Virus record (IMG/VR): IMGVR_UViG_3300036985_006490
Location: 64,001-128,000 of that record
Source of the DNA: a virus
Strand: one strand, 5' to 3'
DNA length: 64,000 nt
In this document: one piece after another, positions 1-64,000 of the stretch
How the letters are laid out: every line of letters begins with the position of its first letter
How positions within the stretch are numbered: the first letter of the stretch is position 1
Notes under the pieces: generated by a model
Database searches by the model: none
The model's input: the letters and a program-made list of their open reading frames with translations, nothing else
Told to the model about the DNA's origin: nothing
Program-made: the position numbers and the translations under genes

Positions 1-66
1 CATAGAATACTGTTTCCCTCCAGTATTTTTCAATTTAGGGTCTCCTTCTACATGTATCTTTTTCAT
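1..66 (-). CDS. partial CDS (N-terminus MKKIHVEGDPKLKNTGGKQYSM...), runs off the window; function unknown
   Basis: ATG at 66 overlaps the TGA of the APS kinase (ATGA coupling); open frame to position 1. Confidence 0.55.
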   Translation of the reverse strand, partial: MKKIHVEGDPKLKNTGGKQYSM

Positions 67-512
67 TTTTGATTTGTTTTTATAAATTCAATTATCGTAT
101 CAGCACAAACATCAATTGAAATATTTGTTGTGTTAATATCCAAGAAGTTTTCAGTTGGTTGCTGATACTCTTTAACGAAATAATCTTCTCTCCCCCTAAC
201 TTCGGTGGTGTGTACATAAACTTCAATAAGATTATCCCCCATCTTTGATTTGAACTTATCTCTTTGGTCTTTATATGGAGACACCAAGGAAACAAATACG
301 TGTTTACCTTTGTTATGAAGATATTCTGAAATTTGTTGTGCGAGTTCAATATTCTTTTTACGTCCAACTTCAGAATAATCCTTATTATCAAATAAATCCC
401 TTAAATCATCTCCATCAATATGAAATACATCCGAACCCATGTTTAACATCATTTGTTTACATAGGGTTGTCTTACCTGAACCAGGTTGTCCTGTTAACCA
501 AATTACTGACAT
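63..512 (-). CDS. cysC: adenylylsulfate (APS) kinase
   Basis: IWLTGQPGSGKTT P-loop, IDGDDLR, VSLVSPY and Y-x-x-P motifs typical of CysC. Confidence 0.85.
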   Translation of the reverse strand: MSVIWLTGQPGSGKTTLCKQMMLNMGSDVFHIDGDDLRDLFDNKDYSEVGRKKNIELAQQISEYLHNKGKHVFVSLVSPYKDQRDKFKSKMGDNLIEVYVHTTEVRGREDYFVKEYQQPTENFLDINTTNISIDVCADTIIEFIKTNQK

Positions 513-733
513 TTTTCTAAGTTTTTAATTTTACGATCCAAATAGAATGCCGCTTTCTTCAGGTCTTCAAGTTCCTTTGTTCGGTCTTTTACACCCGCTC
601 TTGCAACATATTTTACCACGTTGAACAAATAAGCATCGTGGTCTAACCCCCAAGCTTCGCAAACCTTAATAACTTCGTACGGATTCTCTTCACCCCCATA
701 ATGGTTCGGGTGATTTACCATTTCTTTATTCAT
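503..733 (-). CDS. DUF3310 family phage protein
   Basis: VNHPNHY...NVVKYVARAG-x-K...EDLKKAAFYL signature; start moved to MNKEM at 733. Confidence 0.85.
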   Translation of the reverse strand: MNKEMVNHPNHYGGEENPYEVIKVCEAWGLDHDAYLFNVVKYVARAGVKDRTKELEDLKKAAFYLDRKIKNLEKCQ

Positions 734-849
734 TATTTTTTCCCCACTTTTTTCCAATGTATTCATTGTATCTATCATATTTTCTTGGACTATATAACAT
801 CCAAACAAAATATATATCAATGAACCATTCTATCTTTTTGAGAATTTTT

Positions 850-1071
850 TTAATCTTTTCCAAAATATTGTTCGATAGTTTGAAGTCGTTCATCAGCATC
901 TGCCAACATACGGAGAGCTTCTTCAGCATTCTCATAAAAATCTTTTGTTGAATGGTCACCAATACCTACTCCAGTATTACCCAACAAGTCCAAAGTTAAT
1001 AGCGCTTTTGCCTTATCTGCCTCTGCTGAGGTCTTTAACATTTTGATTAGATGTTTATTCATAACTTTCAT
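850..1071 (-). CDS. hypothetical protein
   Basis: ORF in co-directional run; contains VGIGDHS. Confidence 0.65.
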   Translation of the reverse strand: MKVMNKHLIKMLKTSAEADKAKALLTLDLLGNTGVGIGDHSTKDFYENAEEALRMLADADERLQTIEQYFGKD

Positions 1072-1073
1072 TT

Positions 1074-1256
1074 TTATTTAATTATATTCAGTATTTCTTT
1101 ATCGGGTTTTCCTTCGATGTGAAGATTATATATCAAGGAACAAGTGGTGTCTTGAAAAAGTAACATCTCACTTTTACCGTAATATTCTTTTAATTTACCT
1201 TCTTTGAGGGCTGAGACACATTGGTCAAGGGTCACCCATCTCTTGTTGAAACTCAT
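1074..1256 (-). CDS. hypothetical protein
   Basis: 60-aa ORF tightly packed in the operon. Confidence 0.6.
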   Translation of the reverse strand: MSFNKRWVTLDQCVSALKEGKLKEYYGKSEMLLFQDTTCSLIYNLHIEGKPDKEILNIIK

Positions 1257-1274
1257 TTTAAAAATATAAGAATT

Positions 1275-2054
1275 TTAGTTCGTAGAGTCAAAGTTGTTTG
1301 CCTTCTCAAAATTAACCACTTGAAAAATATAAGACATCACTTTTCTTTTGATGATAGGAACCATTGTTTCCTCAAAAGGAAAATTCTGTGAGCATTTGAT
1401 TTCAAATATGGGTAAATGCTTATAGAATTCTGTTTGATTCCATTTTGAATTAGTGTTAATAATTTCTGTCAGGGTTTTTTCATCAACACCACCATCAGAA
1501 ATTAACCCCAAGTATGTTCGATTTGTAGATTTGTCTTTCTTATCAGGTCTAATTTCATACTCCCAAACGTATAATTTTTCTTTAGATTTCTGATAGAAAA
1601 AAATATATCCTGATCCAGCGACTAAGTTGTTCTTGTTTTTCCTAAGATACAAGTCAATCGATTCGAAAGCGATATTCCATATTGATTTAGCAATGTTAAA
1701 GGCATCAAATAATTTTGGACCTGAGAATTTCAGAGTCTTATCTAATTCATCTTCTTCTTTATCACTTAATTTTCTTGGTTTTTTTGGAGTCAATTCCTTA
1801 ACCAATATTTCATCATCAAAAGATTCAAACTTTTTGTTGGTTAATAACAGTGTATTTTCCTTAGAAATTGATTGAATGTTTGCCAAGTGTAATGATAACT
1901 CCACAAAATTTGGGTATAGTTCAAACTTGTCAAAACTCTTATCACATTTCTGTAGATAGTCCAACAATGTGTATTTGTTGTATTCAAAATCCAATGGCTC
2001 TTTGTAAATCCATTCAGGATCTAATTGGAATGATATCTTTTTCTTTCTACCCAT
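1275..2054 (-). CDS. hypothetical phage protein
   Basis: 259-aa ORF, W...PLDFEYNKY-x-LL-x-YLQ N-terminal block; no function recognised. Confidence 0.75.
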   Translation of the reverse strand: MGRKKKISFQLDPEWIYKEPLDFEYNKYTLLDYLQKCDKSFDKFELYPNFVELSLHLANIQSISKENTLLLTNKKFESFDDEILVKELTPKKPRKLSDKEEDELDKTLKFSGPKLFDAFNIAKSIWNIAFESIDLYLRKNKNNLVAGSGYIFFYQKSKEKLYVWEYEIRPDKKDKSTNRTYLGLISDGGVDEKTLTEIINTNSKWNQTEFYKHLPIFEIKCSQNFPFEETMVPIIKRKVMSYIFQVVNFEKANNFDSTN

Positions 2055-2080
2055 ACAAAAATTATAATGGTTAAATACTT

Positions 2081-2929
2081 TTAATCAATTCTCATGATGA
2101 AAAATAAATCTCCATCAACAAAAACCTCATCAGCACTACCATCATATCTATTAAGGGTATGTCCGTATCCGTCAGTATTTATAATTTCTTCGATGAATTT
2201 CTTTTTATTGATGTAGTTTGAAAAATCTAACCCAAAATCATCTATAAATTGCATAGGATTTCTTTTAACCTCACGTACATTATCGTCAATTACTTGACTA
2301 ACTAAGTCTTCAGGGTAGTCACCATCGGGGTCACCCTTTATCATTTCAATTTCCTCATCAAATTCTTCAACAATACCTTCCAACTCTTTGATTTTTCTAC
2401 GGTACCACTCATCGTTTTCTCCTCCCAAACCATTCAAAAATTGTTCAATGCTTCTATTAAGACGGTCTTTTCTCATTTCGAAAATATCAACTTGTTCTTT
2501 TTGCTTATTAGACAACATTCTTTTATCGTCATCTAAATAACTTTCAGGGTTACTATAAACATCATCTTCATAAAAATCTTTGGCATAATAAGATACTTCT
2601 TCTTCGTCAATAAATTCTTCCAAAAGTGACCTACTAAACCCTTCATATCCCATTTCATCTATCATTTCTTCAAGAGATTGTTTCGAGCTTGACATCATCT
2701 CATTGTCAGTACCAACAGTAAAAACTCCATCAACACCTTCTACCTCAAATTCATCTGTGTCATAATAAGAACCTCTATGCTCAATATCTGAAATAGAAAC
2801 TTCATCTGGATCTTCGCCATTCTCAATCAACCACTCATAAAGCACATTAGCCTTTACGTCAATCATGTCCACGGGGCCCTTAGTTGAATCTTGTTCTGGT
2901 AATATTCCTTTAATCATCGAAAATTTCAT
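2081..2929 (-). CDS. acidic hypothetical protein, possibly head-packaged
   Basis: Very D/E-rich; N-terminus MKFSMIKGILPEQ; TATTTAT motif upstream. Confidence 0.7.
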   Translation of the reverse strand: MKFSMIKGILPEQDSTKGPVDMIDVKANVLYEWLIENGEDPDEVSISDIEHRGSYYDTDEFEVEGVDGVFTVGTDNEMMSSSKQSLEEMIDEMGYEGFSRSLLEEFIDEEEVSYYAKDFYEDDVYSNPESYLDDDKRMLSNKQKEQVDIFEMRKDRLNRSIEQFLNGLGGENDEWYRRKIKELEGIVEEFDEEIEMIKGDPDGDYPEDLVSQVIDDNVREVKRNPMQFIDDFGLDFSNYINKKKFIEEIINTDGYGHTLNRYDGSADEVFVDGDLFFIMRID

Positions 2930-2943
2930 CAGTTTTTTATTTA

Positions 2944-2988
2944 ATAAATATCTTTATGCAATATAATTAAAGTAAGGAACTATTTATA
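2944..2988. promoter_or_regulatory. divergent pair of putative late-promoter TATTTAT motifs
   Basis: TATTTAT on minus (2944-2950) before the 2929 start, TATTTATA on plus (2981-2988) before the 3017 start. Confidence 0.5.
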
Positions 2989-3016
2989 AACATAAACAAA
3001 TTAAATTATTATCACT

Positions 3017-3175
3017 ATGAGCTGCGGATGCAAAAATAACAATCAATCACAGGCACAAACTCAACAACAAGTTCAATCCTCTCAATTAGCGAAAGAACAA
3101 CAAACTGAGAGTGTTAAATCTGCTATCAAAAAAACTGTAGAGAAGTATTATAACGTAAATAAAACTTCTAAATAA
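3017..3175 (+). CDS. small protein MSCGCKNNNQSQAQTQQQ... (52 aa), absent from the ORF track
   Basis: ATG 3017 to TAA 3175; CGC N-terminus, Gln-rich; upstream TATTTATA and downstream hairpin. Confidence 0.7.
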   Translation: MSCGCKNNNQSQAQTQQQVQSSQLAKEQQTESVKSAIKKTVEKYYNVNKTSK

Positions 3176-3197
3176 GTTTAGGTAAAAGGGATATATG

Positions 3198-3224
3198 AAA
3201 GGGACAATTTTTTTGTCCCTTTTT
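3198..3224 (+). terminator. intrinsic terminator
   Basis: AAAGGGACAA-ttttt-TTGTCCCTTT hairpin followed by a T run. Confidence 0.65.
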
Positions 3225-3236
3225 ATATTTATTGAT

Positions 3237-4235
3237 ATGGATTTTCAAGAACTTATAGATGATTTACACGATGGAGGAGATCTCGCCAAATCTTTTTTTG
3301 GAGATTTTCAAACATTTTTTGCCGTGTTGGCTAAAAGAGGTTATTTAGACCAAATAGATATTGAGGATTCGGAAATACAAAATGAATTATTACTTTTCCT
3401 GAAAAAATCTTATCCTCAACAATTCAATCAATTCATAATGGATAAGTTAACCGATTTGGAAATCGATGAAGATGGTAGAGTATTCTTAGACCTTTCGGAC
3501 CTATCAGACTTATCAGAATTGTTTTGTGATAGTCCAAGAAATGGTTTATCTAAATCCATGGTTGAACAAATTATGAATGGTGAATTTGATAATTGGTTTG
3601 AATACACAACAAACTCAGTTGAAGAAAAATATGATGATGTTATTTCTGAATTGAATCCAAAGAATCATAAAATATTGGCAGATTACATTGTTGACGCGTT
3701 ACAAAATATTCAAATTAATCCTGAAACTGAAGTACTTTCCGAAATTGCTGATGAACAGGGACATCCTGAATATGTAATAGTTGATTCATCCGTCGTAGAA
3801 ACAATTTTGGATGACAAAGAAACAATGTCTCGCCTATTAAACAACGAACTCGAAGACCTTGATACCAATTTGTACCACATATACCGTAATGCTTACTCAT
3901 CAGCATATGAAAGTGATGTAATTGATTTAATTTTCAGTGAATTACAGGAATATGTAGAGGGTAAAGGTCAATTTTACTCAATACCTCATAGATTCAAAAA
4001 AGACACTGTAACTCAAAGGTTTACAATACCAGTCGCTTCCAACTTTTATGAAATAATTGATGACTATTTACGAGATAATGTAAACACTGGTAGTAGAGGT
4101 TTATTAGAATACTATGCGTCATACATATCATTACTTGTAGATAACTTCGATTGTTTAACAGTACATGCCCCAGATTATCCTGATTACAGTGAAATCAAAA
4201 ATAATATCAATGAAATTTTCACAGATTATCTGTAA
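3237..4235 (+). CDS. acidic hypothetical protein
   Basis: Long D/E-rich ORF; start moved to MDFQEL (3237), after the hairpin and TATTTAT (3226-3232). Confidence 0.75.
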   Translation: MDFQELIDDLHDGGDLAKSFFGDFQTFFAVLAKRGYLDQIDIEDSEIQNELLLFLKKSYPQQFNQFIMDKLTDLEIDEDGRVFLDLSDLSDLSELFCDSPRNGLSKSMVEQIMNGEFDNWFEYTTNSVEEKYDDVISELNPKNHKILADYIVDALQNIQINPETEVLSEIADEQGHPEYVIVDSSVVETILDDKETMSRLLNNELEDLDTNLYHIYRNAYSSAYESDVIDLIFSELQEYVEGKGQFYSIPHRFKKDTVTQRFTIPVASNFYEIIDDYLRDNVNTGSRGLLEYYASYISLLVDNFDCLTVHAPDYPDYSEIKNNINEIFTDYL

Positions 4236-4292
4236 AAATTCTATTCTTTTTGTTTTTTTATTTTCTTATCATTCAACAAATTAGAGAATTTA

Positions 4293-5039
4293 ATGATACT
4301 TAAAAAAACAAATAGTAGAGTCTACATTATAAATTTATTTTCAGACTTTTTACTAACAAAAATTCCTCACAGCGAAGAATCAATTTTTTCCGTAGTTGAT
4401 TGTAATAACTTTGTAATTATAAAGGGTAAAACTACTCATAAAGAAATTTTAGATATAAGTTCAATTACAAAAGAATTTAACGAAAAGTATGAACCATCTA
4501 AGCCAGTATCACATACAATAGATTTAATTGAGTATAATAGTAAGTTACCTAAAGTAAAAAACTTAGAATTCATTTTACATAAATCTGAAAATTGTTCTTA
4601 CCATAAAAATCAAGTTGAAAAATTTTTAATTAGTGAATCATCTGTTGATTATAAAGGTTTCCCTTCAGAACTTACTGATGAGGAATTAGTTATCACATCA
4701 GAATTTCCTCATGGTTATTCATTACATCAAGGGAGATTGATATATCTTTACGGTAAACATATTTTTTATAACATCACAACTAACTATACTGGATCATCCA
4801 TAATCTTTAATTTATCATTGGATAAAAATGAAGAAAATGAAAACATAATTTCCATTTTTAATGTTGATAAAAATTCTGAGGATGAGAAATTAAAATCAGC
4901 TATATTAGACGTATTTGATTTCGATGTGTCATCCATGTCCTCTGAAATGAAAAAAGTGGATTGGAGTATTGAACTCACAAATCCACTCGAAGATTATTCT
5001 TTTGTAAAAAAGAAAAATAAAGATTTTATTATTTTTTAA
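4293..5039 (+). CDS. degenerate S-adenosylmethionine synthetase (MetK)-like protein, catalytic motifs absent
   Basis: Segments align by eye with MetK N- and C-domains (FSDFLLTKI, NFVIIKGKTT...DISSI, RLIYLYGKHIFYNI, KLKSAILDVFDF); no GHPDK, GAGDQG or GGGAFSGKD. Confidence 0.5.
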   Translation: MILKKTNSRVYIINLFSDFLLTKIPHSEESIFSVVDCNNFVIIKGKTTHKEILDISSITKEFNEKYEPSKPVSHTIDLIEYNSKLPKVKNLEFILHKSENCSYHKNQVEKFLISESSVDYKGFPSELTDEELVITSEFPHGYSLHQGRLIYLYGKHIFYNITTNYTGSSIIFNLSLDKNEENENIISIFNVDKNSEDEKLKSAILDVFDFDVSSMSSEMKKVDWSIELTNPLEDYSFVKKKNKDFIIF

Positions 5040-5335
5040 ATGATACCGACATTTTTTCGGTGTTCTTTAATTATTTGAATTGCCTCAGTCAACTCATTAT
5101 AATTTTTATCAGGAGTGTATAGAAAGGACTTATAATCCTTCCTATTTCCCTCAATAATAAGTAATGCTGGTATTAAATCATTGTCTGTTATTTCACTGAA
5201 TACATCATATTCATCTTTATATTCATCGATATCTCTATCGAAAAACTCTATACCTTCTTCAGTTAACATTTTTTTGAAGTCAACACAGAAAGGACATCCT
5301 TTCATGGTATAGACAATAACATTCAAATCTTTCAT
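5036..5335 (-). CDS. glutaredoxin / NrdH-like redoxin
   Basis: VIVYTMKGCPFC motif and cis-Pro segment LIPAL. Confidence 0.85.
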   Translation of the reverse strand: MKDLNVIVYTMKGCPFCVDFKKMLTEEGIEFFDRDIDEYKDEYDVFSEITDNDLIPALLIIEGNRKDYKSFLYTPDKNYNELTEAIQIIKEHRKNVGII

Positions 5336-5340
5336 AATTA

Positions 5341-5658
5341 TTAATCTAATAATGTAAGAAGTTGATCTGGTGACATCACACCTGGTCTTGAAAAAGTTTC
5401 CTCACCATTCTCGAATATTTTAATCGTCGGAACACCCCTAACATTCCATTCCTTCATAAGGTCCATATCTTGTTCAATGTCAAATTTATAAACGCTATAT
5501 TTTGGTGTTCCTTTTTGTATTAAAGATTCATTAACTTTTTCAAGGTTACCCAACATTATTTTACACGGTCCACACCAAGTCGCAAATAGGTCAAGTACGA
5601 AGTTTTCCTTGTTGTTAATTTTTTGTTTTAGTTCTTCACTTGTTAGTTGTTTTGTCAT
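5341..5658 (-). CDS. trxA: thioredoxin
   Basis: ATWCGPCK active site, VRGVPT. Confidence 0.9.
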   Translation of the reverse strand: MTKQLTSEELKQKINNKENFVLDLFATWCGPCKIMLGNLEKVNESLIQKGTPKYSVYKFDIEQDMDLMKEWNVRGVPTIKIFENGEETFSRPGVMSPDQLLTLLD

Positions 5659-5980
5659 TGTTAAATTGTTTTATAAGTTGTTTTAAAAAAATTGTTAATT
5701 CACTTTCTTGATTTTGTTTATAATAAACAACTAAATTCACATCGGTAGTATTCAATAATAAATACAAATAGAATCCTTGTTTTGTTTTGAAAATTATTTT
5801 TTCGAGTATAATTTTTCCTGAACCTGCGTCTACATCAATTAGTCCTTTACTCCAAACGACTTCGAAACTTCTACCATTCAAGAATTTGAAAATAGAATCG
5901 TCAGGAAAATTGATTTGGATCGATGACAAAACCCCTAAAGATTTTTCATTATTCTTTATAAATTTTGGTTTTTTTATCAT
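5636..5980 (-). CDS. hypothetical protein
   Basis: 114-aa ORF overlapping the thioredoxin start. Confidence 0.6.
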   Translation of the reverse strand: MIKKPKFIKNNEKSLGVLSSIQINFPDDSIFKFLNGRSFEVVWSKGLIDVDAGSGKIILEKIIFKTKQGFYLYLLLNTTDVNLVVYYKQNQESELTIFLKQLIKQFNNDKTTNK

Positions 5981-5985
5981 AGTAA

Positions 5986-7662
5986 TTAAAAGTCTAATGT
6001 ACGAGGTCCCTCGAGTATTTTATTATCCCAGTTCAAAAAACCATCCTCACCCCAATATGAGTCGGATTCAAAGAATGTTCCATTATAACACTTTTTGGTT
6101 ATTTTTACGGGTTCAAATCTGTCATCGTTTACGTAATATAACATTTTCAAATCCAATTTCAATAGCCAGTGTATCCATTCATCCGATAATTTCCCATTGT
6201 ATTTCCCCAAACTTTGTACTCTACGACACTTGGCCTTATCATCCTCTCGATATAACTGATATTCAATAGTTGCCCTATCTTCAGAATATCTTGAACCCTT
6301 TCTTAAAGATATAATTATATTTGACGGCTTTCCAATATAGGTTTTTACACAATTTGATTGGGCTGAACTCTCTTCATTATATGATATTGAATCATCCAAT
6401 AATACAGGATAATACTCTCCTAATGGTTGTTCCAAATGTTCGTAAGAATAGATAGGATAAATCCTTTCATAGTGACCATTTTTATAGAATGTTAATTTAT
6501 CCGACCAATCCAAATGTTCATTTCTGAAGACATCCACATCATTACTCATCCACCTCAAATCAGTTTCACCATACATTTTTAATTGGGTGTAAATTTCAAT
6601 GTGGTCGATGAATGTATAGGTGTCTAACATTTCCTCAAAATATACTTTCTTGAATAGATTGAATACTCTACGTAGTTCATCTTTACCAATTACATTTACA
6701 AACTCAGCGGGAATATTTCTATCATTGATTTTGAACTCAGAATTCAAAGTTTGTAAAATAAAATCATCATCCTGATTAATCCAATCATCACCGAATAATT
6801 TTCTTGCTATCAAGTACAAGTCCAAGTTAAGTCCTTTGCAACTATGAAGACATTTTTTTAATTTCTTTCCAGTCAATCCATTATGTATCATAAACGTATC
6901 CACCAATCGATTGTCATTCTTTTTGAGTATCTTTCTAAAGATCGGGCCAACTAATTTGGAAGAATACAAAAGGAAATTGTTTGGATACTTAATTCCTTTT
7001 TTGTCTAAATAAAACTTGAATAATCTTTTATCCAGACTAAACTCACTAAACGATCCTCTCCCATCAATCTCATTAACAAATTTTGATAATGCGTCCACAG
7101 CAACCTCTACAGAGTTATGCGAATATGACCATATCTTATCTCTTATAACATATCCAATATTTGATGCCGGTTCGTTTAAGAAATAATTTTTGTTAAGTTT
7201 TTTCCTTACTTTCTTTTTATTTTGATAATTGTGTAGAAATCCTGAATATACATCACCATTTTTGGTGTTAACGGTAATATAGTCCACGTTCCGAACAACT
7301 TTGAACCACTTGTTTCCAACTCTTCTTTCTCTGAACCCATTAAAGACCTTCATAGAGACCTTATCTCCATCACGTTCAACCACAACCATCAAATAAGATT
7401 TGAGTACTCTGGCTAAAGGATTTCCGTAGTGTAAAACAAAATCCTCCTCAACATTAGAAACAAAATTCTCTAAATAAACATCAGATTTTTTTGAATAGTT
7501 TACTTTATCATTTGCGTGAAGTAATTGATTCCAAATATCTGCCTCAGTTTCATCCTCAAAAAAATATTTGTTCTTTGAATGTGGAAATGTAATCGGGACG
7601 GTGTCATGAAACACGACCGTGGTGTAAGATTCATAATTAACTTTGAAAATTTCTTCTTTCAT
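5986..7662 (-). CDS. PcfJ-like domain protein
   Basis: C-terminal EESSAQSNCVKTY...IISLR...ATIEY...VQSLGKYN pattern of the PcfJ family. Confidence 0.7.
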   Translation of the reverse strand: MKEEIFKVNYESYTTVVFHDTVPITFPHSKNKYFFEDETEADIWNQLLHANDKVNYSKKSDVYLENFVSNVEEDFVLHYGNPLARVLKSYLMVVVERDGDKVSMKVFNGFRERRVGNKWFKVVRNVDYITVNTKNGDVYSGFLHNYQNKKKVRKKLNKNYFLNEPASNIGYVIRDKIWSYSHNSVEVAVDALSKFVNEIDGRGSFSEFSLDKRLFKFYLDKKGIKYPNNFLLYSSKLVGPIFRKILKKNDNRLVDTFMIHNGLTGKKLKKCLHSCKGLNLDLYLIARKLFGDDWINQDDDFILQTLNSEFKINDRNIPAEFVNVIGKDELRRVFNLFKKVYFEEMLDTYTFIDHIEIYTQLKMYGETDLRWMSNDVDVFRNEHLDWSDKLTFYKNGHYERIYPIYSYEHLEQPLGEYYPVLLDDSISYNEESSAQSNCVKTYIGKPSNIIISLRKGSRYSEDRATIEYQLYREDDKAKCRRVQSLGKYNGKLSDEWIHWLLKLDLKMLYYVNDDRFEPVKITKKCYNGTFFESDSYWGEDGFLNWDNKILEGPRTLDF

Positions 7663-7675
7663 ATTTTAATTATAA

Positions 7676-7706
7676 TAAAAAAAATGGGGGATATAAACCC
7701 CCCACT
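7676..7706 (-). terminator. intrinsic terminator after the DUF932 gene
   Basis: Minus strand TGGGGG(G)-tttatat-CCCCCA followed by a T run. Confidence 0.65.
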
Positions 7707-7709
7707 TAA

Positions 7710-8459
7710 TTAACAATAAGACTCTGCCAACTCCCAAAGATTAGTATTAATCTTGTTGATGGATTGGAAGTTTTTCAATTCCTTCATTGAAGTAAATCTT
7801 CCTTTTTCGGATTGGTATCTCAAACCTCCTCGAACAAACTTCTCTTGGATTACGTTGAACGTAGTCCAAACTGAACTTCCCGAATCCTCATGTCTGATAG
7901 GGTGAAGGAAGTCCTCAAATTTGATTTTAGGAACTGATCCTTTTTCCCAACGGATTGAGGTGGCTTTGGTGACAAAGTCAACCACTTTTTCTTCATCCAA
8001 GAATGTGGTCTCCATTTTACCCACAGACCTTTGGATTACTGGCAGTCTTTCCGCAAATTGGTCTGTGATTTGTTTCACTGTTCCCATGTCAAACTTCATG
8101 TGTTTAACAGAAATTTTATCCGAAAGGGATGTTGGTACTGTTAAACCATTAGAACAAACTAATCGATGAAGTCCTGCACTTACTGAGAACGTACTCATTC
8201 CGTTGTGGGAATTTTTGATAATCGCCTCAACCAAAGAATCACCTACCTGTGGAAATTCCACATTACGTAGTCTTAACTCATGCTGAGCGTAAAATCCTCT
8301 ACCATTTTGGTTAGCGGAGAATACTTTCCATCCTTCATTCTCAAAGTTTTCGAGAATATCCATTGTCGGTACAAAAGTGTACTTGTTCGACATTTTTGGA
8401 GATGGAGAGGTGGTGAATACTGAGGGAGCGATTCTCTTGAGGTAGTCTGTCGTTATCAT
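7710..8459 (-). CDS. DUF932/DUF945 family protein
   Basis: APSVF...S-x-KY-x-FVPT, NSHNG, GLHRLVCSNGL, W-x-TFNVIQE, N-x-x-LW motifs. Confidence 0.85.
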   Translation of the reverse strand: MITTDYLKRIAPSVFTTSPSPKMSNKYTFVPTMDILENFENEGWKVFSANQNGRGFYAQHELRLRNVEFPQVGDSLVEAIIKNSHNGMSTFSVSAGLHRLVCSNGLTVPTSLSDKISVKHMKFDMGTVKQITDQFAERLPVIQRSVGKMETTFLDEEKVVDFVTKATSIRWEKGSVPKIKFEDFLHPIRHEDSGSSVWTTFNVIQEKFVRGGLRYQSEKGRFTSMKELKNFQSINKINTNLWELAESYC

Positions 8460-8478
8460 GTCTTATTGATTTAGAATT

Positions 8479-8510
8479 CAAAGATATGATAAAAAATTTA
8501 ATTCACCAAA
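8479..8510 (-). promoter_or_regulatory. Bacteroidetes-type housekeeping promoter (-33 TTTG / -7 TATCTTTG)
   Basis: TTTG-N20-TATCTTTG, about 20 nt upstream of the 8459 start. Confidence 0.7.
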
Positions 8511-8511
8511 C

Positions 8512-8781
8512 TCAATTCAAAAAAAGATCTCCAAAAATAGTTTTTTGTGTTGCGTTAATTTTAGTTTCTTTAGGATGATTAATTTCTGAACACAAATGTA
8601 GTAATTGCGATTGAGTGAGGCTAACATCCTCGCCCTTTTCATAATTTTTAATCGCGGCTTCTTTGATTTTTATATAAAAAGATTCCTCCCTGTCTTTTGA
8701 CACCAAGTTCAATAAATCATTAGGATTTTCTCTGAAAAACTTAATGACATTGTTCATGTATATTTCTACATCAAGATTCAT
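8512..8781 (-). CDS. hypothetical protein
   Basis: 89-aa ORF in operon context. Confidence 0.65.
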   Translation of the reverse strand: MNLDVEIYMNNVIKFFRENPNDLLNLVSKDREESFYIKIKEAAIKNYEKGEDVSLTQSQLLHLCSEINHPKETKINATQKTIFGDLFLN

Positions 8782-8798
8782 AAAACATCATTTAAGAA

Positions 8799-10124
8799 TT
8801 AACCACCCAAATCCCACATACCAGGTTGCATCTCTTCACCCTTCTCAGTAATTGAACTTGGAATTTTCGCATTAGGACTTTCCTTAAGATTCAAGAACAT
8901 TAGACTTGGTAAATTAGCGATACATTCAGGTACCGTTGTCAACTCAGGATTTTTCATTACCGCCAAGAATTTCAATCTTGGTAAATCACAAACTGATTCT
9001 GGTATACTTTTGAATGAAACATTATCTGTAATAATATGAACCAAATTCTGAAATTTACCAATCTCTTGGGGAAGTTCTATTTTGACACTATCTTTACTGT
9101 CTCTATTTTGTATCGAGAAAGATTCTAATGTATCAGGTAAACTTCCAATCAAGTCATCCAATCCATATAAGGAAATAAATTTACCAACTGCACCAGAAGA
9201 TAAACCATCGACTTTGAACTCTTTCCCTGAAGTACCTGTAAGACCTTTTGCAAACTCAGGTTTGAAGAAATCTTTAAGTTCATTCATAGGTCCATTTAAT
9301 AACTGAACCAAATCCTGTTGACGATCATCCTTATCCATGAATTGATTGGATGGGAAGTGAAACTGATATCTATTTTTGGGTAGACCTGTGGTTGGACTAA
9401 CATCTGTGTCGTTTGGATTGAAGACAACATATAATGGTCCGTCTTTAATGTATCTTTCAAACCAACTAGCTCCTGGCGCCGATGTACACCATCTTGTTTC
9501 TACATTGTTACCACCATAAAAACATGCCGCTTCTTTTCCAACTTGTCCTTTATCTTCAATTTCCACAACTCTCCAATTAGGACCTTCAAATACCAATTTA
9601 GCACCAGGGTGAACTGGCGCAGATTTTCTTTCTGCCTTGGTTGTAGTTGCTAAGGTTAAATCAAAATCCTTAACCGCATCATATAATTGGTCAGCCGTCA
9701 ATTTATTAATGTCTCTCATTTCTTGAGGAAGACGGCCCTTAAATCTCTCAAACTTTTTAAGATCATCAGTTACTTTATATAAGTCTTCCAAGAAAACTTC
9801 TTTAGATCTCTTTACATCTCTTTCGTATGAATAATCACCAAAAGAACTTTCAGTCTTAGGCTGTAAATAATTTTTTATCAACCATGGTACATAACTACCA
9901 GCCTTGATTTTACCTAATTCTTCAGGAGTTGCAGTTTCAACATCTACGTTGTTCAATCTAGTTGTCGGGTCAGCCAAAACTAAATTCAAAAATTCTTTCT
10001 TGGAAAGTTTTGGTTTTGTCTTCTTCCCCTCTTTATCCTCACCAGGTTTGGTTAAAGCATTCAATAATACCTCAAATCTTGACTGTTCAACTATGATTGA
10101 TTTTAATAACGAAGTAAATTTCAT
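8799..10124 (-). CDS. WCT-motif (PcfJ-like) domain protein with C-terminal leucine-rich repeats
   Basis: AACFYG...TRWCTSA...GPLYV...RYQFHF block, then LP-x-EIG-x-F-x-NL, IPESVC-x-LP-x-L, VPECIANLP-x-L LRR units. Confidence 0.7.
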   Translation of the reverse strand: MKFTSLLKSIIVEQSRFEVLLNALTKPGEDKEGKKTKPKLSKKEFLNLVLADPTTRLNNVDVETATPEELGKIKAGSYVPWLIKNYLQPKTESSFGDYSYERDVKRSKEVFLEDLYKVTDDLKKFERFKGRLPQEMRDINKLTADQLYDAVKDFDLTLATTTKAERKSAPVHPGAKLVFEGPNWRVVEIEDKGQVGKEAACFYGGNNVETRWCTSAPGASWFERYIKDGPLYVVFNPNDTDVSPTTGLPKNRYQFHFPSNQFMDKDDRQQDLVQLLNGPMNELKDFFKPEFAKGLTGTSGKEFKVDGLSSGAVGKFISLYGLDDLIGSLPDTLESFSIQNRDSKDSVKIELPQEIGKFQNLVHIITDNVSFKSIPESVCDLPRLKFLAVMKNPELTTVPECIANLPSLMFLNLKESPNAKIPSSITEKGEEMQPGMWDLGG

Positions 10125-10168
10125 CTATTTTTAATTTATTAATAAATATATTGTTATTACAAAAATAA

Positions 10169-11008
10169 TTAATAATTCAATATTAACAGCTCTTCTCCCA
10201 TATTTTGTTTTATACCCTTCTTAGCCGCGGCTGCCTTCGCAAATTCTTTTTTCTCCCATCGGAAACTATCTTCAGGAAACCATTTGTGTAACAACTCAAA
10301 ATCATAATAAGATAAACTAAATTTTCCTTGAACCTTGTTCAACACATTTGCCAATCTCTCATGGTCTTCCCTGTCGAAGTCGTGATTACTATAATAGTTT
10401 TCAGTCTTCCAATAAGGAGGATCCATATAGATGTAGGTTGTCGGAGAATCATACTTCTCAATCACATCTTGAAAGTCTAAATTTTCAACATGAGTGATTT
10501 TTGTGAAATGTTCAACCCAATTAGGTTTACTCAATTTATCTCTAAAAGCAAGATACTTTGACCTATACTTTCCTTTAAGGTCTATAAAGCTTGATGTCTC
10601 AGGTTTACTTCCACTAAATACTTGTGATAACACATAGACATACTTTGCTGCTGTAACATAGTCAGGATATTCAACCTTAAATCCCTCTCCAAATATTTCA
10701 CTTTGGAAACTTACAAATTTTTCTTTCAGCTCTTGTGAAGCATTATCCACACCGACTTGTTGGACTTCAATTTCATCCATTACACGTTGAAGTTCGGATG
10801 GGTTTTGAACACACTTGAATAAATTGTAATTTAATGGATTAAAGTCATTGTAAACGACTTTCTTAAGGTTTGGATACTTCTCCAAGTCCATATTAAAAAA
10901 ACACCAGAACATACCTGAAAATGGTTCTACGTACGTTTCCATGTCTGTGGGATAAAATGGAACAATCCATTTACCTATTTTTGATTTACCTCCAATATAA
11001 CTTATCAT
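10169..11008 (-). CDS. DNA adenine methyltransferase (Dam/D12 class)
   Basis: YIGGKS, YVEPFSG, VYNDFN, ENLDF, YMDPPY, EELLILNY. Confidence 0.9.
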   Translation of the reverse strand: MISYIGGKSKIGKWIVPFYPTDMETYVEPFSGMFWCFFNMDLEKYPNLKKVVYNDFNPLNYNLFKCVQNPSELQRVMDEIEVQQVGVDNASQELKEKFVSFQSEIFGEGFKVEYPDYVTAAKYVYVLSQVFSGSKPETSSFIDLKGKYRSKYLAFRDKLSKPNWVEHFTKITHVENLDFQDVIEKYDSPTTYIYMDPPYWKTENYYSNHDFDREDHERLANVLNKVQGKFSLSYYDFELLHKWFPEDSFRWEKKEFAKAAAAKKGIKQNMGEELLILNY

Positions 11009-11043
11009 GAAACAATGATAATAAAAAAATTCAACAAAGGCAA

Positions 11044-11217
11044 TTACTTATAACAATTTTTGTATGGACGACATGAAGCTTTCTGAGTGAATCCCATTTC
11101 ATCACACGGAGTAGATTCACAATAGGATTTACTATACTTACGAGGTTTTTTATATTTCCCCTGTTCCTTTTCATCAAGGTACATATAAAGAATTCTACGA
11201 ATTTGTTCACTTAACAT
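11044..11217 (-). CDS. small Cys-rich protein (57 aa), absent from the ORF track
   Basis: MLSEQIRRILYMYLDEKEQGKYKKPRKYSKSYCESTPCDEMGFTQKASCRPYKNCYK*. Confidence 0.65.
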   Translation of the reverse strand: MLSEQIRRILYMYLDEKEQGKYKKPRKYSKSYCESTPCDEMGFTQKASCRPYKNCYK

Positions 11218-11227
11218 ACTTATAATT

Positions 11228-11368
11228 ATGGCCGAATGTAAAAAATGTAATCAAAAACCAACCAGCAAGACCCAATATTTTACAATTATCGTTGGAGTTT
11301 ATCTATTAGTTTCCTCAGTTTACGGTACAATTAAAATATTAGAATCTATTTTTGAATTATTTAAGTAG
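11228..11368 (+). CDS. small CxxC membrane protein (46 aa), absent from the ORF track
   Basis: [10 protein letters not shown]... followed by hydrophobic [21 protein letters not shown]; TAG at 11366-11368. Confidence 0.55.
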
Positions 11369-12278
11369 TCTTCTCAAATTTGACGTTCAATTTTAGATAC
11401 ATGTCACCACCATTATAACCCTTCCCTCTTAATCTCAAAGGTTTAGACGAATCAAATATCTTTGGTGAATCTATTCTTAACTCGCCATCGGGATGTGGAA
11501 TATTATATTTATCTTTTTTCAGGTCTTCTAAATTAAAAAACAAATTGTAAATTAAATCATTATTGAATTTCTCGAACCCATCTTTTGGTACAAGCTCAAT
11601 TTGAATCACTAAATCCCCATACTCCCCATTCTTAAAATCACCCGCTCTTTCTACTTTTAGATACTGTCCACTATCAACACCTTTGGGTATCATAATCCTT
11701 AAGTCCGCGGCGTTCTGTTTGGTACCTCTACCATCACACCCATAACATCTATGAACCAAAGTATATCCTCGACCTCCACACGTTGGACATGCTGACCTAA
11801 TTTGTTGGCTCATGAATCCAGTTCCCATAGTTTTAATAAAAACCCCTTGCCCATTACAAGAACCGCAGACTTGTTGTTCACCACCTGACCCACTACATAC
11901 ATTACAATGAGTATCTTTCATGTATTGGATAGTCTTCTCATCACCTTTGTAGGATTCAATAGGACTAATTTGTACCTTTACAATCTTATCGGGGGCACTT
12001 TTCCTTTTGGGTTGTTGAACCCCTCCACCACCAAACATTTGTGAGAACATTTGTTCATAAGCAGTACCTTGGAACGGGTTACTACCTCTGTTATCATATT
12101 GAGATCGTTTTTCAGGGTTACTAAGGGTCTCATAAGCCTCAGCAATTTCTTTGAACATCTCCTCCCCTTGAGGGTTTTTATCTGGATGGTATTGAGATGC
12201 GAGTTTCCTATAGGACTTTTTTATTTCGTCCTGAGAGGCTTTCTCTTCAACTTCTAAAATTTTATAGTAATCTTTCAT
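11361..12278 (-). CDS. dnaJ: DnaJ (type I) co-chaperone
   Basis: J-domain DYYKIL...YHPDKN, four CxxCxGxG repeats, C-terminal LRLRGKG. Confidence 0.93.
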
Positions 12279-12280
12279 AT

Positions 12281-12925
12281 ATGGAGAACTACATGGTAGT
12301 CTTATTTAAGAATAAAAAAAAGAAAAAAATTATAAATAAATTTATAACATTCTCCCGTGCTAAACAATTTTATGATAAATTAATCAAAGAATCAAACGAA
12401 GTATTGTTTGATGTTAAAGTTGAAGGTGGTAAAGAATGTAGGTATGAATTGGGTATTATAGAAATGAGTGCAAAACAACTAATACCAGTTTATATGACCG
12501 ATGAGTTTGGAAGAAATATTAAAGTTAAATTGGATGAAGATGGAATGACTCTGTTCAAGATTGATTCATATAAAAAAGAAGAAACCATTTATGATATTAA
12601 AGAACAGAAAAAGATTACAACACAAACTTTAATTAAAAAATATTTGAAGGGTGATGGTCTAAAAATGATTTCAGTCCTTAATAATAAAATTGTCCTTCAA
12701 GAAGATGAAAAGATTCACCTCTTTACATTAAAGTCAGAGAGTGAATCTTCAAGGTTTGCTGATAGTTTGTCCTCACATTTTTTCAAAATAAAAAGAGGAG
12801 ATTGTTTGTTTGTCAAAGACTATTCAATAGCGCAAAGGAAATCTTTATATCAGTTGTTAGAGTCTTCAGGTATTGACAAAAAAATCCTTTATAGAAAATT
12901 TACGACGTTACCTCCGTCAAAATAA
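12281..12925 (+). CDS. hypothetical protein
   Basis: Start moved to MENY (12281) to avoid overlap with dnaJ. Confidence 0.65.
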
Positions 12926-13130
12926 AATGAAAATCCGTACCTGAAATATCAATGGAGAATTGTTTGTGATGTCTATCCACTTCTCTGAAGTGGTTAATGA
13001 CACTATTGTATTCTCCTTTTGGTAACTCAAAAACAATTGTCGCCTTACCACTGAAAATAGTTTGACAGGATTCAGCAATTAACGCCAACTTTTCTAATTC
13101 CCCAAAATTAATATCTTTATCTTCTGCCAT
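12900..13130 (-). CDS. hypothetical protein
   Basis: ORF in co-directional run. Confidence 0.6.
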   Translation of the reverse strand: MAEDKDINFGELEKLALIAESCQTIFSGKATIVFELPKGEYNSVINHFREVDRHHKQFSIDISGTDFHFILTEVTS

Positions 13131-13288
13131 AATGTTAGTTTTTTAGGTATTACAAATAATTCTTCTTTTTTGATATTTCGGATCTCTTCGATATATTTTC
13201 TTTTTGTATTTTCGATGTCCTTACTATCTTTTAGTTTTTCACTTTCCAACCAATTCAGTATCGATTGGTCCCTGTTCGTCTTGCTCAT
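13094..13288 (-). CDS. hypothetical protein
   Basis: 64-aa ORF ending in amphipathic LTLWQKIKILILG. Confidence 0.55.
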   Translation of the reverse strand: MSKTNRDQSILNWLESEKLKDSKDIENTKRKYIEEIRNIKKEELFVIPKKLTLWQKIKILILGN

Positions 13289-13712
13289 AGTCTAAATCAT
13301 TATCAGTATCATCTAAATCAACATTTAACTCAGGTGTTTCATCCTCTTCTTCAAAATAAAAATTTAGATTTTTGAGTTTATCTAAATCAGTTTTTTCAAA
13401 AGTGCTCTTCAATTGTTCTACGGTTTCTTTGAACAGTCTTTCCTTTAATTCTTTTTCTTTATTCAGTTTAATGATTTTAGCGATTTTGGCTAAACTTTTA
13501 GAAACTTCTGAATCATCGATTGGTGAAACAAATGAAATACCTTTTAAATTTTGATTTTCAGCCTCGAACCCAACAATTTGACCTTCCTCAACAAGATTTC
13601 TGGGAAGTGACCATTTACTGGGGAAAACCATATCAAAACTGAGATAGTTTTTTAGTTTCCTAATTGAATGTATATACTCGACAAATGGACTTAATTCTGT
13701 GTAAAAACTCAT
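13239..13712 (-). CDS. hypothetical protein
   Basis: 157-aa ORF with coiled coil and acidic tail. Confidence 0.7.
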   Translation of the reverse strand: MSFYTELSPFVEYIHSIRKLKNYLSFDMVFPSKWSLPRNLVEEGQIVGFEAENQNLKGISFVSPIDDSEVSKSLAKIAKIIKLNKEKELKERLFKETVEQLKSTFEKTDLDKLKNLNFYFEEEDETPELNVDLDDTDNDLDYEQDEQGPIDTELVGK

Positions 13713-13897
13713 GATACGTATATGTAGGTGATGATATAGCTTATTGATAAACCTAAAATTATAAGTTCCCTGTTAGTATAAACCAATGGTTTTGGATTCT
13801 TTTCTAACAGGGCCCTCACAATTTTTAGTCCGTGTCTTAATGACACTAATATTGTTAACACAAATATAAACAAATATATTGTATTAATATTATGCAT
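13709..13897 (-). CDS. small two-TM membrane protein
   Basis: Two hydrophobic segments; start MHNINT. Confidence 0.6.
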   Translation of the reverse strand: MHNINTIYLFIFVLTILVSLRHGLKIVRALLEKNPKPLVYTNRELIILGLSISYIITYIYVS

Positions 13898-14072
13898 TTT
13901 TATCTGCTTTGCTGTGTTCAAGAACTTCAGTTCTAAATTCTTGAAGTAATGATTTTAATTCTTGTGCAGATTTTCTTGCACGGGTACCCGCACTTTTATT
14001 ACCTTTATAGAATTTAGTTGCATCAACTGATAATAACTCAGTAAGTTCTTTAATTTTTTCTAATGTTTCCAT
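13890..14072 (-). CDS. histone H1-like protein, Hc1 family (Bacteroidetes type)
   Basis: KF-x-KGNKSAGTRARKSAQELK...FR motif. Confidence 0.8.
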   Translation of the reverse strand: METLEKIKELTELLSVDATKFYKGNKSAGTRARKSAQELKSLLQEFRTEVLEHSKADKNA

Positions 14073-14153
14073 TTCTAATTTAATTAATGTTTATTGTTTA
14101 TGTTCATAAAAATAACTTTTTTTACTCCTGTGTAAATAGAGTATGGTTTTTTT

Positions 14154-14630
14154 CTACTTAACATTTTTTTCCATCATCTTATAAATCTCAGTAATCATGT
14201 CTAAATCTGATTTACTAAATGGTTTAGATATGTTGAATATCTCATTAAGAAATACTGGCACAGAGTCTTTAACATTCTTCTGAGTTTGATGGTAAAATGT
14301 GTCCATATAAAATGACTTCAAATAGTTTTTGTGCTCCCCATCTATTGTGATAGTAATATTTTCTTTCTGAAAATTTTCAACCATCTTGCCCCAACACCAA
14401 TCGAAGTGAGATTTTTTATCATCGGGAGACATAACTATTTTAGTTTCGGGTGAATCCCCATTTGAATCACCCATGTAGGTGTCAGTAATAACATAGTGTA
14501 ATGATTTGAATATATCTCCGTATAATTCAATTTTCTCATAAATCATGTTGTGTACATTGAACCATGTAACCACCTCATCATTCGGAAGTGGTTTGGCTAT
14601 CCAATTAAAAAAATTCTCCATAGAGTTCAT
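14154..14630 (-). CDS. hypothetical phage protein
   Basis: 158-aa ORF with HFDWCW block. Confidence 0.7.
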   Translation of the reverse strand: MNSMENFFNWIAKPLPNDEVVTWFNVHNMIYEKIELYGDIFKSLHYVITDTYMGDSNGDSPETKIVMSPDDKKSHFDWCWGKMVENFQKENITITIDGEHKNYLKSFYMDTFYHQTQKNVKDSVPVFLNEIFNISKPFSKSDLDMITEIYKMMEKNVK

Positions 14631-14669
14631 CTATGGAGAATATAATATAAATCTAATAAATGTGAATTT

Positions 14670-16136
14670 TTATTGTGTTTTTCTGTTGTAACCAATAAGA
14701 TTTTTCATCTTATTCATTTCTTCAGAGATAACTTTTGACTTTTTATCTTCAGTTGATTCTAAGGTGTTAAGTATTTTAGTTGCCTTATTAATTGAACTTG
14801 ATTTGTCAGCTCCTTGTTTAGACTTTAAAGAACCTTTTGATTTACCTTCACCTTCAACCTCAACAGGTTGTGATTGTCTCTTATAAGATGCTTTCATTTG
14901 TTCAGCGCCATATAAGTTTTCATCGTAATTCTTTTTAAATCTTTCTCCAACTTCTCCACTTCTTTTTGATACATTACCTAAAGCTTTACCATCTTTATCT
15001 GTAACTGCATTTCCTGTAGTTACATCACCTTTTAATTGCTTGTCAATTCTCTTATCATCAGGTTTGATTTCATCATAAACTAAGTTTGTCATACCAGGGT
15101 AAGCAAACGCCTCAATGTATTCTTCAACTGCGTCAGATGGATGGTATTTCATTTCGTTGTGTTCTTTTTCCATATCATAATTACTTTGAGGGAAGTCGTC
15201 AGGATTTTCATCATATCCGTTACTACCTGAGAACATATCCTTCATATAATCCTTCATTTTCTCAACAACCTCTTTTGCGTAATCATCATTTTCTTTCTTA
15301 TTCTTACCAAGAACATCTTGAGTCTTCTTAAGACCTACAGGACTTTTTTTGCTAATGTTTTCTTTCTCAGCAATATCCTTAACTTTTTGTTCCAAAACAA
15401 TTTGTTCAATCATATCAATTAGTTCGTCCTCAGTAAGTCTCAAAGATGACTTTCTACTTTCTTTCCGTACATTATATGTTTTTCCATTAACCTTAAAGGT
15501 TTTATCTCCATCCTCCCTTGCGTCATCTAAAGCTCCTGAAAATGCATTTCCTTCTTCAGTCTCAGCTTCTTCCATATCTCTTGGAGTTCTAACTCTAAAT
15601 GGTTTCCCGAACCTTTCTTTATACATGTCAAAGAATTTTCTACCCTCTTTACCTGGTGCGAATAATCTTTGCTTCCCTCCATACTTAGAATCAAATGAAT
15701 CGAAATCGTCAAACTCTTCTTCATCATAGTCAAAGTCAAAATCTCCAGTATATTGTCTTTCGTCTTCGTCATAAAATCCGTGGTCATCATCAAATGAACC
15801 CATCATTTTTGGTTTACGAGTTACATGAAAGTTATCTCTACCCATTTCCATTTCTTCATCTTCAGAATCATCCCCATCAACATCGAAGTAAAACTCATCA
15901 ACTTCTTTTTTATTTGTTTTCTTATCTCTAAGTTTTTTGAAATCCGCCGCTGTGATTTTACCTTTTGGTTCGGCAACATCAATCTTTTTTTGACCACCTT
16001 TAAGTTGTTCTCCAACTTCAATTTCAGTCCACTCTCCTTCTTCTAACTGTTCAGAAATTTGTTTTGCTTTATTTTCAATTTCCTCGTTTAATATTTTGGA
16101 AACTAATTTGTCTATGTCAATTTTGAAATTACTCAT
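14670..16136 (-). CDS. large acidic low-complexity protein, probable prohead core / internal head protein
   Basis: Repeated ILNEE/ISEQ/IVLEQ/VISEE motifs, KKIDVAEPKGKITAADFKKLR EF-hand-like motif, TATTTAT upstream (16154-16160). Confidence 0.55.
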   Translation of the reverse strand: MSNFKIDIDKLVSKILNEEIENKAKQISEQLEEGEWTEIEVGEQLKGGQKKIDVAEPKGKITAADFKKLRDKKTNKKEVDEFYFDVDGDDSEDEEMEMGRDNFHVTRKPKMMGSFDDDHGFYDEDERQYTGDFDFDYDEEEFDDFDSFDSKYGGKQRLFAPGKEGRKFFDMYKERFGKPFRVRTPRDMEEAETEEGNAFSGALDDAREDGDKTFKVNGKTYNVRKESRKSSLRLTEDELIDMIEQIVLEQKVKDIAEKENISKKSPVGLKKTQDVLGKNKKENDDYAKEVVEKMKDYMKDMFSGSNGYDENPDDFPQSNYDMEKEHNEMKYHPSDAVEEYIEAFAYPGMTNLVYDEIKPDDKRIDKQLKGDVTTGNAVTDKDGKALGNVSKRSGEVGERFKKNYDENLYGAEQMKASYKRQSQPVEVEGEGKSKGSLKSKQGADKSSSINKATKILNTLESTEDKKSKVISEEMNKMKNLIGYNRKTQ

Positions 16137-16163
16137 TGTTTTTATTTTTTATAATAAATATCT

Positions 16164-16925
16164 TTATTTGTTCCTTTTATTCTTCATTTGGTATTCATGT
16201 TCCAAAATAGTTATAATAAGAGATTCATCAATATTCAATTTACTTGCGACATTCTTTATTGCTTCTTTAACTGATTCATTTTTACTTAATTTCAAATTTG
16301 TGATATCACCCTGATTACAATATGGGAATGTTGTACATTTCTTCTTAATCTTTACAAATGACCCTCCTTTATATTGTGTTTTTCGACTTGGGCCCCAATC
16401 TTTCTTCTTAGTTGATTTAGCCCACATTGCAGGTGATTCATATCCTCCTGATGAACCTGTTGTTGTTGCCTCTTTTGCTTCAACCTTTTCGACTTCACTC
16501 TCTCCCAATTTTGGTGTCTCACTTCTACTTCTTTTCCAAAAAGCGTCGTCTCCTCCGAATACAGGCCCTGAATAAGCTCCTGAAGAACCTGAACCAGTCG
16601 CCTCTTTGGGCTCTGATTTTTTACTTTGTTTGAAACTACATTTCTTCAAAAAATCTACGTGGTCAAAATCAACTTTTTCCCTCTTCAATTTTTTAACCAT
16701 ATTTTGTGCAACTTCTTTTCTATTAGAAGTATCTTTAATTTGCTTGATAATTTCAATTATTCCATCAACCATTTCTTTATCATCTTGGTTGGAACTATCT
16801 TCAAGTTTTTCTTCTTTGAATCCTTGTTTGTATTTCATATGGTCTCCTAACGTTGATTGGTTTAAGTTTATGTGAGAAAACGCTTTATCTAAATTTTTTT
16901 TAAACAATTCTCCAGAACTTTCCAT
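16164..16925 (-). CDS. hypothetical (probably virion-associated) protein
   Basis: Duplicated KEATGSGSSGAYSGP / KEATTTGSSGGYESP motif; C-x-x-FPYC. Confidence 0.65.
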   Translation of the reverse strand: MESSGELFKKNLDKAFSHINLNQSTLGDHMKYKQGFKEEKLEDSSNQDDKEMVDGIIEIIKQIKDTSNRKEVAQNMVKKLKREKVDFDHVDFLKKCSFKQSKKSEPKEATGSGSSGAYSGPVFGGDDAFWKRSRSETPKLGESEVEKVEAKEATTTGSSGGYESPAMWAKSTKKKDWGPSRKTQYKGGSFVKIKKKCTTFPYCNQGDITNLKLSKNESVKEAIKNVASKLNIDESLIITILEHEYQMKNKRNK

Positions 16926-16927
16926 AA

Positions 16928-17173
16928 TTATGCGTTTTTAAGTCTTGGTTCCCAATAACTTCTATTCACCCACATGAACTGATAGAATTCTCGGAACATT
17001 CTTATTGTAATTTCTTTTACTTCACCTTCGAGTTTACCTCGTTTCATTTCTTTTTGAATCCTGTCCATCAACTGGTCTTCAAATTGTTTGACGGTGTTGT
17101 TATTCATAAAGGATTTTATTTCTTTACGAATCATAACTTCTATTTCTTTTGATTCTGAACTTGTAAGTGCCAT
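16928..17173 (-). CDS. hypothetical protein
   Basis: Start MALTSS (17173) coupled by TAATG overlap to the upstream gene. Confidence 0.65.
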   Translation of the reverse strand: MALTSSESKEIEVMIRKEIKSFMNNNTVKQFEDQLMDRIQKEMKRGKLEGEVKEITIRMFREFYQFMWVNRSYWEPRLKNA

Positions 17174-17598
17174 TAGTATATAATTAGTAATGATGTAGTT
17201 AATCCCAATCCTATAAACGCACCGGATCTCCACAAGAAAGTTTTGGTCCGTTGACCTTTTAATTCTTTATGTAAAGCATCAGTTAATTGTTTGGATATTT
17301 GAAGTTGTTCGTCTTTCTTTGATATAATGAATTGATTGTTCTCATCTTTTTTTGTGAGAATTGTAATAATATTGTCTTTCTGAATTTCTCTTTCCTCAAC
17401 TTTTTCAAGTTTGAATTTTATCAAACCTATTTCTTCCTTAAGCCCATCATACTTCAATAAGTCTTGGTAAACTAATCTCGCAGTTTTAACACTTAATACT
17501 ACCTTTGTAGAATCAATTTCTTTAGTTGGGATAACGTTCTGTGAAAATCCTTTCAAGCTCAACATTACCAATAAACCCAACATTAATAACTTTTTCAT
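17173..17598 (-). CDS. spanin-like protein (signal peptide, coiled coil, C-terminal TM)
   Basis: MKKLLMLGLLVMLSLKGFS/Q signal peptide, heptads, C-terminal GAFIGLGLTTSLLIIY; overlaps the upstream TM/coiled-coil gene. Confidence 0.5.
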   Translation of the reverse strand: MKKLLMLGLLVMLSLKGFSQNVIPTKEIDSTKVVLSVKTARLVYQDLLKYDGLKEEIGLIKFKLEKVEEREIQKDNIITILTKKDENNQFIISKKDEQLQISKQLTDALHKELKGQRTKTFLWRSGAFIGLGLTTSLLIIY

Positions 17599-17872
17599 TA
17601 GTTTGTTCTTTTACCGTTTCTATATTATTATCGATTTCATAAATCTCTTTGGTAATAGAGTTTACAGACTCTTTTATTACCAAAACTTTTTCATCCATCT
17701 CTTTGTTAATTAATTGTGCAGAATCCACTTCAACTTGAATATTCTCAATTTTTTCTTTATAGGACTTCACATCAGTTTTAATCCCATTTGTATTCAAAAT
17801 ATTCCATAACACTAACACTATTACTATCGCTAATAATATAGTTTGTCTATTATTGATTATTTTTTCTCTCAT
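17522..17872 (-). CDS. i-spanin-like protein (N-terminal TM + coiled coil)
   Basis: ILLAIVIVLVLW anchor followed by a long coiled coil; near the amidase. Confidence 0.5.
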   Translation of the reverse strand: MREKIINNRQTILLAIVIVLVLWNILNTNGIKTDVKSYKEKIENIQVEVDSAQLINKEMDEKVLVIKESVNSITKEIYEIDNNIETVKEQTNEKVINVGFIGNVELERIFTERYPN

Positions 17873-18444
17873 TATACTGGTGACTCCATAGTCTTTTTTC
17901 TACTAGCCAAAACTCTACCCCACTTAGACTTAAATTTTTGGTAAAATTGTTGTAACTTATTTATCAAATCAAGGAATTCACTATCAACCTTAATCATTTC
18001 ACCGTTGATATAAATTCCACTGTCTTCTCCGATAGTAAAAATAAATTCAAGGTCTTGGTCAATAAGTTTTCCAGACCACTCAACACTATTTTTGTATACA
18101 TTGAGGGTTTCGAAGTCAACCAAGTCAGAAACTTCTTCAACGAATTCATCCATGGTTTCTTGGAAAGCAATTTTCTCATCAGTTGTGATGTCCAAATCAC
18201 TTCTATCTTTACCATGAAGTTTCAAGATACCACCTGAAATTCTATATTTTTGGGATTTATCCTTCGGTGTTGGTTCTTCACCACTTTCAACCTCAGTCTC
18301 GGCTGTATCATACTCAGCATCTTGAGCTATTCTACTTTCAAGATCCTTAGCAACATTTATTTGTCCCTCTTGCTCAAAGAGTAATTTGGACTTCTTTAAT
18401 AGAGATTTAATCTCGTCGTACCTTTCGTTATGCAAATTGCTCAT
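17872..18444 (-). CDS. hypothetical protein
   Basis: 190-aa acidic ORF with LLFEQ motif near the N-terminus. Confidence 0.7.
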   Translation of the reverse strand: MSNLHNERYDEIKSLLKKSKLLFEQEGQINVAKDLESRIAQDAEYDTAETEVESGEEPTPKDKSQKYRISGGILKLHGKDRSDLDITTDEKIAFQETMDEFVEEVSDLVDFETLNVYKNSVEWSGKLIDQDLEFIFTIGEDSGIYINGEMIKVDSEFLDLINKLQQFYQKFKSKWGRVLASRKKTMESPV

Positions 18445-19033
18445 TTTCTAAAAATTTAATAAAGGTTTCAAAATTGAATGATGGGTTTAGGTCAGTATAA
18501 TTGGAATCGTAATTACTTCTTGAACAAATCCCTTCGAAGTTTTCTATACCATCCACCTTTGTGTTATGACCTACACACGTCTTTTCAATTTGAAGAGTTT
18601 CTGTTAAGTGTTTACACAATTCAGCACTCATTTTGATTTGCTGAGGTGTGTAAGGTTGCCAGAAATAGAAATCTCTCCATTTTTTTTCGTAAACCTGTTC
18701 ATTATAAATACTTCCTTTCCAGTTAATATAATGGTTGGTTAATGGTTTCTTTTCCAACCACCCTAAATTCTCCAACATGACAAATATTGAAAGTTTATTT
18801 GTGATATGGTCATCAAAGAAATTGCCATATCCTTGGTCCGATAACAACTGTAAAACTTTACCCTCTCGGGTCACAACATAGTTAGGTATTTTGTCATACT
18901 TGGAATTATACCTAAATTTAAGGGAAGCCAAGTATTCCTCGACTTCCCTTGAAGTATGACACAAAATTATTTGTGTCTTTTTTTTGTACTTACCTACTGA
19001 TTTGAAATTTCCGTGTTTTTCAAAATTAACCAT
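18428..19033 (-). CDS. N-acetylmuramoyl-L-alanine amidase (Amidase_2), putative endolysin
   Basis: IILCHT, NYVV-x-REGKV-x-QL, SIFVMLEN-x-G, YT-x-x-Q, VGHN, TDLNP-x-F. Confidence 0.75.
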   Translation of the reverse strand: MVNFEKHGNFKSVGKYKKKTQIILCHTSREVEEYLASLKFRYNSKYDKIPNYVVTREGKVLQLLSDQGYGNFFDDHITNKLSIFVMLENLGWLEKKPLTNHYINWKGSIYNEQVYEKKWRDFYFWQPYTPQQIKMSAELCKHLTETLQIEKTCVGHNTKVDGIENFEGICSRSNYDSNYTDLNPSFNFETFIKFLENEQFA

Positions 19034-19781
19034 GACTTCTTACGTAACTGAGTCTTTTAATTTCGGAATCATATAACGGTGACTCATCTTCGAAAAATTC
19101 GGATTCATCTTCCATTTGTTCGGTGATTTCTGTACCTTCAAGTTCTAGTGAACCAAATTTTTGTTCGTTCAGTTTTCTTAATTCATCTTCCAACTTTTCC
19201 AATTCTTCTTTAGTTGGTGTATATTTTTCTTGATTAATCTGTGCTTCCATCTTGCCAGCCTGAATACTCAACTGGTCAATATCTATAACCTGAGGTTGTG
19301 GTGTCGGAACTTTTTTCTTCTCCTCTTCTTCAAATTTTACTAACATGTGTAAGAATGAAAGAGAAATTATTGGTAACATTCCACCAGAAAACAAAGATAA
19401 AAATCTCTTATGACCAACATAATCACCTGATTCAACTCCCAAGTATGAAACCAATGGGTCAACTAAATCAACCCAATCCTTAAACGCTGGTGAATTAATA
19501 TCAATGTATTGATAAGCAAAGAAGATATTTCCAATGAATTGTATAAGAGTTACAATACCAAATGGGAAATATACCTTAGAACCCATCTGAGCTGATATTG
19601 CAGCAAGTGCTGACAAAGCAGCAATTTCAATACCAACAGACAAATATATTGACCAACTAACAGGATTTGACAATCCATACCAAGAAGTAACGTGAGATAT
19701 GGAAACAAATGCCACAGTTAAAATTGGAACAAGGAATGAAATATAAATTATTGCTTTGAAATTCCTTTGTATCCAATTCAT
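19026..19781 (-). CDS. multi-TM membrane protein (DUF2637-like), holin candidate
   Basis: About four TM helices, VSISHV and GIEIAAL motifs, acidic tail; directly upstream of the amidase. Confidence 0.55.
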   Translation of the reverse strand: MNWIQRNFKAIIYISFLVPILTVAFVSISHVTSWYGLSNPVSWSIYLSVGIEIAALSALAAISAQMGSKVYFPFGIVTLIQFIGNIFFAYQYIDINSPAFKDWVDLVDPLVSYLGVESGDYVGHKRFLSLFSGGMLPIISLSFLHMLVKFEEEEKKKVPTPQPQVIDIDQLSIQAGKMEAQINQEKYTPTKEELEKLEDELRKLNEQKFGSLELEGTEITEQMEDESEFFEDESPLYDSEIKRLSYVRSHG

Positions 19782-20065
19782 TTCCTCTGTAATTTAAGTT
19801 TTTTTATCTCCTCTTCAATTTCACTTTGTCTTCTAACATCGAATAATTTTCTGTCAGTTGCCTGAATCATTCTTTTCTCGGCTTCTAATCCTGAAATTTG
19901 TAATTCAACATTTAATTCTTGTTTGGTGTATGTCGAGTCTTTGATTGCGGTTACCTCCTGTCTCACTTTGGTTAATTCTCTTGAATCACCGCAGGACTTA
20001 AATAACGTAAGTAATGCAATTACCAAAACGATTATCACGAAGTTGTTTTCTATAAATTTTTTCAT
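19778..20065 (-). CDS. membrane-anchored or lipoprotein-like coiled-coil protein
   Basis: FVIIVLVIALLTLFKSCG (possible lipobox) followed by a coiled coil. Confidence 0.55.
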   Translation of the reverse strand: MKKFIENNFVIIVLVIALLTLFKSCGDSRELTKVRQEVTAIKDSTYTKQELNVELQISGLEAEKRMIQATDRKLFDVRRQSEIEEEIKKLKLQRK

Positions 20066-20097
20066 ATAAATTTTATTTTAATTTATCCTTAAAATAT

Positions 20098-20126
20098 AAA
20101 AGGTGTATTAAATAAATACACCCTTT
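20098..20126. terminator. hairpin downstream of the sigma gene (possible terminator)
   Basis: GGTGTATT-aaata-AATACACC inverted repeat flanked by A/T runs. Confidence 0.5.
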
Positions 20127-20134
20127 ATTACATT

Positions 20135-20932
20135 TTACAAATAATCAAACAAAGAAGCTGTCTCGTTTCTCAATTTTCTCAAGGCTTTTTCTTTGATTTG
20201 TCTTACTCTTTCCTTAGTCAAATCAAAGTCACTACCGATGTCCTCAAGGGTTCTGGTTGAACCAGATAACCCAAAATAATCTTCAATGATAACCTTTTCC
20301 CTCTCATCCAAGACATTCAACATATTCAAAAGTTTTTCTTTCAGGGTGTCTTCTGTAGATAAATTTTTATCCGCAGAATCTGCATTAGGGTTAACCAAAA
20401 TGTCCAACAATGTATCACCTTCTTCATTAAGTGGCTTATCCAAATTAATTGTATAAGGTAAGGTCACCATTTTATCTGGTAATGCAACTCCAGCCCTTTC
20501 AAGTTCCTTCTTAGCCTTATGAAGTTCTTGAACAACGTTTACTGGTAGACGAATGGTACGAGCATTCTCATTTAATGATTGTAAGATAGATTGTCTAACC
20601 CACCAAACCGCATAAGAAATAAATCTTAATCTTTTTGTCCAATCGAAGTTTTCAATCGCTTTCATTAACCCAAGGTTACCTTCAGCAATCAAGTCAGACA
20701 AATCCAAACCTTGATTCTGATATTGTTTGGAAACCGTAATAACGAAACGAAGGTTACCAACAAGCAATTCTTTTTCAATTTCTTTCCGTTCTTCTTCAGT
20801 AAGAACACCTGAAAGCATTCTCTCAGCAAGTTCACGCTCCCTCTCAGGAGTCATGACCTTAATCTTTCGAATGTCTTTCAGATAATGACTAATCTCTTCT
20901 TGATTGATTGGAATTGAGGATTTCTCTTTCAT
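20135..20932 (-). CDS. RNA polymerase sigma-70 factor (Bacteroidetes RpoD-like, no region 1.1)
   Basis: NLRFVITVSKQYQNQGL, DLIAEGNLGLMKA, FISYAVWWVRQSILQ, RTIRLPVN, TLEDIG...LTKERVRQIKEKALRKLR. Confidence 0.93.
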   Translation of the reverse strand: MKEKSSIPINQEEISHYLKDIRKIKVMTPERERELAERMLSGVLTEEERKEIEKELLVGNLRFVITVSKQYQNQGLDLSDLIAEGNLGLMKAIENFDWTKRLRFISYAVWWVRQSILQSLNENARTIRLPVNVVQELHKAKKELERAGVALPDKMVTLPYTINLDKPLNEEGDTLLDILVNPNADSADKNLSTEDTLKEKLLNMLNVLDEREKVIIEDYFGLSGSTRTLEDIGSDFDLTKERVRQIKEKALRKLRNETASLFDYL

Positions 20933-20933
20933 A

Positions 20934-21506
20934 TTAGTTATTGCTGTAGTTTTGAAGTAGAGTTAATTCGTGTTTGGTAAGGGAGTCCATTCCTAAAACA
21001 TTAATCTTATCCAAGATGGTATCCAAAGTTGTTTTGGTTGCAGGAGTACCCATCCATTGTGAAATCTTAGCCTTAATCTCTGAATGTAATTCGTTTGGAA
21101 GAATTACTTCGTTTGAAAAACTGATGTCAATATCGTCCTCATCATAGTCATCATACAAATCAGTATTCTCAACAACACCTTTCATGTCGATTGAATAGTC
21201 ATTATTTTGACCAGGATTATCCAAATCAAATAAATGACCAGATTTTTCGTAAGGGACGTGAACTGACACTTTGTCAGATACTTCTGTCAAAATTAGTATT
21301 TCACTATCAACATGGATAAGTCCAGTGATATATTCAAAGATTTCGTCTTTGGGAACCTCTGTTGCGAAGTGCATCATTATAATTCCTCCTCCGAATTGAT
21401 ACTTCATGTTTGGTGAATCCACCAATGGTGCGACTTCCATTACTAGTTGATTACAACTTTCGTCTGTAATAAAATTCCCGATGACTGTGGCTAAGTAGTT
21501 TTTCAT
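20934..21506 (-). CDS. hypothetical protein
   Basis: C-terminal LDTILDKINVLGMDSLTKHE motif (DUF6576-like). Confidence 0.65.
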   Translation of the reverse strand: MKNYLATVIGNFITDESCNQLVMEVAPLVDSPNMKYQFGGGIIMMHFATEVPKDEIFEYITGLIHVDSEILILTEVSDKVSVHVPYEKSGHLFDLDNPGQNNDYSIDMKGVVENTDLYDDYDEDDIDISFSNEVILPNELHSEIKAKISQWMGTPATKTTLDTILDKINVLGMDSLTKHELTLLQNYSNN

Positions 21507-21525
21507 ATTTTACGTTTAATTTTTA

Positions 21526-21555
21526 CAAAGATACTGATTTAATATTACTAACAAA
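21526..21555 (-). promoter_or_regulatory. Bacteroidetes-type promoter for the 21506-sigma operon
   Basis: TTTG-N18-TATCTTTG upstream of the 21506 start. Confidence 0.6.
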
Positions 21556-21578
21556 ATAAACTCTTCCTTTAGTTCCTG

Positions 21579-22052
21579 TCAACTCAACATCAGGTCTGAT
21601 AAACCATCTATCTGAATCTTACATGCCAGATAACTTTCATAATTCAGATATGTTGGATTTTGCTTGGCAATTACCGTCACCTTACTATGCTCACCCTTAG
21701 ATAGTTTGACAGTTGAACAATACTTCTTTAATAGTGAAATGAATTTATCCATAGTCATGTTTTCATCCTTATCCAACTCAGAGAATATAAACCTCATCGC
21801 TTTACTCCTCTGAATGTAGTGGTCGTCCACAAGTTGGGTTAATGGTAAGTCTTTTGCATCCTCAGACATAAGGCCTGTTTTGAAATACTTACAGTTGGTG
21901 ACATCCCAAACTGGATTTCTGTTTCTAACGAAAAACTGTTTGGACTTGGTTTCATCATCCTTGAGACTTCTGTACCTTGGTAACAACGCCTTGAAGTCCT
22001 CCAAGGTTTCCTCGATGTTGGATAATTGATTATGATTTAATTTTCCCTTCAT
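21579..22052 (-). CDS. hypothetical protein
   Basis: Start MKGKLN (22052) after TTG-N20-TATCATTG; DDHY and EH motifs. Confidence 0.65.
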   Translation of the reverse strand: MKGKLNHNQLSNIEETLEDFKALLPRYRSLKDDETKSKQFFVRNRNPVWDVTNCKYFKTGLMSEDAKDLPLTQLVDDHYIQRSKAMRFIFSELDKDENMTMDKFISLLKKYCSTVKLSKGEHSKVTVIAKQNPTYLNYESYLACKIQIDGLSDLMLS

Positions 22053-22120
22053 AGAGACAATGATAATAAAATTTTGTAATACTTCCAAATTAAAACCCCC
22101 ACCGTTGAAGGTGGTATGAT

Positions 22121-22864
22121 TTAACTAATTGTTTCAAGAAAAACTTCCATATTTGGAATATTATTCTTCATTATGTGTCTGTTGAGGATTTTTGCTTTCT
22201 CAGCGTTACTAATTCCTGTCCAAATCTTATATCCATTTACGTCTCGGACACTTGATTCTCTGTATGAATTCGGAAATAACTCTTTGAGAGTTTCGTTATC
22301 TGTTGCAATTATGTCAACATCTTCGTCCAATTTCTCCCAACCAACAACATCCGCAATTTTTGATAACCCTAATGCAAAGGTATCTGATGCAACATCTTGA
22401 GTCAGGTTTTCACCATTTTGTTTCAAAGTCAATTTTGTTTTTGCTCTCTTTAAAGCTTGAACCAATTCTTGTTTTTCATTTACAGAAGTTTCTTTATCTG
22501 AAGAAATTTTACTAATTACATTAATCTCAGTGGTATTCGGAATAAACTTGACTACTTTGTCAATACGAGAATTTAAAATATCAGTGTCATCTACATCAAA
22601 CCACTCTGTGGTAATATTTCTACGATCAACATACTGTTTCTGTATACGATAATCTTCAAAACAAGTATGAAGAATTTGTTCTAACATTGATTGATTTTCG
22701 GTTTCAAATACTCTAACAAAAAGAATATCTACAGGTAAATGAGTAGAATTCAACTGTGTTTCTCTTATCTTGTATTGGATACTTTTTCCAATCTTATGGA
22801 AAGCACCTAAAAAATTTCCACTATAATCAATCAATCGTGCAACGTAAACGAATCCTTTGTCCAT
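22121..22864 (-). CDS. GIY-YIG / T5orf172-like domain protein
   Basis: GFVYV...HKIGKS...RETQLN...P...LEQILH...EWF pattern; TATCTTTG at 22896-22903 upstream. Confidence 0.75.
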   Translation of the reverse strand: MDKGFVYVARLIDYSGNFLGAFHKIGKSIQYKIRETQLNSTHLPVDILFVRVFETENQSMLEQILHTCFEDYRIQKQYVDRRNITTEWFDVDDTDILNSRIDKVVKFIPNTTEINVISKISSDKETSVNEKQELVQALKRAKTKLTLKQNGENLTQDVASDTFALGLSKIADVVGWEKLDEDVDIIATDNETLKELFPNSYRESSVRDVNGYKIWTGISNAEKAKILNRHIMKNNIPNMEVFLETIS

Positions 22865-22915
22865 GGTATTTTTTATTTTTTAAAATTGTGAAGAACAAAG
22901 ATACACATTAATTTA

Positions 22916-22957
22916 AAAAAAAATAAAAAAATCCCATTTTTTTTTAAGAATGGGATT
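22916..22957 (-). terminator. intrinsic terminator after the methyltransferase
   Basis: AATCCCATT...AATGGGATT hairpin followed by a T-rich tract on the minus strand. Confidence 0.6.
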
Positions 22958-22962
22958 GGGTA

Positions 22963-23826
22963 TTATACTTTACTTATCCATGAATTGCCTAACTTGACAT
23001 AATCATAGTTTAACTCAAATCCAACAAAATCACACCCTAAAGATTTTGCCACAACTAATTCACTACCCGAACCAGCAAATGGAACTATAACTTTAGGCTT
23101 AGAATCTTTTGGAATTGACGATAAAAATAATTTACGAGTAAGTTCAAATGGTTTTTGTGTTGGATGTTTAAATGTATTGTGGTCTTCATGCCCCCCCTTT
23201 TCTTTTGGATGAAATGCCTCTTCACAATCGTGGCAATAAAACCATCTTTCAACGCTACCAGAACCTCCAGCTAAAGCAGGTACTTTGAAAACGTCTCTCG
23301 GAAGAGCCCCATTCTCATTTGCATTGTATATTGTCTCTTTTTCTCCATCTCCAAATCTTCCTTTGGTTGCTTTGCGAACTTTCCCCGCAGCATTTTTTAA
23401 AAATGAATCAGTGTATTCTTCTCTTACATCATCAAGATTGAAATTTTTCTTATTACCCTTCCAAACATGAATAATTGATTCATGACTTCTCTGCCAGTCT
23501 TTTAGGCTAGGAACTGTTTTATTAGTATAATGCCACACTAACCACTTTTTGTTGTTATGAGGAATTTCAACAAATATATGAGCAAGAATTTCACTGAATC
23601 CGTAAATAAACATTGACCCTCCCTCAGTTAGAGTTCTATAACCTTCACTAATCCACTCTTGAGACCATTTAAAATAATCCCCCATATCTTGTTTATCAGA
23701 GTCATTACCAAAATCCTTACCGATGTTGTATGGAGGGTCTGCAACAATGGTATGAATACTATTATTAGGAATTTTTTTCATCCCCTCAATACAATCAATA
23801 CGTAATATTTTATTTTCCAAGTTCAT
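22963..23826 (-). CDS. site-specific DNA methyltransferase (N4/N6, beta class)
   Basis: DCIEGM, ADPPYN, HPTQKP, then PFAGSGS and GFEL (motif IV before motif I); CHDC insert. Confidence 0.9.
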   Translation of the reverse strand: MNLENKILRIDCIEGMKKIPNNSIHTIVADPPYNIGKDFGNDSDKQDMGDYFKWSQEWISEGYRTLTEGGSMFIYGFSEILAHIFVEIPHNNKKWLVWHYTNKTVPSLKDWQRSHESIIHVWKGNKKNFNLDDVREEYTDSFLKNAAGKVRKATKGRFGDGEKETIYNANENGALPRDVFKVPALAGGSGSVERWFYCHDCEEAFHPKEKGGHEDHNTFKHPTQKPFELTRKLFLSSIPKDSKPKVIVPFAGSGSELVVAKSLGCDFVGFELNYDYVKLGNSWISKV

Positions 23827-24544
23827 CGAATACTTTTTTATTAAATATAATAAAACCATTGTTAAGAATATCAAGACGTGTGTCATTTCTGAAATCTAAG
23901 TAAGGTTTTCTGTAATCCCCATTTTTCTTTTTTGGATTTTTAATCACACCCTGTGGAGGAACCCAATAAGTAATCGGGACTACACCTACAGATTCCTCTC
24001 GTTTCATTTTAATAATATCTTTTCTGTTCGAGAATTTCTTGACACCATAGTCACAAATATCCATGACTCTAACGTCTACTCCCTGTCTATCAAGTTCGGG
24101 GTTAATGATAATTTTATTATTGGGATAATATTCTTCACAAACAAACCCAAATTGTATCTGAGTCAAAATTGAAGTCCAAGTTCTATATTGTCTTGCAATC
24201 CACCCTTCTTTGAATGCAAGATATGCTGAATCTGCATACTCCGAGAAATTATTTCTTTTATTATTGTAAGCAATCAAATTACTTTCAATTTTGGATATTA
24301 CCCAAAATATGAATTCTTCGAAAGGTAGAAAACTTCTTTCAACCCAATATTTTTCATAAATAAATTCTAAAATTTGAATATTTGGGGGTAAATCTTCCTC
24401 AACAGATTTGTTAGCTGCAAATTTTTTTCTATAATAATCCAAATTTATTGTTTCCAAAAACTGAATAAATTCTGTGATTGATTTTTGTGTCATTGTTTTA
24501 GTTTTTTTATAAGAATCCGCAATTTTTTTTTGTCTATCCATCAT
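23810..24544 (-). CDS. TaqI-family type II restriction endonuclease-like protein
   Basis: FLETINLDYYRKKF...K-x-VEEDLP, G-x-x-AR-x-YRTW-x-SILTQIQ-x-G, ELDRQGVD, VKK, NGFIIF resemble RE_TaqI; adjacent to an MTase. Confidence 0.65.
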   Translation of the reverse strand: MMDRQKKIADSYKKTKTMTQKSITEFIQFLETINLDYYRKKFAANKSVEEDLPPNIQILEFIYEKYWVERSFLPFEEFIFWVISKIESNLIAYNNKRNNFSEYADSAYLAFKEGWIARQYRTWTSILTQIQFGFVCEEYYPNNKIIINPELDRQGVDVRVMDICDYGVKKFSNRKDIIKMKREESVGVVPITYWVPPQGVIKNPKKKNGDYRKPYLDFRNDTRLDILNNGFIIFNKKVFDELGK

Positions 24545-26922
24545 TGTGAGACTTTTGAAATGTTGTCAGTTTTTGTAATCTTAACTTTATTATCCGCAAA
24601 GTTGGATATGAGTTCATTATGAGATATCAAGAATATTTTTTCAAAATAATCTTTCAATTTTTTAAAAAACTCACCTATAAGCTCCATATTGTCATTAGAA
24701 ATCTTACCCCACGTTTCATCGTAGACGGATATATTTGGTTTTGGAAGTGAACATACTTTAGCAAGTACCGCTCTGATTGCCAACGCTCCGACTGTCTTCT
24801 CATATCCTGAACCTGCGGTCATTGGTTTTTCAATCCCTGTTCCGTTGTCAATCATGATGAAGTCAACCTCGTTCTTGTCATTGATACGAATCTCCAAGTT
24901 AAAGAAACATGAATCCTGAAGTAATCTCTGAAGCTCAGAGTTTATTAAAGGTAACATAGTTCTCATAATTATTTTCGATATCCCATTCTTACCATAGACT
25001 TCTACATAGATTTTGTAAATCTTCTCTCTTTCGAACTCTTCGGCAATTTTCGAGATAAGGTCTTTATTCTTTTCGATTCTTGATTCAATAGTTTCAATAC
25101 GAGTTGAGTTTGTATTTTGAACCTTCTCATACCCCCTCTTCTCATTAATCAATTCGTCAATACGTAATCCCGCCTTTAACAACTGAGCATCAATCTCATT
25201 GTTCTTCTTGATTTTGTCTTGGACTTCCTCATATCTTTTGAGTTTATCTTTGACTTGTTCCAATTTGAGTTGAGTGGATTCTAAAGATAACTCATATTTT
25301 TCTTTTATGAGTTTGTTTCTTTCATATTCATCAAAGTCTTTCTTGAGTTGTGTAAAGGATTGTTCTTTCTTTTCGTACCCATCAATTTCTTCTTTGAAGT
25401 CCTGAACAAGTCTTTTGAATGAATCGAGTTGTTTAATTTTCTCGTTGGTTAATTTAGCTTCCATCAATTTGATACCACAATGGTCACATTGAATTCCGTC
25501 ACCATACTTTTCGATAAGGTCTTGAATTTCCTCAACTTTATTCTCGCAAGTAACAAGTTCAGCGAATCTTGATTTGATAACCTCTTTTACGTTATCATGT
25601 TTGTCCTCATGATAAAATTCTTTGGGCTCAACTATCTTAATACTCTTGATGTCCTGTTCGGTCTTTTGTCTCGAGTCCTCTAAGTTGCTTATTGAAGATT
25701 GTAATAACAATGGATTTAAGACAATAAGTTCTCTGTCCAAATCAGTAAATTTAGATTTCAACAAATTATCTTTATAGTCTTGTCCTTTCTGAAGTCTTTT
25801 ATCGACATCTGAGATGTTTTTGGACATCTCGATAATCTCATCCTTCATTTCAACAATCTCCTCACCAGAGGTCTCATTATCCTGTTTAAGAGACTCTGTG
25901 TTATACACATTAGAAATCATTCCTTTGGAGAACTCTGAATAAAGTTCTTTACCAGTCTCCTCCTTTTTCTTAAGGAATTCTAACCCCAAGAATCGAGTCA
26001 ATACCTGTCCACGAGCAGTTGGTTTTGCGTCCAACAAGTCCTCAAGATTGGATGCAGTTGTAACAATGGTCATCAAAAAGTCTTCCATACTTCCGATGGA
26101 TTTCTTCATGAAGTTTTCTGTCTCACGTCTTTGTTCGCCAGTGAAGTTTTGAAGTTGACCATCAGCAAGTTTCTTAAAGAACTCAAGTTCGGTCTTAATG
26201 TTCCATTCACCCGCCTTAGACTTCTTTCTTTCAATCTGACGAACAATCACATAATCTTCACCATCAATGGTGATGTCACCCTTAACACTAACTTTGTTTA
26301 CATCAGTAAACCTGTTGAAGATTTCTTCAGCCTTTTGAGTTTTGGTTGTTGTGTTGAAGAACAAAAACAATAAAAGGTCAACGGTTAATACCGTCTTCCC
26401 TCCAAAGTTTGGTGGATCTGATTCAACTACCGTAATTCCGTTACACTTGTCAAAATCAATTACTTGATTCTGTCCATAAGATAAGAAGTTATCGAACTCA
26501 ATTTTTTTGATATACCATCTTTTGAATGGAGTGATTTCAACTTCGTTTGCCAACATTCTGTTTTCAACCGCAAGGTCGATGTTCATTAGTTGGTCGAAAT
26601 ATTGTTCTTGACCTTTGGATTCCAAATAGGTTTTTACCAACTCTGTTTGATAATTCTTATCCATGATGTTCACTGAAACATCAATGGTCTGCATGGAATC
26701 TTCATCCGATGTCTTCACTTTGGTGATTACATTAATGTTTGTTGAAGAATACTTTTTTATAAAGTACTGCTTCACAGACTTAATTCTTTCCTGAGTAAAG
26801 TTTTCGGGTGTGTCTTCCCAAATTACCTGAATGTAAGGATTTTCTAATGTAGATGTATCTAAATTAGTTGGCATATTTGAATAGTTGTAAGTTGGATATG
26901 GATTGAATAAATCCCATTTCAT
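24541..26922 (-). CDS. SbcC/Rad50-like ATPase (T4 gp46-like) with about 135-aa N-terminal extension
   Basis: IKKIEFDNFLSYG, NFGGKT Walker A, coiled coils with CDHC zinc hook, GSGYEKT signature, YDE Walker B, LISH; start MKWDLF at 26922. Confidence 0.9.
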   Translation of the reverse strand: MKWDLFNPYPTYNYSNMPTNLDTSTLENPYIQVIWEDTPENFTQERIKSVKQYFIKKYSSTNINVITKVKTSDEDSMQTIDVSVNIMDKNYQTELVKTYLESKGQEQYFDQLMNIDLAVENRMLANEVEITPFKRWYIKKIEFDNFLSYGQNQVIDFDKCNGITVVESDPPNFGGKTVLTVDLLLFLFFNTTTKTQKAEEIFNRFTDVNKVSVKGDITIDGEDYVIVRQIERKKSKAGEWNIKTELEFFKKLADGQLQNFTGEQRRETENFMKKSIGSMEDFLMTIVTTASNLEDLLDAKPTARGQVLTRFLGLEFLKKKEETGKELYSEFSKGMISNVYNTESLKQDNETSGEEIVEMKDEIIEMSKNISDVDKRLQKGQDYKDNLLKSKFTDLDRELIVLNPLLLQSSISNLEDSRQKTEQDIKSIKIVEPKEFYHEDKHDNVKEVIKSRFAELVTCENKVEEIQDLIEKYGDGIQCDHCGIKLMEAKLTNEKIKQLDSFKRLVQDFKEEIDGYEKKEQSFTQLKKDFDEYERNKLIKEKYELSLESTQLKLEQVKDKLKRYEEVQDKIKKNNEIDAQLLKAGLRIDELINEKRGYEKVQNTNSTRIETIESRIEKNKDLISKIAEEFEREKIYKIYVEVYGKNGISKIIMRTMLPLINSELQRLLQDSCFFNLEIRINDKNEVDFIMIDNGTGIEKPMTAGSGYEKTVGALAIRAVLAKVCSLPKPNISVYDETWGKISNDNMELIGEFFKKLKDYFEKIFLISHNELISNFADNKVKITKTDNISKVSQ
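26821..26922 (-). repeat. diverged direct repeat, copy 1 (sbcC 5' end)
   Basis: 102 nt with 16 mismatches to 28380-28481 by manual alignment. Confidence 0.9.
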
Positions 26923-26923
26923 T

Positions 26924-27022
26924 TTATTGGTTTGTTTCAGAAGTTCTGTTTTGTTCTGCAATTTTAAATCCTACCCAAATATCTTTGAGGAATTGTTTAA
27001 CTTTATTTAATATACTTTTCAT
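26924..27022 (-). CDS. small ORF MKSILNKVKQFLKDIWVGFKIAEQNRTSETNQ (32 aa)
   Basis: ATGA-coupled to the radical SAM stop; stop codon ends 1 nt before the sbcC ATG. Confidence 0.45.
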   Translation of the reverse strand: MKSILNKVKQFLKDIWVGFKIAEQNRTSETNQ

Positions 27023-28356
27023 TTTAAATTATTTAATTGGGGAAATGTTAATAGTAAGTTTTTATTTCTTCTAATGTCATATTGTGTGTAAAAAGATTTA
27101 AAATTATTCAATCCTTCTTCTTTATTAATACCATATTTTTCAATATCTATTTCTCTTAAATAACTAACTAAACGCAACATATCATTTTTCTCCCACTCCA
27201 TAAAATAGTTCTTTCCTCCGTTCCAATTCTTAATAACCCAATTCTCAATATCATCAGACATTTTAAATCTCATTGATTGTGGTAAAACTAAAACAGATTG
27301 AAATGATGGATGTCTTAAAATATTAAAAGAACAACCTGGCGATATCCTATTGTATTTATTTTTTAATTCTAACATCTTATCCATAAACTCTAACAATGAA
27401 AATAAACATAGTGCATTTATTGTCATCATCATTGAAATAGAAAATGTTTTTCCGTTTTTAAAAAAGTTTTCCAAATTTCTTAACCATTTATCCCAAATTA
27501 ATCCATCTCTAATGTATTCAGCATGTGAACCAAAACTTTCATTAGATGTATATAAATTAAAATTATTAAAATGATGTGTGGATTCAATTAATTTATTTGT
27601 TATAGTTTCACTTTGCCCTAAATTAGAATTCATTGCAAAATTGATATTTGGTTTATTTATTACCCACCAATCAATTAAATCCCAAAAATGTTTTGTTGTT
27701 GTTGGTTCTCCTCCAGTTATCCTAAATTCTTGTAATGAATATTGTAATTCACTTTCCCACCATTTCCAAAATGAACTTAAATATATATCCTTAATCTCCG
27801 ATTCACCAAACTTCATCATTGAATTATTATCGTGGTCTCCATTTATTTTATAAATTCCATTTTCTTTCACGTCTTTTTGCCATGTTGTTGAAAATGTTGG
27901 ATTACAATATGAACAAGCAAAATTGCAATTACTATCAAATGAAATTTCTAATGTTTTTAATGGAACATTTGATTCCCATCCAAATTCTTTTTTACATTTA
28001 TCAATCTCTTCATCAGTGTATATTGCAGTTTTATAAACTCTATCAGAAATATTATCAGATGAAATATTTTCTATATTCCAACAATACTCACATTCTTTAC
28101 ATTTAATTCCCTCCAACATTTCTTTTCTTCTAAGTTTTTTAAAGTTGGTATTATGAAGTGCCGATGGGTTATTTATAAGCTCTTCTTCAGGTATTATATG
28201 ATTAGCTGGGTGATGGCACGATGATGTTTTTCCTTCATTTAACCAAATAGTTGCGTTGTACCATTTTGCAGCACAAAAAGAAGTTGACACAGGGTCATTT
28301 ACTCTTTTTTTATATTCTAAAAAACTTTCATCTTCTTTTTTATTAAAATTTGCCAT
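27019..28356 (-). CDS. N-terminal twitch-domain radical SAM protein
   Basis: FCAAKW...SSCHH...C-x-x-C-x-YCW, CNFACSYC, FSTTW, ITGGEP, EYIR-x-G-x-x-W. Confidence 0.88.
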   Translation of the reverse strand: MANFNKKEDESFLEYKKRVNDPVSTSFCAAKWYNATIWLNEGKTSSCHHPANHIIPEEELINNPSALHNTNFKKLRRKEMLEGIKCKECEYCWNIENISSDNISDRVYKTAIYTDEEIDKCKKEFGWESNVPLKTLEISFDSNCNFACSYCNPTFSTTWQKDVKENGIYKINGDHDNNSMMKFGESEIKDIYLSSFWKWWESELQYSLQEFRITGGEPTTTKHFWDLIDWWVINKPNINFAMNSNLGQSETITNKLIESTHHFNNFNLYTSNESFGSHAEYIRDGLIWDKWLRNLENFFKNGKTFSISMMMTINALCLFSLLEFMDKMLELKNKYNRISPGCSFNILRHPSFQSVLVLPQSMRFKMSDDIENWVIKNWNGGKNYFMEWEKNDMLRLVSYLREIDIEKYGINKEEGLNNFKSFYTQYDIRRNKNLLLTFPQLNNLK

Positions 28357-28364
28357 TATTACTT

Positions 28365-28481
28365 TTAAAGAATGTTAATGATTACCTGTATATAAGGATT
28401 TTCCAAAATAGATACATCTATATTATTTGGCATATTTGTGTAGTTGTAAATCGGATATGGATTAAACAAATCCCATTTCAT
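28365..28481 (-). pseudogene. truncated duplicate of the sbcC N-terminus (38 aa)
   Basis: MKWDLFNPYPIYNYTNMPNNIDVSILENPYIQVIINIL* versus SbcC MKWDLFNPYPTYNYSNMPTNLDTSTLENPYIQVIWED. Confidence 0.85.
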
Positions 28482-28483
28482 TT

Positions 28484-28672
28484 TTATTGTTGTGAATCAG
28501 AAATTCCGTCTTGTTCAGATTCTTGTTTTTTCTTGAATTCTTCCATTTGAAGTTTCATAGTCTCAGAAAATAATTTCTGAATAGTAGATTGTTGTGTCTT
28601 AATATTTTGGTTTCTGTTTTCAACCCTTTTTCTGTGTGCTTTAGCTCCACCTCTTACTTTAGATTTTCCCAT
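28484..28672 (-). CDS. small basic hypothetical protein
   Basis: MGKSKVRGGAKAHRKRV... Confidence 0.65.
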   Translation of the reverse strand: MGKSKVRGGAKAHRKRVENRNQNIKTQQSTIQKLFSETMKLQMEEFKKKQESEQDGISDSQQ

Positions 28673-28688
28673 TTTTTTGTTGTTTAAT

Positions 28689-29039
28689 TTATTCTGATTT
28701 TGGTCGGTTTACTTCAAACCATTCTACGATTGCATTTATTGCCCATACGGCTCCTGAGGCAAACATTCCATCAAAAAACCAAGAGTACCATAATGATTCC
28801 CCAATGATTATATTCCAAGGAGAATATACAAAAATTCCAATAAAGAATCCAACCCAAGTTGATGTACACATCATACATCTTAGCATATCCGATAAGAATA
28901 TCCAAAAATCTTGGAAAATTGAGTCAACATCTGCCGCCCATCTGTTTATTGCATTTCTTGGTCTATTGAAAATACTACCATAAACGAGGATGTTGCTCAT
29001 ACCATAAGCCATTATCATCCATATTAATATTTGTACCAT
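28689..29039 (-). CDS. membrane protein with CxxC (DUF1360-like)
   Basis: Hydrophobic; SIF-x-x-PR...L-x-CMMCTSTWVG. Confidence 0.6.
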   Translation of the reverse strand: MVQILIWMIMAYGMSNILVYGSIFNRPRNAINRWAADVDSIFQDFWIFLSDMLRCMMCTSTWVGFFIGIFVYSPWNIIIGESLWYSWFFDGMFASGAVWAINAIVEWFEVNRPKSE

Positions 29040-29049
29040 AATTTTTTAA

Positions 29050-29778
29050 TTATAAAATTTTTTTTTTAATTTTTTTCACGTTGTAAGAATTTTCGTCTAT
29101 ATCCAAGTTTAATTTTTTTGCAAAGTATTTGAATAATTCTAAATTTCCAAAAGCCCCCAAATGCCCATCTATATATCTACCTTCACTTTCCTTGGTGATA
29201 GATGAAAAATTGTAATTATCAAAATCCAATAATTCAATCGAGTCAATTTTTTCAGCAACTTCACCTCTCCATGTTACACATAATGGTTCATATTTTTTGA
29301 AAAAAGAAGGAAAAATGTTAATAAATTTTTTTTCAAAATGATAATCCATGTCACTCATCCAATATTCATATTTTTCAACATATTGTTGTTTGAATAAGTT
29401 CAAATATTTCTTAGCTAAAACCATTTCAGGTAATGGACTTCCACTTGCAAACGTATATCTTCTATTTCCATGTGTCCATGTATATCTTTCAGATCCAGTA
29501 AAAATTATTATGATACGGTCACCTTCAGCATATTCCGGTAGATTACTTAGTTGCCAAATAATTTCTTGATTTGAAACCCCTCCTAACGCGTAAGAAACAA
29601 CTTCAAAAAAAGTTTCCATGTAATCAATCCAGTGACCAAAATTATCATAGTAGTTCACGTAGGACTCGACATGATTTAATCCAAAAAACGGTTTGGTTAT
29701 AGAATAAAATTCATTAGGTTTTTTTGTAAAATAATTGAAACCCCAACTGTCTCCGAATACAAATAACCTATTTTTCAC
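29050..29778 (-). CDS. SGNH/GDSL-like protein
   Basis: LFVFGDSW, YALGGVSN, FTGSER, DGH. Confidence 0.65.
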   Translation of the reverse strand: MKNRLFVFGDSWGFNYFTKKPNEFYSITKPFFGLNHVESYVNYYDNFGHWIDYMETFFEVVSYALGGVSNQEIIWQLSNLPEYAEGDRIIIIFTGSERYTWTHGNRRYTFASGSPLPEMVLAKKYLNLFKQQYVEKYEYWMSDMDYHFEKKFINIFPSFFKKYEPLCVTWRGEVAEKIDSIELLDFDNYNFSSITKESEGRYIDGHLGAFGNLELFKYFAKKLNLDIDENSYNVKKIKKKIL

Positions 29779-29784
29779 AATGTA

Positions 29785-30552
29785 TCATTTATAAAGTTTA
29801 TCATCTAAGTTCGAACCTCTCAGGAACATTGCCTTCTTTTCTTCTTGAAATTTTTGGATATCTTGAATAGTTTGTTCGTACTCTCTAATTTTTTTATCTT
29901 TTTCGATGTTATCTTGTTTGAGTTTTTGAACTGTTGATTGAAGTGCCTCTAACTTTGGTTTCAAACTACTGTCACCTTCCTTCTCAATAACTATCTCTTT
30001 AATCACTTCAACTTCTCGAATAATCTCTTTGACTTCAGGTCCCTTTGTTTCGAGTTGTTGTATTTTCAACAACAATTCCTTTTTCTCATTGTGGAAATTA
30101 TTTTCCAATTCTTGTGTTTTAGTGGAAAATATTTGTCTTTGTTCTTCGAATTCTTGTTCTTTTTGAAAAATTTTTGAGTTCATTTCCTCTTGGTCCGTGA
30201 CATATACAATCTTCTCCACAGAGACTTCTTTGATAACCTCAACAACCTTTTCTACAATTCTATCAACAGTAACCTCTTTGATTACTTCAATTGGTTTTTC
30301 AACTTCAACGTATTCAATCTTCACCACTTCCTTAATAACCTCCACAGGAATCTCCACCCGTTTTTCAACAATAACCTCCTTTTCCACCTGTTTTTCACGG
30401 ATCCCACCCGTATTTAACAGACCATACCTCTCAATGTTGAATCCTTCAAGGTAAGACTTCTTAATGACTTCACTAATTCTTAAGTCATTAAGATTACAAT
30501 AAGATATGAGATCTTTGTTCTCGGTGGAAGAAATGTTAAGTTTGTATTCCAT
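29785..30552 (-). CDS. coiled-coil protein with V/I-E-V-I-K-E repeats
   Basis: Multiple VEVIKEV / IVEK repeats. Confidence 0.7.
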   Translation of the reverse strand: MEYKLNISSTENKDLISYCNLNDLRISEVIKKSYLEGFNIERYGLLNTGGIREKQVEKEVIVEKRVEIPVEVIKEVVKIEYVEVEKPIEVIKEVTVDRIVEKVVEVIKEVSVEKIVYVTDQEEMNSKIFQKEQEFEEQRQIFSTKTQELENNFHNEKKELLLKIQQLETKGPEVKEIIREVEVIKEIVIEKEGDSSLKPKLEALQSTVQKLKQDNIEKDKKIREYEQTIQDIQKFQEEKKAMFLRGSNLDDKLYK

Positions 30553-31332
30553 TTAGTAGTTTACAAGTTTCTCGGTTCCGTCGACCAAGTTGTCTATGGA
30601 GTTTATGTAAAATGATAGGAAAGGTTTTGGGTTCGGAAGGTCAACAAAGTCATACTGGTCTTTCTCAATGTCATAAACACCATAACCATGTTTTGTTACT
30701 CTCTCCCCAAAATTCTGTTGGATAGTTGACCCAACCATATACGCTTTTTTTCCACCAGGTATGTCGAACACTTGTCTCTTATGGATGTCACCACAAAGTA
30801 CCAAGTCACACCCCTTGAACTTACTAACATCAAATCCATCCTCGAACTTATATCCAATATCGGTATAAAGACCAGTGACAGGTCCGTGAAATAAACCAAT
30901 GTTCTTGTTCTTGGACTTCTGAATATCAGGTTGAATGTTGTGTTCCATCAAAGAATACACACACCAATTAATATTCTCATCCTCATACACCCCACGGTTC
31001 TTATAATAAACTATGTTATCATTCTTCAAGGAATCGATAATCGGAGTCAGAGCATCCAAACGAGTATTGTTATTCTCAAGGAAGTCGTGGTTACCAATAA
31101 TTACAATAGTCTTTGTAATTTTTGCACACTCAGTCAATATCCAAGCAACAAACTCCACCAACTCTGGTGTCATCTGATTTTTGGAATGTACCAAATCTCC
31201 AGTGAAAACTATTCTATCAGGTTGTAATGTTTTCCATTCTTTCAACGCAGACTCAAGGATTCCACGATATAAATCATGGTCCTTGAATAGTCTTACGTGT
31301 AAGTCAGAAAAATGAACTAATCTGTTAATCAT
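30553..31332 (-). CDS. SbcD/Mre11-like metallophosphoesterase nuclease (T4 gp47-like)
   Basis: FSDLH, TGDLVH, IGNHD, FHG, GDIHK, GST-x-QQNFGE. Confidence 0.9.
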   Translation of the reverse strand: MINRLVHFSDLHVRLFKDHDLYRGILESALKEWKTLQPDRIVFTGDLVHSKNQMTPELVEFVAWILTECAKITKTIVIIGNHDFLENNNTRLDALTPIIDSLKNDNIVYYKNRGVYEDENINWCVYSLMEHNIQPDIQKSKNKNIGLFHGPVTGLYTDIGYKFEDGFDVSKFKGCDLVLCGDIHKRQVFDIPGGKKAYMVGSTIQQNFGERVTKHGYGVYDIEKDQYDFVDLPNPKPFLSFYINSIDNLVDGTEKLVNY

Positions 31333-31561
31333 TAATTATTACTTTCGGTTCGTCTTCGAAGGGATTGAACCCTTTGTTTATGTGTCCACAAGAATCACAC
31401 TTGTAGATTGGAAATGGTACAGTTGTGTCTTCGGATGAACCAGTCATCAACTTTGGAACTAACTTCAGGTAAGTAACTTCTCTGAAATAAACTCCTCCAC
31501 AATTATCGCACTTGATTGTCGGTACGTCTCTTAAATTAATTTTAGGTTTTTCTAACTCCAT
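31325..31561 (-). CDS. zinc-ribbon protein
   Basis: CDNCG...CDSCGH. Confidence 0.7.
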   Translation of the reverse strand: MELEKPKINLRDVPTIKCDNCGGVYFREVTYLKLVPKLMTGSSEDTTVPFPIYKCDSCGHINKGFNPFEDEPKVIIND

Positions 31562-32423
31562 ATTTTGTATTGCTTAATGTTTCTATAAATGATTCTACTT
31601 TTGTTTGTGCCTTATTAATATAAGATAAATCCCCACCTTCATCAAGTCTAGACAAGTGTAACTCGAACTTTGTAAAATCAAGTTTACTGATTGTATTGAC
31701 AAATGCGTTGACGAAATCTCTACTCAGTTTACACTCTCTAGTTTTAATAAAGTGATATCTAAAGGTTGTGAAGATTTGAAATAACTTTTCAAGTTCCCAT
31801 TCACTAGCAATTAAGTGACTCTCATGAGCATACTTATCCTTCACATCATATATCTTAATACTTTCGTTCAACCCTCCTTGAGCAAACTCAAGGTACAAAG
31901 CAACTTTCCTGTAGTTCTCAGTCTTCGTTTCTGTTTTATCAATCAGATATGCAAGAAATCCGTCTCGAGTGTAGTTCTTAAAAATTGATTCGTTGTTTTT
32001 AGTTGTAGTACACCATTTTGTGTTTGTCCCATACTTCATGGAACCTTTATGGGTTTTAGGTTGGAGTAAAATGAACTCTTCCGTCTCAAGGAGAACATTG
32101 ATATGGTCTTCCTTTACGAAATATTTTTCTTCTCTTACTTGTTCCGCATTTTCAATAACATCAATTAATTTTTGATAATTACCATATTCTTTGGAATAAA
32201 TGTCTTTGTTTTCGATGTATGGAATCAACTCATTAAACTTAATGACATCTTTAATGATATTACCAGTCGTTCTGTAAGGTCCAAGAATTTTTCTATCCTC
32301 CCAAGTCTTCAACATGAAGTCCAAATACTTTTTGGTTGGCGTAATATCTGCCTCAACAAATTTGGTGAAACTTGCGTTGGAAACCTCAGGATATCTTTTT
32401 TTCAAATCATCTACCTTTGACAT
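31542..32423 (-). CDS. WCT-motif (PcfJ-like) protein, paralogous domain to 8799..10124
   Basis: D-x-TP-x-KKY, KDIY, GSMKYG-x-NTKWCTT...F-x-NY-x-x-DG-x-L-x-Y; start MSKVDD. Confidence 0.65.
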   Translation of the reverse strand: MSKVDDLKKRYPEVSNASFTKFVEADITPTKKYLDFMLKTWEDRKILGPYRTTGNIIKDVIKFNELIPYIENKDIYSKEYGNYQKLIDVIENAEQVREEKYFVKEDHINVLLETEEFILLQPKTHKGSMKYGTNTKWCTTTKNNESIFKNYTRDGFLAYLIDKTETKTENYRKVALYLEFAQGGLNESIKIYDVKDKYAHESHLIASEWELEKLFQIFTTFRYHFIKTRECKLSRDFVNAFVNTISKLDFTKFELHLSRLDEGGDLSYINKAQTKVESFIETLSNTKYGVRKT

Positions 32424-32477
32424 ATCGGCGTTACAATTAATGTTATACACAATAATACAAAAAATTTTTCACTTATC

Positions 32478-32504
32478 AAAAAAATAACCACCCTTCGGTG
32501 GTCA
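32478..32504 (-). terminator. intrinsic terminator
   Basis: ACCACC-gaag-GGTGGT followed by TATTTTTTT on the minus strand. Confidence 0.65.
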
Positions 32505-33347
32505 TTTCTTTATATACTTTTTCACATCCATTTCAAGGACAGTATCGATAACTTCTTTGGGAACTCTGTATTCTTCAAAAAATGTATCCTCTTGTAAATG
32601 AGATATGATACATCCATAAAGTTTGATATTTTCATATTTTGAGCCTTCTAACATTTTTAGTAATAACTTACCATAAAGTGGTAGTTGAAGATAATAGTGT
32701 CCAAGTGCCGTGTTAGGATATTTTTCGAATGGTTCATACATTCTGTCGGTAAAACTTGTCTCTTGGAAATTCTTTTTCTTATTTGTTTTCCAATCGGTAA
32801 TCAATATCCCAAACTCATTCCCACTCTTATTCATTGTTAACCAAACCTTATCAGGTTGTCCAACATATCCAAGTTCAGGGTCACCAAGTACCATTTCAGT
32901 GTCAAGTAATTCAACATTTCTTGACTCCATGAGTTCGAGATATCTCTTACCAGCAAAAATCATGTTGTCACTTTTCATTAACTGAGTAACGTCACAATCG
33001 AATATTGGTTGACGAACCTCTTTGTAGTTCCCATTATTTTCAATCAAAGTCTTTTCCAAAATATAATGGACCCGACTTCCCAAGTTAGTTGAGTAAGTTC
33101 CAGCCGCAGCCCACTCTTCTTTCAATCGTTCGGCCTCCTGAGGATTTCCACCCGCCTTTTTCAAGGCAACTTCCTCAAGTGGAAACTCTCGGTAAAAACT
33201 TTTCAGGACTTTGGATACTGAAGGGTAGTCTTGTCTACCACCCATAGTGTAAATGTGATTGTCTTCTTCAAAGACCAACCCCAAACTTTTTTGTCTCTCA
33301 GAAACAATTTCACGTATCTCCGAGACAACACTTTTCAAATCTATCAT
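32502..33347 (-). CDS. PD-(D/E)XK exonuclease (Cas4/RecB-like)
   Basis: F-x-E-x-x-H-x-Y, PSVS, GSRVH, GQPD, ITDWKTNK, HY-x-LQL-x-LY. Confidence 0.8.
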   Translation of the reverse strand: MIDLKSVVSEIREIVSERQKSLGLVFEEDNHIYTMGGRQDYPSVSKVLKSFYREFPLEEVALKKAGGNPQEAERLKEEWAAAGTYSTNLGSRVHYILEKTLIENNGNYKEVRQPIFDCDVTQLMKSDNMIFAGKRYLELMESRNVELLDTEMVLGDPELGYVGQPDKVWLTMNKSGNEFGILITDWKTNKKKNFQETSFTDRMYEPFEKYPNTALGHYYLQLPLYGKLLLKMLEGSKYENIKLYGCIISHLQEDTFFEEYRVPKEVIDTVLEMDVKKYIKK

Positions 33348-33348
33348 T

Positions 33349-34263
33349 TTATCTTATTTCGTAATAATACTCATCAATTTGTCCCCGTAGGTCACAAATG
33401 TCTTTATCTATAGGTAACTTGACTATCTTCACCTTGTTGTATAACCTACCACCATTCAGTTCATGATATACTCGGAGTCCATCTTGAAACGCGTCACCAT
33501 CACAACATATGATGACTTGACCGTTAGCTTTGGTATATAAAGTTTCAAACAACAACTTACTCATCTTCTTTCCCAACATCACAATCGAATTGTTTAGGAA
33601 GAATGAATCAAATGCTCCTTCACACAAATATACATCCTTATCCCAGTCTATCAAACTTTCATTGAAAATAATCTCATCTTTGGGTACGGATGGATTTTTG
33701 TATTTCATTTTCTTAGGTACCCAAGATCTGGCAACAAAATAATTCAGTACACCTTCCTTGTTGAAGGATGGTACAATAATTCTGTAAGCAAAATCTCCTG
33801 ATACTGTATATCCTATCTTATACCTCTCAATCATCTCATCAGTAATACCTCTTGATTGGAGGTATCGATAGGCTTCCATGTGTGGAATGAATCTTGAGTT
33901 GGAATCTTGAAATGTGGTGTAACCTTCAGGGAGTCTGAGTTTTGTACGTTTGATGTCTTCCTGTTTGAGTTCCTCAGGTTTGATTAAGTTGTAAACTTTC
34001 TTTTGACTTTTGGTAGCATACTGATCGAATAGTTTCCCTAATGGTCCGTGAGTCCCGTAGGTTTCACTACAAGCCCAACACTTATAAACGTGTTTGCCAT
34101 AGTTAATCTCCAAGTTACCTTTACCATCACCATCATCCAAACCTTTTTCTTCAGCACAGACAGGACAGTCAAAAGATATTTGACCTTTTGATTCATAGTG
34201 TTGTTTATAATCACCAAGAAACTCTGTGAGTAATTCTACTAATACATCAACCTCGTCTGTCAT
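33349..34263 (-). CDS. DNA primase (Zn finger + TOPRIM)
   Basis: CPVC...CWAC, YLQSRGI, RIIVP, KYKNP, LCEGAFD, CDGDA, KD-x-x-D; TATATTTG at 34268-34275. Confidence 0.88.
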   Translation of the reverse strand: MTDEVDVLVELLTEFLGDYKQHYESKGQISFDCPVCAEEKGLDDGDGKGNLEINYGKHVYKCWACSETYGTHGPLGKLFDQYATKSQKKVYNLIKPEELKQEDIKRTKLRLPEGYTTFQDSNSRFIPHMEAYRYLQSRGITDEMIERYKIGYTVSGDFAYRIIVPSFNKEGVLNYFVARSWVPKKMKYKNPSVPKDEIIFNESLIDWDKDVYLCEGAFDSFFLNNSIVMLGKKMSKLLFETLYTKANGQVIICCDGDAFQDGLRVYHELNGGRLYNKVKIVKLPIDKDICDLRGQIDEYYYEIR

Positions 34264-34280
34264 TCTACAAATATAATCAA

Positions 34281-34448
34281 TTATTCCTCATTATCATCAG
34301 GATAGGGATTCAATCCAACAATGTTTTTTCTCCACCACTTCATAACAGGGTGAGTTTCATCAAGATACCTCTCAATAAAATAATAAGCAATCGCGAAGAC
34401 GGTTGTTATAGTCAAACAAACGAAATAGAATAGAATTAACCAATCCAT
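34281..34448 (-). CDS. small membrane protein (55 aa), absent from the ORF track
   Basis: MDWLILFYFVCLTITTVFAIAYYFIERYLDETHPVMKWWRKNIVGLNPYPDDNEE*. Confidence 0.6.
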   Translation of the reverse strand: MDWLILFYFVCLTITTVFAIAYYFIERYLDETHPVMKWWRKNIVGLNPYPDDNEE

Positions 34449-34801
34449 TTTACGTTTTTTATATCTGCGACGTAGTTCAATTGAATACTAAAAATCAACA
34501 GATGTGATTGTAGATGGTTGAAAAAGAATTTTCGTAAAACTCCATTGAGTTTTAACTTGGAAATACGTTTAATGTCTTCGGTATACTTTTGGTGGTCGAA
34601 CCACATCAAATTTCCTCCATATTTAACGTAAATTTTACCTACGAAAGTAACATCAACTTCTTCTTGGAAGTCATACTGACGATAGTGAGTAATCTGAATT
34701 GTCCCTTCGACTTTATCATCCTTGACATTCAAAGTGCCGTACTTTTTGACAACTCGTCTGAGTGCTTTTGCTTCGGGGGTTTTTACTACGTATCCTTTCA
34801 T
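34436..34801 (-). CDS. hypothetical protein
   Basis: 121-aa ORF with its own TTTG-N20-TATCTTAG promoter (34806-34837). Confidence 0.65.
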   Translation of the reverse strand: MKGYVVKTPEAKALRRVVKKYGTLNVKDDKVEGTIQITHYRQYDFQEEVDVTFVGKIYVKYGGNLMWFDHQKYTEDIKRISKLKLNGVLRKFFFNHLQSHLLIFSIQLNYVADIKNVKWIG

Positions 34802-34829
34802 GATGCTAAGATACTATAAAAAAATTAAT

Positions 34830-35432
34830 CTACCAAATTTCTTTTACCTTCATAAAACCAAGTGCAGCACAATAGGCGTCAGTCTGATCGAAATTCTCTT
34901 TTTTGAGTGTATTGTTCTTTGTGTATTGCCAAGTAATTTGTGGTTCTCTTTTTGCAACTAACTCCCATATAACCACTTTCTTATCAATATCTTTTGGCAT
35001 CCCTCCAAACAAAACATATTTGTCTTTATCATTGGGTTGAACTAAATGAGGGAACGCAAATTTTCTTGAATTGTATGTTGAAATAAACTCAGGAACGACT
35101 CCCAACACATCATAAACTTCTTTACAAATTAATGTATTGAATCTCATCAGAGTACTGACAGTATAAACGTTATTGGAGTTCAATAAAGGTTCCTCAATAA
35201 CAACATACTGAATACCAAGTTCTTTATATGATAGTAGTTTTTCTCTGAAGATTTGTCCTTTTAATAACAACTCCTCAATTTTATTTTCTACCTTTGGTTT
35301 TGGAACTGGTGAAATGTGAGTTAATTCCAATAAGTTTCCAGTTTCAATGTCGAATAACGACCAACCAATTGTCTTTGTTGACACATCTAATCCCAATACT
35401 TTGGGAGAATCTTTCTTAATGTTTTGTGGCAT
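34830..35432 (-). CDS. RuvC-like Holliday junction resolvase
   Basis: VLGLDVST-x-TIGW, VVIEEP, K...D-x-x-DAY. Confidence 0.8.
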   Translation of the reverse strand: MPQNIKKDSPKVLGLDVSTKTIGWSLFDIETGNLLELTHISPVPKPKVENKIEELLLKGQIFREKLLSYKELGIQYVVIEEPLLNSNNVYTVSTLMRFNTLICKEVYDVLGVVPEFISTYNSRKFAFPHLVQPNDKDKYVLFGGMPKDIDKKVVIWELVAKREPQITWQYTKNNTLKKENFDQTDAYCAALGFMKVKEIW

Positions 35433-35434
35433 AA

Positions 35435-37621
35435 TTAAAAATCTAGCTTCACTACAAATTGTTGAATACCCTGTCTTAATTCAGGAGATTGTAGCTTAGA
35501 TATAACAATAAGATCATTATTCTGATCGTAAAGTCCAATTTCAGTAATATATGGTTTTGTACCTGCCGACCATGTAGGATTGGAAGTATTTGTAAACTGA
35601 TTTCGATTTAAGTTAATCAAATATTTCATTTCATAAATTGTTGCAGAAATGTCAGTTTCAAAGTTTCCATAAAAATAATACTCATCACCGAAGTTCAGAA
35701 CATCGGTCTGTCCATTCAATGGAATATCTAAATAATTTTGTAGTTGGTATGCCGCTGCGTTGGTGTAATCATCAAGTCCTATTTGGAATGTTGTTCCTGT
35801 CAATGATGTTTGAGTTATGTATCCATTAGATAATGTCATTGCTGAGGTTACATCTATCTGTCTCCAAGCAGTTGGTGAAGGTCTTGTATCACCTGTCACC
35901 ATTTGACAAATAATCTTCATGGAGGTGGCGGTGTATCCTGTAAATTCATTAACACCCAAGAATCCAAACTCTCCTCCGAATCTTACCGCAACGTTTTGAG
36001 TGTTTGCAGTTACGGAACTATTTGGTTGTATTACAGAATAATAATTACAGTGAAGTGAACTTGTAACACCAGTTTGTGATTCAAATAAATAACTTACCCA
36101 AAATCTTTGGTCAGGATTCGACATCAATCCTGTAGAATTATTTCCAGTGTCACAAATGTTTGGAGTCAACAAACTCAACTTCGGTGCTGGTAAAGTAAAG
36201 TTTCTATTTGATTTGTATGAAAGAGCCGCAATTACTTCTTCATCATCAACCACAATAATTTCTTGGTCAGGAAATACTTTACCAATTCTATTCAAATTAC
36301 CATTACTATCCGCGTTGGTGTCCCACAAATGATAGTATCTTATACCAGGGTCATTCATGTCAATATTTTCCGTTGACTTAATATAATATGGTATACATAA
36401 ATTATATCCTGAAGGGTCAATATAAAAATTTTGTCCTATTGTGGTTCCTGTTGATTTATGCCACATCAAAGTCGGCATACTCAATTTGAAATGTCTTGCT
36501 AATCCAATATCATCTGTCGGATTTTGTGGGTCAAATGGTTGAGTTGAGAATTTTTCTCCATAGACATGGTCAATATCTTGATTGGTATAATGGATAATAG
36601 CAATGGCTTTTTGGTCTTGAGGTCTTACAACAATTTTCTCATCGAAGGAATTATAATAAAATACTTGGCTCGTATCAGTTTGTCCTGATGGTTCATTGTA
36701 TCCCAAATATTCTTTGGTACCTATGTACGACACTGATCCAAACTTGGTATAATCTTCGTATGAACTACTGAATAATCCTGCAGGACTCTCAGTCCAAGGA
36801 ATATTCATGTTCCAAATTGGAGTATTCTCTCTGTTGGTCACATCACAAGGAGACTCAAAGTTTAGAGTATCTGTTTGCCAATAAGGTGCAGGTGTAACAA
36901 AATCATATAATTCTGTCATACCTGATGGATATACATACAATCTGGCATAATTTGTTTCAATAGGTAGGTTATCAAATGTTGGTAACGATCTATCTAATGT
37001 TAATGTGAATGTACTTCCTGTCGTTCCTGTGACAGGGCTCATATTTTGAATCTTATATGTAAGAATTTGGTTTGTAGTAAAATCACCACATCCACCATTC
37101 CCATCATAGACTATAGTAACAAAATCATTAATCGATGGTGTTCCTGTAGTTGTTACGTCGCACACATTTAAGTCAAACTCAATATCAATATCTGTTTGTC
37201 CTGTTAAGGTTGACATATCAACCCAAAAATTAGATGTTATTGTGTAAGCTGAAGTAGTTTGAATTTCGGTGGTTCCCGTAGTAAAAAACCCTTTTACACC
37301 AGCCGAGTTATATATTTGTTGGAAATTACTATCCATAAAAGGAATTCCGTAAGTGTTACCTGATGAACTTTGTACGTAATATGGATATTTTATATTTTGT
37401 TTGTTTGATTGTGGTGAACCTGTATCATTTTGTGCGTTGAACGCTGGCATCAAAATATTATTATTGGTCTGATTATAATTCGGTACTGCAGTATAACTCA
37501 CTTCACTATCCCCAATTTGGAAATAAGAGATATTGAAGGTACCTTGAGAAAGGTTTCTCCGTCCAACATCAGTTAATCTGGTGTTAATAAGTCCTGCAGT
37601 ATTTTTAATAATATAAGCCAT
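35435..37621 (-). CDS. virion structural protein (tail/baseplate-type)
   Basis: N-terminal LTDVGR...F-x-IGDSE and C-terminal YITEIGLYD...LIVISKL...F-x-VKLDF, a tail-collar/baseplate-like pattern; TATTTATA at 37626-37633. Confidence 0.65.
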   Translation of the reverse strand: MAYIIKNTAGLINTRLTDVGRRNLSQGTFNISYFQIGDSEVSYTAVPNYNQTNNNILMPAFNAQNDTGSPQSNKQNIKYPYYVQSSSGNTYGIPFMDSNFQQIYNSAGVKGFFTTGTTEIQTTSAYTITSNFWVDMSTLTGQTDIDIEFDLNVCDVTTTGTPSINDFVTIVYDGNGGCGDFTTNQILTYKIQNMSPVTGTTGSTFTLTLDRSLPTFDNLPIETNYARLYVYPSGMTELYDFVTPAPYWQTDTLNFESPCDVTNRENTPIWNMNIPWTESPAGLFSSSYEDYTKFGSVSYIGTKEYLGYNEPSGQTDTSQVFYYNSFDEKIVVRPQDQKAIAIIHYTNQDIDHVYGEKFSTQPFDPQNPTDDIGLARHFKLSMPTLMWHKSTGTTIGQNFYIDPSGYNLCIPYYIKSTENIDMNDPGIRYYHLWDTNADSNGNLNRIGKVFPDQEIIVVDDEEVIAALSYKSNRNFTLPAPKLSLLTPNICDTGNNSTGLMSNPDQRFWVSYLFESQTGVTSSLHCNYYSVIQPNSSVTANTQNVAVRFGGEFGFLGVNEFTGYTATSMKIICQMVTGDTRPSPTAWRQIDVTSAMTLSNGYITQTSLTGTTFQIGLDDYTNAAAYQLQNYLDIPLNGQTDVLNFGDEYYFYGNFETDISATIYEMKYLINLNRNQFTNTSNPTWSAGTKPYITEIGLYDQNNDLIVISKLQSPELRQGIQQFVVKLDF

Positions 37622-37651
37622 TGTTTATAAATAGTTGTTCTGTTTTTTTTA

Positions 37652-40144
37652 TTATTGTGGGTTGAAGTCACAATCTACTACAAGAGTAAGACAAGTAACA
37701 TTCGATAGATTATTTGCGTCCCTTATTCCAACATACGAAGTTCCACTAGGTACGTAAAGATAATCTTTGGAAGTTCCATTTAAGAAATTGAATGTCCCAT
37801 TCAACGCATCATTACAATTTGTGTAATATGTGTCAGTGATATCATATTGTCCTGAACCACCAGCAAAATCTGCAAGTACTACCGTCGCAACTCCACCGAA
37901 TCCACAAAGTATTGTTGATGTCGCATATAAAGGTTTTGAAGGAATATTACCAGTCGAATTGAATGTGACACTGTTTGAGTTGATTGTATTAGATGTCGAA
38001 TCAGCAATTACTTGACAACATCTACATCCGTTAATACTTTGTTGAGTAAATTGTGCTGTAATTTGTTGTGTTAAGTTAGTCAAACAATTACTTTGAGCTC
38101 CTGATTGTCCTGCCGTGATTGACAACACCGATGTATTTTCAATAAATACAGGAGAGTTGTTTCCAATTTGTAATTGGTAGGTATCTGCTTCGGTAACGGC
38201 TGTGAATGTTTCAGGACTACAATTAGGTCTACTACCTGTTTGAACGATTGTCTGAGTTGTTGTTGGAGTTTTGGTGACTCCATTCTCAGTTATGGAGAAC
38301 GTGTCGGTAATTAATCCTGTTCCAGGTCCATTATAAGTTTTAATTGATGATAGTGTCAAATTGAATGGTATGGTAAGCCCTGGCGGCAATGGTGGAGTAC
38401 TCACAATCTGATAGAATGTTGTACGAGAATTATAATTACTCAAAGTAATATCTTGAGTAGCCAATGTATTAGCACTTAGGGATAACTGATAAGTAACAGG
38501 TTGTTGATTAAACCCAACTGTAGCACTTTCGATGTCGGTGTTACCTGCAGAATCTGTCACGGTTATTGTATATGTTCCGGCACATAGGTCTTCGAATATA
38601 TTAGTTGACTGATAAGTTGAACCTCCGTTAATTGAGAATAGATATGGAGGATATCCATATTGTGCGTTCACAATTATATCACCGTCACAATTTGCAACAC
38701 TATCACATGAGTTATTATTTACCGACAATGCTACTTGTACAGGTATTACAGATGGACAAACACCTTGAGTCATAGTTACACTATATGTATTAACTCCGCC
38801 AGCAATAACCCATCCTGATAACGGAACCGAAGCAGTTGACGTACTTATGAATATACCACCTCCGACTGGATTGAATGGTATTGTCGGATTCGATCCAGTG
38901 ACTTCCCATCTAACAACTGTAGAGTTCCAAACAATATTATATTGTCCGTCTGAAGTTGACCATGTTGTTCTTCCATTTCTCAATCCATTACAGTTAAATT
39001 GTAGTGGGCCATAAGCGGTTGATGTACTTAAAGCAATTAAACACAATTGAGGACAAACTCCTGATGGAGTAACCGTTGGAGTTAATGTTGGGCTCGGAGT
39101 GATAGTCTGTGTTGGAGGAAATAAACTACAAATAGTTGAAGCAGTATAATCTCCATAATAATCCACAACTGTTACTTGGTAGGAACCCTGAGGAATTCCA
39201 ATCAAAGTTTGAGTTCTTTGCCCTCCTTCCCAATAAATAGAATAAGGACTTGTACCACCAGTAATTCTTAAAGACAAGATACCATCCAATGAACTTGATG
39301 AACTCGGCATTGATATTGGAAAACAAGTTACACCCATATCAAAAAGGGTGAATACATCACAATTGTTTCTTAATGAAAGTACTTGACTATTTGTTGGTGT
39401 CTGTGTAGGTGTTTTAGTTACCGATGGAGTTAAAGAACTTGTCGGAGTAATAGTTGGAGTTGTTGTATTAGTTGGTGTTGTAGTCGGAGTTTTAGTCGGT
39501 GTTGGAGTAGGACAACTCACTGATGCAGTTACATTCAACTTAACCACACCATTAGATGGCTTGGTATAATCCATAGTTATGGATATACCACTCTCAGTTC
39601 CTTGTTGGAAATTACCACAACAATCGGTATAAAAATAACTTGAATTTGGATTAACTAAGGTATATGCTTGCCCACATAAAATTGGTGTGGTTGATGGCGT
39701 AACATTCGGAGTTCTTGTTTGAGTTGGTGTATTAGTTGGCGAAGATGTAATCGCTGGAGTTGGTTTTGGTGTTCGGGTTGGCGTTGGTGTTGCAGTTTGA
39801 GTCTGTGTATTACTTGGAGTGTTTGTAGGTGTTGTGGTTGGTTCAGGTGTAACTGCGGGATAACAACTATTGTTGTCTGTACATATATTCTCAGTATCAG
39901 TTACGGTAATTCCCTCAATTAATAGCGTATCACCGAAGAAACCATATTTAAAAGTTGGTGAACCTAAAATAGATGAACAAATATAAAAAGCAAACGAACT
40001 TCCAAGATTGGTATTTGGTAAGTTTAAGGCAATTGCACTATCTGCTTGACCATCACAATCGGTATATACGACATATAAATCTTGGCCTCCACTGGTGGCT
40101 AAATCGTAAGGGACTTCAATGTAATAACAAGTACAGGTCGACAT
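37652..40144 (-). CDS. Cys-rich, Thr/Pro-repeat virion surface protein with SprB-like repeats
   Basis: TPTPT tracts; DG-x-L-x-L-x-ITGGTSPYS-x-x-W and GYPPY-x-FSINGG...F-x-DLCAGTY-x-I-x-V-x-D repeats. Confidence 0.7.
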   Translation of the reverse strand: MSTCTCYYIEVPYDLATSGGQDLYVVYTDCDGQADSAIALNLPNTNLGSSFAFYICSSILGSPTFKYGFFGDTLLIEGITVTDTENICTDNNSCYPAVTPEPTTTPTNTPSNTQTQTATPTPTRTPKPTPAITSSPTNTPTQTRTPNVTPSTTPILCGQAYTLVNPNSSYFYTDCCGNFQQGTESGISITMDYTKPSNGVVKLNVTASVSCPTPTPTKTPTTTPTNTTTPTITPTSSLTPSVTKTPTQTPTNSQVLSLRNNCDVFTLFDMGVTCFPISMPSSSSSLDGILSLRITGGTSPYSIYWEGGQRTQTLIGIPQGSYQVTVVDYYGDYTASTICSLFPPTQTITPSPTLTPTVTPSGVCPQLCLIALSTSTAYGPLQFNCNGLRNGRTTWSTSDGQYNIVWNSTVVRWEVTGSNPTIPFNPVGGGIFISTSTASVPLSGWVIAGGVNTYSVTMTQGVCPSVIPVQVALSVNNNSCDSVANCDGDIIVNAQYGYPPYLFSINGGSTYQSTNIFEDLCAGTYTITVTDSAGNTDIESATVGFNQQPVTYQLSLSANTLATQDITLSNYNSRTTFYQIVSTPPLPPGLTIPFNLTLSSIKTYNGPGTGLITDTFSITENGVTKTPTTTQTIVQTGSRPNCSPETFTAVTEADTYQLQIGNNSPVFIENTSVLSITAGQSGAQSNCLTNLTQQITAQFTQQSINGCRCCQVIADSTSNTINSNSVTFNSTGNIPSKPLYATSTILCGFGGVATVVLADFAGGSGQYDITDTYYTNCNDALNGTFNFLNGTSKDYLYVPSGTSYVGIRDANNLSNVTCLTLVVDCDFNPQ

Positions 40145-40207
40145 CTATTAATTTATTATATCCTATAATTATAAGAACTCACAATATTTTGTATATATTT
40201 GTGAAGT

Positions 40208-40855
40208 TTATGGACATGCAACAAAACTGGTTATTGTTCCATCTCCATCTACCTGAACAGCATAATTGTTTCCTCCAAAGGTAAATTTAGTAAATCGATT
40301 ATTTCCGTTGTATGGGTTGAATAATGTTACACCAAAAGCGGTTTGATATATCTTTACTCCAACTACAGGGATAGTATTCGCTTGGTTAATATATGTGTAA
40401 TAATTTGCAAGTGTAAGTGTATCACTACAGGTATTAGCTGAAGTCGAAAATGTATTTTGTCCAATTAAATGAAGGGAGAACGCAGGTGTCACAGATGGAG
40501 TTGGTGTGAATGTTGGAGTTGTTGTTGGAGTACTTGCTTGTGTAGAACTTACTGTCGGAGTATTTGTTTGAGTCTGAGTCGGAGTCGAAGTGTTTGTTGG
40601 AGTTTGAGTTGTCGAAGGGGTTATACTTGGTGTTGGAGTTGGTGTAATAGGTATTATTTCACCATCAATACAACCATTAACATCTTCAATTTTAATTACA
40701 ATATTACTATCATCATAGGGAGGAGGAACTGAAAATGTATATGGAAAAACTGAAACGGTTGAAACGTATACACAGTTCGCGCTAAATGAATCACAGTAGA
40801 ATATTTCAACTGGAGTATTTGCGGTTACCGATGTAATTGTTACTTGTTGACTCAT
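40208..40855 (-). CDS. Thr/Pro-linker virion protein
   Basis: N-terminal domain paralogous to 40852..41076, TP linker, C-terminal beta domain. Confidence 0.7.
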   Translation of the reverse strand: MSQQVTITSVTANTPVEIFYCDSFSANCVYVSTVSVFPYTFSVPPPYDDSNIVIKIEDVNGCIDGEIIPITPTPTPSITPSTTQTPTNTSTPTQTQTNTPTVSSTQASTPTTTPTFTPTPSVTPAFSLHLIGQNTFSTSANTCSDTLTLANYYTYINQANTIPVVGVKIYQTAFGVTLFNPYNGNNRFTKFTFGGNNYAVQVDGDGTITSFVACP

Positions 40856-41076
40856 GATACTACAGCGCTAGTTCCTGAAATTATGCAATTGTTTGCATCA
40901 ATCGCCTTCACCATATAGTTTGGAGATACATCATATGGTGAAGGGATATCAAATATATATGGAAATGTTGAACCTATCGTTGATATATAAAAGCAACCTG
41001 ACCCATCAACTTGACAGACATAAATATCATAAGGTGTTACTCCTGAAATATTATTTATTGTAACTTGTACTCCCAT
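40852..41076 (-). CDS. small Cys-containing beta-domain virion protein
   Basis: VTI...TPYDIYVC...C-x-Y-x-ST...FPY-x-F-x-IP-x-PYD...D-x-N-x-C. Confidence 0.7.
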   Translation of the reverse strand: MGVQVTINNISGVTPYDIYVCQVDGSGCFYISTIGSTFPYIFDIPSPYDVSPNYMVKAIDANNCIISGTSAVVS

Positions 41077-41088
41077 TTCTTTATTTAT

Positions 41089-44010
41089 TTAACATTGTGT
41101 TGATGATAATCCGATTACTCCACCCGATCCATTAAGGTCCCAATTGGCTCCTTGATGGTATACATATATCTCGCTAACCACATTCTGTAATGTAGAATCT
41201 GTGTATAATACACATCCAACATTAATCGTCTCACAATTTGAATATAATGTTTTCGGATTGATAATAGCGTCGGAACAAGCGTCAAAAATACTTATATCAC
41301 TCACACCACTATCTCCGAAAGCACCGATGTTTCCAGTTGCACAGGTCTCACAATTAGAATAAGTTTGAGTTGAAACACCTATAAAATAATTACCTCCAAA
41401 GTTTATTGGTGTAACTTTTGGTGGAGCAATATAAGATGTATTAAATCGACCGACATAATACCAACAATTTCCATCGTTATCTTTGAATGTTTCATTTACC
41501 GCAATTGTAAACGACACTGGTTGAGTTTGAATAACTTGAGTTATCGTTCCTCTTCCTCCACCGATACGGTTACAAGACTCATATACATATAGGAAATTAG
41601 GAGTTGCCGATGGCGACGCGGTTATTGATGGTGTTGGCGTGTTTGTAGCGGTTGGAGTTCTAGTTTGAGTCGGTGTTGGTGGAGGTGTAGTACCTACCGC
41701 AGAGGTTATAGATGGTGTTGGAGTTTGTGTTCTAGTAACACTTGGTGTAATTCCTGCAGTTGATGTAGGAGTGTTTGTCGGTGTTGATGTCGTAGTTGGT
41801 GTTGGAGTCGGTATTGTACTACAGTATTCACAAGAAGAATAGATTTGTACAATAGATCCAAGTGTGCTATTTGACGACAAATTATTATCATCTCTAGAAT
41901 AAATCACACAACGATTCACCCCGTTAACTTGAACAAACATTGTCATACCAATCACCACAGGTGTTCCCAAGAAAGACAAGGAATCGGTGGTATAGAATTC
42001 TTCACCACTACCACAATCGGTCAATACCTTAGCAGATACACAACTAAATGTCTCATCCAACATTTCAAAAGTAACACTACCTTCAATGGACACGGTTCTT
42101 GTAAGTGTAACTGAAGGTGTCAATGTCACAGTTGGAGTTGTTGAAGTGAATCCACTTAAACTAAAATTAATACCCACACCAGAACAGAAGTTACCCGAAG
42201 GAGTTGGTGTAGGAGTTACTCCTATTGAATCTATGATGAAATTAACATCATCACAAGCAATACTCGGAGTTGGCGTTGGTAATGGTTCCCAATCACAATC
42301 GAAATACGCATTGAAATTAAATATTGAACAGTCAACACCAGTTGGCGTTGGAGTTGGGCAAATTCCGCCTTCAAAATCATTTGCCGAAATATCAGGACAC
42401 TGTGAATTACAAGGATTGGAACCTCTTAATAAACAAGTTCCTCCCAATGTATCACTCAAACACCAAAAACTTCCAGTATGATAAATGACCGCAGAAGTTA
42501 TTCCATCTCCCGAATAATAAATTCTTGAGTTGTAAGTTCCAGCCGATTCATAGTTTCCATTGTACCCTGAGAAAGATGGTAATGTGGTATAGAAACAGAA
42601 GTCAGTAAATGCACATGCCGATGGTGACGGTGATACTGTCGGAGTATTCGTCGGTGTAGATTGTGGTGTATTGGTCGGAGTTGACGTAGGTACACAAAAA
42701 GAACAATCATCAAAATCAGGATCACCAAAATCAGGTCCACCTGGCCCTGAGAATTCAACGAAACTATAACACTCCCCATTATAAAGATAAGCCGCTCCAA
42801 CAAATGCAGTATCTTCATTTACATTGGCATATAATACACTTCCGTCGGAACACTTATAAAGTAATGCTGCTGTTAGAGCAGTTCTTGGACACGAAGAATC
42901 CGCACATGTTGGAACCTGTGTGAATGTAACTCCAACAGAATTGTATAAAGTCCCACTAGTAAACCCACTTACAATTGTTGCACATCCTTCGAATTCAATA
43001 CTATTAGTAATACAATATACATCACCAATTACAGTAGGAATACTTGGTCCTCCAAATCTGAATATGTTTGAACCATTTGTACAATCTTGAAATTGTATAA
43101 CAATACTATTTGTTGGTGACGGTGTTTGTGTCGTTGTTGGAGTTTGTGTTGCGGTATTAGTTGGAGTTTGAGTCTGTGTTGCAGTATTTGTAGGAGTTTG
43201 AGTCTGTGTTGCAGTGTTAGTAGGAGTTTGAGTCTGTGTTGCAGTGTTAGTAGGAGTTTGAGTCTGTGTTGCAGTGTTAGTAGGAGTTTGAGTCGTAGTA
43301 TTCGTTGGCGTGGCAGTATTCGTTGCCGTTTGTGTTGGAGTTTCAGTAGGAGTTTGAGTCGTAGTATTTGTTGGCGTGGCAGTATTCGTTGCCGTTTGTG
43401 TAGGAGTCTGAGTTGAGGTTTCTGTAGGAGTCTGAGTTTGTGTAGGAGTTGTGGTTGGAGTAGGCGTTGCAGTATTCGTTGCCGTTGTCGTAGGAGTTTG
43501 TGTTGGAGTCTCAGTAGGCGTTTCTGTAGGAGTAGGTGTTTGTGTTTCAGTAGCAGTTGGAGTCAATCCTGGAGGTGCCGTTATACTTGGTGTCGGAGTT
43601 TGGGTTGGAGTTTCTGTTGGAGTCTGTGTTGGTGTTGAAGTATTTGTTGGTGTTGGAGTGGGAGTTATCACCGTACAACATTCACTAATACTTCCCGTTA
43701 CAGGTACTACATCAGCATAGTCAAATGTTGGACTTGATATTTCGCCACAAGTAGGTGGTGCGACACACTGGATATCACTTGTAGCAATCAATACACTACC
43801 AATCTGTCCTGAAGATATAAATGTATTTCCTGTTGAACTATCACTATAATGTGCAATTACATTTATATCAAATGGAGCAGCTATTTGAGTTCCTCCACAA
43901 CCATCAAAGAATTGGATATTCCAATCTGTTGTACTTGCGAAATAACCAGGACAATCAAAACATTCATTAGGAATACTTGTCGTACCTGTTATTGTATAAC
44001 AATTAGCCAT
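41089..44010 (-). CDS. mucin-like Thr/Pro-rich, Cys-rich virion fibre/decoration protein
   Basis: About 190-aa T/P/Q tract plus several shorter ones between Cys-rich modules; TATTTAT at 44068-44074. Confidence 0.75.
43141..43406. repeat. coding tandem repeats (5 x 30 bp; about 2 x 66 bp)
   Basis: AGTCTGTGTTGCAGTGTTAGTAGGAGTTTG identical three times at 43201-43290 plus two variants from 43141; 66-bp unit duplicated at about 43281-43406. Confidence 0.9.
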
Positions 44011-44158
44011 CTGTTTCCCCTCTATAAAAATTTATTGATATTATATCCATGTAATTATTGTTCCTATATAAATAACCAGATATTAGGTTTTATACATCCA
44101 ATAATATAGTTTTGTTGAAAACTAAATAAAGTAGTACCTCGATAATATTTATATGTGT

Positions 44159-44329
44159 ATGAAACTTCTAAACACAATTCAAAATATTATCAAAGAGGCT
44201 GAAGAACAATATAACAATGCTTGTGATTCATGTGTCCCTGTTGAAGAATTGGACAGGCTTGAAAAACATTACAAAGATTCCCTCAAACTACTGAAGTTAT
44301 ATCAGTCTGAAGAAAAAAAGAAACGTTAA
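44159..44329 (+). CDS. small protein MKLLNTIQNIIKEAEE...CDSC (56 aa), absent from the ORF track
   Basis: ATG 44159 to TAA 44329, TATTTAT at 44146-44152. Confidence 0.65.
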   Translation: MKLLNTIQNIIKEAEEQYNNACDSCVPVEELDRLEKHYKDSLKLLKLYQSEEKKKR

Positions 44330-44369
44330 TAATAGATTTTTTATATCATCTTTCATATATTTCTCCAAT

Positions 44370-45308
44370 ATGAAAGAGCCATTGTTGGATTTACATTTAT
44401 CTAAAGGACTTGGAGACACTATTTGTTCAACCCCATCACTTCGTAAATTATTTTTTGCCTACGGAAAAAAAATATCAGTTCTAACAGACCATCCATACAT
44501 TTTCAAAAACAATAAGTATGTGGACAAAATTTTTAATACCACAGAAACTTCAAGAGAAAGTTTGGCAGAACAATATGAATTGTTAGTGAGTTTTGCTCCA
44601 AATTTGGAAAACAAATACAATTTAGGGTTACGCCATAATACAATGGACATCCGACAATTCCACTCATCAGGTTTGGGGTTCACTCTATTACCTGATGAAT
44701 GTCATACAGAATTTGTACCTGATGAATGGGATTCAATCGAAAATTTACCTGACAAATTTATTTTAATTCATCCCGTACAAAGTTGGGCAGCAAGAACTTG
44801 GGATAAAGACAAATGGAAATTACTAACCAACATGTTGAATGATAATGGTATTGCGGTCATTTCAGTTGGAAAATCTTCAAGTGAGATAGGGTTTCATATG
44901 GTACAAAAACCAGTCTTTGATTTCCCCATTAAATTAGGTTTGAACTTAATGAATCAAACGACCATATCACAAACTTGGTGGTTAATACAAAAAAGTTTGG
45001 CATTTGTAACCATGGATTCTGGGCTGTTACATTTAGCGGGTACGACAGATGCACAAATCATTCAACTTGGTAGTTCGATAAATTGGAGATTGAGGGCTCC
45101 GTACAGAAACGGTCGACAAGATTACAAGTATCACTACGTTGATGGTGAATGTAAAATTGCTTGCGCTTCCGACATGAGATATGGAGTTAGAGAGTGGAAT
45201 TCAATCAGAGGTATTCCTCCTTTGGTAGGTTGTTTAGAGGGGAAATCAGAATTTGTTTGTCACCCAAACGTAAATCAAATTTTTAATAAAATAATTGAAA
45301 TAATATAA
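44370..45308 (+). CDS. GT9 / heptosyltransferase-like glycosyltransferase
   Basis: GLGDTIC-x-TP-x-LR, F-x-NN-x-YVD, ILIHP...R-x-W...W, VTMDSGLLHLAG, C-terminal Cys cluster. Confidence 0.8.
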   Translation: MKEPLLDLHLSKGLGDTICSTPSLRKLFFAYGKKISVLTDHPYIFKNNKYVDKIFNTTETSRESLAEQYELLVSFAPNLENKYNLGLRHNTMDIRQFHSSGLGFTLLPDECHTEFVPDEWDSIENLPDKFILIHPVQSWAARTWDKDKWKLLTNMLNDNGIAVISVGKSSSEIGFHMVQKPVFDFPIKLGLNLMNQTTISQTWWLIQKSLAFVTMDSGLLHLAGTTDAQIIQLGSSINWRLRAPYRNGRQDYKYHYVDGECKIACASDMRYGVREWNSIRGIPPLVGCLEGKSEFVCHPNVNQIFNKIIEII

Positions 45309-45311
45309 ATA

Positions 45312-45929
45312 ATGAAAAATAAAGACAAATCAAGAATCGATTTAATAGTTGAGATTGGGAAAGAATTCCCTAACGGAAGAGGTGTTGAAGTCGGAACATT
45401 TAAAGGTGAATTTTCTAAAAAGATTATGGAAAATTGGGACGGAACATTATATATGGTTGATGTTTGGAGACCACTATCAAATGAAGAATACTTAGATTCA
45501 AGTAATCATGGTAATCATGAAAATAATATTTATGCCGAGGCAATGAATAGCATCAAAGGATTCGAAGATAGAGCGGTTATGGTTAGGGCTTCATCTGAAA
45601 TTGCGTCCAGTATTTTTGAGGATAATTCATTGGATTTTGTGTACATAGACGCGAATCATGCATATGACTATGTGGTTCAAGACATAGATTTGTGGTATCC
45701 GAAAGTTAAAAACGGTGGTTACTTGTGTGGACACGATTATATTAATTTAAATTGGTATAATGACCCTAATTTTTGTAAAAATGGAAAAGACAAACACATT
45801 TATTCTAACTCTAATTTTTACCACGGAGTATTTGGAGTTAATCCTGCCGTCGATGAATTTTGTGAAAAAAACGGATATAATCCTCAAATCACAAATGAGT
45901 GGTTTGGAACATGGTGGTTAAAAAAATGA
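45312..45929 (+). CDS. class I SAM methyltransferase (Methyltransf_24)
   Basis: GVEVGTFKG, VDVW, DFVYIDANH-x-Y, GG-x-L-x-GHDY. Confidence 0.85.
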   Translation: MKNKDKSRIDLIVEIGKEFPNGRGVEVGTFKGEFSKKIMENWDGTLYMVDVWRPLSNEEYLDSSNHGNHENNIYAEAMNSIKGFEDRAVMVRASSEIASSIFEDNSLDFVYIDANHAYDYVVQDIDLWYPKVKNGGYLCGHDYINLNWYNDPNFCKNGKDKHIYSNSNFYHGVFGVNPAVDEFCEKNGYNPQITNEWFGTWWLKK

Positions 45930-46702
45930 AAAGTAAAAATATTATAGTAGTACAAAACGTATTTGATGACTTATCTAAAACATCACAAAGTATTGAATCG
46001 ATAAGATTTGCTGCTCACAGATGGGAATGTGATTTTTATGAAATGTCATATTTCAAAAATCCTGATTCTCCTTGTATTTTATTATGGGATAGGATTTGGG
46101 CTATGGAAAATTTTAAAAATTTTGATAAAGTTTTAATTGTTGATCCAGATGTTATAATTAATGAAGAGGCTCCGAATATTTTCGATATGATGGAACCAAC
46201 AACTGATTTATGTGTTGTCCATAATATAAATAGAGACAGAGTAAGTACTCCATATCTTGAAGATATATCAGTTAAGATATCAAAATTACACAACTCAATC
46301 GATATATTTCAAAGAAAAATAAATAGTTTCTCAGAAAATACTTATCTTGAAAATTATTTTAATATGGGTGTTTTTCTTTATAGGCCCAAATCACTTTTCC
46401 CTATAATACAGGAAATGAAAGAATTGATGTTTAACGATGAAGAACTAATGAAGTATCTTAGTTACAAAGAATGTGGAGATTGGTTTCCTTCTCAAAATTT
46501 TACAAGTGCATATTTAACACACTCTAATCTTAATATAAAATTTCTATCAAAAGAATGGAATTGGTTGGCTCCTGATATACACACAGAGTGTAATGAAGAA
46601 TATTTTTGGGGTAAAATGAAACCAAATATATATCATTTTACTGGAACAGATCTATCAAAAGAAAGACTAAAAACTTATACAAATTGGAAAAAAAATGGCT
46701 AA
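45926..46702 (+). CDS. GT-A glycosyltransferase (GT8/GT34-like)
   Basis: VDPDVII...APNIF, YFNMGVFL, L-x-x-EWN, IYHFTG. Confidence 0.7.
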   Translation: MKSKNIIVVQNVFDDLSKTSQSIESIRFAAHRWECDFYEMSYFKNPDSPCILLWDRIWAMENFKNFDKVLIVDPDVIINEEAPNIFDMMEPTTDLCVVHNINRDRVSTPYLEDISVKISKLHNSIDIFQRKINSFSENTYLENYFNMGVFLYRPKSLFPIIQEMKELMFNDEELMKYLSYKECGDWFPSQNFTSAYLTHSNLNIKFLSKEWNWLAPDIHTECNEEYFWGKMKPNIYHFTGTDLSKERLKTYTNWKKNG

Positions 46703-47336
46703 TGGAATTTACAAAATAACTGAGGATTTTGAAAAATCACTCTCGGACTACACTGGGTCTCCGTATGTTGTGACTTTAGATAATATGAGTAACGGACTAT
46801 TCCTTGCTTTATATTATGAACATAAAATTAAAGACAGAACTGAAAAGATAATTACCATTCCATCACGAACTTACCCATCAGTTCCTTGCGAAATTATTCA
46901 TACGGGATTGAAAGTTGGGTTTGAACCCGTGGAAGGTAGAACTATAAAAGGAGCATACCAACTCAAAGGTTCTAACGTTTGGGATTCTGCTCTAAGATTT
47001 ACCGCAGATATGTACATTCCAAATACTCACATGTGTATATCATTTACAGGCCCTTATAAACATTTCAAATTATCAAAAGGTGGAGCAATATTAACTGATG
47101 AATATGAGGCATACCTTTGGTTCAAAAGAGCAAGGTACAGTGGCAGAAGAGAAACTTCATACCATGATGACCATTTTGATATGCTGGGTTGGAACTTTTA
47201 TATGATGCCAGAGTTAGCGGCTAGAGGAATGCTACTAATGAACCAATTTTATAATTTGGATGGAACAAAAAAGTATAACTTAGATTTAGAATTACCATAT
47301 CCTGATTTATCAAAATACGAAATATATCAAAAATGA
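46695..47336 (+). CDS. DegT/DnrJ/EryC1/StrS sugar aminotransferase (short form)
   Basis: FEK-x-L-x-x-Y-x-G, TYPSV, WDSA, SF...K...KGGAILTD, GWNFYM-x-x-E-x-AA-x-G. Confidence 0.8.
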   Translation: MANGIYKITEDFEKSLSDYTGSPYVVTLDNMSNGLFLALYYEHKIKDRTEKIITIPSRTYPSVPCEIIHTGLKVGFEPVEGRTIKGAYQLKGSNVWDSALRFTADMYIPNTHMCISFTGPYKHFKLSKGGAILTDEYEAYLWFKRARYSGRRETSYHDDHFDMLGWNFYMMPELAARGMLLMNQFYNLDGTKKYNLDLELPYPDLSKYEIYQK

Positions 47337-47905
47337 AAAAAGCATTGATTGGATTCGGAGGTCATGCACGGGAAGTGATGGCACAGATGGGTAAAAATTT
47401 AGTTTGTTTTGTAGATGATGAATTTGTAGTAGAAGGAACAAAACCAATTTCGGAATTTAATCCCAAAAAATATAAGGTGATGATAGCAATTGCGAACCCT
47501 CAAATTAGGAAACAAATATTATCAAAATTACCAAAAAATACAAAGTTTTTCAGTTGGATTCACCCAACGTCTTTAATACTTAATAATGTTAAAATTGGAG
47601 AGGGAAGTTTCGTTGGAGCTTACTCCATAATTACTACTAATATAAAAATTGGGAATCACTGTATCCTAAACAGAATGAATCAAATTGGACATGATTGTGT
47701 AATTGGTGATTTTTTCAGTGCTATGCCAGGTTCAATTGTTTCCGGAAATGTCAATATACAAGATTCCGTATATCTCGGGAATAATTCATGTATTAAAGAA
47801 AATATTACAATACACAATGACACTACAATTGGTATGAACGCTTCGGTAGTCAAAAATATAATTGAGTCTGGAATCTATGTGGGAGTACCATCAAAAAAAA
47901 TATAA
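47333..47905 (+). CDS. sugar O/N-acetyltransferase (NeuD/PglD family)
   Basis: IGFGGHAREV, IHPTS, hexapeptide repeats, IGHDC, YVGVP. Confidence 0.88.
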   Translation: MKKALIGFGGHAREVMAQMGKNLVCFVDDEFVVEGTKPISEFNPKKYKVMIAIANPQIRKQILSKLPKNTKFFSWIHPTSLILNNVKIGEGSFVGAYSIITTNIKIGNHCILNRMNQIGHDCVIGDFFSAMPGSIVSGNVNIQDSVYLGNNSCIKENITIHNDTTIGMNASVVKNIIESGIYVGVPSKKI

Positions 47906-47923
47906 ATAACATAACGCGTATAC

Positions 47924-50900
47924 ATGAGATCATTTATTACTCACACAACCGAAAATTACGAACATATAACATTAAACTTAGTTAAGAGTATCAACAAATA
48001 TTCTGATTATAAAATTATTGTTTACACAATAGATTATGATGGTTCCGATAATCTACAAAAAGAAACTACATGTATAAGATTAGATTTGAACCTTCCGAGT
48101 TTGGATGATTCAAGTTTTATTTTAGACACAAATGGTAATTCATATGTTAATAGACCAAAAATTAGAACTTACTTAACTTTAGGTGCTAAAATTGACGCAA
48201 TGTTACATGCCACATCCATTATTGATGAATGGGTTTACATTGACTCAGATAGTATTGTAAATAAGAATGTTGATGAGTTATTCGATCACTGTAATAAAAT
48301 TACAGAGTTCCCATTAGCAACTTTAGGACCTTATGAATATGTTTTAATAACTACCCCTGATGGAAAATTATTAGGAAATCCATATTGGAAAGAAAACAAT
48401 ACAGTCGATAATGAAAATACTTTAGAATGGCCCTTAATGAAATTTATGGGTATAAATCCGAATCAAAGAAGTCATTATCGAACGACAAATATTTTAGTTG
48501 GAAACTCTAAAACAAAAGATTTTTTGAAAATATGGAAAGAAACTAAAGACATTTTACCAAAATTAGTTTCATTAGAAACTATCGCCCCTTACCATGAAGA
48601 AACATTATACAACGTATTAATTTGGAAAATTAATCCAAATCATGAAGGCTTGCCTATTTCATATATAAATGTTAATAGTGCCGACAGATTAAACCATTTT
48701 TTCAAATTTGTGCCAATAAAAAAAACAACAATTGACCACTTTTATGTCATACCTGAAAACAAAAATGATATTAAGGTTTTTCACGGAGAAAAACGTCAAT
48801 CAGAGATTGATAAAATGTTTGAAATAATTGATAATTCCAAAAATACTAAAGTTTTATTTTTAGCCCCTCACCTATCAACAGGTGGAATGCCATCTTACTT
48901 ATTAAAACGAATAGAAAGTCTCATTCAATATACATCAGATGTTGAAATATTTGTTGCAGAGTTTTGTGAATATTCAAATTTATATACAGTTCAAAGAAAC
49001 AGAATTAAAGAATTGATACCAGAACAAAGATTTTGGACTATTAATACTCTATCAAACCATACTGTTGAAAATTCAATGAAAGTTATAGACATTATTAAAA
49101 GTAATTCTATTGATATTGTACACGTTGACGAAATGATTGAAGGTTTTGATTCATTTAATAAAGTACCAAATGAGTTAAAAAATGCCCTCTACAACAATGA
49201 TAGAACTTGGAGAGTTGTAGAAACCTGTCATAATATTTGGTTCGACCCAAACACGTTAAAACAATTTCATCCTGATGCATATGCTTTATGTACCCCATAC
49301 CACTTGGAGAACACATTCAAAGAAATGCCATCCCACAAAGAGGTTTTCGAGTTCCCAATTGAAAACAATTTCAGGTCTCGTGAGGAACAAATCAAATCTC
49401 AAGAAATACTGGGATTAGATAGTACAAAAATTCACATAATCAATGTTGGTTTATGGACCTCAGGTAAAAATCAAGGTGAGGGGATTGAAATTGCAAGACA
49501 TTTTCAAGATAGAAACGTTGAATTTCATTTCGTAGGAAATCAAGCTTCAAACTTTGAAAGTTATTGGGGCCCTTTGATGTTAAACTTACCATCCAACGTT
49601 CGCGTTTGGGGAGAAAGGAATGACGTAGAAACCTTTATGAAAGCGTCCGACATTTTAATGTTTAATTCGACTTGGGAATGTAATCCATTGGTGATACGTG
49701 AAGCAGCATCACTGGGTCTAAAGATTATTACCAGAGATTTACCACAATATGTTGGAATGTTTAAGGGACTAATTACACCTCTTTCTGATGAAATTTCCAA
49801 CAATGTTGGTTTGTTACGTAAATTAATTTCTTCAACACGTGATTACCAAATACTGAATGGCATGACAGAAGAATTCACAGAAAAACATTATAATCTATAT
49901 AAATTCTTGTTAACACAAGAACCAATAAAAAACTTAAAAAATAATTCTAAAGTACATGTTAAACAATTTTTTGTAAACGAACCGTTTTTAGAAATTACAG
50001 GTGAAAGTGATAGTGAATATGATATTAAGTTTTTTGACGAATCAGGAATTTGCCATTACGATAATAAAATTAAATCAAACCATTGGATTAAATTAAATCG
50101 AAAATATTTTACCAAATGGAATACCAAAATTTTAGAAGATGGTGTTTTGATATATGACAAAACTCTTGATTATAAAGGTAAACGAGTTTTCATAAACTTT
50201 GATAGTCGTTCTTTGGGAGATACTATATCATGGATACCTTATGTTCTTGAATTCAAGAATGTTCATCAATGTGATGTGATTGTATCAACCCATTTGAATC
50301 ATCTTTTCCGTGATGTATATTCAGAATTAGAATTCGTGGAACCAGGAAATGTTATTCATAATATTCACGGACAATATAATATTGGTTGGTTTTATGATGT
50401 AAATAAAGAACCAGTCTTGCCAAACACAATTCCGTTACAACAAGCCGCAACAAATATTTTAGGATTACCATATACTGAAATAAAACCAAGAATTTCATAT
50501 AAAATTTATGACAGACCTTATAAAGAAAAGTATATAACAATTGCAACCAACTCGACCGCAGGATGTAAGTTTTGGACAAAAGAGGGATGGCAAGAACTTA
50601 TTAATCATATTAGCTCTTTAGGTTACAAAGTTGTTAATGTGTCCAAAGAAAATAACCCATTCAATAATTGTGAAAAATTAAAAAACACTGAAATGGATTA
50701 CACAATGAATGTCATTCATCACAGTGAATTCTTTGTAGGATTGTCAAGTGGATTGTCTTGGTTATCTTGGGCAATGGGGAAACACGTTGTAATGATTAGT
50801 AACTTTACAGAATCAAATCACGAATTTACTTCCAATTGTACAAGAATTACAAACCCAAATGTTTGTAATGGATGCTGGAACAGTCCTATTCATAGATTCG

Positions 50901-51016
50901 ATAAAGGGGATTGGAATTGGTGTCCTGTTCATAAAGGCACTTCTCAACAATTTGAATGTCATACATCAATAACATCAGAAATGGTAATAAATAAAATACA
51001 AACCTTATTAAAATGA
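47924..51016 (+). CDS. three-domain glycosyltransferase: GT-A-like + GT4-like + Aah/TibC-type O-heptosyltransferase
   Basis: YIDSD (GT-A); APHLSTGGMP, KNQ, E-CNPLV-x-REA (GT4); SRSLGDTISW-x-PY, KFW, GLSSGLSW-x-x-WA, CNGCW...WCP...FEC (TibC Fe-binding Cys set). Confidence 0.82.
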   Translation: MRSFITHTTENYEHITLNLVKSINKYSDYKIIVYTIDYDGSDNLQKETTCIRLDLNLPSLDDSSFILDTNGNSYVNRPKIRTYLTLGAKIDAMLHATSIIDEWVYIDSDSIVNKNVDELFDHCNKITEFPLATLGPYEYVLITTPDGKLLGNPYWKENNTVDNENTLEWPLMKFMGINPNQRSHYRTTNILVGNSKTKDFLKIWKETKDILPKLVSLETIAPYHEETLYNVLIWKINPNHEGLPISYINVNSADRLNHFFKFVPIKKTTIDHFYVIPENKNDIKVFHGEKRQSEIDKMFEIIDNSKNTKVLFLAPHLSTGGMPSYLLKRIESLIQYTSDVEIFVAEFCEYSNLYTVQRNRIKELIPEQRFWTINTLSNHTVENSMKVIDIIKSNSIDIVHVDEMIEGFDSFNKVPNELKNALYNNDRTWRVVETCHNIWFDPNTLKQFHPDAYALCTPYHLENTFKEMPSHKEVFEFPIENNFRSREEQIKSQEILGLDSTKIHIINVGLWTSGKNQGEGIEIARHFQDRNVEFHFVGNQASNFESYWGPLMLNLPSNVRVWGERNDVETFMKASDILMFNSTWECNPLVIREAASLGLKIITRDLPQYVGMFKGLITPLSDEISNNVGLLRKLISSTRDYQILNGMTEEFTEKHYNLYKFLLTQEPIKNLKNNSKVHVKQFFVNEPFLEITGESDSEYDIKFFDESGICHYDNKIKSNHWIKLNRKYFTKWNTKILEDGVLIYDKTLDYKGKRVFINFDSRSLGDTISWIPYVLEFKNVHQCDVIVSTHLNHLFRDVYSELEFVEPGNVIHNIHGQYNIGWFYDVNKEPVLPNTIPLQQAATNILGLPYTEIKPRISYKIYDRPYKEKYITIATNSTAGCKFWTKEGWQELINHISSLGYKVVNVSKENNPFNNCEKLKNTEMDYTMNVIHHSEFFVGLSSGLSWLSWAMGKHVVMISNFTESNHEFTSNCTRITNPNVCNGCWNSPIHRFDKGDWNWCPVHKGTSQQFECHTSITSEMVINKIQTLLK

Positions 51017-51696
51017 ACTTAGACCAATTTGTTTGGGAACCAAAATGTTATGATGGATTCCGAGAAACCGTAGAAAAAGAAATATTTGTTGATAAAATAT
51101 ATGAAAGACACGTTCAGGTAGAAGAAGGTGATGTGGTTTTCGACATCGGGGCAAGTTTGGGTCCATTTACCTTTTCAATCTTAGATAAAAATCCCTCACA
51201 AGTTTTTGTATTCGAACCAAGTTACGAGGAATTCAAAACATTAGTCCTAAACACAAGACACGGAAATGTTACTCATATAAACAAGGGTATTGGTAATACT
51301 GTGGGTGAGTTTGATTTTACAGGTGTATTTGACGTATCAGGCGACCATAAGTTATATTCCACAACTTTTAGTAAGATAATAAATGATTACAACATTCAAA
51401 AAATTGATTTCTTGAAAACTGATTGTGAAGGTGGTGAATATGATATTTTTACTTTGGAAAATTTGTTTTGGATAAAAAACAATGTTCGAAAGATTTCAGG
51501 AGAATGGCATTTAAGAACTCCTGAATTGAAAGAAAAATTTAGAATATTCAGAGACGTTTATTTAAGAGTCTTCACAGATTTCAGAGTTTTTTCTTTTGAT
51601 GGTATTGACATTACTTGGTCTATTTGGAATGATGATTTCATTCCATATTACAAAGAAGTTATGATATACATTGATAATAGAGATACGTTTAAATAA
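51013..51696 (+). CDS. FkbM family methyltransferase
   Basis: VVFDIGASLG-x-F, FEP, IDFLKTDCEGGEY, GEWH. Confidence 0.85.
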   Translation: MNLDQFVWEPKCYDGFRETVEKEIFVDKIYERHVQVEEGDVVFDIGASLGPFTFSILDKNPSQVFVFEPSYEEFKTLVLNTRHGNVTHINKGIGNTVGEFDFTGVFDVSGDHKLYSTTFSKIINDYNIQKIDFLKTDCEGGEYDIFTLENLFWIKNNVRKISGEWHLRTPELKEKFRIFRDVYLRVFTDFRVFSFDGIDITWSIWNDDFIPYYKEVMIYIDNRDTFK

Positions 51697-52534
51697 TTTT
51701 TTTGTAATTGATTTTTAAGTCTTCCTCATTTAACATCGAGGGAATATAATTACTGAATTTTTGTGAAATATGATTTATTAGGTTTTTTGCATATCTTCTA
51801 TTGTGATTTGGTCCAGGATGCGCTCCATCCGATCCAAAGTCACTGAAACTACTGTAATCCCCGTCAAACCTGTTAAATTCTTGGTAATCTTTGGGAATGT
51901 TCAACCATCCATTCCATATCCAATTACATTTCTTCGTCTCCAAAAAATACTTTATCAGAAGATGATTTTTATACCAATTCATAAAATCTTCATAATCATT
52001 TTGTATTGCAGTTAAATTATTTTGTAATTCCCGACCGTCTTCAGTCTCCTCAGTATATCCCCATTGTGAAGTTATCATGAATGGCTCTAAACCTCCGTCT
52101 TTGGTATAGAGTTCCCTTCTATGAGGTTGAGTATACATAATTAAAACTAAGTCAGGTTTTATAAAATCATAATAAGTTATTAGGCACCTTGCGATAAAAT
52201 CATTACTTCGTCCTCCCACACCAAAGTTATGGTCAACTCCATTTTTAATTAATTTAGAAAATTGTGCAGGCCATGTTTCATCATTATTAACTCCAACACC
52301 TTCAGTATTAGAGTCCCCAATAGACATTATCTTAAACCCATCTTTATGTATTGAATCTCCTCTGAACCCTAATTCATTATAAGTATATGTACATAACCGG
52401 GTTTTATCTGAACCTGATGTGTGATATGACTGATTAACCTTTTCAGATAAATTCCATTTGTAACTTGATATTTCAAATCCTTTTGGAGTCCAATATTTAA
52501 TATTATCAACCGACTTAAAAAATATTTCATCCAT
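51689..52534 (-). CDS. SGNH-like protein
   Basis: YNELGFRG, GDSNTEGVG, NFGVGG-x-SN, DGAHPG. Confidence 0.7.
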   Translation of the reverse strand: MDEIFFKSVDNIKYWTPKGFEISSYKWNLSEKVNQSYHTSGSDKTRLCTYTYNELGFRGDSIHKDGFKIMSIGDSNTEGVGVNNDETWPAQFSKLIKNGVDHNFGVGGRSNDFIARCLITYYDFIKPDLVLIMYTQPHRRELYTKDGGLEPFMITSQWGYTEETEDGRELQNNLTAIQNDYEDFMNWYKNHLLIKYFLETKKCNWIWNGWLNIPKDYQEFNRFDGDYSSFSDFGSDGAHPGPNHNRRYAKNLINHISQKFSNYIPSMLNEEDLKINYKKII

Positions 52535-53610
52535 TATATTAGATTTTGTTTTTTTGAAATAAATTCTTGTAAATTATGCCAACATTGCTCCGAAGGAATA
52601 AATGAATTAACTTCCCGAACAAAGTCATCATAATCGGGGTGTGAAACATCCCAAACTTTTTCTGTTTCAAACTCTTCATGAGTAAATGTTCCCCAGTTAT
52701 TAATTTTTCCATAAAAAACATTAACTTTTTTTCCAAAAATTGACAACATTAAATCATAAAACATTTTCATTTCTTTATAATTTTTTTGTTGTACTACAAA
52801 AGAAGTTTTAATATTCTTCAAACCCCTTATAGTGTTAATGAATTTTAGATTTTCAATTAATTCATCCCAATTCCCACCAACTCTCACTTTATTTTCATAT
52901 GTATCTTTAATTGCGGCATCGATACTAATTTCACATGTTTTCACATATTTGTGAACTTTGGTCATTGATTCCCACATTTTTCTATCCCATCTTGTAGCAT
53001 TGGTATGAAGATGTATATGGGTTAAACTTGGCCATTTGTTCGAATCAAAGTTTCTGAGAAAATCTCTAAACCCAACAGAAAGGAAAGGATCCCCAGTTCC
53101 AGTAATGTATAGTCTTTTTGTTGTTTGTCCATATTGTGATTCAATCTCATCGATAGTTTTTTTCACTCTTTCAATTCCCTTGGAATTTTCTACTATCAAG
53201 TTTATACGACAGGATGGGCATTTGAGATTACAAGTTCTGTCGAATGAAAATTGTATTGTGGATGGTGGAGTCACAATTCCCTTTTTGAATGAATCTATCT
53301 TTGATTCCAAGTCCTTTGGTAGTCTATTTTTGTGATATAATACACTTGTGTTTCCAATTTCACCAAAATTTTCAAGTTGATGTAAAAAGGGACATTGAGA
53401 TTTATCACAGTGTCTAAAAGAACCATCTATTACAGATTCTCGTATTTCGTTTGCTTCAGATGACTCCCAAGCATCTTTTGGAGATGTATGTTGTGGTAAA
53501 TGTTTTTTCAACCAAGATGCACAACACAAAAATCTATCCTTTTCATGAATTTCAAGAGCGGCAAAAGGTACTCCACAAACATAATCTTTTAAATCTATCT
53601 CAGTATTCAT
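52534..53610 (-). CDS. N-terminal twitch/SPASM radical SAM protein
   Basis: C-x-x-PF...LCC...W...C-x-x-x-x-CP, CNLKCPSC, ITGTGDPF, TNA, ISIDA, FVVQ-x-x-N. Confidence 0.88.
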   Translation of the reverse strand: MNTEIDLKDYVCGVPFAALEIHEKDRFLCCASWLKKHLPQHTSPKDAWESSEANEIRESVIDGSFRHCDKSQCPFLHQLENFGEIGNTSVLYHKNRLPKDLESKIDSFKKGIVTPPSTIQFSFDRTCNLKCPSCRINLIVENSKGIERVKKTIDEIESQYGQTTKRLYITGTGDPFLSVGFRDFLRNFDSNKWPSLTHIHLHTNATRWDRKMWESMTKVHKYVKTCEISIDAAIKDTYENKVRVGGNWDELIENLKFINTIRGLKNIKTSFVVQQKNYKEMKMFYDLMLSIFGKKVNVFYGKINNWGTFTHEEFETEKVWDVSHPDYDDFVREVNSFIPSEQCWHNLQEFISKKQNLI

Positions 53611-53649
53611 TTATCTAAAATTATAAGACAATTTTTAGTTTTATCACCA

Positions 53650-54474
53650 TTATATGGAAGATTTGATTTTTTCTAAATGATTGAAAATTGGATAACCATC
53701 CCAAGTAGATTCGAACGTATTCGGCTTTGTCTTTGATATTAGATTTGGTTCATTCAATTCAATCCAATTGAATATTTGGTTTGAGATATATTCATAACCT
53801 AACTCATTTGGATGTTCACATATCAGTGATTTCATATTCGGATTATTAATGAAATTAGGAAAAATAGACTTTGTAAACTTCATTAAGTTTTTTGTGTTAT
53901 GTAATTTTTCAAAAAGTACGTTGTGATTGTAATCTACTGGTATGTAAAAAAATTTGTATTTTTTCGTTTGACAATGTTCTTCCATTATTTTTAGGTAAAA
54001 AATTTGTTCTAAAAATGGGTCTAAATCTATGTTATCAATAAATTTGATGTATTCCCTTCCAATATCATAACTGTGAACATTGTAAATATTTTTTTCCATA
54101 CTCGGATTTATGTTCAGTACTGAACACTCCCTATAAAAAGAAAACCTGCTTGGAATTGGTAATAACCAAATTAATAAAACATCGAATTCTTCTGATAAGT
54201 TTTTATCATAATATTTTTCGAACCACACTTTCAGATTTCCCGAAGTCGATGATCCACCAAATCCTAAATTTATTAGACAATCATAATTTATTTGTTTTTG
54301 AAGATTTGTCGGCCAAGAATATTTATGAAATCTTTCTTTACTTGGAAAATAAACTTCTTCAGTATTTTTATACTTGATTTTATTCTCAACTTTGTATGAA
54401 ACTACCTCAGGGGCATAACAACCAACACCTTCGGTAAATGAACATCCAATTGTTATTAAAAGTTTTTTTTTCAT
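53650..54474 (-). CDS. SGNH-like protein (G-C-S variant)
   Basis: IGCSFTEGVG, NLGFGGSS, HPNELGY. Confidence 0.65.
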   Translation of the reverse strand: MKKKLLITIGCSFTEGVGCYAPEVVSYKVENKIKYKNTEEVYFPSKERFHKYSWPTNLQKQINYDCLINLGFGGSSTSGNLKVWFEKYYDKNLSEEFDVLLIWLLPIPSRFSFYRECSVLNINPSMEKNIYNVHSYDIGREYIKFIDNIDLDPFLEQIFYLKIMEEHCQTKKYKFFYIPVDYNHNVLFEKLHNTKNLMKFTKSIFPNFINNPNMKSLICEHPNELGYEYISNQIFNWIELNEPNLISKTKPNTFESTWDGYPIFNHLEKIKSSI

Positions 54475-54491
54475 ACTAAATCATAACTTTA

Positions 54492-54986
54492 TTAGATGAG
54501 TTTGTTATTTTCTTTTGAAACAACATCTTCATGATTAATAAACATAATAACACTCCTACGAGTTCCCTTGGTGATTTTTTTCACCTCATGGTCATACTTG
54601 GATTCGAATACATACGGTACTCCAATTTCTTTTTCAATAAAATAATATGGGTCATAAACAATATAGTCTCCACCCTCATAATTATCATTCAAATGAAATC
54701 CTGTAACCAAGTATCTATTTTTACCATAAACATAATTATTATCAGTATGGCGTAGAAAATAGTCATTTTCTTTATACCTCATAATCACAAATTTTTGGTC
54801 ATAAGAATTTAAACTCAAATTTAATTTTGATTCGACCCATTTCAATAATTTTATTTTAACAGGAATTACTAAGTCAGATTCAATTATTTTAGCGTCATAA
54901 CTCCTATCCCGTTTGACAAAATATTCTAAATCATGATAAAGCGTTTCTATCGATTCGATTTCATCTTGAGTAATTAATTTCATCAT
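54492..54986 (-). CDS. 2OG-Fe(II) oxygenase (prolyl-4-hydroxylase-like)
   Basis: RY...F-x-x-HTD, LNDNYEGG, HEVKKITKGTR. Confidence 0.85.
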   Translation of the reverse strand: MMKLITQDEIESIETLYHDLEYFVKRDRSYDAKIIESDLVIPVKIKLLKWVESKLNLSLNSYDQKFVIMRYKENDYFLRHTDNNYVYGKNRYLVTGFHLNDNYEGGDYIVYDPYYFIEKEIGVPYVFESKYDHEVKKITKGTRRSVIMFINHEDVVSKENNKLI

Positions 54987-54994
54987 TATACCGA

Positions 54995-55441
54995 TTATAT
55001 TAAACTATTTTTTTTTATTGAAAGTGGATTATTATGCATAAACCCAACTAAGGTATATCTGTCTCCAATACAATCATTTACTTTATGTTGTTCATCACCA
55101 GAAAAATAAATCATATCTCCCGTTTTAGGTTTGTATTCTTTGCAACCAAAAATTACTTCACCTCCAATAAAATCCTCATTTAAAAAAATTATAAATGACC
55201 ATGGGTTAACATGTCCATGAAATGTCTCTATCTGTTTAATAGTTTCATTAACCATTTGAACTCGAATTTTTTTGAAAAAAAAATTTGAAAATTTTTGTAT
55301 AGTTAAATCTCTATTTATTAAATCTATATAGTAAAATTTATATACATTATCTCCATAATAATTCATTTTTTCATTATTAAACATATCAATGAAATATAAA
55401 ACTTCTTTTTCTTCCAAGAATGATTTCACATATTTTATCAT
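54995..55441 (-). CDS. 2OG-Fe(II) oxygenase (HxH variant)
   Basis: FHGH, FLNEDFIGGE, P-x-x-G, HKV...RYTL; start MIKY. Confidence 0.8.
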   Translation of the reverse strand: MIKYVKSFLEEKEVLYFIDMFNNEKMNYYGDNVYKFYYIDLINRDLTIQKFSNFFFKKIRVQMVNETIKQIETFHGHVNPWSFIIFLNEDFIGGEVIFGCKEYKPKTGDMIYFSGDEQHKVNDCIGDRYTLVGFMHNNPLSIKKNSLI

Positions 55442-55451
55442 AAGTTTATGT

Positions 55452-55919
55452 CTAAAATGGTTTATTAACGCAAATTTGACCAAAATGTGAGAATAGTAAA
55501 TAGCATTCTCCCTCCTCGATTTTACTTACTTGTTGGTTTGTAGATCTTCCATGAATTACTCCATACCCTGTAGTCATCTTGTTACGAACATTATTGAAAT
55601 AAAAATTTCCTCCTATAAAATCTTCATTTAAAAAAACAACAACAGTGAACGTCGTATGTCTATATAAACTTTTTTGATTACTATAATTAAAAGTATGGGT
55701 TGGTAATCTATATCCTTTTGATAATTTTATAATTCTGTTTTCAATTATTTCATTTACTGAAATCTTTTTGTTTTCATAAAGAATATTTTTCAATTTTGTA
55801 TCTAACCAATTGTATTTAATAAATTTCTGATAGTATTTGAAATCTTGGTCATACAGTTGCCATTCAGATTCGTTTGAAAGGAGTAAACTACATTCTTCCT
55901 TTGAAAAAAATTGATACAT
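55452..55919 (-). CDS. 2OG-Fe(II) oxygenase-like protein with degenerate metal ligands
   Basis: FLNEDFIGG core, but HTF in place of HxD and QQV/EC in place of H-x-V/R. Confidence 0.65.
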   Translation of the reverse strand: MYQFFSKEECSLLLSNESEWQLYDQDFKYYQKFIKYNWLDTKLKNILYENKKISVNEIIENRIIKLSKGYRLPTHTFNYSNQKSLYRHTTFTVVVFLNEDFIGGNFYFNNVRNKMTTGYGVIHGRSTNQQVSKIEEGECYLLFSHFGQICVNKPF

Positions 55920-55920
55920 T

Positions 55921-56520
55921 TTATATGATATTATTGGTATATTTAACTTGGTTTTCCACATCTAAACAAAAATTTCCAGCATACACGATTCTATCTAATT
56001 CAGATTTTGGGGTAGGGATTGCCGTATGTCTTATATTTGCCGGAAATATAAAAAAATCTCCTTCTTGTGGTAAAAATTTATGTCTTATTTTGTCTTCAGT
56101 TTCGAAAACAATATGCCCCTCATCTCCTTTAATATCTTTTGGTGTTTGTAAGTAATATGTGAACGTAAAGTCCGTCGTAATATTTGACCGACCAGGTGGA
56201 TGAACTAAAAGATGTTGGTGTAACCATTCCATATCAAACCCTTTGGTCTGAGTATATATCCAAAAATGTTCCGCATAATTAATAAACTTTCTATTTGAGA
56301 TTTCTTCTACGTATTTTTTAATTTTTTTATTAATTTGTAGAAAACATTTAGTGTTTATTTCCATCCAAATTGAATTCTCTTTTGTTTGAGTTTTGGTATA
56401 GATTACTGATGAATCATTTAACTTTGCATATTTAAGACAATCATCTTTTATATTCATAAATTTATCATCATGACCTTTATGAATAGTAAATGTCGTAGAC
56501 AACTTCAATTCTTGAATCAT
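55921..56520 (-). CDS. putative 2OG-Fe(II) oxygenase (TIGR02466-like)
   Basis: W...HQH, YYLQTP...G-x-I-x-F, P-x-EGD-x-x-IFPA-x-x-x-H, RIV-x-AGN. Confidence 0.8.
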   Translation of the reverse strand: MIQELKLSTTFTIHKGHDDKFMNIKDDCLKYAKLNDSSVIYTKTQTKENSIWMEINTKCFLQINKKIKKYVEEISNRKFINYAEHFWIYTQTKGFDMEWLHQHLLVHPPGRSNITTDFTFTYYLQTPKDIKGDEGHIVFETEDKIRHKFLPQEGDFFIFPANIRHTAIPTPKSELDRIVYAGNFCLDVENQVKYTNNII

Positions 56521-56954
56521 ATGATTTTTTTATCAATTTTTTCGTATCTCTGATAGTTACTGAGTATTTCCTCTCCCTTTTTAATATCTCTTATTGATTT
56601 CATACTATTTTTATCAATATTACTTTTAGTTTCATAATAACCACTGTTCACAAAATAATATGGGTTAGTATAAATCCAATGACAACTGTTAGTTAATTTT
56701 ACATAAATGCTAGTGTCTTTTGGGAAATCTGAGGAAAATAAAAATAAATCTTGAATGTGTTGACGTAATTCCTCATTCAATTCACTTAATTGGTCTTGAG
56801 TTATGGGGTAGAATCCTGTTTTACCCTCCCACAATTGAAACAAAAGTGTGTCTTTAACGATATCTTTTATCGCAAAAACTCCTATTCCTGAAATATTACT
56901 TGGTTTCAACTTTACAAAAACACAATTTTTTATGTAATTGTACGCATCCATCAT
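56517..56954 (-). CDS. SET-domain methyltransferase-like protein
   Basis: S-x-I-x-GIGVFAIKDI, FVNSG (NHS position altered), RDIKKGEEI-x-x-NY. Confidence 0.8.
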   Translation of the reverse strand: MMDAYNYIKNCVFVKLKPSNISGIGVFAIKDIVKDTLLFQLWEGKTGFYPITQDQLSELNEELRQHIQDLFLFSSDFPKDTSIYVKLTNSCHWIYTNPYYFVNSGYYETKSNIDKNSMKSIRDIKKGEEILSNYQRYEKIDKKII

Positions 56955-57103
56955 AAATGTTTATTCATAAACAATTCAAAAAATTTACCAATTACAGTTT
57001 CGACTCTTTCTTTTTCTGTAGTTGATAATTGTTCGGTTGTTCTGTTTTTAATTTGATTTAAGGACTTTTTTTTGTATAACTGAGGGTGTTTAGATATATC
57101 CAT
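56951..57103 (-). CDS. small protein (50 aa) between the poly-Hint and SET genes, absent from the ORF track
   Basis: MDISKHPQLYKKKSLNQIKNRTTEQLSTTEKERVETVIGKFFELFMNKHL*; ATGA-coupled to the SET gene. Confidence 0.65.
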   Translation of the reverse strand: MDISKHPQLYKKKSLNQIKNRTTEQLSTTEKERVETVIGKFFELFMNKHL

Positions 57104-57113
57104 GTTTGTAAAT

Positions 57114-59846
57114 TTATTTGTTATGTACTAATACTCCATTCGCATAAAAATTTTGATTGTCAGCAACTGAAATAATATGCGTTTGTGTGTTTATTCTTTC
57201 CAATTCTGTTATAGAAACAATCTCCAAGATTTCTCTGTTAGGTTTGGTTAATTTGTCCCCAATATTTATTTGTGTTACTTCCAAAGGAATATCATATCTT
57301 TCATTAGTCCACTTTGGTTTATAAGACGCAAGTTTTAATCCATTAACATAAAATGGGTGGTCAAATGTTGAAATGATTTCTGTATCATCAGAAAGTATGT
57401 ATTTAACTAAATCATCATGTATGGGTGAGTTTACTTCTGTAACTTCTCTTTCCTCCACAACATTTATAATTTCATTGTAAGACAATACTAAATCCCCCAC
57501 GTTAATCTCTTCAATATTTTTTTCTATTCCATTTCCCATCAAAACTTTAGTACCGCTTATAAAACAAGCTTTATTGTGGGTTAAAATACCATTAGCAAAA
57601 AAGTTATGATTATTGGTTACTTCGAAAATATAAGTTTGTGTTGGTTTGAATTCTAGTTCTTCAATTTTAGTAATTCTTGTATTCAATCCGTCAATTAAGT
57701 TAACATTATCTCCTACTTCTATTTGTGTGACATTATTATTAAAATTGTACCTATCGTTGGTCAATAAAGGTCTATATGACGACAAATTAAACCCATTTAT
57801 AAAAAATGGGTGGTCAAAAGTACAAACAATTTCAGTACCATTTTCAAAAGAATACTTAACCAAATCATCATGAATCGGTGTAATTATATTTGTTACGGTT
57901 TGATTTTCTTTTAATCCTGTTTCTAAATTAACTGAAACTACTATATCACCATTCGCAATATCTTCAATTGGTTTTGTAGTTCCGTCTGCCATTTCAATCA
58001 TTGTACCTTTTACAAAACATGCTCGATTATGTACCAAAACGTCATTAGCAAAATAATTATGATTAATTTCAACTTCAGACAAATTGTATACTTTAGTCTC
58101 TTCATTAACTACGGTAATTTTATCCAAAATAACATTTTTGTTCATTAATTTCACAGAATCTCCGATTTCAATTTTTTGTACTGGTTCACCTATTGTGTAT
58201 AATGTATTTGATAATAAATTGTCATAAGATGACCAACCCTTACCATTAACGAAGATTGGGTGGTCAGTTGTCGATTTGAGAGTACCCCCATTATCAAACT
58301 CATAAACTACAATTTTATCTATTTTTTTGGAAAATACATTTAATACTTTACTAACCTTTGTCTCATTACTATTGAAGTTGAATGACAATATAGAATCTCC
58401 AATTACAACATCTTCAATATTTTTTGTTGTACCATCTTCCATTTGAATTTTGGTACCTGCAACAAAACAAGGAGAGTTATATGATACAATACTATTGAAC
58501 GCCGTAGAACCATTTATTATATACGTATCGGTATCTTCAACATCAAGTTCAACGAATGCCAACCCAGTCTCGGGTGAAACATAGAAGTTTAATTCGTCAA
58601 CTTTAATCAAGTTACCTTCCAAATCATATACGTAATCAGTTACTGCGTTTATTTCAGAAATAAATTTAATACTACTTTTATCAGATATAGAATCATAAAT
58701 CAAATATTTTTTGTTAATACCTGAAAATAGCGAATCATTATCTATCACCATTTCCATCATTGCCCCATATTTGAGTTGTTTAACATCTTTGAAGACAACC
58801 TCGGAATTACTAATATAAGATCCATCAGGAAACTCACCTCCATCATAACTCCAAGTTAAAGCATTCAAATCAGTTTCAGCTTGAGGGGATCCATTAACTT
58901 TATAAGACTTTATGGTTTCACCAACTTGAATTTCGGACACTTCTTTCCAAGTTTCATCATTCATCAAAACTTCATGGGTAGACAAAATTCCACCCGAATC
59001 GTTTTTGATAAAATTTGTTGTGAATTCATAGTAATGATGGTCTTTAACTTTATTACCTTCCAATTCTATCGATTCAGGTAATTCAAATATAGAACTGATT
59101 TTATAAGAATGCAGTATCATTATATCCAAATTTCCCCCATAAACTATCCCAAAAACTCTTATTGATGTAATATGATTATCCTCATCTACACTTGATGGGT
59201 GAATGTGATATTGTTCAATTAATTTATTTTCATCAGAATTTTCAGATAAGAAATCATTCCAACAATTTTCAGATGTTCCTCCAGTTAAATTAATTTTGAA
59301 AAAATCAATTGGATTAAAAGATTCATATACATCCTTTATAGTTGCATCTGGTATGTTACCTGTATTTATTTCTTTTGTCAATGTATCATAAGTACCTACT
59401 GATGAAGAATGGTAATATCCAACACAATTATCAGTTATAAAGCTATCGGTGAACAAATTATAAACATTCAATCTATTTTTACAATACACACTGTCAAATA
59501 TTGCGGTTTCGTCGTAGGCTAATCTTAACACAAATTTATCGGCAGCATCCGCAACTGATGTTGGATAAATTGAATTAATATTCTCGTCATGTAAGTTGAT
59601 GACGATTGATGGTAGATTATTATTAACTTCTTCAACAAGTCTATTAACAAAATCTATGTGTAAAAATGGTTTATAGATAATGTCTAAAGTTGTGATGTTG
59701 TTTGACGATAATACTGATAAAAATCCACTAAAGTCAAAATTCACCAATTCCTGGTCGATAAACCCAGTATCCGTATTTAACTCTAATAATCTTAAATCAC
59801 CATTTGAGTCTTTTACAAAGTCTGCCGAAAATAACGTTCCTTTCAT
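57114..59846 (-). CDS. ATP-grasp-like domain fused to four tandem Hint (BIL-like) domains
   Basis: N-terminal ADF-x-x-D-x-NG-x-L-x-LLELNT plus K...IEQY...SIR; Hint1 (G286-N457, degenerate); Hint2 C460-N607, Hint3 C610-N758 and Hint4 C761-N909, each CF-x-x-GT...T-x-DHP...HN. Confidence 0.85.
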   Translation of the reverse strand: MKGTLFSADFVKDSNGDLRLLELNTDTGFIDQELVNFDFSGFLSVLSSNNITTLDIIYKPFLHIDFVNRLVEEVNNNLPSIVINLHDENINSIYPTSVADAADKFVLRLAYDETAIFDSVYCKNRLNVYNLFTDSFITDNCVGYYHSSSVGTYDTLTKEINTGNIPDATIKDVYESFNPIDFFKINLTGGTSENCWNDFLSENSDENKLIEQYHIHPSSVDEDNHITSIRVFGIVYGGNLDIMILHSYKISSIFELPESIELEGNKVKDHHYYEFTTNFIKNDSGGILSTHEVLMNDETWKEVSEIQVGETIKSYKVNGSPQAETDLNALTWSYDGGEFPDGSYISNSEVVFKDVKQLKYGAMMEMVIDNDSLFSGINKKYLIYDSISDKSSIKFISEINAVTDYVYDLEGNLIKVDELNFYVSPETGLAFVELDVEDTDTYIINGSTAFNSIVSYNSPCFVAGTKIQMEDGTTKNIEDVVIGDSILSFNFNSNETKVSKVLNVFSKKIDKIVVYEFDNGGTLKSTTDHPIFVNGKGWSSYDNLLSNTLYTIGEPVQKIEIGDSVKLMNKNVILDKITVVNEETKVYNLSEVEINHNYFANDVLVHNRACFVKGTMIEMADGTTKPIEDIANGDIVVSVNLETGLKENQTVTNIITPIHDDLVKYSFENGTEIVCTFDHPFFINGFNLSSYRPLLTNDRYNFNNNVTQIEVGDNVNLIDGLNTRITKIEELEFKPTQTYIFEVTNNHNFFANGILTHNKACFISGTKVLMGNGIEKNIEEINVGDLVLSYNEIINVVEEREVTEVNSPIHDDLVKYILSDDTEIISTFDHPFYVNGLKLASYKPKWTNERYDIPLEVTQINIGDKLTKPNREILEIVSITELERINTQTHIISVADNQNFYANGVLVHNK

Positions 59847-59939
59847 AATATGTTGTTAGTTATATATTAAATATCTTGTAGAGGTTTAATTTTTTTTATA
59901 TTTCTATCCCTTGTATTCAACCTCAACCAAATTAAAATT

Positions 59940-60482
59940 TTACAAAAGGGTTTTAGGACTTGAACTAGTTGTTCTTGAGATACAGATATGCGTAAGTTCT
60001 AAACTTTGTGATAAACTTAGTTGAAAATCAATTATATGGTATACTTCAGAAAAATTAATTTTATTGAATTGAACTCTTTTATTATGCTCCAAAGTATTCG
60101 GATATAGATTAATAATTCTTACTTTTTTATCAAGATTCGAATTAATTAACTCGAGTGAAGATTTTTGTAAACTTAATTTATTTTCTCTATAATCATCAAA
60201 ACTACCATTATTGAAGATGGCCGAAGTTAGAACGTTAAAAATAGTTTTATCCTGATATTTCCACAAGTCAAAAAGTTCTTCAAATATTTTTTGTTGGTAA
60301 ATCGGATGATATGTATTATTAATAAACACATCCAAATCTAAAACTTCATTTAGAATGTCTGTGTATCGTTTAAGGTCATACCCATTACTTCTTGAAAAAC
60401 CAAAAACTTCATGGTTTTTTTTCAAAAAATCATAAAGACCTCTACCCAAAGAATCACTGTGTCCTGTTATTCCTATCTTCAT
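59940..60482 (-). CDS. short-chain dehydrogenase/reductase-like protein
   Basis: IGITGHSDSLG, GFSRSNGYD, DVFINN, YRENK (YxxxK). Confidence 0.7.
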   Translation of the reverse strand: MKIGITGHSDSLGRGLYDFLKKNHEVFGFSRSNGYDLKRYTDILNEVLDLDVFINNTYHPIYQQKIFEELFDLWKYQDKTIFNVLTSAIFNNGSFDDYRENKLSLQKSSLELINSNLDKKVRIINLYPNTLEHNKRVQFNKINFSEVYHIIDFQLSLSQSLELTHICISRTTSSSPKTLL

Positions 60483-60991
60483 ATTAAACTAACACTACTT
60501 TTCATATTTTCCTTATATAAAAATATTATTAATGAATACCGAATACCACTTTCAATTTTTGTAACCTCATGTTCTCTTGTATTTTTGAAAGAATAAATTG
60601 TACCAGCTATTTTAGGAATAATTTGTGTAGGTTTATATAATACAAAATCACCTCCCACATAGTCATCATTCAAACAAACTCCAACATTCAATGTTTGATT
60701 AGGATAGTATATGTCACTATGTCTTTCAAATTCATTTCCGGCTATGTATTTGTGTAAATGTATTACTTCAAAGGGTTTGGTTATTTCGATATTTTGGTCT
60801 ATTAACAAATACTCAGTAATTTTATCAAAAATCCATTTTACCGACTCATTTCGATAAATATTATAATAAGTATACGATATTTTTTCCCTCGGTCTTTCAA
60901 CGGTTTTACTATTCACATCTCTGTGAGTACCCTCTATTTCTAAGGTTAAATTTATAATCTTATCACACTCTTCTTTAGAAAAACAAACCAT
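60479..60991 (-). CDS. 2OG-Fe(II) oxygenase (prolyl-4-hydroxylase-like)
   Basis: FSKEEC, KY...F-x-x-HSD, LNDDY-x-GGDF, HEVTKI-x-SG-x-RYSL. Confidence 0.85.
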   Translation of the reverse strand: MVCFSKEECDKIINLTLEIEGTHRDVNSKTVERPREKISYTYYNIYRNESVKWIFDKITEYLLIDQNIEITKPFEVIHLHKYIAGNEFERHSDIYYPNQTLNVGVCLNDDYVGGDFVLYKPTQIIPKIAGTIYSFKNTREHEVTKIESGIRYSLIIFLYKENMKSSVSLI

Positions 60992-60993
60992 AT

Positions 60994-61110
60994 TTAATGA
61001 TTGTAAATAAAAGGATCTCTTTTCTTTAATTCTTCAATTTTCTTTTTTAATTCTTTTTTTCTTTTTCTTTCCTTAATTTTTTTAAGGAACCAATCAATAA
61101 TTTTTTTCAT
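60994..61110 (-). CDS. small basic protein ending in DPFIY (38 aa), absent from the ORF track
   Basis: MKKIIDWFLKKIKERKRKKELKKKIEELKKRDPFIYNH*; ATGA-coupled to the carbamoyltransferase. Confidence 0.65.
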   Translation of the reverse strand: MKKIIDWFLKKIKERKRKKELKKKIEELKKRDPFIYNH

Positions 61111-62774
61111 AGTATTTTGTGTATTATATAATTATCTAAAACTAACAAGTCTAAATCAGTATCCTTAAAAGTTTCTATCGCGTCAAACGGAGTTAGTACC
61201 ATTGTTTTATCTTTAACGTTGAATGATGTATTCAATATAATTGGATACCCACTTAATTTTTCAAACTCAATTAATAAGTCGTGAATTACTGTATTTTCAT
61301 ACACAGTCTGAATTCTTGATGTTCCATCCACGTGAACAACCGCAGATAATTTATCTGCAAATTCTTCCCTTACTTTAACAATTTGATTCATGTATGGTAT
61401 ATCATCAATCGTATGAAAAAATTCATTTTGTTTTTCTTTAATGACCATAGGCGCGAAAGGACGAAACCCCTCTCTTTTCTTAATCAATCTATTAATTCTG
61501 GATTTCATATCGGGTACAGTAGGGTCGGCTAAAATAGACCTGTGTCCTAATGCTCTCGCTCCGAATTCGATTCTATCTCTATACCACCCAACTACTTTAC
61601 CTTCATGGATTTTTTTGGCTACGTATTTTATTAATGTATTGTAATCGTGAATTTCAAAAAAGTTCAAATTTTTAATGTGACCCATATAAAATTCAACATC
61701 ATACTTTGGCCCCAAAAAAGGATTCTTAGTTACTCTTTTGTTTAATTTTTTATTTTGTACAAGATAATGAATACAAGCACCAACACAGGACCCTGCATCT
61801 GATGGAGCAACTGGTATCCAAATTTTTTCAAAATCAGAATTGGATACTATCTTCCCATTCGCAGTACCATTGTATGCCGAACCACCTCCTAAGCAAAGAT
61901 TATTACTACCAAGATTTTTCAAACTTTTAATAATATCAAACAAAACTTCTTCGTATCTTAATTGAACTGCAGCCGCTAAATTTTGATGAATTGTAGTAAT
62001 TTCTTCTTCAGTTAATCTTGGTGAAATACCTAAATGTTCTATTAGTTTTTCGTTGAACATCAATTTTTCTGACTTATCCCAACAAAAAACATCCATGTCA
62101 CAGATTAATTCTCCATCTTTGAATTCTATTAAACTTCTAATTTTTTCAATATTCTCTTGAGGGTCTCCATATGACGCTAATCCCATTAATTTATATTCTC
62201 CTTCATTTGGTTTGAACCCCAAATACGAAGTCATTGTAGAATAATAAAACCCCAATGAATGAGGATATTTCCCCAAATCATGATATTCAATTCCATCATC
62301 ATCCGCCAAACCAAAAGATAATGTATCAATTTCACCAACACCATCAATAGACAAACAGATTGCCCTTTCAAAATCGGAAGTGAAAAAAGAATAATACTGA
62401 TGAGCTAAATGGTGTTCGGAGTAAAATACTCTTCCCTTAAATGGCCTCAAATGTTTATTTACATCTGAGATATTTTTTAAGATCTTAACTAAAGATTTCA
62501 AAGAATATTTCGGTGATTTAAAAAAGTTTTTCTTGATGTTACTAAGTACTCTTTTTAGTTTTAGATTGAGGTCTTCATAATAACAAACCATGTCAATATC
62601 GTCATAAGTTATACTATAATGACTAAAGATGTATTCAATTGTATTAATTGGAAAAGAACTATCGTGTTTAATTCCCGTAAATTTTTCCTCTTCACAAGCA
62701 AAGACTAACTCCCCGTCTTTGAATAGACAGACAGATGAATCGTGATAAAAAGATGAAATACCAAGTATGTACAT
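61107..62774 (-). CDS. carbamoyltransferase (CmcH/NodU/TobZ family)
   Basis: ILGIS-x-FYHDSS, EEKF-x-GIKH, EHH-x-AH, IDGVGE, EGEYKLMGLA-x-YG, EFGARALGHRSILADP, FRPFAP, HVDGTSR-x-QTV, LNTSFN. Confidence 0.95.
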   Translation of the reverse strand: MYILGISSFYHDSSVCLFKDGELVFACEEEKFTGIKHDSSFPINTIEYIFSHYSITYDDIDMVCYYEDLNLKLKRVLSNIKKNFFKSPKYSLKSLVKILKNISDVNKHLRPFKGRVFYSEHHLAHQYYSFFTSDFERAICLSIDGVGEIDTLSFGLADDDGIEYHDLGKYPHSLGFYYSTMTSYLGFKPNEGEYKLMGLASYGDPQENIEKIRSLIEFKDGELICDMDVFCWDKSEKLMFNEKLIEHLGISPRLTEEEITTIHQNLAAAVQLRYEEVLFDIIKSLKNLGSNNLCLGGGSAYNGTANGKIVSNSDFEKIWIPVAPSDAGSCVGACIHYLVQNKKLNKRVTKNPFLGPKYDVEFYMGHIKNLNFFEIHDYNTLIKYVAKKIHEGKVVGWYRDRIEFGARALGHRSILADPTVPDMKSRINRLIKKREGFRPFAPMVIKEKQNEFFHTIDDIPYMNQIVKVREEFADKLSAVVHVDGTSRIQTVYENTVIHDLLIEFEKLSGYPIILNTSFNVKDKTMVLTPFDAIETFKDTDLDLLVLDNYIIHKIL

Positions 62775-64000
62775 TACTGAAAATTTATTAAACTTTGAAA
62801 AAAGTTATAGTCTGTTTTATCTTCATACAAACTTGTAACTATATCTTTATTATGTTTGAACCTTTTTTTTGAGCTTTGATAAAATCCCTGTAATTGGTCT
62901 TTGTTCTTACTAACTCTCACAATTTCATCAATAATCATTCTCATTCTTTTTTGTGGATTTGGTTCATTATCATAACTTAAATCAAAGAAATCTTCAAAAA
63001 AATCTAATCCATATAGTTCTTTTGTCTTTTTAATGTGTTGATGGGTAGCAACAATTAATGGGAATTGTGAATAATAAAAAGGAATCAATGTCTTCTCAGT
63101 AATGTGAACTAAATTATCTTTTTCAAACTGAGACTCATTGACAATATTGATGTATGAATTTTTGTATGGATTATTTTCAAACATTATATTCCAATCTTGA
63201 CCTCCATCAGGGGTATCCACGTCATAATCCTCAAACTCACTTTTTTTAATATTAATATTTTTAAAAAAGTTTAAACTATTTTTTGTTTCGTTAACTAAAT
63301 CATCGTCAAATACTTTCAATAAAAAATCAGAATTTATATCTCCATTTTCTAATTTCATTGAGGATAGTCTATTTCCTCGTAAGAAAGACCAATCGGTATC
63401 ATCTAATAAATTATGGTGTTTAAGCGCGGTTAGAATACCTAATCTGTGTATAGTTAAATTTCTATTATAACACATGAATGTTTTTTCTTTGTTGTTCTTA
63501 AAGGGATAACCATCACAAAAATTTACAATATTCCTTGTAATTACCACTTGAAGTCTGTTTGAAACATGAACATTTATTTTAGAATTTATCTCATTTTTTA
63601 ATTGTGGTAATAACTGATTACCATTGAGAATAAAAACTTGTTCTGTTGGTATCCCAATCATTTTAAGTTGGTAGTCCGCGATTTTTATAACATATTCCAT
63701 GTCACATTCATGTTCCGTTATAAAAATAACTTTGAAGTTTCGATTTTTTTTCAATAAAAGTTTAATTTCTTCTGATAATGGGATATCTCTATGGTCTAAA
63801 ATATATTGCGATAAATAGTAATTTACATGTACCAAATGATAAAAATTTTCATCTTTTCTTTCTAATATTTCACTAACATTACCTATTTTATAATTTTCAA
63901 TTTCATACCATCCAGTGCCCATAAAATATTGAATCATAACTGTGTTAGTATTCTCACTCGATTCATCGGGTATAAGATTTAAAATTGTTTTATTATGATA
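62774..64000 (-). CDS. hypothetical glycosyltransferase-like protein, 5'-partial
   Basis: F-x-CYNR...HR, INIVNES, ITEKT-x-x-P, G-x-x-x-F-x-x-FFD-x-SYD; frame stays open from 63937 to the window end (YHNKTILNLIPDE...). Confidence 0.6.
   Translation of the reverse strand, partial: YHNKTILNLIPDESSENTNTVMIQYFMGTGWYEIENYKIGNVSEILERKDENFYHLVHVNYYLSQYILDHRDIPLSEEIKLLLKKNRNFKVIFITEHECDMEYVIKIADYQLKMIGIPTEQVFILNGNQLLPQLKNEINSKINVHVSNRLQVVITRNIVNFCDGYPFKNNKEKTFMCYNRNLTIHRLGILTALKHHNLLDDTDWSFLRGNRLSSMKLENGDINSDFLLKVFDDDLVNETKNSLNFFKNINIKKSEFEDYDVDTPDGGQDWNIMFENNPYKNSYINIVNESQFEKDNLVHITEKTLIPFYYSQFPLIVATHQHIKKTKELYGLDFFEDFFDLSYDNEPNPQKRMRMIIDEIVRVSKNKDQLQGFYQSSKKRFKHNKDIVTSLYEDKTDYNFFQSLINFQ

Follow-up and report, generated by a model that had tools for sequence, protein, structure and literature searches.

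A candidate virus-specific peptide/protein-tailoring module centred on a ligase/Hint protein in the glycan island of a large freshwater phage

The minus strand of a large uncultured freshwater phage carries a ligase/Hint module of ~11 kb, located at positions 51689-62774 of the window (the whole 64-kb stretch of DNA analysed). On balance, we favor the view that this region serves as a virus-specific module for peptide/protein tailoring, set within a larger glycan island of the host-recognition type. Its core is best explained, from gene order and conservation, as an obligate pair comprising the ligase/Hint protein (designated AGH) and a 50-amino acid partner. The ORF listing of the whole window contains 15 back-to-back minus-strand genes at 51689-64000, which bears out the count, in a previous sequence-only reading, of at least 15 contiguous genes, many of them translationally coupled. 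Start/stop overlaps of 1-4 nt are frequent (52534, 56517-56520, 56951-56954, 60479-60482, 61107-61110, and 62774). The features are as follows, all on the minus strand.

62774..64510 (in the window, 62774..64000), minus: 578-aa ORF, previously read as GT-like; cut by the window end
61107..62774, minus: NodU-type carbamoyltransferase, 555 aa, tail HKIL (Pfam Carbam_trans_N/C, E 5e-62 and 2e-55; NCBIfam NodU, E 1e-46)
60994..61110, minus: 38-aa Lys-rich peptide ending R-D-P-F-I-Y-N-H; overlaps the carbamoyltransferase stop (ATGA)
60479..60991, minus: canonical P4H-type 2OG-Fe(II) oxygenase, 170 aa, tail VSLI (Pfam 2OG-FeII_Oxy_3, E 2e-8)
59940..60482, minus: Rossmann/SDR-like protein, 180 aa, tail KTLL (weak SDR matches only)
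57114..59846, minus: AGH, 910-aa ligase/Hint protein (Pfam, AlphaFold2, VIA-align)
59007-59846, minus: AGH aa 1-280, circularly permuted ATP-grasp as judged from structure matches
58473-59000, minus: AGH aa 283-458, degenerate Hint H0, without Cys1 or block-B His and with YN at its end
58017-58472, minus: AGH aa 459-610, canonical Hint
57564-58016, minus: AGH aa 611-761, canonical Hint
57117-57563, minus: AGH aa 762-910, canonical Hint
56951..57103, minus: partner protein, 50 aa, the conserved small ORF directly after AGH
56517..56954, minus: SET-domain methyltransferase, 145 aa, tail KKII (Pfam SET, E 1e-6)
55921..56520, minus: 2OG-oxygenase-like, 199 aa, tail NNII; iron motif not canonical (Pfam 2OG-FeII_Oxy_3, E 3e-5, under the cut-off; hhalign to 2OG family, E 9e-5)
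55452..55961, minus: degenerate 2OG-like ORF, 169 aa, no tail; aligns with the 2OG paralogues
54995..55483, minus: 2OG-oxygenase-like, 148-162 aa by the start chosen, tail NSLI; HxD outside the canonical place (Pfam, E 7e-6)
54492..54986, minus: canonical P4H-type 2OG-Fe(II) oxygenase, 164 aa, tail NKLI (Pfam PF13640, E 3e-7)
53650..54474, minus: SGNH-like protein b, 274 aa, tail KSSI; block I G-C-S-F-T-E-G read from the translation; no Pfam match
52534..53610, minus: twitch-type radical SAM enzyme, 358 aa, tail QNLI (Pfam Radical_SAM, E 1e-7; best NCBIfam match twitch NF033640 (N_Twi_rSAM), E 3e-21, below cut-off)
51689..52534, minus: SGNH/GDSL-like protein a, 281 aa, tail KKII; the translation shows a GDS block (Pfam Lipase_GDSL_2, E 2e-4, under the cut-off)

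The limits of the module are set by a C-terminal tail, consensus K/N-x-[L/I]-[I/L], that is common to its enzymes. An [LI][LI] C-terminus is found in 9 of the 15 cluster proteins as against 8 of 201 proteins elsewhere in the genome (p 4e-8). The carbamoyltransferase is the 5' end of the tail-bearing set and SGNH-like protein a is the 3' end; SGNH-like protein b, which has homologues in close relatives, matches the motif in part. The 578-aa ORF has no tail, lies outside the module, and closes an upstream sugar operon of ~20 kb. Rather than a GT-like gene, it is a TPP-enzyme fusion with a Transket_pyr N-domain; its C-terminal domain matched no Pfam family, and the only hint of a glycosyltransferase is that a language model points weakly to GT10 (0.78). 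The other family names given to the cluster (carbamoyltransferase, 2OG, SET, radical SAM, and Hint) were recovered with Pfam/NCBIfam. The proposed extent of the cluster held for 51689-62774, but the minus-strand run does not end at 64000; it continues for ~20 kb into sugar-nucleotide genes beyond the window. An assembly artefact is ruled out, since half or more of the sampled words of the stretch are present in 16 runs besides the possible source (8 other freshwater/lake metagenome studies).

The AlphaFold2 model of AGH has a pLDDT of 94.6 (99-sequence alignment). In an unbiased VIA-align search, the highest-scoring matches other than Hints occupy ranks 27-38 (Z 8.5-10.5). These ranks hold 5oeu, 5oet, YgiC 7uka, GspS 2io7, 2wyo, 3kaj, 3n6x, 3k1t, and Cp1B 9cjn, all of them ligases of the GS/GspS clan or related entries from structural genomics, plus three interleaved Hint chains. 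Residues 1-279 match GS-like 5oeu with a Z of 10.5, YgiC 7uka with 9.8, and GspS 2io7 with 9.3, while trypanothione synthetase (Z 7.7) and yeast glutathione synthase (Z 7.6) appear lower; Foldseek matches AGH to YgiC with an E of 1e-5. Residues D9, E22, and D118 are invariant in the family alignment, and N24 is at least 90% conserved. As modelled, the N-domain is a circularly permuted ATP-grasp ligase of the GspS/YgiC/glutathione-synthetase type. Residues 283-458 align with 2lwy, a BIL from C. thermocellum (Z 19.4, rmsd 1.5, 138 aligned), and H0 in the model is a complete Hint fold, though catalytically degenerate.

Directly 3' of AGH, 78 of 80 loci have a 38-60-aa ORF (52 distinct sequences), and after dereplication the partner is the +1 gene in 48 of 52 lineages, at identities down to 31%. 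Family members of 43-53 aa have an invariant Y10, near-invariant K11 and H49, and a C-terminal amphipathic helix ending in K-H-[S/L/T]. The predicted complex of AGH 1-458 with the partner reached an ipSAE of 0.90, which is model confidence rather than measurement; the best of three controls reached 0.01. In an only approximate calibration (self-made alignments, ligands included), 58 of 80 solved complexes attained the mark, as did 2 of 110 mismatched pairs. Three runs had at least 94% of contacts in common, with a partner pLDDT of at least 87. The partner is predicted to wrap both the ATP-grasp and H0 domains. It sits on H0 strand 421-424, and the interface includes residues 447-448, close in sequence to the H0 C-terminus. 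Because the partner is conserved over its full length and nearly wholly buried in the model, a stable subunit fits as well as a substrate.

Pfam/NCBIfam models (AXH, Intein_splicing, and Hint) recognize three Hint stretches in AGH. Each canonical Hint has Cys1, T-x-D-H-P (block-B T-x-x-H), and terminal HN, and the spacers read SP, RA, and KA, followed by a final Lys, as the sequence-only reading described. That reading suggested that a precursor may be hidden between the Hint domains; in this version, the spacers would be excised, thioester-activated precursors modified by neighboring enzymes. The retained Cys1, block-B T-x-x-H, and terminal H-N would in principle permit cutting on both spacer flanks. 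However, among 115 AGH representatives of 440 aa or more, linkers are unconserved in length and sequence and often absent (none 18, AP 18, A 6, SP 5; also R, K, KK, and others). In addition, the number of canonical C-terminal Hints ranges from 0 to 3, and tailoring enzymes accompany one-Hint forms as often as two-Hint forms. A precursor hidden between the Hints is thus hardly credible, and the partner is the better candidate for a scaffold.

Neighborhood conservation, which the earlier reading had suggested checking in IMG/VR, supports its view that the genes around AGH act as one module, as does the common tail. AGH relatives fall into 263 clusters when grouped at 50% identity, and 227 IMG/VR contigs carry them. 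The 185,579 species genomes of cellular organisms yielded a relative on one 2.8-kb contig only; the N-domain was absent from the GenBank phage records searched, and a literature search found no published description of the module. A virus-specific module is the best explanation of this sequence distribution. Of 80 loci, 72-73 have a 2OG oxygenase within 10 kb of AGH, 44 a radical SAM gene, and 23 a SET gene. Downstream ORFs include 73 2OG genes among 401 compared with 19 among 369 upstream (p 1e-8).

The 2OG family of 54492..54986 is found in 48 of 52 lineages, enriched downstream of AGH, the radical SAM family in 28, the SET gene in 20 (mainly at +2 or +3), and homologues of the Rossmann/SDR-like protein in 11. 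The last had been called an SDR; its N-terminus is indeed Rossmann-like, but no family reaches threshold. Fifteen of the 52 lineages have the carbamoyltransferase upstream of AGH. The 38-aa Lys-rich peptide is nearly identical in 25 of 80 loci, and its gene directly follows the carbamoyltransferase gene wherever both are called. Of the five genes assigned to 2OG oxygenases, all are 2OG-like, but only those at 60479 and 54492 keep the canonical HxD...H...RxS in the alignment. The other three are non-canonical or degenerate, and 55452..55961 has no HxD/H/R residues and no Pfam match, with homologues in 28 of 80 loci. That only two of five paralogues have canonical iron ligands counts against the tailoring reading.

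Multiple 2OG genes are frequent in marine T4-like phages. The Hints could be selfish mini-intein cassettes and the neighbors genes of the kind commonly found in the hypervariable islands of large aquatic phages, with no joint function. Variable Hint number and linkers are in keeping with this, as are Hints only 35-48% identical to each other. We consider it very improbable, since the AGH-then-partner order is strict across lineages, terminal H-N-K is conserved in the family, all three PF13640 matches of the 162-kb record fall within the module, and unrelated enzyme families share the tail only near AGH. Across the 52 lineages, the tail is carried by 86 of 106 2OG, 30 of 41 radical SAM, 10 of 11 SDR-like, and 17 of 23 GDSL proteins, compared with 0 of 18 Hsp20 and 0 of 14 PhoH neighbors. 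Hint number does not correlate with the number of tagged enzymes (rho 0.02), which is a point against the tailoring reading.

Such a tail on many unrelated enzymes would also suit a ligase that reads C-termini. In a conjugation or tagging system, the ligase (with ATP) and/or a Hint thioester would join the partner, or the ligase itself, to target proteins such as enzymes with a K-x-L-I C-terminus or virion or host proteins. This arrangement would resemble BUBL/BIL-mediated isopeptide conjugation, pupylation, or LysW-type carrier loading. The nearest characterized folds (glutathione synthetases, GspS, and YgiC/YjfC) activate a peptide C-terminal carboxylate, and YgiC/YjfC are described as peptide-spermidine ligases (PMC12568646). 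LysX/ArgX carrier-loading ligases are also among the structure matches (Z 6-6.7). Tetrahymena BUBL BIL2, which forms a Lys isopeptide without ATP (PMC8616854), is among the best Hint matches, and the conserved Tyr-Lys of the partner and its modelled place on the H0 strand point the same way. However, the tail could instead be a docking or sorting signal, and AGH members without any canonical Hint exist, so Hint chemistry cannot be essential. We regard conjugation as unlikely.

The genomic setting raises another possibility. The module is nested within a ~40-kb glycan island, a position that weighs against the tailoring reading. GT9, GT1/GT9, and FkbM genes lie on one flank, and a TPP E1-like pair, RmlC, PhyH, GMD, epimerases, DegT, DUF5672, UGD, and B12-rSAM on the other. 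The enzymes could therefore be the tailoring end of the island and decorate a sugar polymer (virion glycan or host LPS/capsule), with AGH and its partner an unrelated insertion. The sugar genes on both sides, the NodU-like carbamoyltransferase, and a tail in 9 of 20 members of the X-domain family (which has a GT10-like lead only) favor this scenario. Comparable host recognition clusters with glycosyltransferases and radical SAM cassettes occur in pelagimyophages and cyanomyophages (PMC7029224). NodU-type carbamoyltransferase, SGNH, and twitch radical SAM families also tailor glycans, which likewise speaks against the tailoring reading. On the other hand, the order AGH-partner-2OG/SET/radical SAM persists in many loci flanked by PhoH, Hsp20, and similar genes rather than sugar genes. 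The tail marks enzymes adjoining AGH but only 1 of 22 epimerases, and SET and P4H-type 2OG domains are protein-modifying families. Moreover, the sub-block from AGH to SGNH-like protein a (51689-59846) is flipped in one piece in close relatives with respect to the FkbM/GT flank, without the CarbT/SDR segment. These features make decoration of a sugar polymer unlikely.

We return to the tailoring reading, in which the partner would be a scaffold, either substrate or carrier. The ligase would make an ATP-dependent amide bond at a C-terminal carboxylate or the invariant Lys. A changeable set of enzymes (P4H-type 2OG oxygenases, SET methyltransferase, twitch radical SAM, SGNH-like and Rossmann proteins, and carbamoyltransferase), recruited or recognized through the common tail, would then act on the ligase-bound scaffold. 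Cleavage is the main reaction of BIL domains that lack a +1 nucleophile (PMC7664689). All three intact BIL-type Hints lack this nucleophile and so should self-cleave rather than splice. Self-cleavage would trim the ligase and expose or transiently thioester-activate its C-terminus. On this reading, the C-terminal Hints are accessory to the core, and their spacers are linkers rather than products. The cluster might instead decorate virion proteins or DNA, as the earlier reading suggested, but no specific support for DNA modification was found. The probable role of the module is to make a decorated peptide or protein, or to attach one.

The gene block at 51689–62774 on the minus strand is built around AGH, a 910-amino-acid ligase/Hint protein (57114..59846), and is best explained as a virus-only tailoring module. 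Its region contains 15 contiguous minus-strand ORFs, many of which overlap by 1–4 nt. When AGH residues 1–455 were searched against 1.84 billion cluster representatives, 263 clusters were recovered; the full-length relatives share the start Met and fall into length classes that match 0, 1, 2, or 3 C-terminal Hints. AGH relatives are found on 227 IMG/VR contigs, while among 185,579 species genomes the gene occurs on one 2.8-kb contig only (a Cyanobium MAG). The N-domain of AGH was detected by tblastn in no GenBank phage record, since the matches in Vibrio and Ruminococcus phage proteins covered their Hint regions only, and a megablast search of the 12-kb block against GenBank phages returned no match. 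Databases label the protein “intein/homing endonuclease” or “hypothetical”, and in the literature on ATP-grasp with Hint/BIL, or on tandem BILs in phages, we found no description of the ligase/Hint fusion, its small partner protein, or the C-terminal tail common to the cluster enzymes.

AGH residues 1–458 have no significant match in Pfam, NCBIfam, or PHROG; sub-threshold matches to the Pfam family GSP_synth appear in 7 of 99 relatives, with a best E value of 0.006. Folding of residues 1–460 from the single sequence gave a pLDDT of 35 and was discarded in favor of a model based on a 99-sequence alignment, in which the N-terminal 458 residues reach a pLDDT of 94.6. In this model residues 1–279 align from residue 1 with circularly permuted ATP-grasp ligases (Z 8.5–10.5 over 206–230 residues), namely glutathione-synthetase-like proteins, YgiC, GspS, homoglutathione synthetase, and the E-64 ligase Cp1B; the structures 5oeu, 7uka, 2io7, 2wyo, and 3kaj score Z 8.9–10.5. 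Trypanothione synthetase follows the permuted ligases at Z 7.7, and for classical ATP-grasps (RimK, LysX, TTLL) the alignment starts only near residue 50, with Z 5.7–6.7. Foldseek likewise matched the ligase fold to YgiC (E 1e-5). Judged by its predicted fold, AGH 1–279 is a permuted ATP-grasp of the GspS/glutathione-synthetase clade. Among the 99 relatives, whose identity falls as low as 21%, D9 and E22 never vary and N24 reaches a conservation of at least 90%; these residues fit the ATP-grasp metal site and by analogy would bind Mg and ATP. AGH thus resembles GspS, YgiC, YjfC, and eukaryotic GS in fold and in the conserved D...E-x-N metal set, but differs from them in being fused to Hints, in having an obligate small partner, in being confined to viruses, and in falling outside the curated families. 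YgiC and YjfC are peptide-spermidine ligases, as cited in PMC12568646. Because its characterized fold relatives (glutathione synthetases, GspS, YgiC/YjfC) activate the C-terminal carboxylate of peptides, the natural candidate substrates of AGH, which we infer by analogy, would be the C-terminus of the partner or the enzyme tails.

The ligase domain is followed by Hint domains. AGH 283–458 (H0) comprises a whole Hint fold that aligns with the BIL of C. thermocellum (PDB 2lwy; Z 19.4) and with BIL2 of the Tetrahymena BUBL locus (6y75/6tmm; Z 18.6–19.1); BILs of these two kinds are the best matches of the AGH Hints both by structure and by profile (hmmsearch E 8e-6). H0 is degenerate: Cys1 and the block-B His are missing, and its last two residues are Y-N. 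The Pfam families Hint, Intein_splicing, and PT-HINT match AGH three times. The three Hints concerned, H1–H3, contain C459, C611, and C762, a T-x-D-H-P motif, and a terminal H-N, and have as their +1 residues R, K, and K, none of which is nucleophilic; in some relatives the Cys of the next Hint directly adjoins the preceding Hint. A BIL without a nucleophilic +1 residue undergoes cleavage rather than splicing (PMC7664689), and by this rule H1–H3 are predicted to be BIL-type domains that cleave and do not splice. A canonical intein was rejected as an explanation: the Hints are C-terminal and in tandem, the extein past them is a single Lys, and an endonuclease domain is lacking. In BUBL, the BILs border ubiquitin-like domains; those of bacteria are located within secreted or variable proteins. 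AGH shares with 2lwy and BUBL BIL2 the Cys1, the block-B His, the terminal His-Asn, the non-nucleophilic +1 residue, and the lack of a homing endonuclease; its Hints, however, are arrayed in tandem at the C-terminus, nearly abutting one another and with one Lys after the last, and its first Hint, unlike BILs, is catalytically degenerate and, in the model, apparently used for partner binding.

The sequence-only reading had suggested that the precursor of a biosynthetic pathway might lie between the Hints. The number of Hints varies, and among 115 representatives of at least 440 amino acids the inter-Hint linkers are absent (18), AP (18), A, SP, R, K, KK, or one of many singletons. Because they vary in sequence and are often absent, we regard these spacers as linkers and not as conserved products, and a precursor hidden between the Hints is unlikely. 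Docking sites for the tail-bearing enzymes were also rejected as a role for the Hints: Hint number would need to track the number of tagged enzymes, and the two do not correlate (rho 0.02, p 0.9). Most members of the family end in V-H-N-K. In relatives P0003, P0025, P0031, P0038, P0053, and P0060 and loci L017, L018, L021, L025, and L040, the last Hint is truncated, lacks the terminal H-N, and is followed by another conserved tail (..T-F-K-R-Q.. or ..Y-K-R-Q..K-H-L), a layout that recalls the Hint and sterol-recognition region of Hedgehog.

The sequence-only reading had suggested gene-neighborhood conservation in IMG/VR as a check on the cluster, and the neighborhood proved to be conserved. 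We fetched 80 loci from the 227 contigs (31–77% identity) and dereplicated them at 85% identity to 52 lineages. A 38–60-amino-acid ORF comes next after AGH in 78 of the 80 loci, with a gap mostly between –1 and about 30 nt, and an ORF of 43–53 amino acids occupies the +1 position in 48 of 52 lineages. Here this partner is a 50-amino-acid protein encoded at 56951..57103 (minus strand), with no match in PHROGs or NCBIfam. Fifty-three distinct partner proteins can be aligned over their full length: Y10 is invariant, K11 and H49 are nearly so, the C-terminal helix is F-rich and amphipathic, and the ending is K-H-[S/L/T]. The conserved positions (Y10, K11, H49, and the helix) are spread along the whole peptide around a more variable, Ser/Thr-rich middle.

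With both proteins supplied as alignments, prediction of AGH 1–458 (with ATP and Mg) in complex with the partner scored 0.90, compared to 0.01 for the best control. Three runs agreed in at least 94% of contacts, and the partner had a pLDDT of 88–91. Of 80 solved complexes, 58 score at or above the pass mark, as do 2 of 110 mismatched pairs; these counts hold only roughly here, given our own alignments and the included ligands. In the predicted interface nearly all partner residues touch AGH; Y10 and K11 lie on the H0 strand 421–424, and the C-terminal helix packs on ATP-grasp residues 8–20 and 121–140. The model supports binding of the partner to AGH and is equally compatible with a substrate and with a subunit.

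Beyond the partner, the +2 position is occupied by a 2OG oxygenase in 19 lineages, by SET in 15, and by one unassigned family in 7 (41 of 52 together). With the small partner gene at +1, this order gives the RiPP-type arrangement of a short gene adjoining modifying enzymes. 2OG oxygenases account for 73 of 401 downstream ORFs versus 19 of 369 upstream (Fisher p 1e-8); radical SAM genes are present in 28 lineages and SET in 20. The carbamoyltransferase and a 38-amino-acid peptide named for its DPFIY motif are found in 15 lineages, always upstream of AGH. By hhalign, the recurrent neighbor families F4, F9, and F17 showed no relation to the 2OG, SET, and GDSL families.

Pfam and NCBIfam bore out most of the families named from the sequence, including a NodU-type carbamoyltransferase, P4H-type 2OG-Fe(II) oxygenases, SET, and radical SAM (nearest twitch family NF033640); the GDSL/SGNH signal is weak, and SGNH_b has no match in PHROGs or NCBIfam. 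For the 180-amino-acid “SDR”, the likeness is limited to a Rossmann-type N-terminus. The “GT-like” ORF turned out to run past the window end: in full, to window position 64510, it encodes 578 amino acids, and its N-terminus is a transketolase pyrimidine-binding domain. When the five 2OG-like paralogues are aligned, the iron triad and 2OG-binding motif (HxD...H...RxS) are kept only in the genes at 60479 and 54492 and are missing at the aligned positions in those at 54995, 55452, and 55921. All three PF13640 matches of the 162-kb record fall within the block. The radical SAM gene scores 32.2 bits against Radical_SAM, above the cut-off of 29.5, and 76 bits against N_Twi_rSAM, below the cut-off of 170; C-x3-C-x2-C is visible in its translation. 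Two further radical SAM proteins of 445 and 698 amino acids lie outside the module (window 27019–28356 and genome 150866–152962, both minus strand), and this genome is unusually rich in such enzymes. The DPFIY peptide (60994–61110, minus strand) is Lys-rich, ends in R-D-P-F-I-Y-N-H, and has no family match, PHROGs and NCBIfam included. It is near-identical in 25 of 80 loci, in which identity to this AGH goes down to 35–37%, and its gene lies directly 3' of the carbamoyltransferase gene wherever both are called, here with an ATGA overlap.

Many of these enzymes share a C-terminal tail of the form K/N-x-[L/I]-[I/L]. An [LI][LI] ending is present on 9 of 15 cluster ORFs versus 8 of 201 elsewhere in the genome (p 4e-8); the cluster tails are KKII, QNLI, NKLI, NSLI, NNII, KKII, KTLL, VSLI, and HKIL. 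Across the 52 lineages the tail occurs on 2OG oxygenases (86/106), radical SAM (30/41), SDR-like (10/11), GDSL (17/23), and SET (15/25) proteins and on one unassigned family (26/31). It is rare or absent on Hsp20 (0/18), PhoH (0/14), epimerases (1/22), AGH itself (2/52), and the partners (0/48). Because it marks the cluster enzymes and not Hsp20, PhoH, or epimerases, the tail defines the module as 51689–62774. That these genes merely adjoin one another with no joint function is unlikely. The sub-block 51689–59846, spanning AGH through the last SGNH gene, has been inverted as a unit in close relatives with respect to the FkbM/GT flank, independently of the carbamoyltransferase/SDR segment. Only AT-rich chance pairs were found as flanking inverted repeats, and we therefore attribute the inversion to rearrangement during evolution rather than to a switch. 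Relative to window 51013–59846, loci L004, L006–L009, and L011 (approximately 73–77% identity) carry the flipped AGH–SGNH block directly after FkbM, with one or two added genes between the 2OG paralogues. Endings of K-K-L-I, K-T-L-I, or K-K-I-L also occur far from the module, at genome 13216–14682 (plus strand), 43916–44833 (minus), and 54747–55370 (minus) and at window 29050–29619 (minus). These ORFs have no Pfam family and may be outlying members of the tagged set; a Pfam search of five dispersed tail-bearing ORFs in this genome gave no match.

The module is embedded in a glycan island of approximately 40 kb, as indicated by a sugar operon on one side and GT9, GT1, and FkbM genes on the other. 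The minus-strand run extends about 20 kb past the window end.

Features of the island and of a repeated domain
Genome 126774–148325 (from window 62774 on; loci L002 and L003), minus strand: sugar-nucleotide operon of approximately 20 kb
First part of this upstream operon: E1-type TPP subunit, RmlC, PhyH, GDP-mannose dehydratase (GMD), two epimerases, DegT, DUF5672
Rest of this operon: GDSL protein, UDP-glucose dehydrogenase (UGD), 760-amino-acid epimerase fusion, B12-radical SAM, second DegT
Other flank, plus strand: GT9, 1030-amino-acid GT1/GT9 fusion, FkbM methyltransferase
Window 62774–63937 and genome 13216–14682, 45609–46724, 46734–47720, 137073–138386, 138383–139717, and 140916–143198: paralogues of a domain of about 380 amino acids

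The E1-type TPP enzyme of the operon is split into a 210-amino-acid TPP-binding part and a Transket_pyr fusion, a pair that hints at a branched-chain or two-carbon-extended sugar. The repeated domain of about 380 amino acids is found in at least seven paralogues of this genome on differing N-terminal domains (Transket_pyr, epimerase); the one lead on what it is, a weak one, comes from a language model and points to GT10 fucosyltransferases (0.78), and the K-x-L-I tail is found on 9 of 20 members in related loci. This island context suggests a rival reading in which the block carries out plain glycan tailoring; the limits of the tail-bearing set leave the carbamoyltransferase inside and the TPP fusion and sugar genes outside. 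In its setting the island resembles the hypervariable “host recognition clusters” of pelagimyophages and cyanomyophages: both are large, and both combine fibre-like proteins and radical SAM cassettes with glycosyltransferases and sugar-nucleotide enzymes. Searching the paper on those clusters by term revealed no ligase/Hint-partner module and no common tail (PMC7029224). Three very large proteins without a Pfam family (728, 830, and 973 amino acids; window 35435–44010, minus strand) lie head-to-head with the GT operon; should virion proteins be decorated by the module or by the glycan genes, these three would be candidates.

The source record, an IMG/VR virus record, is 162,812 bp in length, with a CheckV completeness of 49%; the window covers its bases 64001–128000 and has a G+C content of approximately 30%. 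At least half of the sampled words of the stretch are present in 16 runs besides its possible source, which belong to eight further studies on freshwater or lake metagenomes and indicate that the stretch is real and widespread; no RNA run is listed among the public runs that contain it. Searches of the 162-kb record for NCLDV capsid, T4 gp23, T4 portal, and phage sheath proteins gave no match, the first three having had no working positive control. Because these hallmark searches were empty, the virus type rests on gene density, co-directional overlapping genes, and the neighbors in related loci (PhoH, Hsp20). The window contains no tRNA genes. Promoter-like sites (81 versus 89 in shuffles) and terminator-like sites (4 versus 4.1) are no more frequent than in shuffled sequence, so they do not set operon limits.

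Together, these results are best accommodated by a tailoring module in which a GspS/YgiC-type amide ligase would clamp a small scaffold protein, on which the tail-bearing oxygenases, methyltransferase, radical SAM enzyme, SGNH-like proteins, and carbamoyltransferase would then act, with the intact Hints as self-cleaving accessories. RiPP graspetide/microviridin clusters likewise place a small conserved ORF beside an ATP-grasp ligase and a changeable tailoring set that includes radical SAM and 2OG enzymes, and the F-rich amphipathic helix of the AGH partner, which binds the ligase in the model, adds to the likeness. However, graspetide ligases belong to a RimK-like clade and AGH to the GspS/GS clade; the partner shows conservation over its full length rather than a clear division into a leader and a variable core; and the common C-terminal tail sets the module apart. 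Hint domains are not known from RiPP pathways. LysW with LysX/ArgX similarly pairs a protein of approximately 50 residues with an ATP-grasp ligase, followed by enzymes able to act on the tethered substrate, and LysX/ArgX are among the fold matches of AGH (Z 6.0–6.7). The partner, in contrast, lacks the zinc ribbon of LysW and its acidic EDWGE-type C-terminus, the ligase clade differs, and the tailoring enzymes, unlike those of the LysW system, belong to protein-modifying families.

A conjugation system of the BUBL, Pup, or LysW type is a further rival, and finds support in the ability of BUBL BIL2 to make Lys isopeptides without ATP (PMC8616854). We consider rather unlikely its more specific form, a new post-translational conjugation machine of large aquatic phages in which a Hint-aided (thioester/succinimide) ATP-grasp ligase would read the K-x-L-I tag on swappable enzymes and join these enzymes, or the partner via its invariant Lys, covalently, forming a complex or attaching them to targets in the virion or the host. 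Such a machine would be a viral analogue of ubiquitin, Pup, or BUBL tagging that shares none of their components.

If the tailoring module works as we propose, phages widespread in lakes and oceans would make or attach decorated peptides or proteins by an undescribed route. Its unusual features would be a permuted ATP-grasp ligase with a dead Hint as peptide clamp, live Hints as self-removing tails, and a short C-terminal address common to unrelated tailoring enzymes. RiPP and carrier-protein chemistry would then extend to a viral branch, and the module, perhaps also a source of new protein-ligation and self-cleavage parts, would account for what the many orphan 2OG oxygenase genes near an AGH-type ligase in aquatic phage genomes do.

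Follow-up and report, generated by a model that had tools for sequence, protein, structure and literature searches.

A viral protein with a predicted ATP-grasp-like domain, a half-disabled Hint domain and intact BIL-type Hint domains stacked in its variable C-terminal tail

We describe a large, almost wholly viral protein family in which a half-disabled Hint domain (Hint1) appears permanently fused to a predicted ATP-grasp-like enzyme, with up to three intact BIL-type Hint domains stacked behind it. The member described here, from an uncultured marine phage, is a 910-residue protein translated from the open reading frame at 57114-59846 (minus strand) of a 64,000-nucleotide stretch of viral DNA (positions 64,001 to 128,000 of IMG/VR record IMGVR_UViG_3300036985_006490; henceforth the window). 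On balance, we favor reading its BIL units as intein-like elements that excise themselves from the variable C-terminal tail of an ATP-grasp/Hint1 enzyme. The gene and its immediate neighbor are organized as follows:

58992-59846, minus strand: N-terminal domain (N-domain, residues 1-285), predicted ATP-grasp-like fold of the GS/GspS (permuted) type, beginning at the metal motif D9 / E22-x-N24
58476-58991, minus strand: Hint1 (residues 286-457), predicted Hint fold with Gly at position 1, no block-B His and an SYN end
58470-58475, minus strand: spacer Ser458-Pro459, X-Pro in 144 of 200 scorable BIL-bearing family proteins and 0-14 residues in the remainder
58026-58469, minus strand: Hint2 (residues 460-607), intact BIL-type of the 'R-type' clade (+1 Arg), from Pfam, NCBIfam, the unit tree and catalytic-residue conservation
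58020-58025, minus strand: spacer Arg608-Ala609, in nearly all relatives R first and then 0-10 variable residues
57573-58019, minus strand: Hint3 (residues 610-758), intact BIL-type of the 'K-type' clade, missing from very close relatives
57567-57572, minus strand: spacer Lys759-Ala760, in relatives KA, KF, KS, KT, KN, KGGG or KGGGGGS
57120-57566, minus strand: Hint4 (residues 761-909), intact BIL-type of the 'K-type' clade
57114-57119, minus strand: Lys910 and the stop codon, the protein ending HN-K
56951-57103, minus strand: partner reading frame of 50 residues, beginning 10 nucleotides downstream of the stop codon of the 910-residue gene

The initial annotation had drawn the protein as a domain of roughly 285 residues followed by four Hint domains, and the translation bears this out. 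The junctions read exactly N-SP-C, N-RA-C, N-KA-C and N-K-stop, and the nucleotide borders that had been given for Hint2-4 coincide with the unit borders 460-607, 610-758 and 761-909. Each of these three units opens with CF-x-x-GT (CFVAGT, CFVKGT and CFISGT in Hint2, Hint3 and Hint4), carries the block-B motif T-x-DHP (TTDHP, TFDHP and TFDHP, in the same order) and ends in HN, while Hint1 starts with Gly, has no TxxH and ends in SYN. With a unit size of only 148-149 residues, there is no space for a homing endonuclease in Hint2-4, as had been noted.

Profile searches recognized the three intact units as Hint domains. In Pfam, the Hint-clan families Intein_splicing (1.8e-25), Hint (9.7e-19) and PT-HINT (6.5e-17) each match three stretches above the gathering score, and NCBIfam places three N-terminal and three C-terminal intein splicing regions (TIGR01445 and TIGR01443, respectively). 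A phmmer search of the PDB with Hint3 identified BIL2 of Tetrahymena BUBL (6y75, E 1.9e-12) as the nearest solved relative of the intact Hints and also matched the BIL of C. thermocellum (2lwy, E 3.3e-7); Hint2-4 and Tetrahymena BIL2 have the end NNHNFFANG..HN in common. Among 283 unique BIL units of the family, the three from the window included, C1, T67 and H70 are conserved in 100% and the terminal HN in all but one (282/283), while paralogous units are 36-48% identical to one another. These alignments point to strong purifying selection on all catalytic residues of the BIL units, which makes autoprocessing of the array very likely.

The residues flanking the units follow a distinct pattern. 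The +1 residue is Lys in 159 and Arg in 110 of the 283 units (K or R in 95%), Thr twice and never Cys or Ser; it is never missing, in that no family protein stops directly on HN, and the -1 residue is variable. In a tree of the units, the first and the later ones form separate clades, R-type and K-type. The +1 residues of Hint2, Hint3 and Hint4 are R, K and K, whereas class 1 inteins have Cys, Ser or Thr at this position. With Cys1, TxxH, His-Asn, a non-nucleophilic +1 residue and no endonuclease, Hint2-4 conform to the pattern of A-type BIL domains (Amitai 2003, as summarized in PMC7765530 and PMC7664689), as the initial annotation had proposed, and they also share the location of such domains, since across the family they lie in a hypervariable tail behind Hint1.

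Hint1 has no Pfam match of its own. We nevertheless assign it a Hint fold because a family profile of Hint1 matched the Tetrahymena BIL2 chains 6tmm and 6y75 in the PDB (E 1.3e-5) and because the top Foldseek matches of its AlphaFold model are 6y75 (1.7e-9) and 2lwy (3.6e-9), with TM by target of 0.78-0.90. All 30 relatives compared keep G286 and N457. Gly286 stands in place of an N-terminal nucleophile and Ser372 occupies the position of the block-B His; the +1 residue is Ser, yet Cys1 is absent. The proposal that such a domain could act only at its C-terminus is upheld: judged from these residues, only the chemistry of the C-terminal Asn should be possible. The penultimate residue is Tyr in the window protein; of the relatives with a BIL array, 178 have His there, 16 Ser, 5 Tyr and one Ala.

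The N-domain matched nothing in Pfam, PHROGs or NCBIfam and nothing credible when its sequence profile was compared with the PDB. Its AlphaFold model (pLDDT 81.6, pTM 0.79) retrieved GS/GspS-type ATP-grasp enzymes exclusively at Foldseek ranks 1-12 (E 3e-5 to 3e-4, probability 0.99-1.00), led by YgiC (7uk8, E 3.4e-5) and followed by YjfC and the soybean, yeast and human GS, with GspS at ranks 19-27. Aligning the same enzymes with VIA-align gave Z scores of 8.4-7.1 over 190-234 residues at an rmsd of 4.4-5.7, a range that is only moderate according to the tool. D9, E22, N24, K59, R108, K171 and R230 do not vary among 22 diverse relatives with identities as low as 33%, the assignment of Mg-ATP residues having been made by motif and not by superposition. 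D9, E22 and N24 are kept, together with Gly1 and HN of Hint1, even in members without a BIL. In one relative (P0350), residues 1-38 aligned with the end of the RimK profile (positions 142-179 of 188) at a sub-threshold E of 0.18. The structural model identifies the N-domain as an ATP-grasp-like fold of the GS/GspS (permuted) type and a putative carboxylate-amine ligase.

A homologous reading frame encoding 43-55 residues comes next after the gene in all nine genomic contexts that we examined. The initial annotation was silent on this partner and on the fold of the N-domain. When the 50-residue partner was modeled together with the core of the 910-residue protein, using our own alignments, the complex reached an ipSAE of 0.89 (0.91, 0.89 and 0.88 in individual runs) against 0.00 for the best of three controls, with run agreement of at least 83% and a partner pLDDT of at least 80; 58 solved complexes out of 80 attain this mark, as do 2 of 110 mismatched pairs. 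The model supports binding of the partner to the core. We also considered that the partner might be fused to the Hint tail in some proteins, which share its ...KHL end, and rejected this because a separate partner reading frame remains downstream in the genomes concerned (L006 and L007).

The family comprises 339 clusters at 50% identity, almost exclusively from viral DNA, and its members hold zero to three intact BILs. Among 127 complete-looking representatives, 38 have one BIL, 27 have two and a single one has three, while 13 have short tails and 21 have Cys-rich peptide tails; others finish in a Hint without HN, such as the terminal variant Hint with a Pfam Vint match in P0252, or in Peptidase_S74. 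We found no family form longer than 1593 residues, and none longer than 935 residues among the best 120 of 912 matches (500-1593 residues) and the 150 of 339 clusters listed. Neither the gene nor 10 kb of the window had a megablast match in 50,697 phage records, from which those of this genome may be missing, and tblastn of the protein against phage records returned only intein-level matches (helicase inteins of Vibrio and Ruminococcus phages) and none to the N-domain. In the 162.8-kb record, an NCLDV capsid and T4 gp23 gave no match, and neither did the controls. The sole cellular match among 185,579 species is a contig of 2.8 kb from the bin of an uncultured Cyanobium MAG, which is probably phage DNA. 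Neither ATP-grasp/Hint fusions nor tandem phage BILs were the subject of any paper that our literature search retrieved.

The tail behind Hint1 varies in length, sequence and BIL content. Spacers between Hint1 and the first BIL measure 0-14 residues, with none at all in 17 proteins and a single residue in seven; the second spacer ranges from R alone to RGTTTTTVLPL. Conservation within the spacers is confined to the basic +1 residue and to the X-Pro ahead of the first BIL, the latter fixed within the closer subfamily. Divergent members have aromatic or Gly-rich 7-14-mers or Cys-rich 27-35-mers at the Hint1-to-BIL position, and these resemble real peptides. Distant relatives carry Cys-rich peptide tails behind Hint1, and in some of these a BIL directly precedes the terminal Lys. 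Among homologous Cys-rich tails, some have no BIL and others have one lodged in their Gly-rich end, ahead of the last Lys residues; by their sequences they look like intein-minus and intein-plus alleles. Alleles with and without the element, as known for class 1 inteins, are found in the Cys-rich tails and again for Hint3, which some near-identical relatives have and others lack. It is absent from two of them (P0008 and P0013), whose final unit matches Hint4 at 94-98% identity; another relative (P0007) has a Hint3/Hint4 chimera, and a K-type unit was separately duplicated in the P0074 lineage. Sequence comparison indicates that BIL copy number shifts by recombination.

According to the reading that we favor, the gene product would be a self-processing precursor. 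Its lasting part would be the core (residues 1-457), in which the ATP-grasp-like ligase domain stays permanently joined to Hint1 through Gly286 and is clamped, in the complex model, by the 50-residue partner. Everything beyond Asn457 would be a variable tail, which in this phage amounts to about seven residues (S-P, R-A, K-A and K) and would be occupied by three endonuclease-free BIL-type Hints acting as intein-like intervening elements. By analogy with known BIL biochemistry, from which we infer that a unit is cut at its two ends, an intact BIL would form a thioester at Cys1 and cyclize its terminal Asn, and each would thereby excise itself; Hint1 would be limited to cyclization of Asn457, with the penultimate His absent in this copy. 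Processing would be expected to leave a ~52-kDa core, three separate ~17-kDa domains and a few linker residues, the dipeptides being extein or linker remnants rather than the purpose of the array.

Several observations sit uneasily with self-excision from a passive tail. If Hint1 removes the whole tail, two perfect active sites in every BIL would not be expected, and their retention suggests a role for tail maturation or for the free BILs. A passive linker would not need conservation as strong as that of the basic +1 residue and the single terminal Lys, the spread of BIL elements without an endonuclease is not accounted for, and the closer subfamily has a fixed X-Pro ahead of its first BIL. 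In inteins, a Pro at -1 generally disfavors the N-S acyl shift, and the Hint1/Hint2 junction may therefore behave differently.

In a rather unlikely alternative, the BILs splice, by aminolysis that follows C-cleavage or, like BUBL BIL2, through the epsilon-amine of Lys, to produce the short basic tail SPRAKAK, a peptide that would be the cargo, like the Cys-rich peptides of relatives, and would then be released by Hint1 or modified by the ATP-grasp domain. Selection on an extein that is needed predicts perfect pairs of active sites, as seen in every unit. Homologous Cys-rich tails with or without a BIL rejoin to the family-typical ...GG..K end, joined spacers resemble the BIL-less tails PPAKIEPAK, KVKIEPPK and KPKQPKK, and whatever the tail type, proteins of the family are enriched in a terminal Lys, which is the last residue of 70 of 127 cluster representatives against a background of 13 of 54 window reading frames. 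Moreover, the nearest solved relative, BIL2, makes a Lys isopeptide (PMC8616854), and BIL ligation without nucleophilic side chains is the subject of Aranko 2013, by its title as cited in PMC7664689. However, BIL domains without a +1 nucleophile yield mainly N- and C-cleaved products (PMC7664689), and the Arg at +1 of the first unit is no good nucleophile. Nor is the sequence SPRAKAK conserved, and some relatives have a single-Lys tail or no spacer, so that a functional peptide cannot be general.

A wider and more speculative version, to which we give somewhat less credence still, casts the whole system as a viral peptide-maturation machine. The ligase and its micro-partner would hold a C-terminal cargo, Hint1 would free the amino end of the cargo through Asn cyclization, and the carboxyl end would be activated by a downstream BIL or else, at the terminal Lys, by the ligase. 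If this were true, the products would be cyclic, cross-linked or transferred peptides and the system a natural counterpart of SICLOPPS, with the window protein as its minimal-cargo, maximal-BIL extreme, possibly yielding cyclo(Ser-Pro) or a tail of the SPRAKAK type.

It is improbable that the array is itself the functional product, either by BUBL-like conjugation to a target Lys or as free 17-kDa domains, with an N-terminal Cys and a C-terminal succinimide, dosed by copy number. Position-specific R-type and K-type clades have been maintained through long divergence, a K-type unit was duplicated a second time independently, the nearest relative, BIL2, hands a ubiquitin-like domain over to Lys residues, and the terminal Hint without HN in P0252 is Hedgehog/Vint-like, a type that uses thioester transfer only. 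Yet there is no cargo domain between the units and no known acceptor, and members with 0, 1, 2 or 3 units all persist.

The initial annotation had seen the dipeptides themselves as the point of the array, a view that the family does not sustain: with spacers of 0-14 residues, specific dipeptide products are unlikely, RA and KA vary in both length and sequence, and near-identical relatives do without Hint3 and one of the spacers. Random spacer length combined with unconserved catalytic residues had been named there as grounds for abandoning the idea; spacer length does vary, whereas the catalytic Cys, His and Asn are conserved. In chemical terms, the amine freed by upstream Asn cyclization would attack the thioester on the downstream Cys1 to give diketopiperazines such as cyclo(Ser-Pro), or the dipeptidyl group would be transferred. 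The order of a C-cleaving Hint, a peptide and a thioester-forming Hint has the right geometry, being the natural counterpart of engineered dual-intein (PMC4339811) and SICLOPPS layouts, and in divergent members the peptides at this position look real. The prevalence of X-Pro before the first BIL fits as well. X-Pro thioesters cyclize readily, but Pro at -1 usually hinders formation of the thioester, Hint1 of the window protein has no penultimate His, and some proteins have one-residue spacers or none. We consider such a device very unlikely, and rejected a family-wide X-Pro diketopiperazine precursor, X-Pro being restricted to the closer subfamily. That the Hints are inert structural repeats is least credible of all, given full conservation of Cys1, Thr/His and His-Asn in the 283 units at 36-48% identity between paralogs; nothing specific speaks for it, although Hint1 is a precedent for a Hint retained as a fixed domain. 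The idea that R/K at +1 serve as N-degrons of released fragments was likewise rejected because the final single Lys, equally conserved, would be left unexplained.

Hint domains are familiar from inteins, which are selfish elements, from the release of toxins and from the processing of Hedgehog. Among the closest parallels to Hint2-4 are the A-type BILs (C. thermocellum, 2lwy), with which they share the mini Hint, Cys1, TxxH, His-Asn, a non-nucleophilic +1 residue, the absence of an endonuclease and a hypervariable host region. In contrast to these, the units of this family are stacked up to three deep, head to tail, with spacers of 0-2 residues and no domain behind the last; their +1 residue is almost always basic, and the host is a phage enzyme rather than a secreted bacterial protein. 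Tetrahymena BUBL also has several BILs per polyprotein, and its BIL2 is the best solved relative of Hint2-4 by sequence and of Hint1 by structure, but its BILs are separated by ubiquitin-like domains that are conjugated to Lys (PMC8616854), whereas just one or two residues lie between the units here. PT-HINT toxins and the Hog domains of Hedgehog and Vint resemble the family in that a Hint releases or transfers its neighbor; in relatives of the window protein, Hint1 precedes a Cys-rich cargo that varies, or the last Hint lacks Asn. The window protein, however, has neither a toxin domain nor a sterol-recognition region, and Hint1 is predicted to cleave C-terminally, while Hedgehog acts at the N-terminal junction only.

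For the N-domain, the GS/GspS ligases (E. coli YgiC, 7uk8, and YjfC, 7uk6) provide the top folds and share the metal hairpin before the ATP-binding lysines and the D / E-x-N triad; YgiC and YjfC are peptide-spermidine ligases according to the title of Pederick 2023, cited in PMC12270671. The N-domain differs from them in having no profile match, in its size of 285 residues without their N-terminal part, in its fusion to a Hint and in its predicted need for a 50-residue partner. The engineered dual-intein cassette (PMC4339811) and SICLOPPS likewise set a C-cleaving beside an N-cleaving intein, and there the pair processes a polyprotein or frees a short peptide; those are man-made, while the phage arrangement is natural and widespread.

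The family offers intein biology natural tandem BILs with clean plus and minus alleles, copy number that appears driven by recombination, and an unusual basic +1 residue, and it puts natural pairs of C-cleaving and N-cleaving Hints at the disposal of protein engineers. To students of phages it presents a predicted ligase of two proteins that has gone unstudied, and the hypervariable Cys-rich peptides of relatives may represent a new route to phage-made peptides. The predicted ligase lies beside SET-domain and 2OG-Fe(II) oxygenase genes.

The poly-Hint gene (minus strand, 57114-59846) has an open reading frame and encodes 910 aa. Three stretches of the protein each match the Pfam families Intein_splicing, Hint, PT-HINT, Hom_end_hint, Vint, Hint_2 and AXH, NCBIfam recognises intein splicing regions, three of them N-terminal and three C-terminal, and an HMM made from the units places their borders at residues 460-607 (Hint2), 610-758 (Hint3) and 761-909 (Hint4). 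Each of these bacterial intein-like (BIL) units has CF..GT at its start, T.DHP inside and HN at its end, and the junctions from the end of Hint1 onward read N/SP/C, N/RA/C, N/KA/C and N/K-stop. The coordinates, motifs and junctions that the initial annotation had assigned to Hint2-4 are all borne out by the unit HMM, Pfam, NCBIfam and the sequence itself. Since the units are only 36-48% identical to one another in pairwise comparison, their duplication is old. The top-scoring Pfam family for Hint2-4 (57120-58469) was AXH, the ataxin-1/HBP1 module (1.8e-37); among the papers listed by a literature search on the AXH domain with Hint and intein, none used the term AXH domain, and residues 2-104 of Hint3 matched ataxin-1 AXH chains with phmmer (E 1e-5).

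Among 283 unique intact units of the family, Cys1, Thr67 and His70 are conserved in 100%, and all but one (282) carry His-Asn. Position +1 holds Lys in 159 units and Arg in 110, position -1 varies, and no family protein has HN as its very end. The unit tree divides cleanly in two: one clade holds 117 first-position units with +1 Arg, the other 138 later-position units with +1 Lys (K-type), and branch support for the split is modest (0.64-0.72). The spacer between Hint1 and the first BIL is X-Pro in the closer subfamily and 0-14 residues elsewhere, with none in 17 proteins; the second spacer (RA in the window) runs from R alone up to 11 residues in relatives, and counterparts of KA read KF, KS, KGGG and KGGGGGS. 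Of the regularity that the initial annotation sought in homologues, the catalytic residues thus show it and the spacer lengths do not.

BIL copy number is labile across the family. Two near-identical relatives, P0008 and P0013, are without Hint3 (57573-58019), and their last unit is 94-98% identical to Hint4 of the window. A unit of P0007 is 80% like Hint3 over its first 30 aa and 100% like Hint4 over the remainder, a chimera whose sequence indicates the footprint of unequal recombination between units. In the three-unit P0074 lineage, a K-type unit has been duplicated independently.

A word-indexed search returned 912 relatives, and a search of 1.84 billion representatives with a profile of the N-domain (residues 1-285) returned 339 clusters at 50% identity. 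Among the matches listed, the N-domain begins at residue 1 in nearly all clusters, and lengths are stepped by about 150 aa (about 470, 620, 760 and 910). One intact BIL is present in 38 of 127 complete-looking representatives, two in 27 and three in a single one, and the window protein is therefore the maximal form; other tails in the same set are Cys-rich (21), short (13) or a terminal Hint without HN (about 20). The clusters are 96-100% viral by ESM Atlas labels, with Uroviricota commonest. A search of 50,697 deposited phage records, from which records of this genome may have been withheld, did not find the family. It is nearly absent from cellular genomes: 185,579 prokaryote species genomes gave a single match, the 2.8-kb contig L012 (CAYNGR010000277.1), which is probably phage DNA; its binning with an uncultured Cyanobium MAG is a weak hint that some members infect picocyanobacteria. 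The window covers bases 64001-128000 of an IMG/VR virus record of 162.8 kb (estimated completeness 49%). PHROG matches to an SbcC-like nuclease and a DNA primase indicate a large T4-like marine phage, and the contigs of relatives, with T4-type replication genes and a Kyanoviridae marker, point the same way.

The N-domain was recognised by none of the sequence libraries searched. Its model, built from an alignment of 22 diverse relatives (pLDDT 81.6, pTM 0.79), retrieved at Foldseek ranks 1-12 exclusively ATP-grasp enzymes of the glutathione synthetase (GS) / glutathionylspermidine synthetase (GspS) type (E 3e-5 to 3e-4), including E. coli YgiC and YjfC and soybean, yeast and human GS, with GspS itself at ranks 19-27. 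An independent all-against-all alignment recovered the GS/GspS-type set at Z 8.4-7.1, only moderate by the tool's own note. The protein starts ...SADF...LLELNTDT, and D9, E22, N24, K59, R108, K171 and R230 are invariant in relatives. An acidic / E-x-N metal motif lies at the end of the classical ATP-grasp domain and early in permuted eukaryotic GS and GspS; we take D9 and E22-x-N24 to be this motif, with residue roles assigned by motif. In one relative, residues 1-38 align with the final part of the RimK profile at a sub-threshold E of 0.18. We read the N-domain as a putative permuted-type, ATP-grasp-like ligase, with model support for its fold.

Hint1 (residues 286-457) lacks a separate Pfam match. 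A profile of 30 family sequences matched Tetrahymena BIL2 chains (E 1.3e-5), and the best Foldseek matches of its AlphaFold model were BIL2 (6y75) and a C. thermocellum BIL (2lwy), upholding the Hint fold; the invariant Gly as first residue, Ser in place of the block-B His and the C-terminal SYN agree with the initial annotation.

The poly-Hint gene is flanked by the following features:

56951-57103, minus strand: partner ORF, 50 aa, 10 nt past the poly-Hint gene
56517-56954, minus strand: SET-domain protein
54492-54986, 54995-55483, 55921-56520 and 60479-60991, minus strand: four 2OG-Fe(II) oxygenase-like ORFs
61107-62774, minus strand: carbamoyltransferase
52534-53610, minus strand: radical SAM protein
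52534-56954 and 59940-62774, minus strand: flanks of the poly-Hint gene with these neighbours

These kinds of neighbour recur, SET and 2OG genes beside homologues in other phages; we give this little weight because marine phages commonly carry genes of these kinds. An ORF of 43-55 aa homologous to the partner lies within a few bases downstream of the family gene in 9/9 contexts examined (20% to 68% identity); one Tyr is invariant in an alignment of the first seven collected, and most of the nine end in K-H-L/S or close to it. Models of the partner with the core (N-domain plus Hint1, residues 1-457) reached ipSAE 0.91, 0.89 and 0.88, and three controls all gave 0.00; contact agreement across runs was at least 83% and partner pLDDT at least 80. 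The mark applied was reached by 58/80 solved complexes and 2/110 mismatched pairs, counts that are only rough here because own alignments were used. The modelled partner contacts the N-domain and Hint1, including conserved loop 112-142, which is disordered in the monomer model. This modelling supports binding of the partner to the core.

In relatives, the tail behind Hint1 is cargo-like. Members without intact BILs retain Gly1 and HN of Hint1 and have short tails, e.g. PPAKIEPAK, KVKIEPPK, FK or K. In distant members (P0342, P0350, P0352 and P0357-P0377), the His-Asn of Hint1 leads straight into a peptide that is hypervariable, 23-60 residues long and built on the common scaffold xCxxC...CGNYWC...CxxC...GG..K, with six to ten Cys; in P0371 and P0376 the Cys-rich stretch is followed by C-terminal matches to Peptidase_S74 (endosialidase chaperone), sub-threshold at E 0.007-0.011. 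Five Cys-rich proteins (P0341, P0356, P0363, P0364 and P0351) share this scaffold and have a BIL inserted at its Gly-rich end, immediately ahead of the last Lys residues. Cys-rich tails with and without a BIL look like intein-plus and intein-minus alleles.

The main products of BIL domains that lack a +1 nucleophile are N- and C-cleaved (PMC7664689), whereas Tetrahymena BIL2, the nearest solved relative of the window BILs, forms a Lys isopeptide (PMC8616854). Because all catalytic residues are conserved, each intact unit is expected to form a thioester at Cys1 and to cyclise its own Asn; Hint1 would be capable of Asn457 cyclisation alone. In the best-supported reading, which is on balance probable, the three units would be endonuclease-free, intein-like and self-excising, seated in a short variable tail behind Hint1, the working enzyme would be core plus partner, and the dipeptides would be extein or linker remnants. 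Its weak point is that it gives no reason for all units to keep perfect active sites, nor for the retention of a basic +1 residue and a terminal Lys. These features are better accounted for by the main rival, in which the units would join the tail pieces again to give SPRAKAK; the with- and without-BIL alleles also suggest tail rejoining, and we consider this rival rather unlikely overall. There is a low probability that the array serves in BUBL-like conjugation or that the freed domains have a function. Less probable still is the dipeptide or diketopiperazine device of the initial annotation, which has a certain chemical attraction where X-Pro is fixed but, at RA, at KA and across the family, is contradicted by variable and sometimes zero-length spacers and by the dispensability of Hint3. 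That the units are inert repeats is very unlikely.

The initial annotation knew of no description of this architecture, and a full-text literature search likewise found no ATP-grasp/Hint fusion, tandem phage BILs or Hint-released Cys-rich phage peptides described. The parts are of known kinds (A-type BIL, ATP-grasp) and, on this search, their arrangement is new.

A variant terminal Hint occupies the last ~140 aa of P0241, P0249, P0252, P0262, P0280, P0281, P0092 and P0071; on P0252, the one member checked, the Pfam call is Vint. The variant keeps Cys1 and D..HP, has SG in place of HN and bears an extension of ~25 aa, LGDN..LN.KY.RQ...KHL. The end of this extension resembles the K-H-L end of the partner, whose ORF is nonetheless present downstream.
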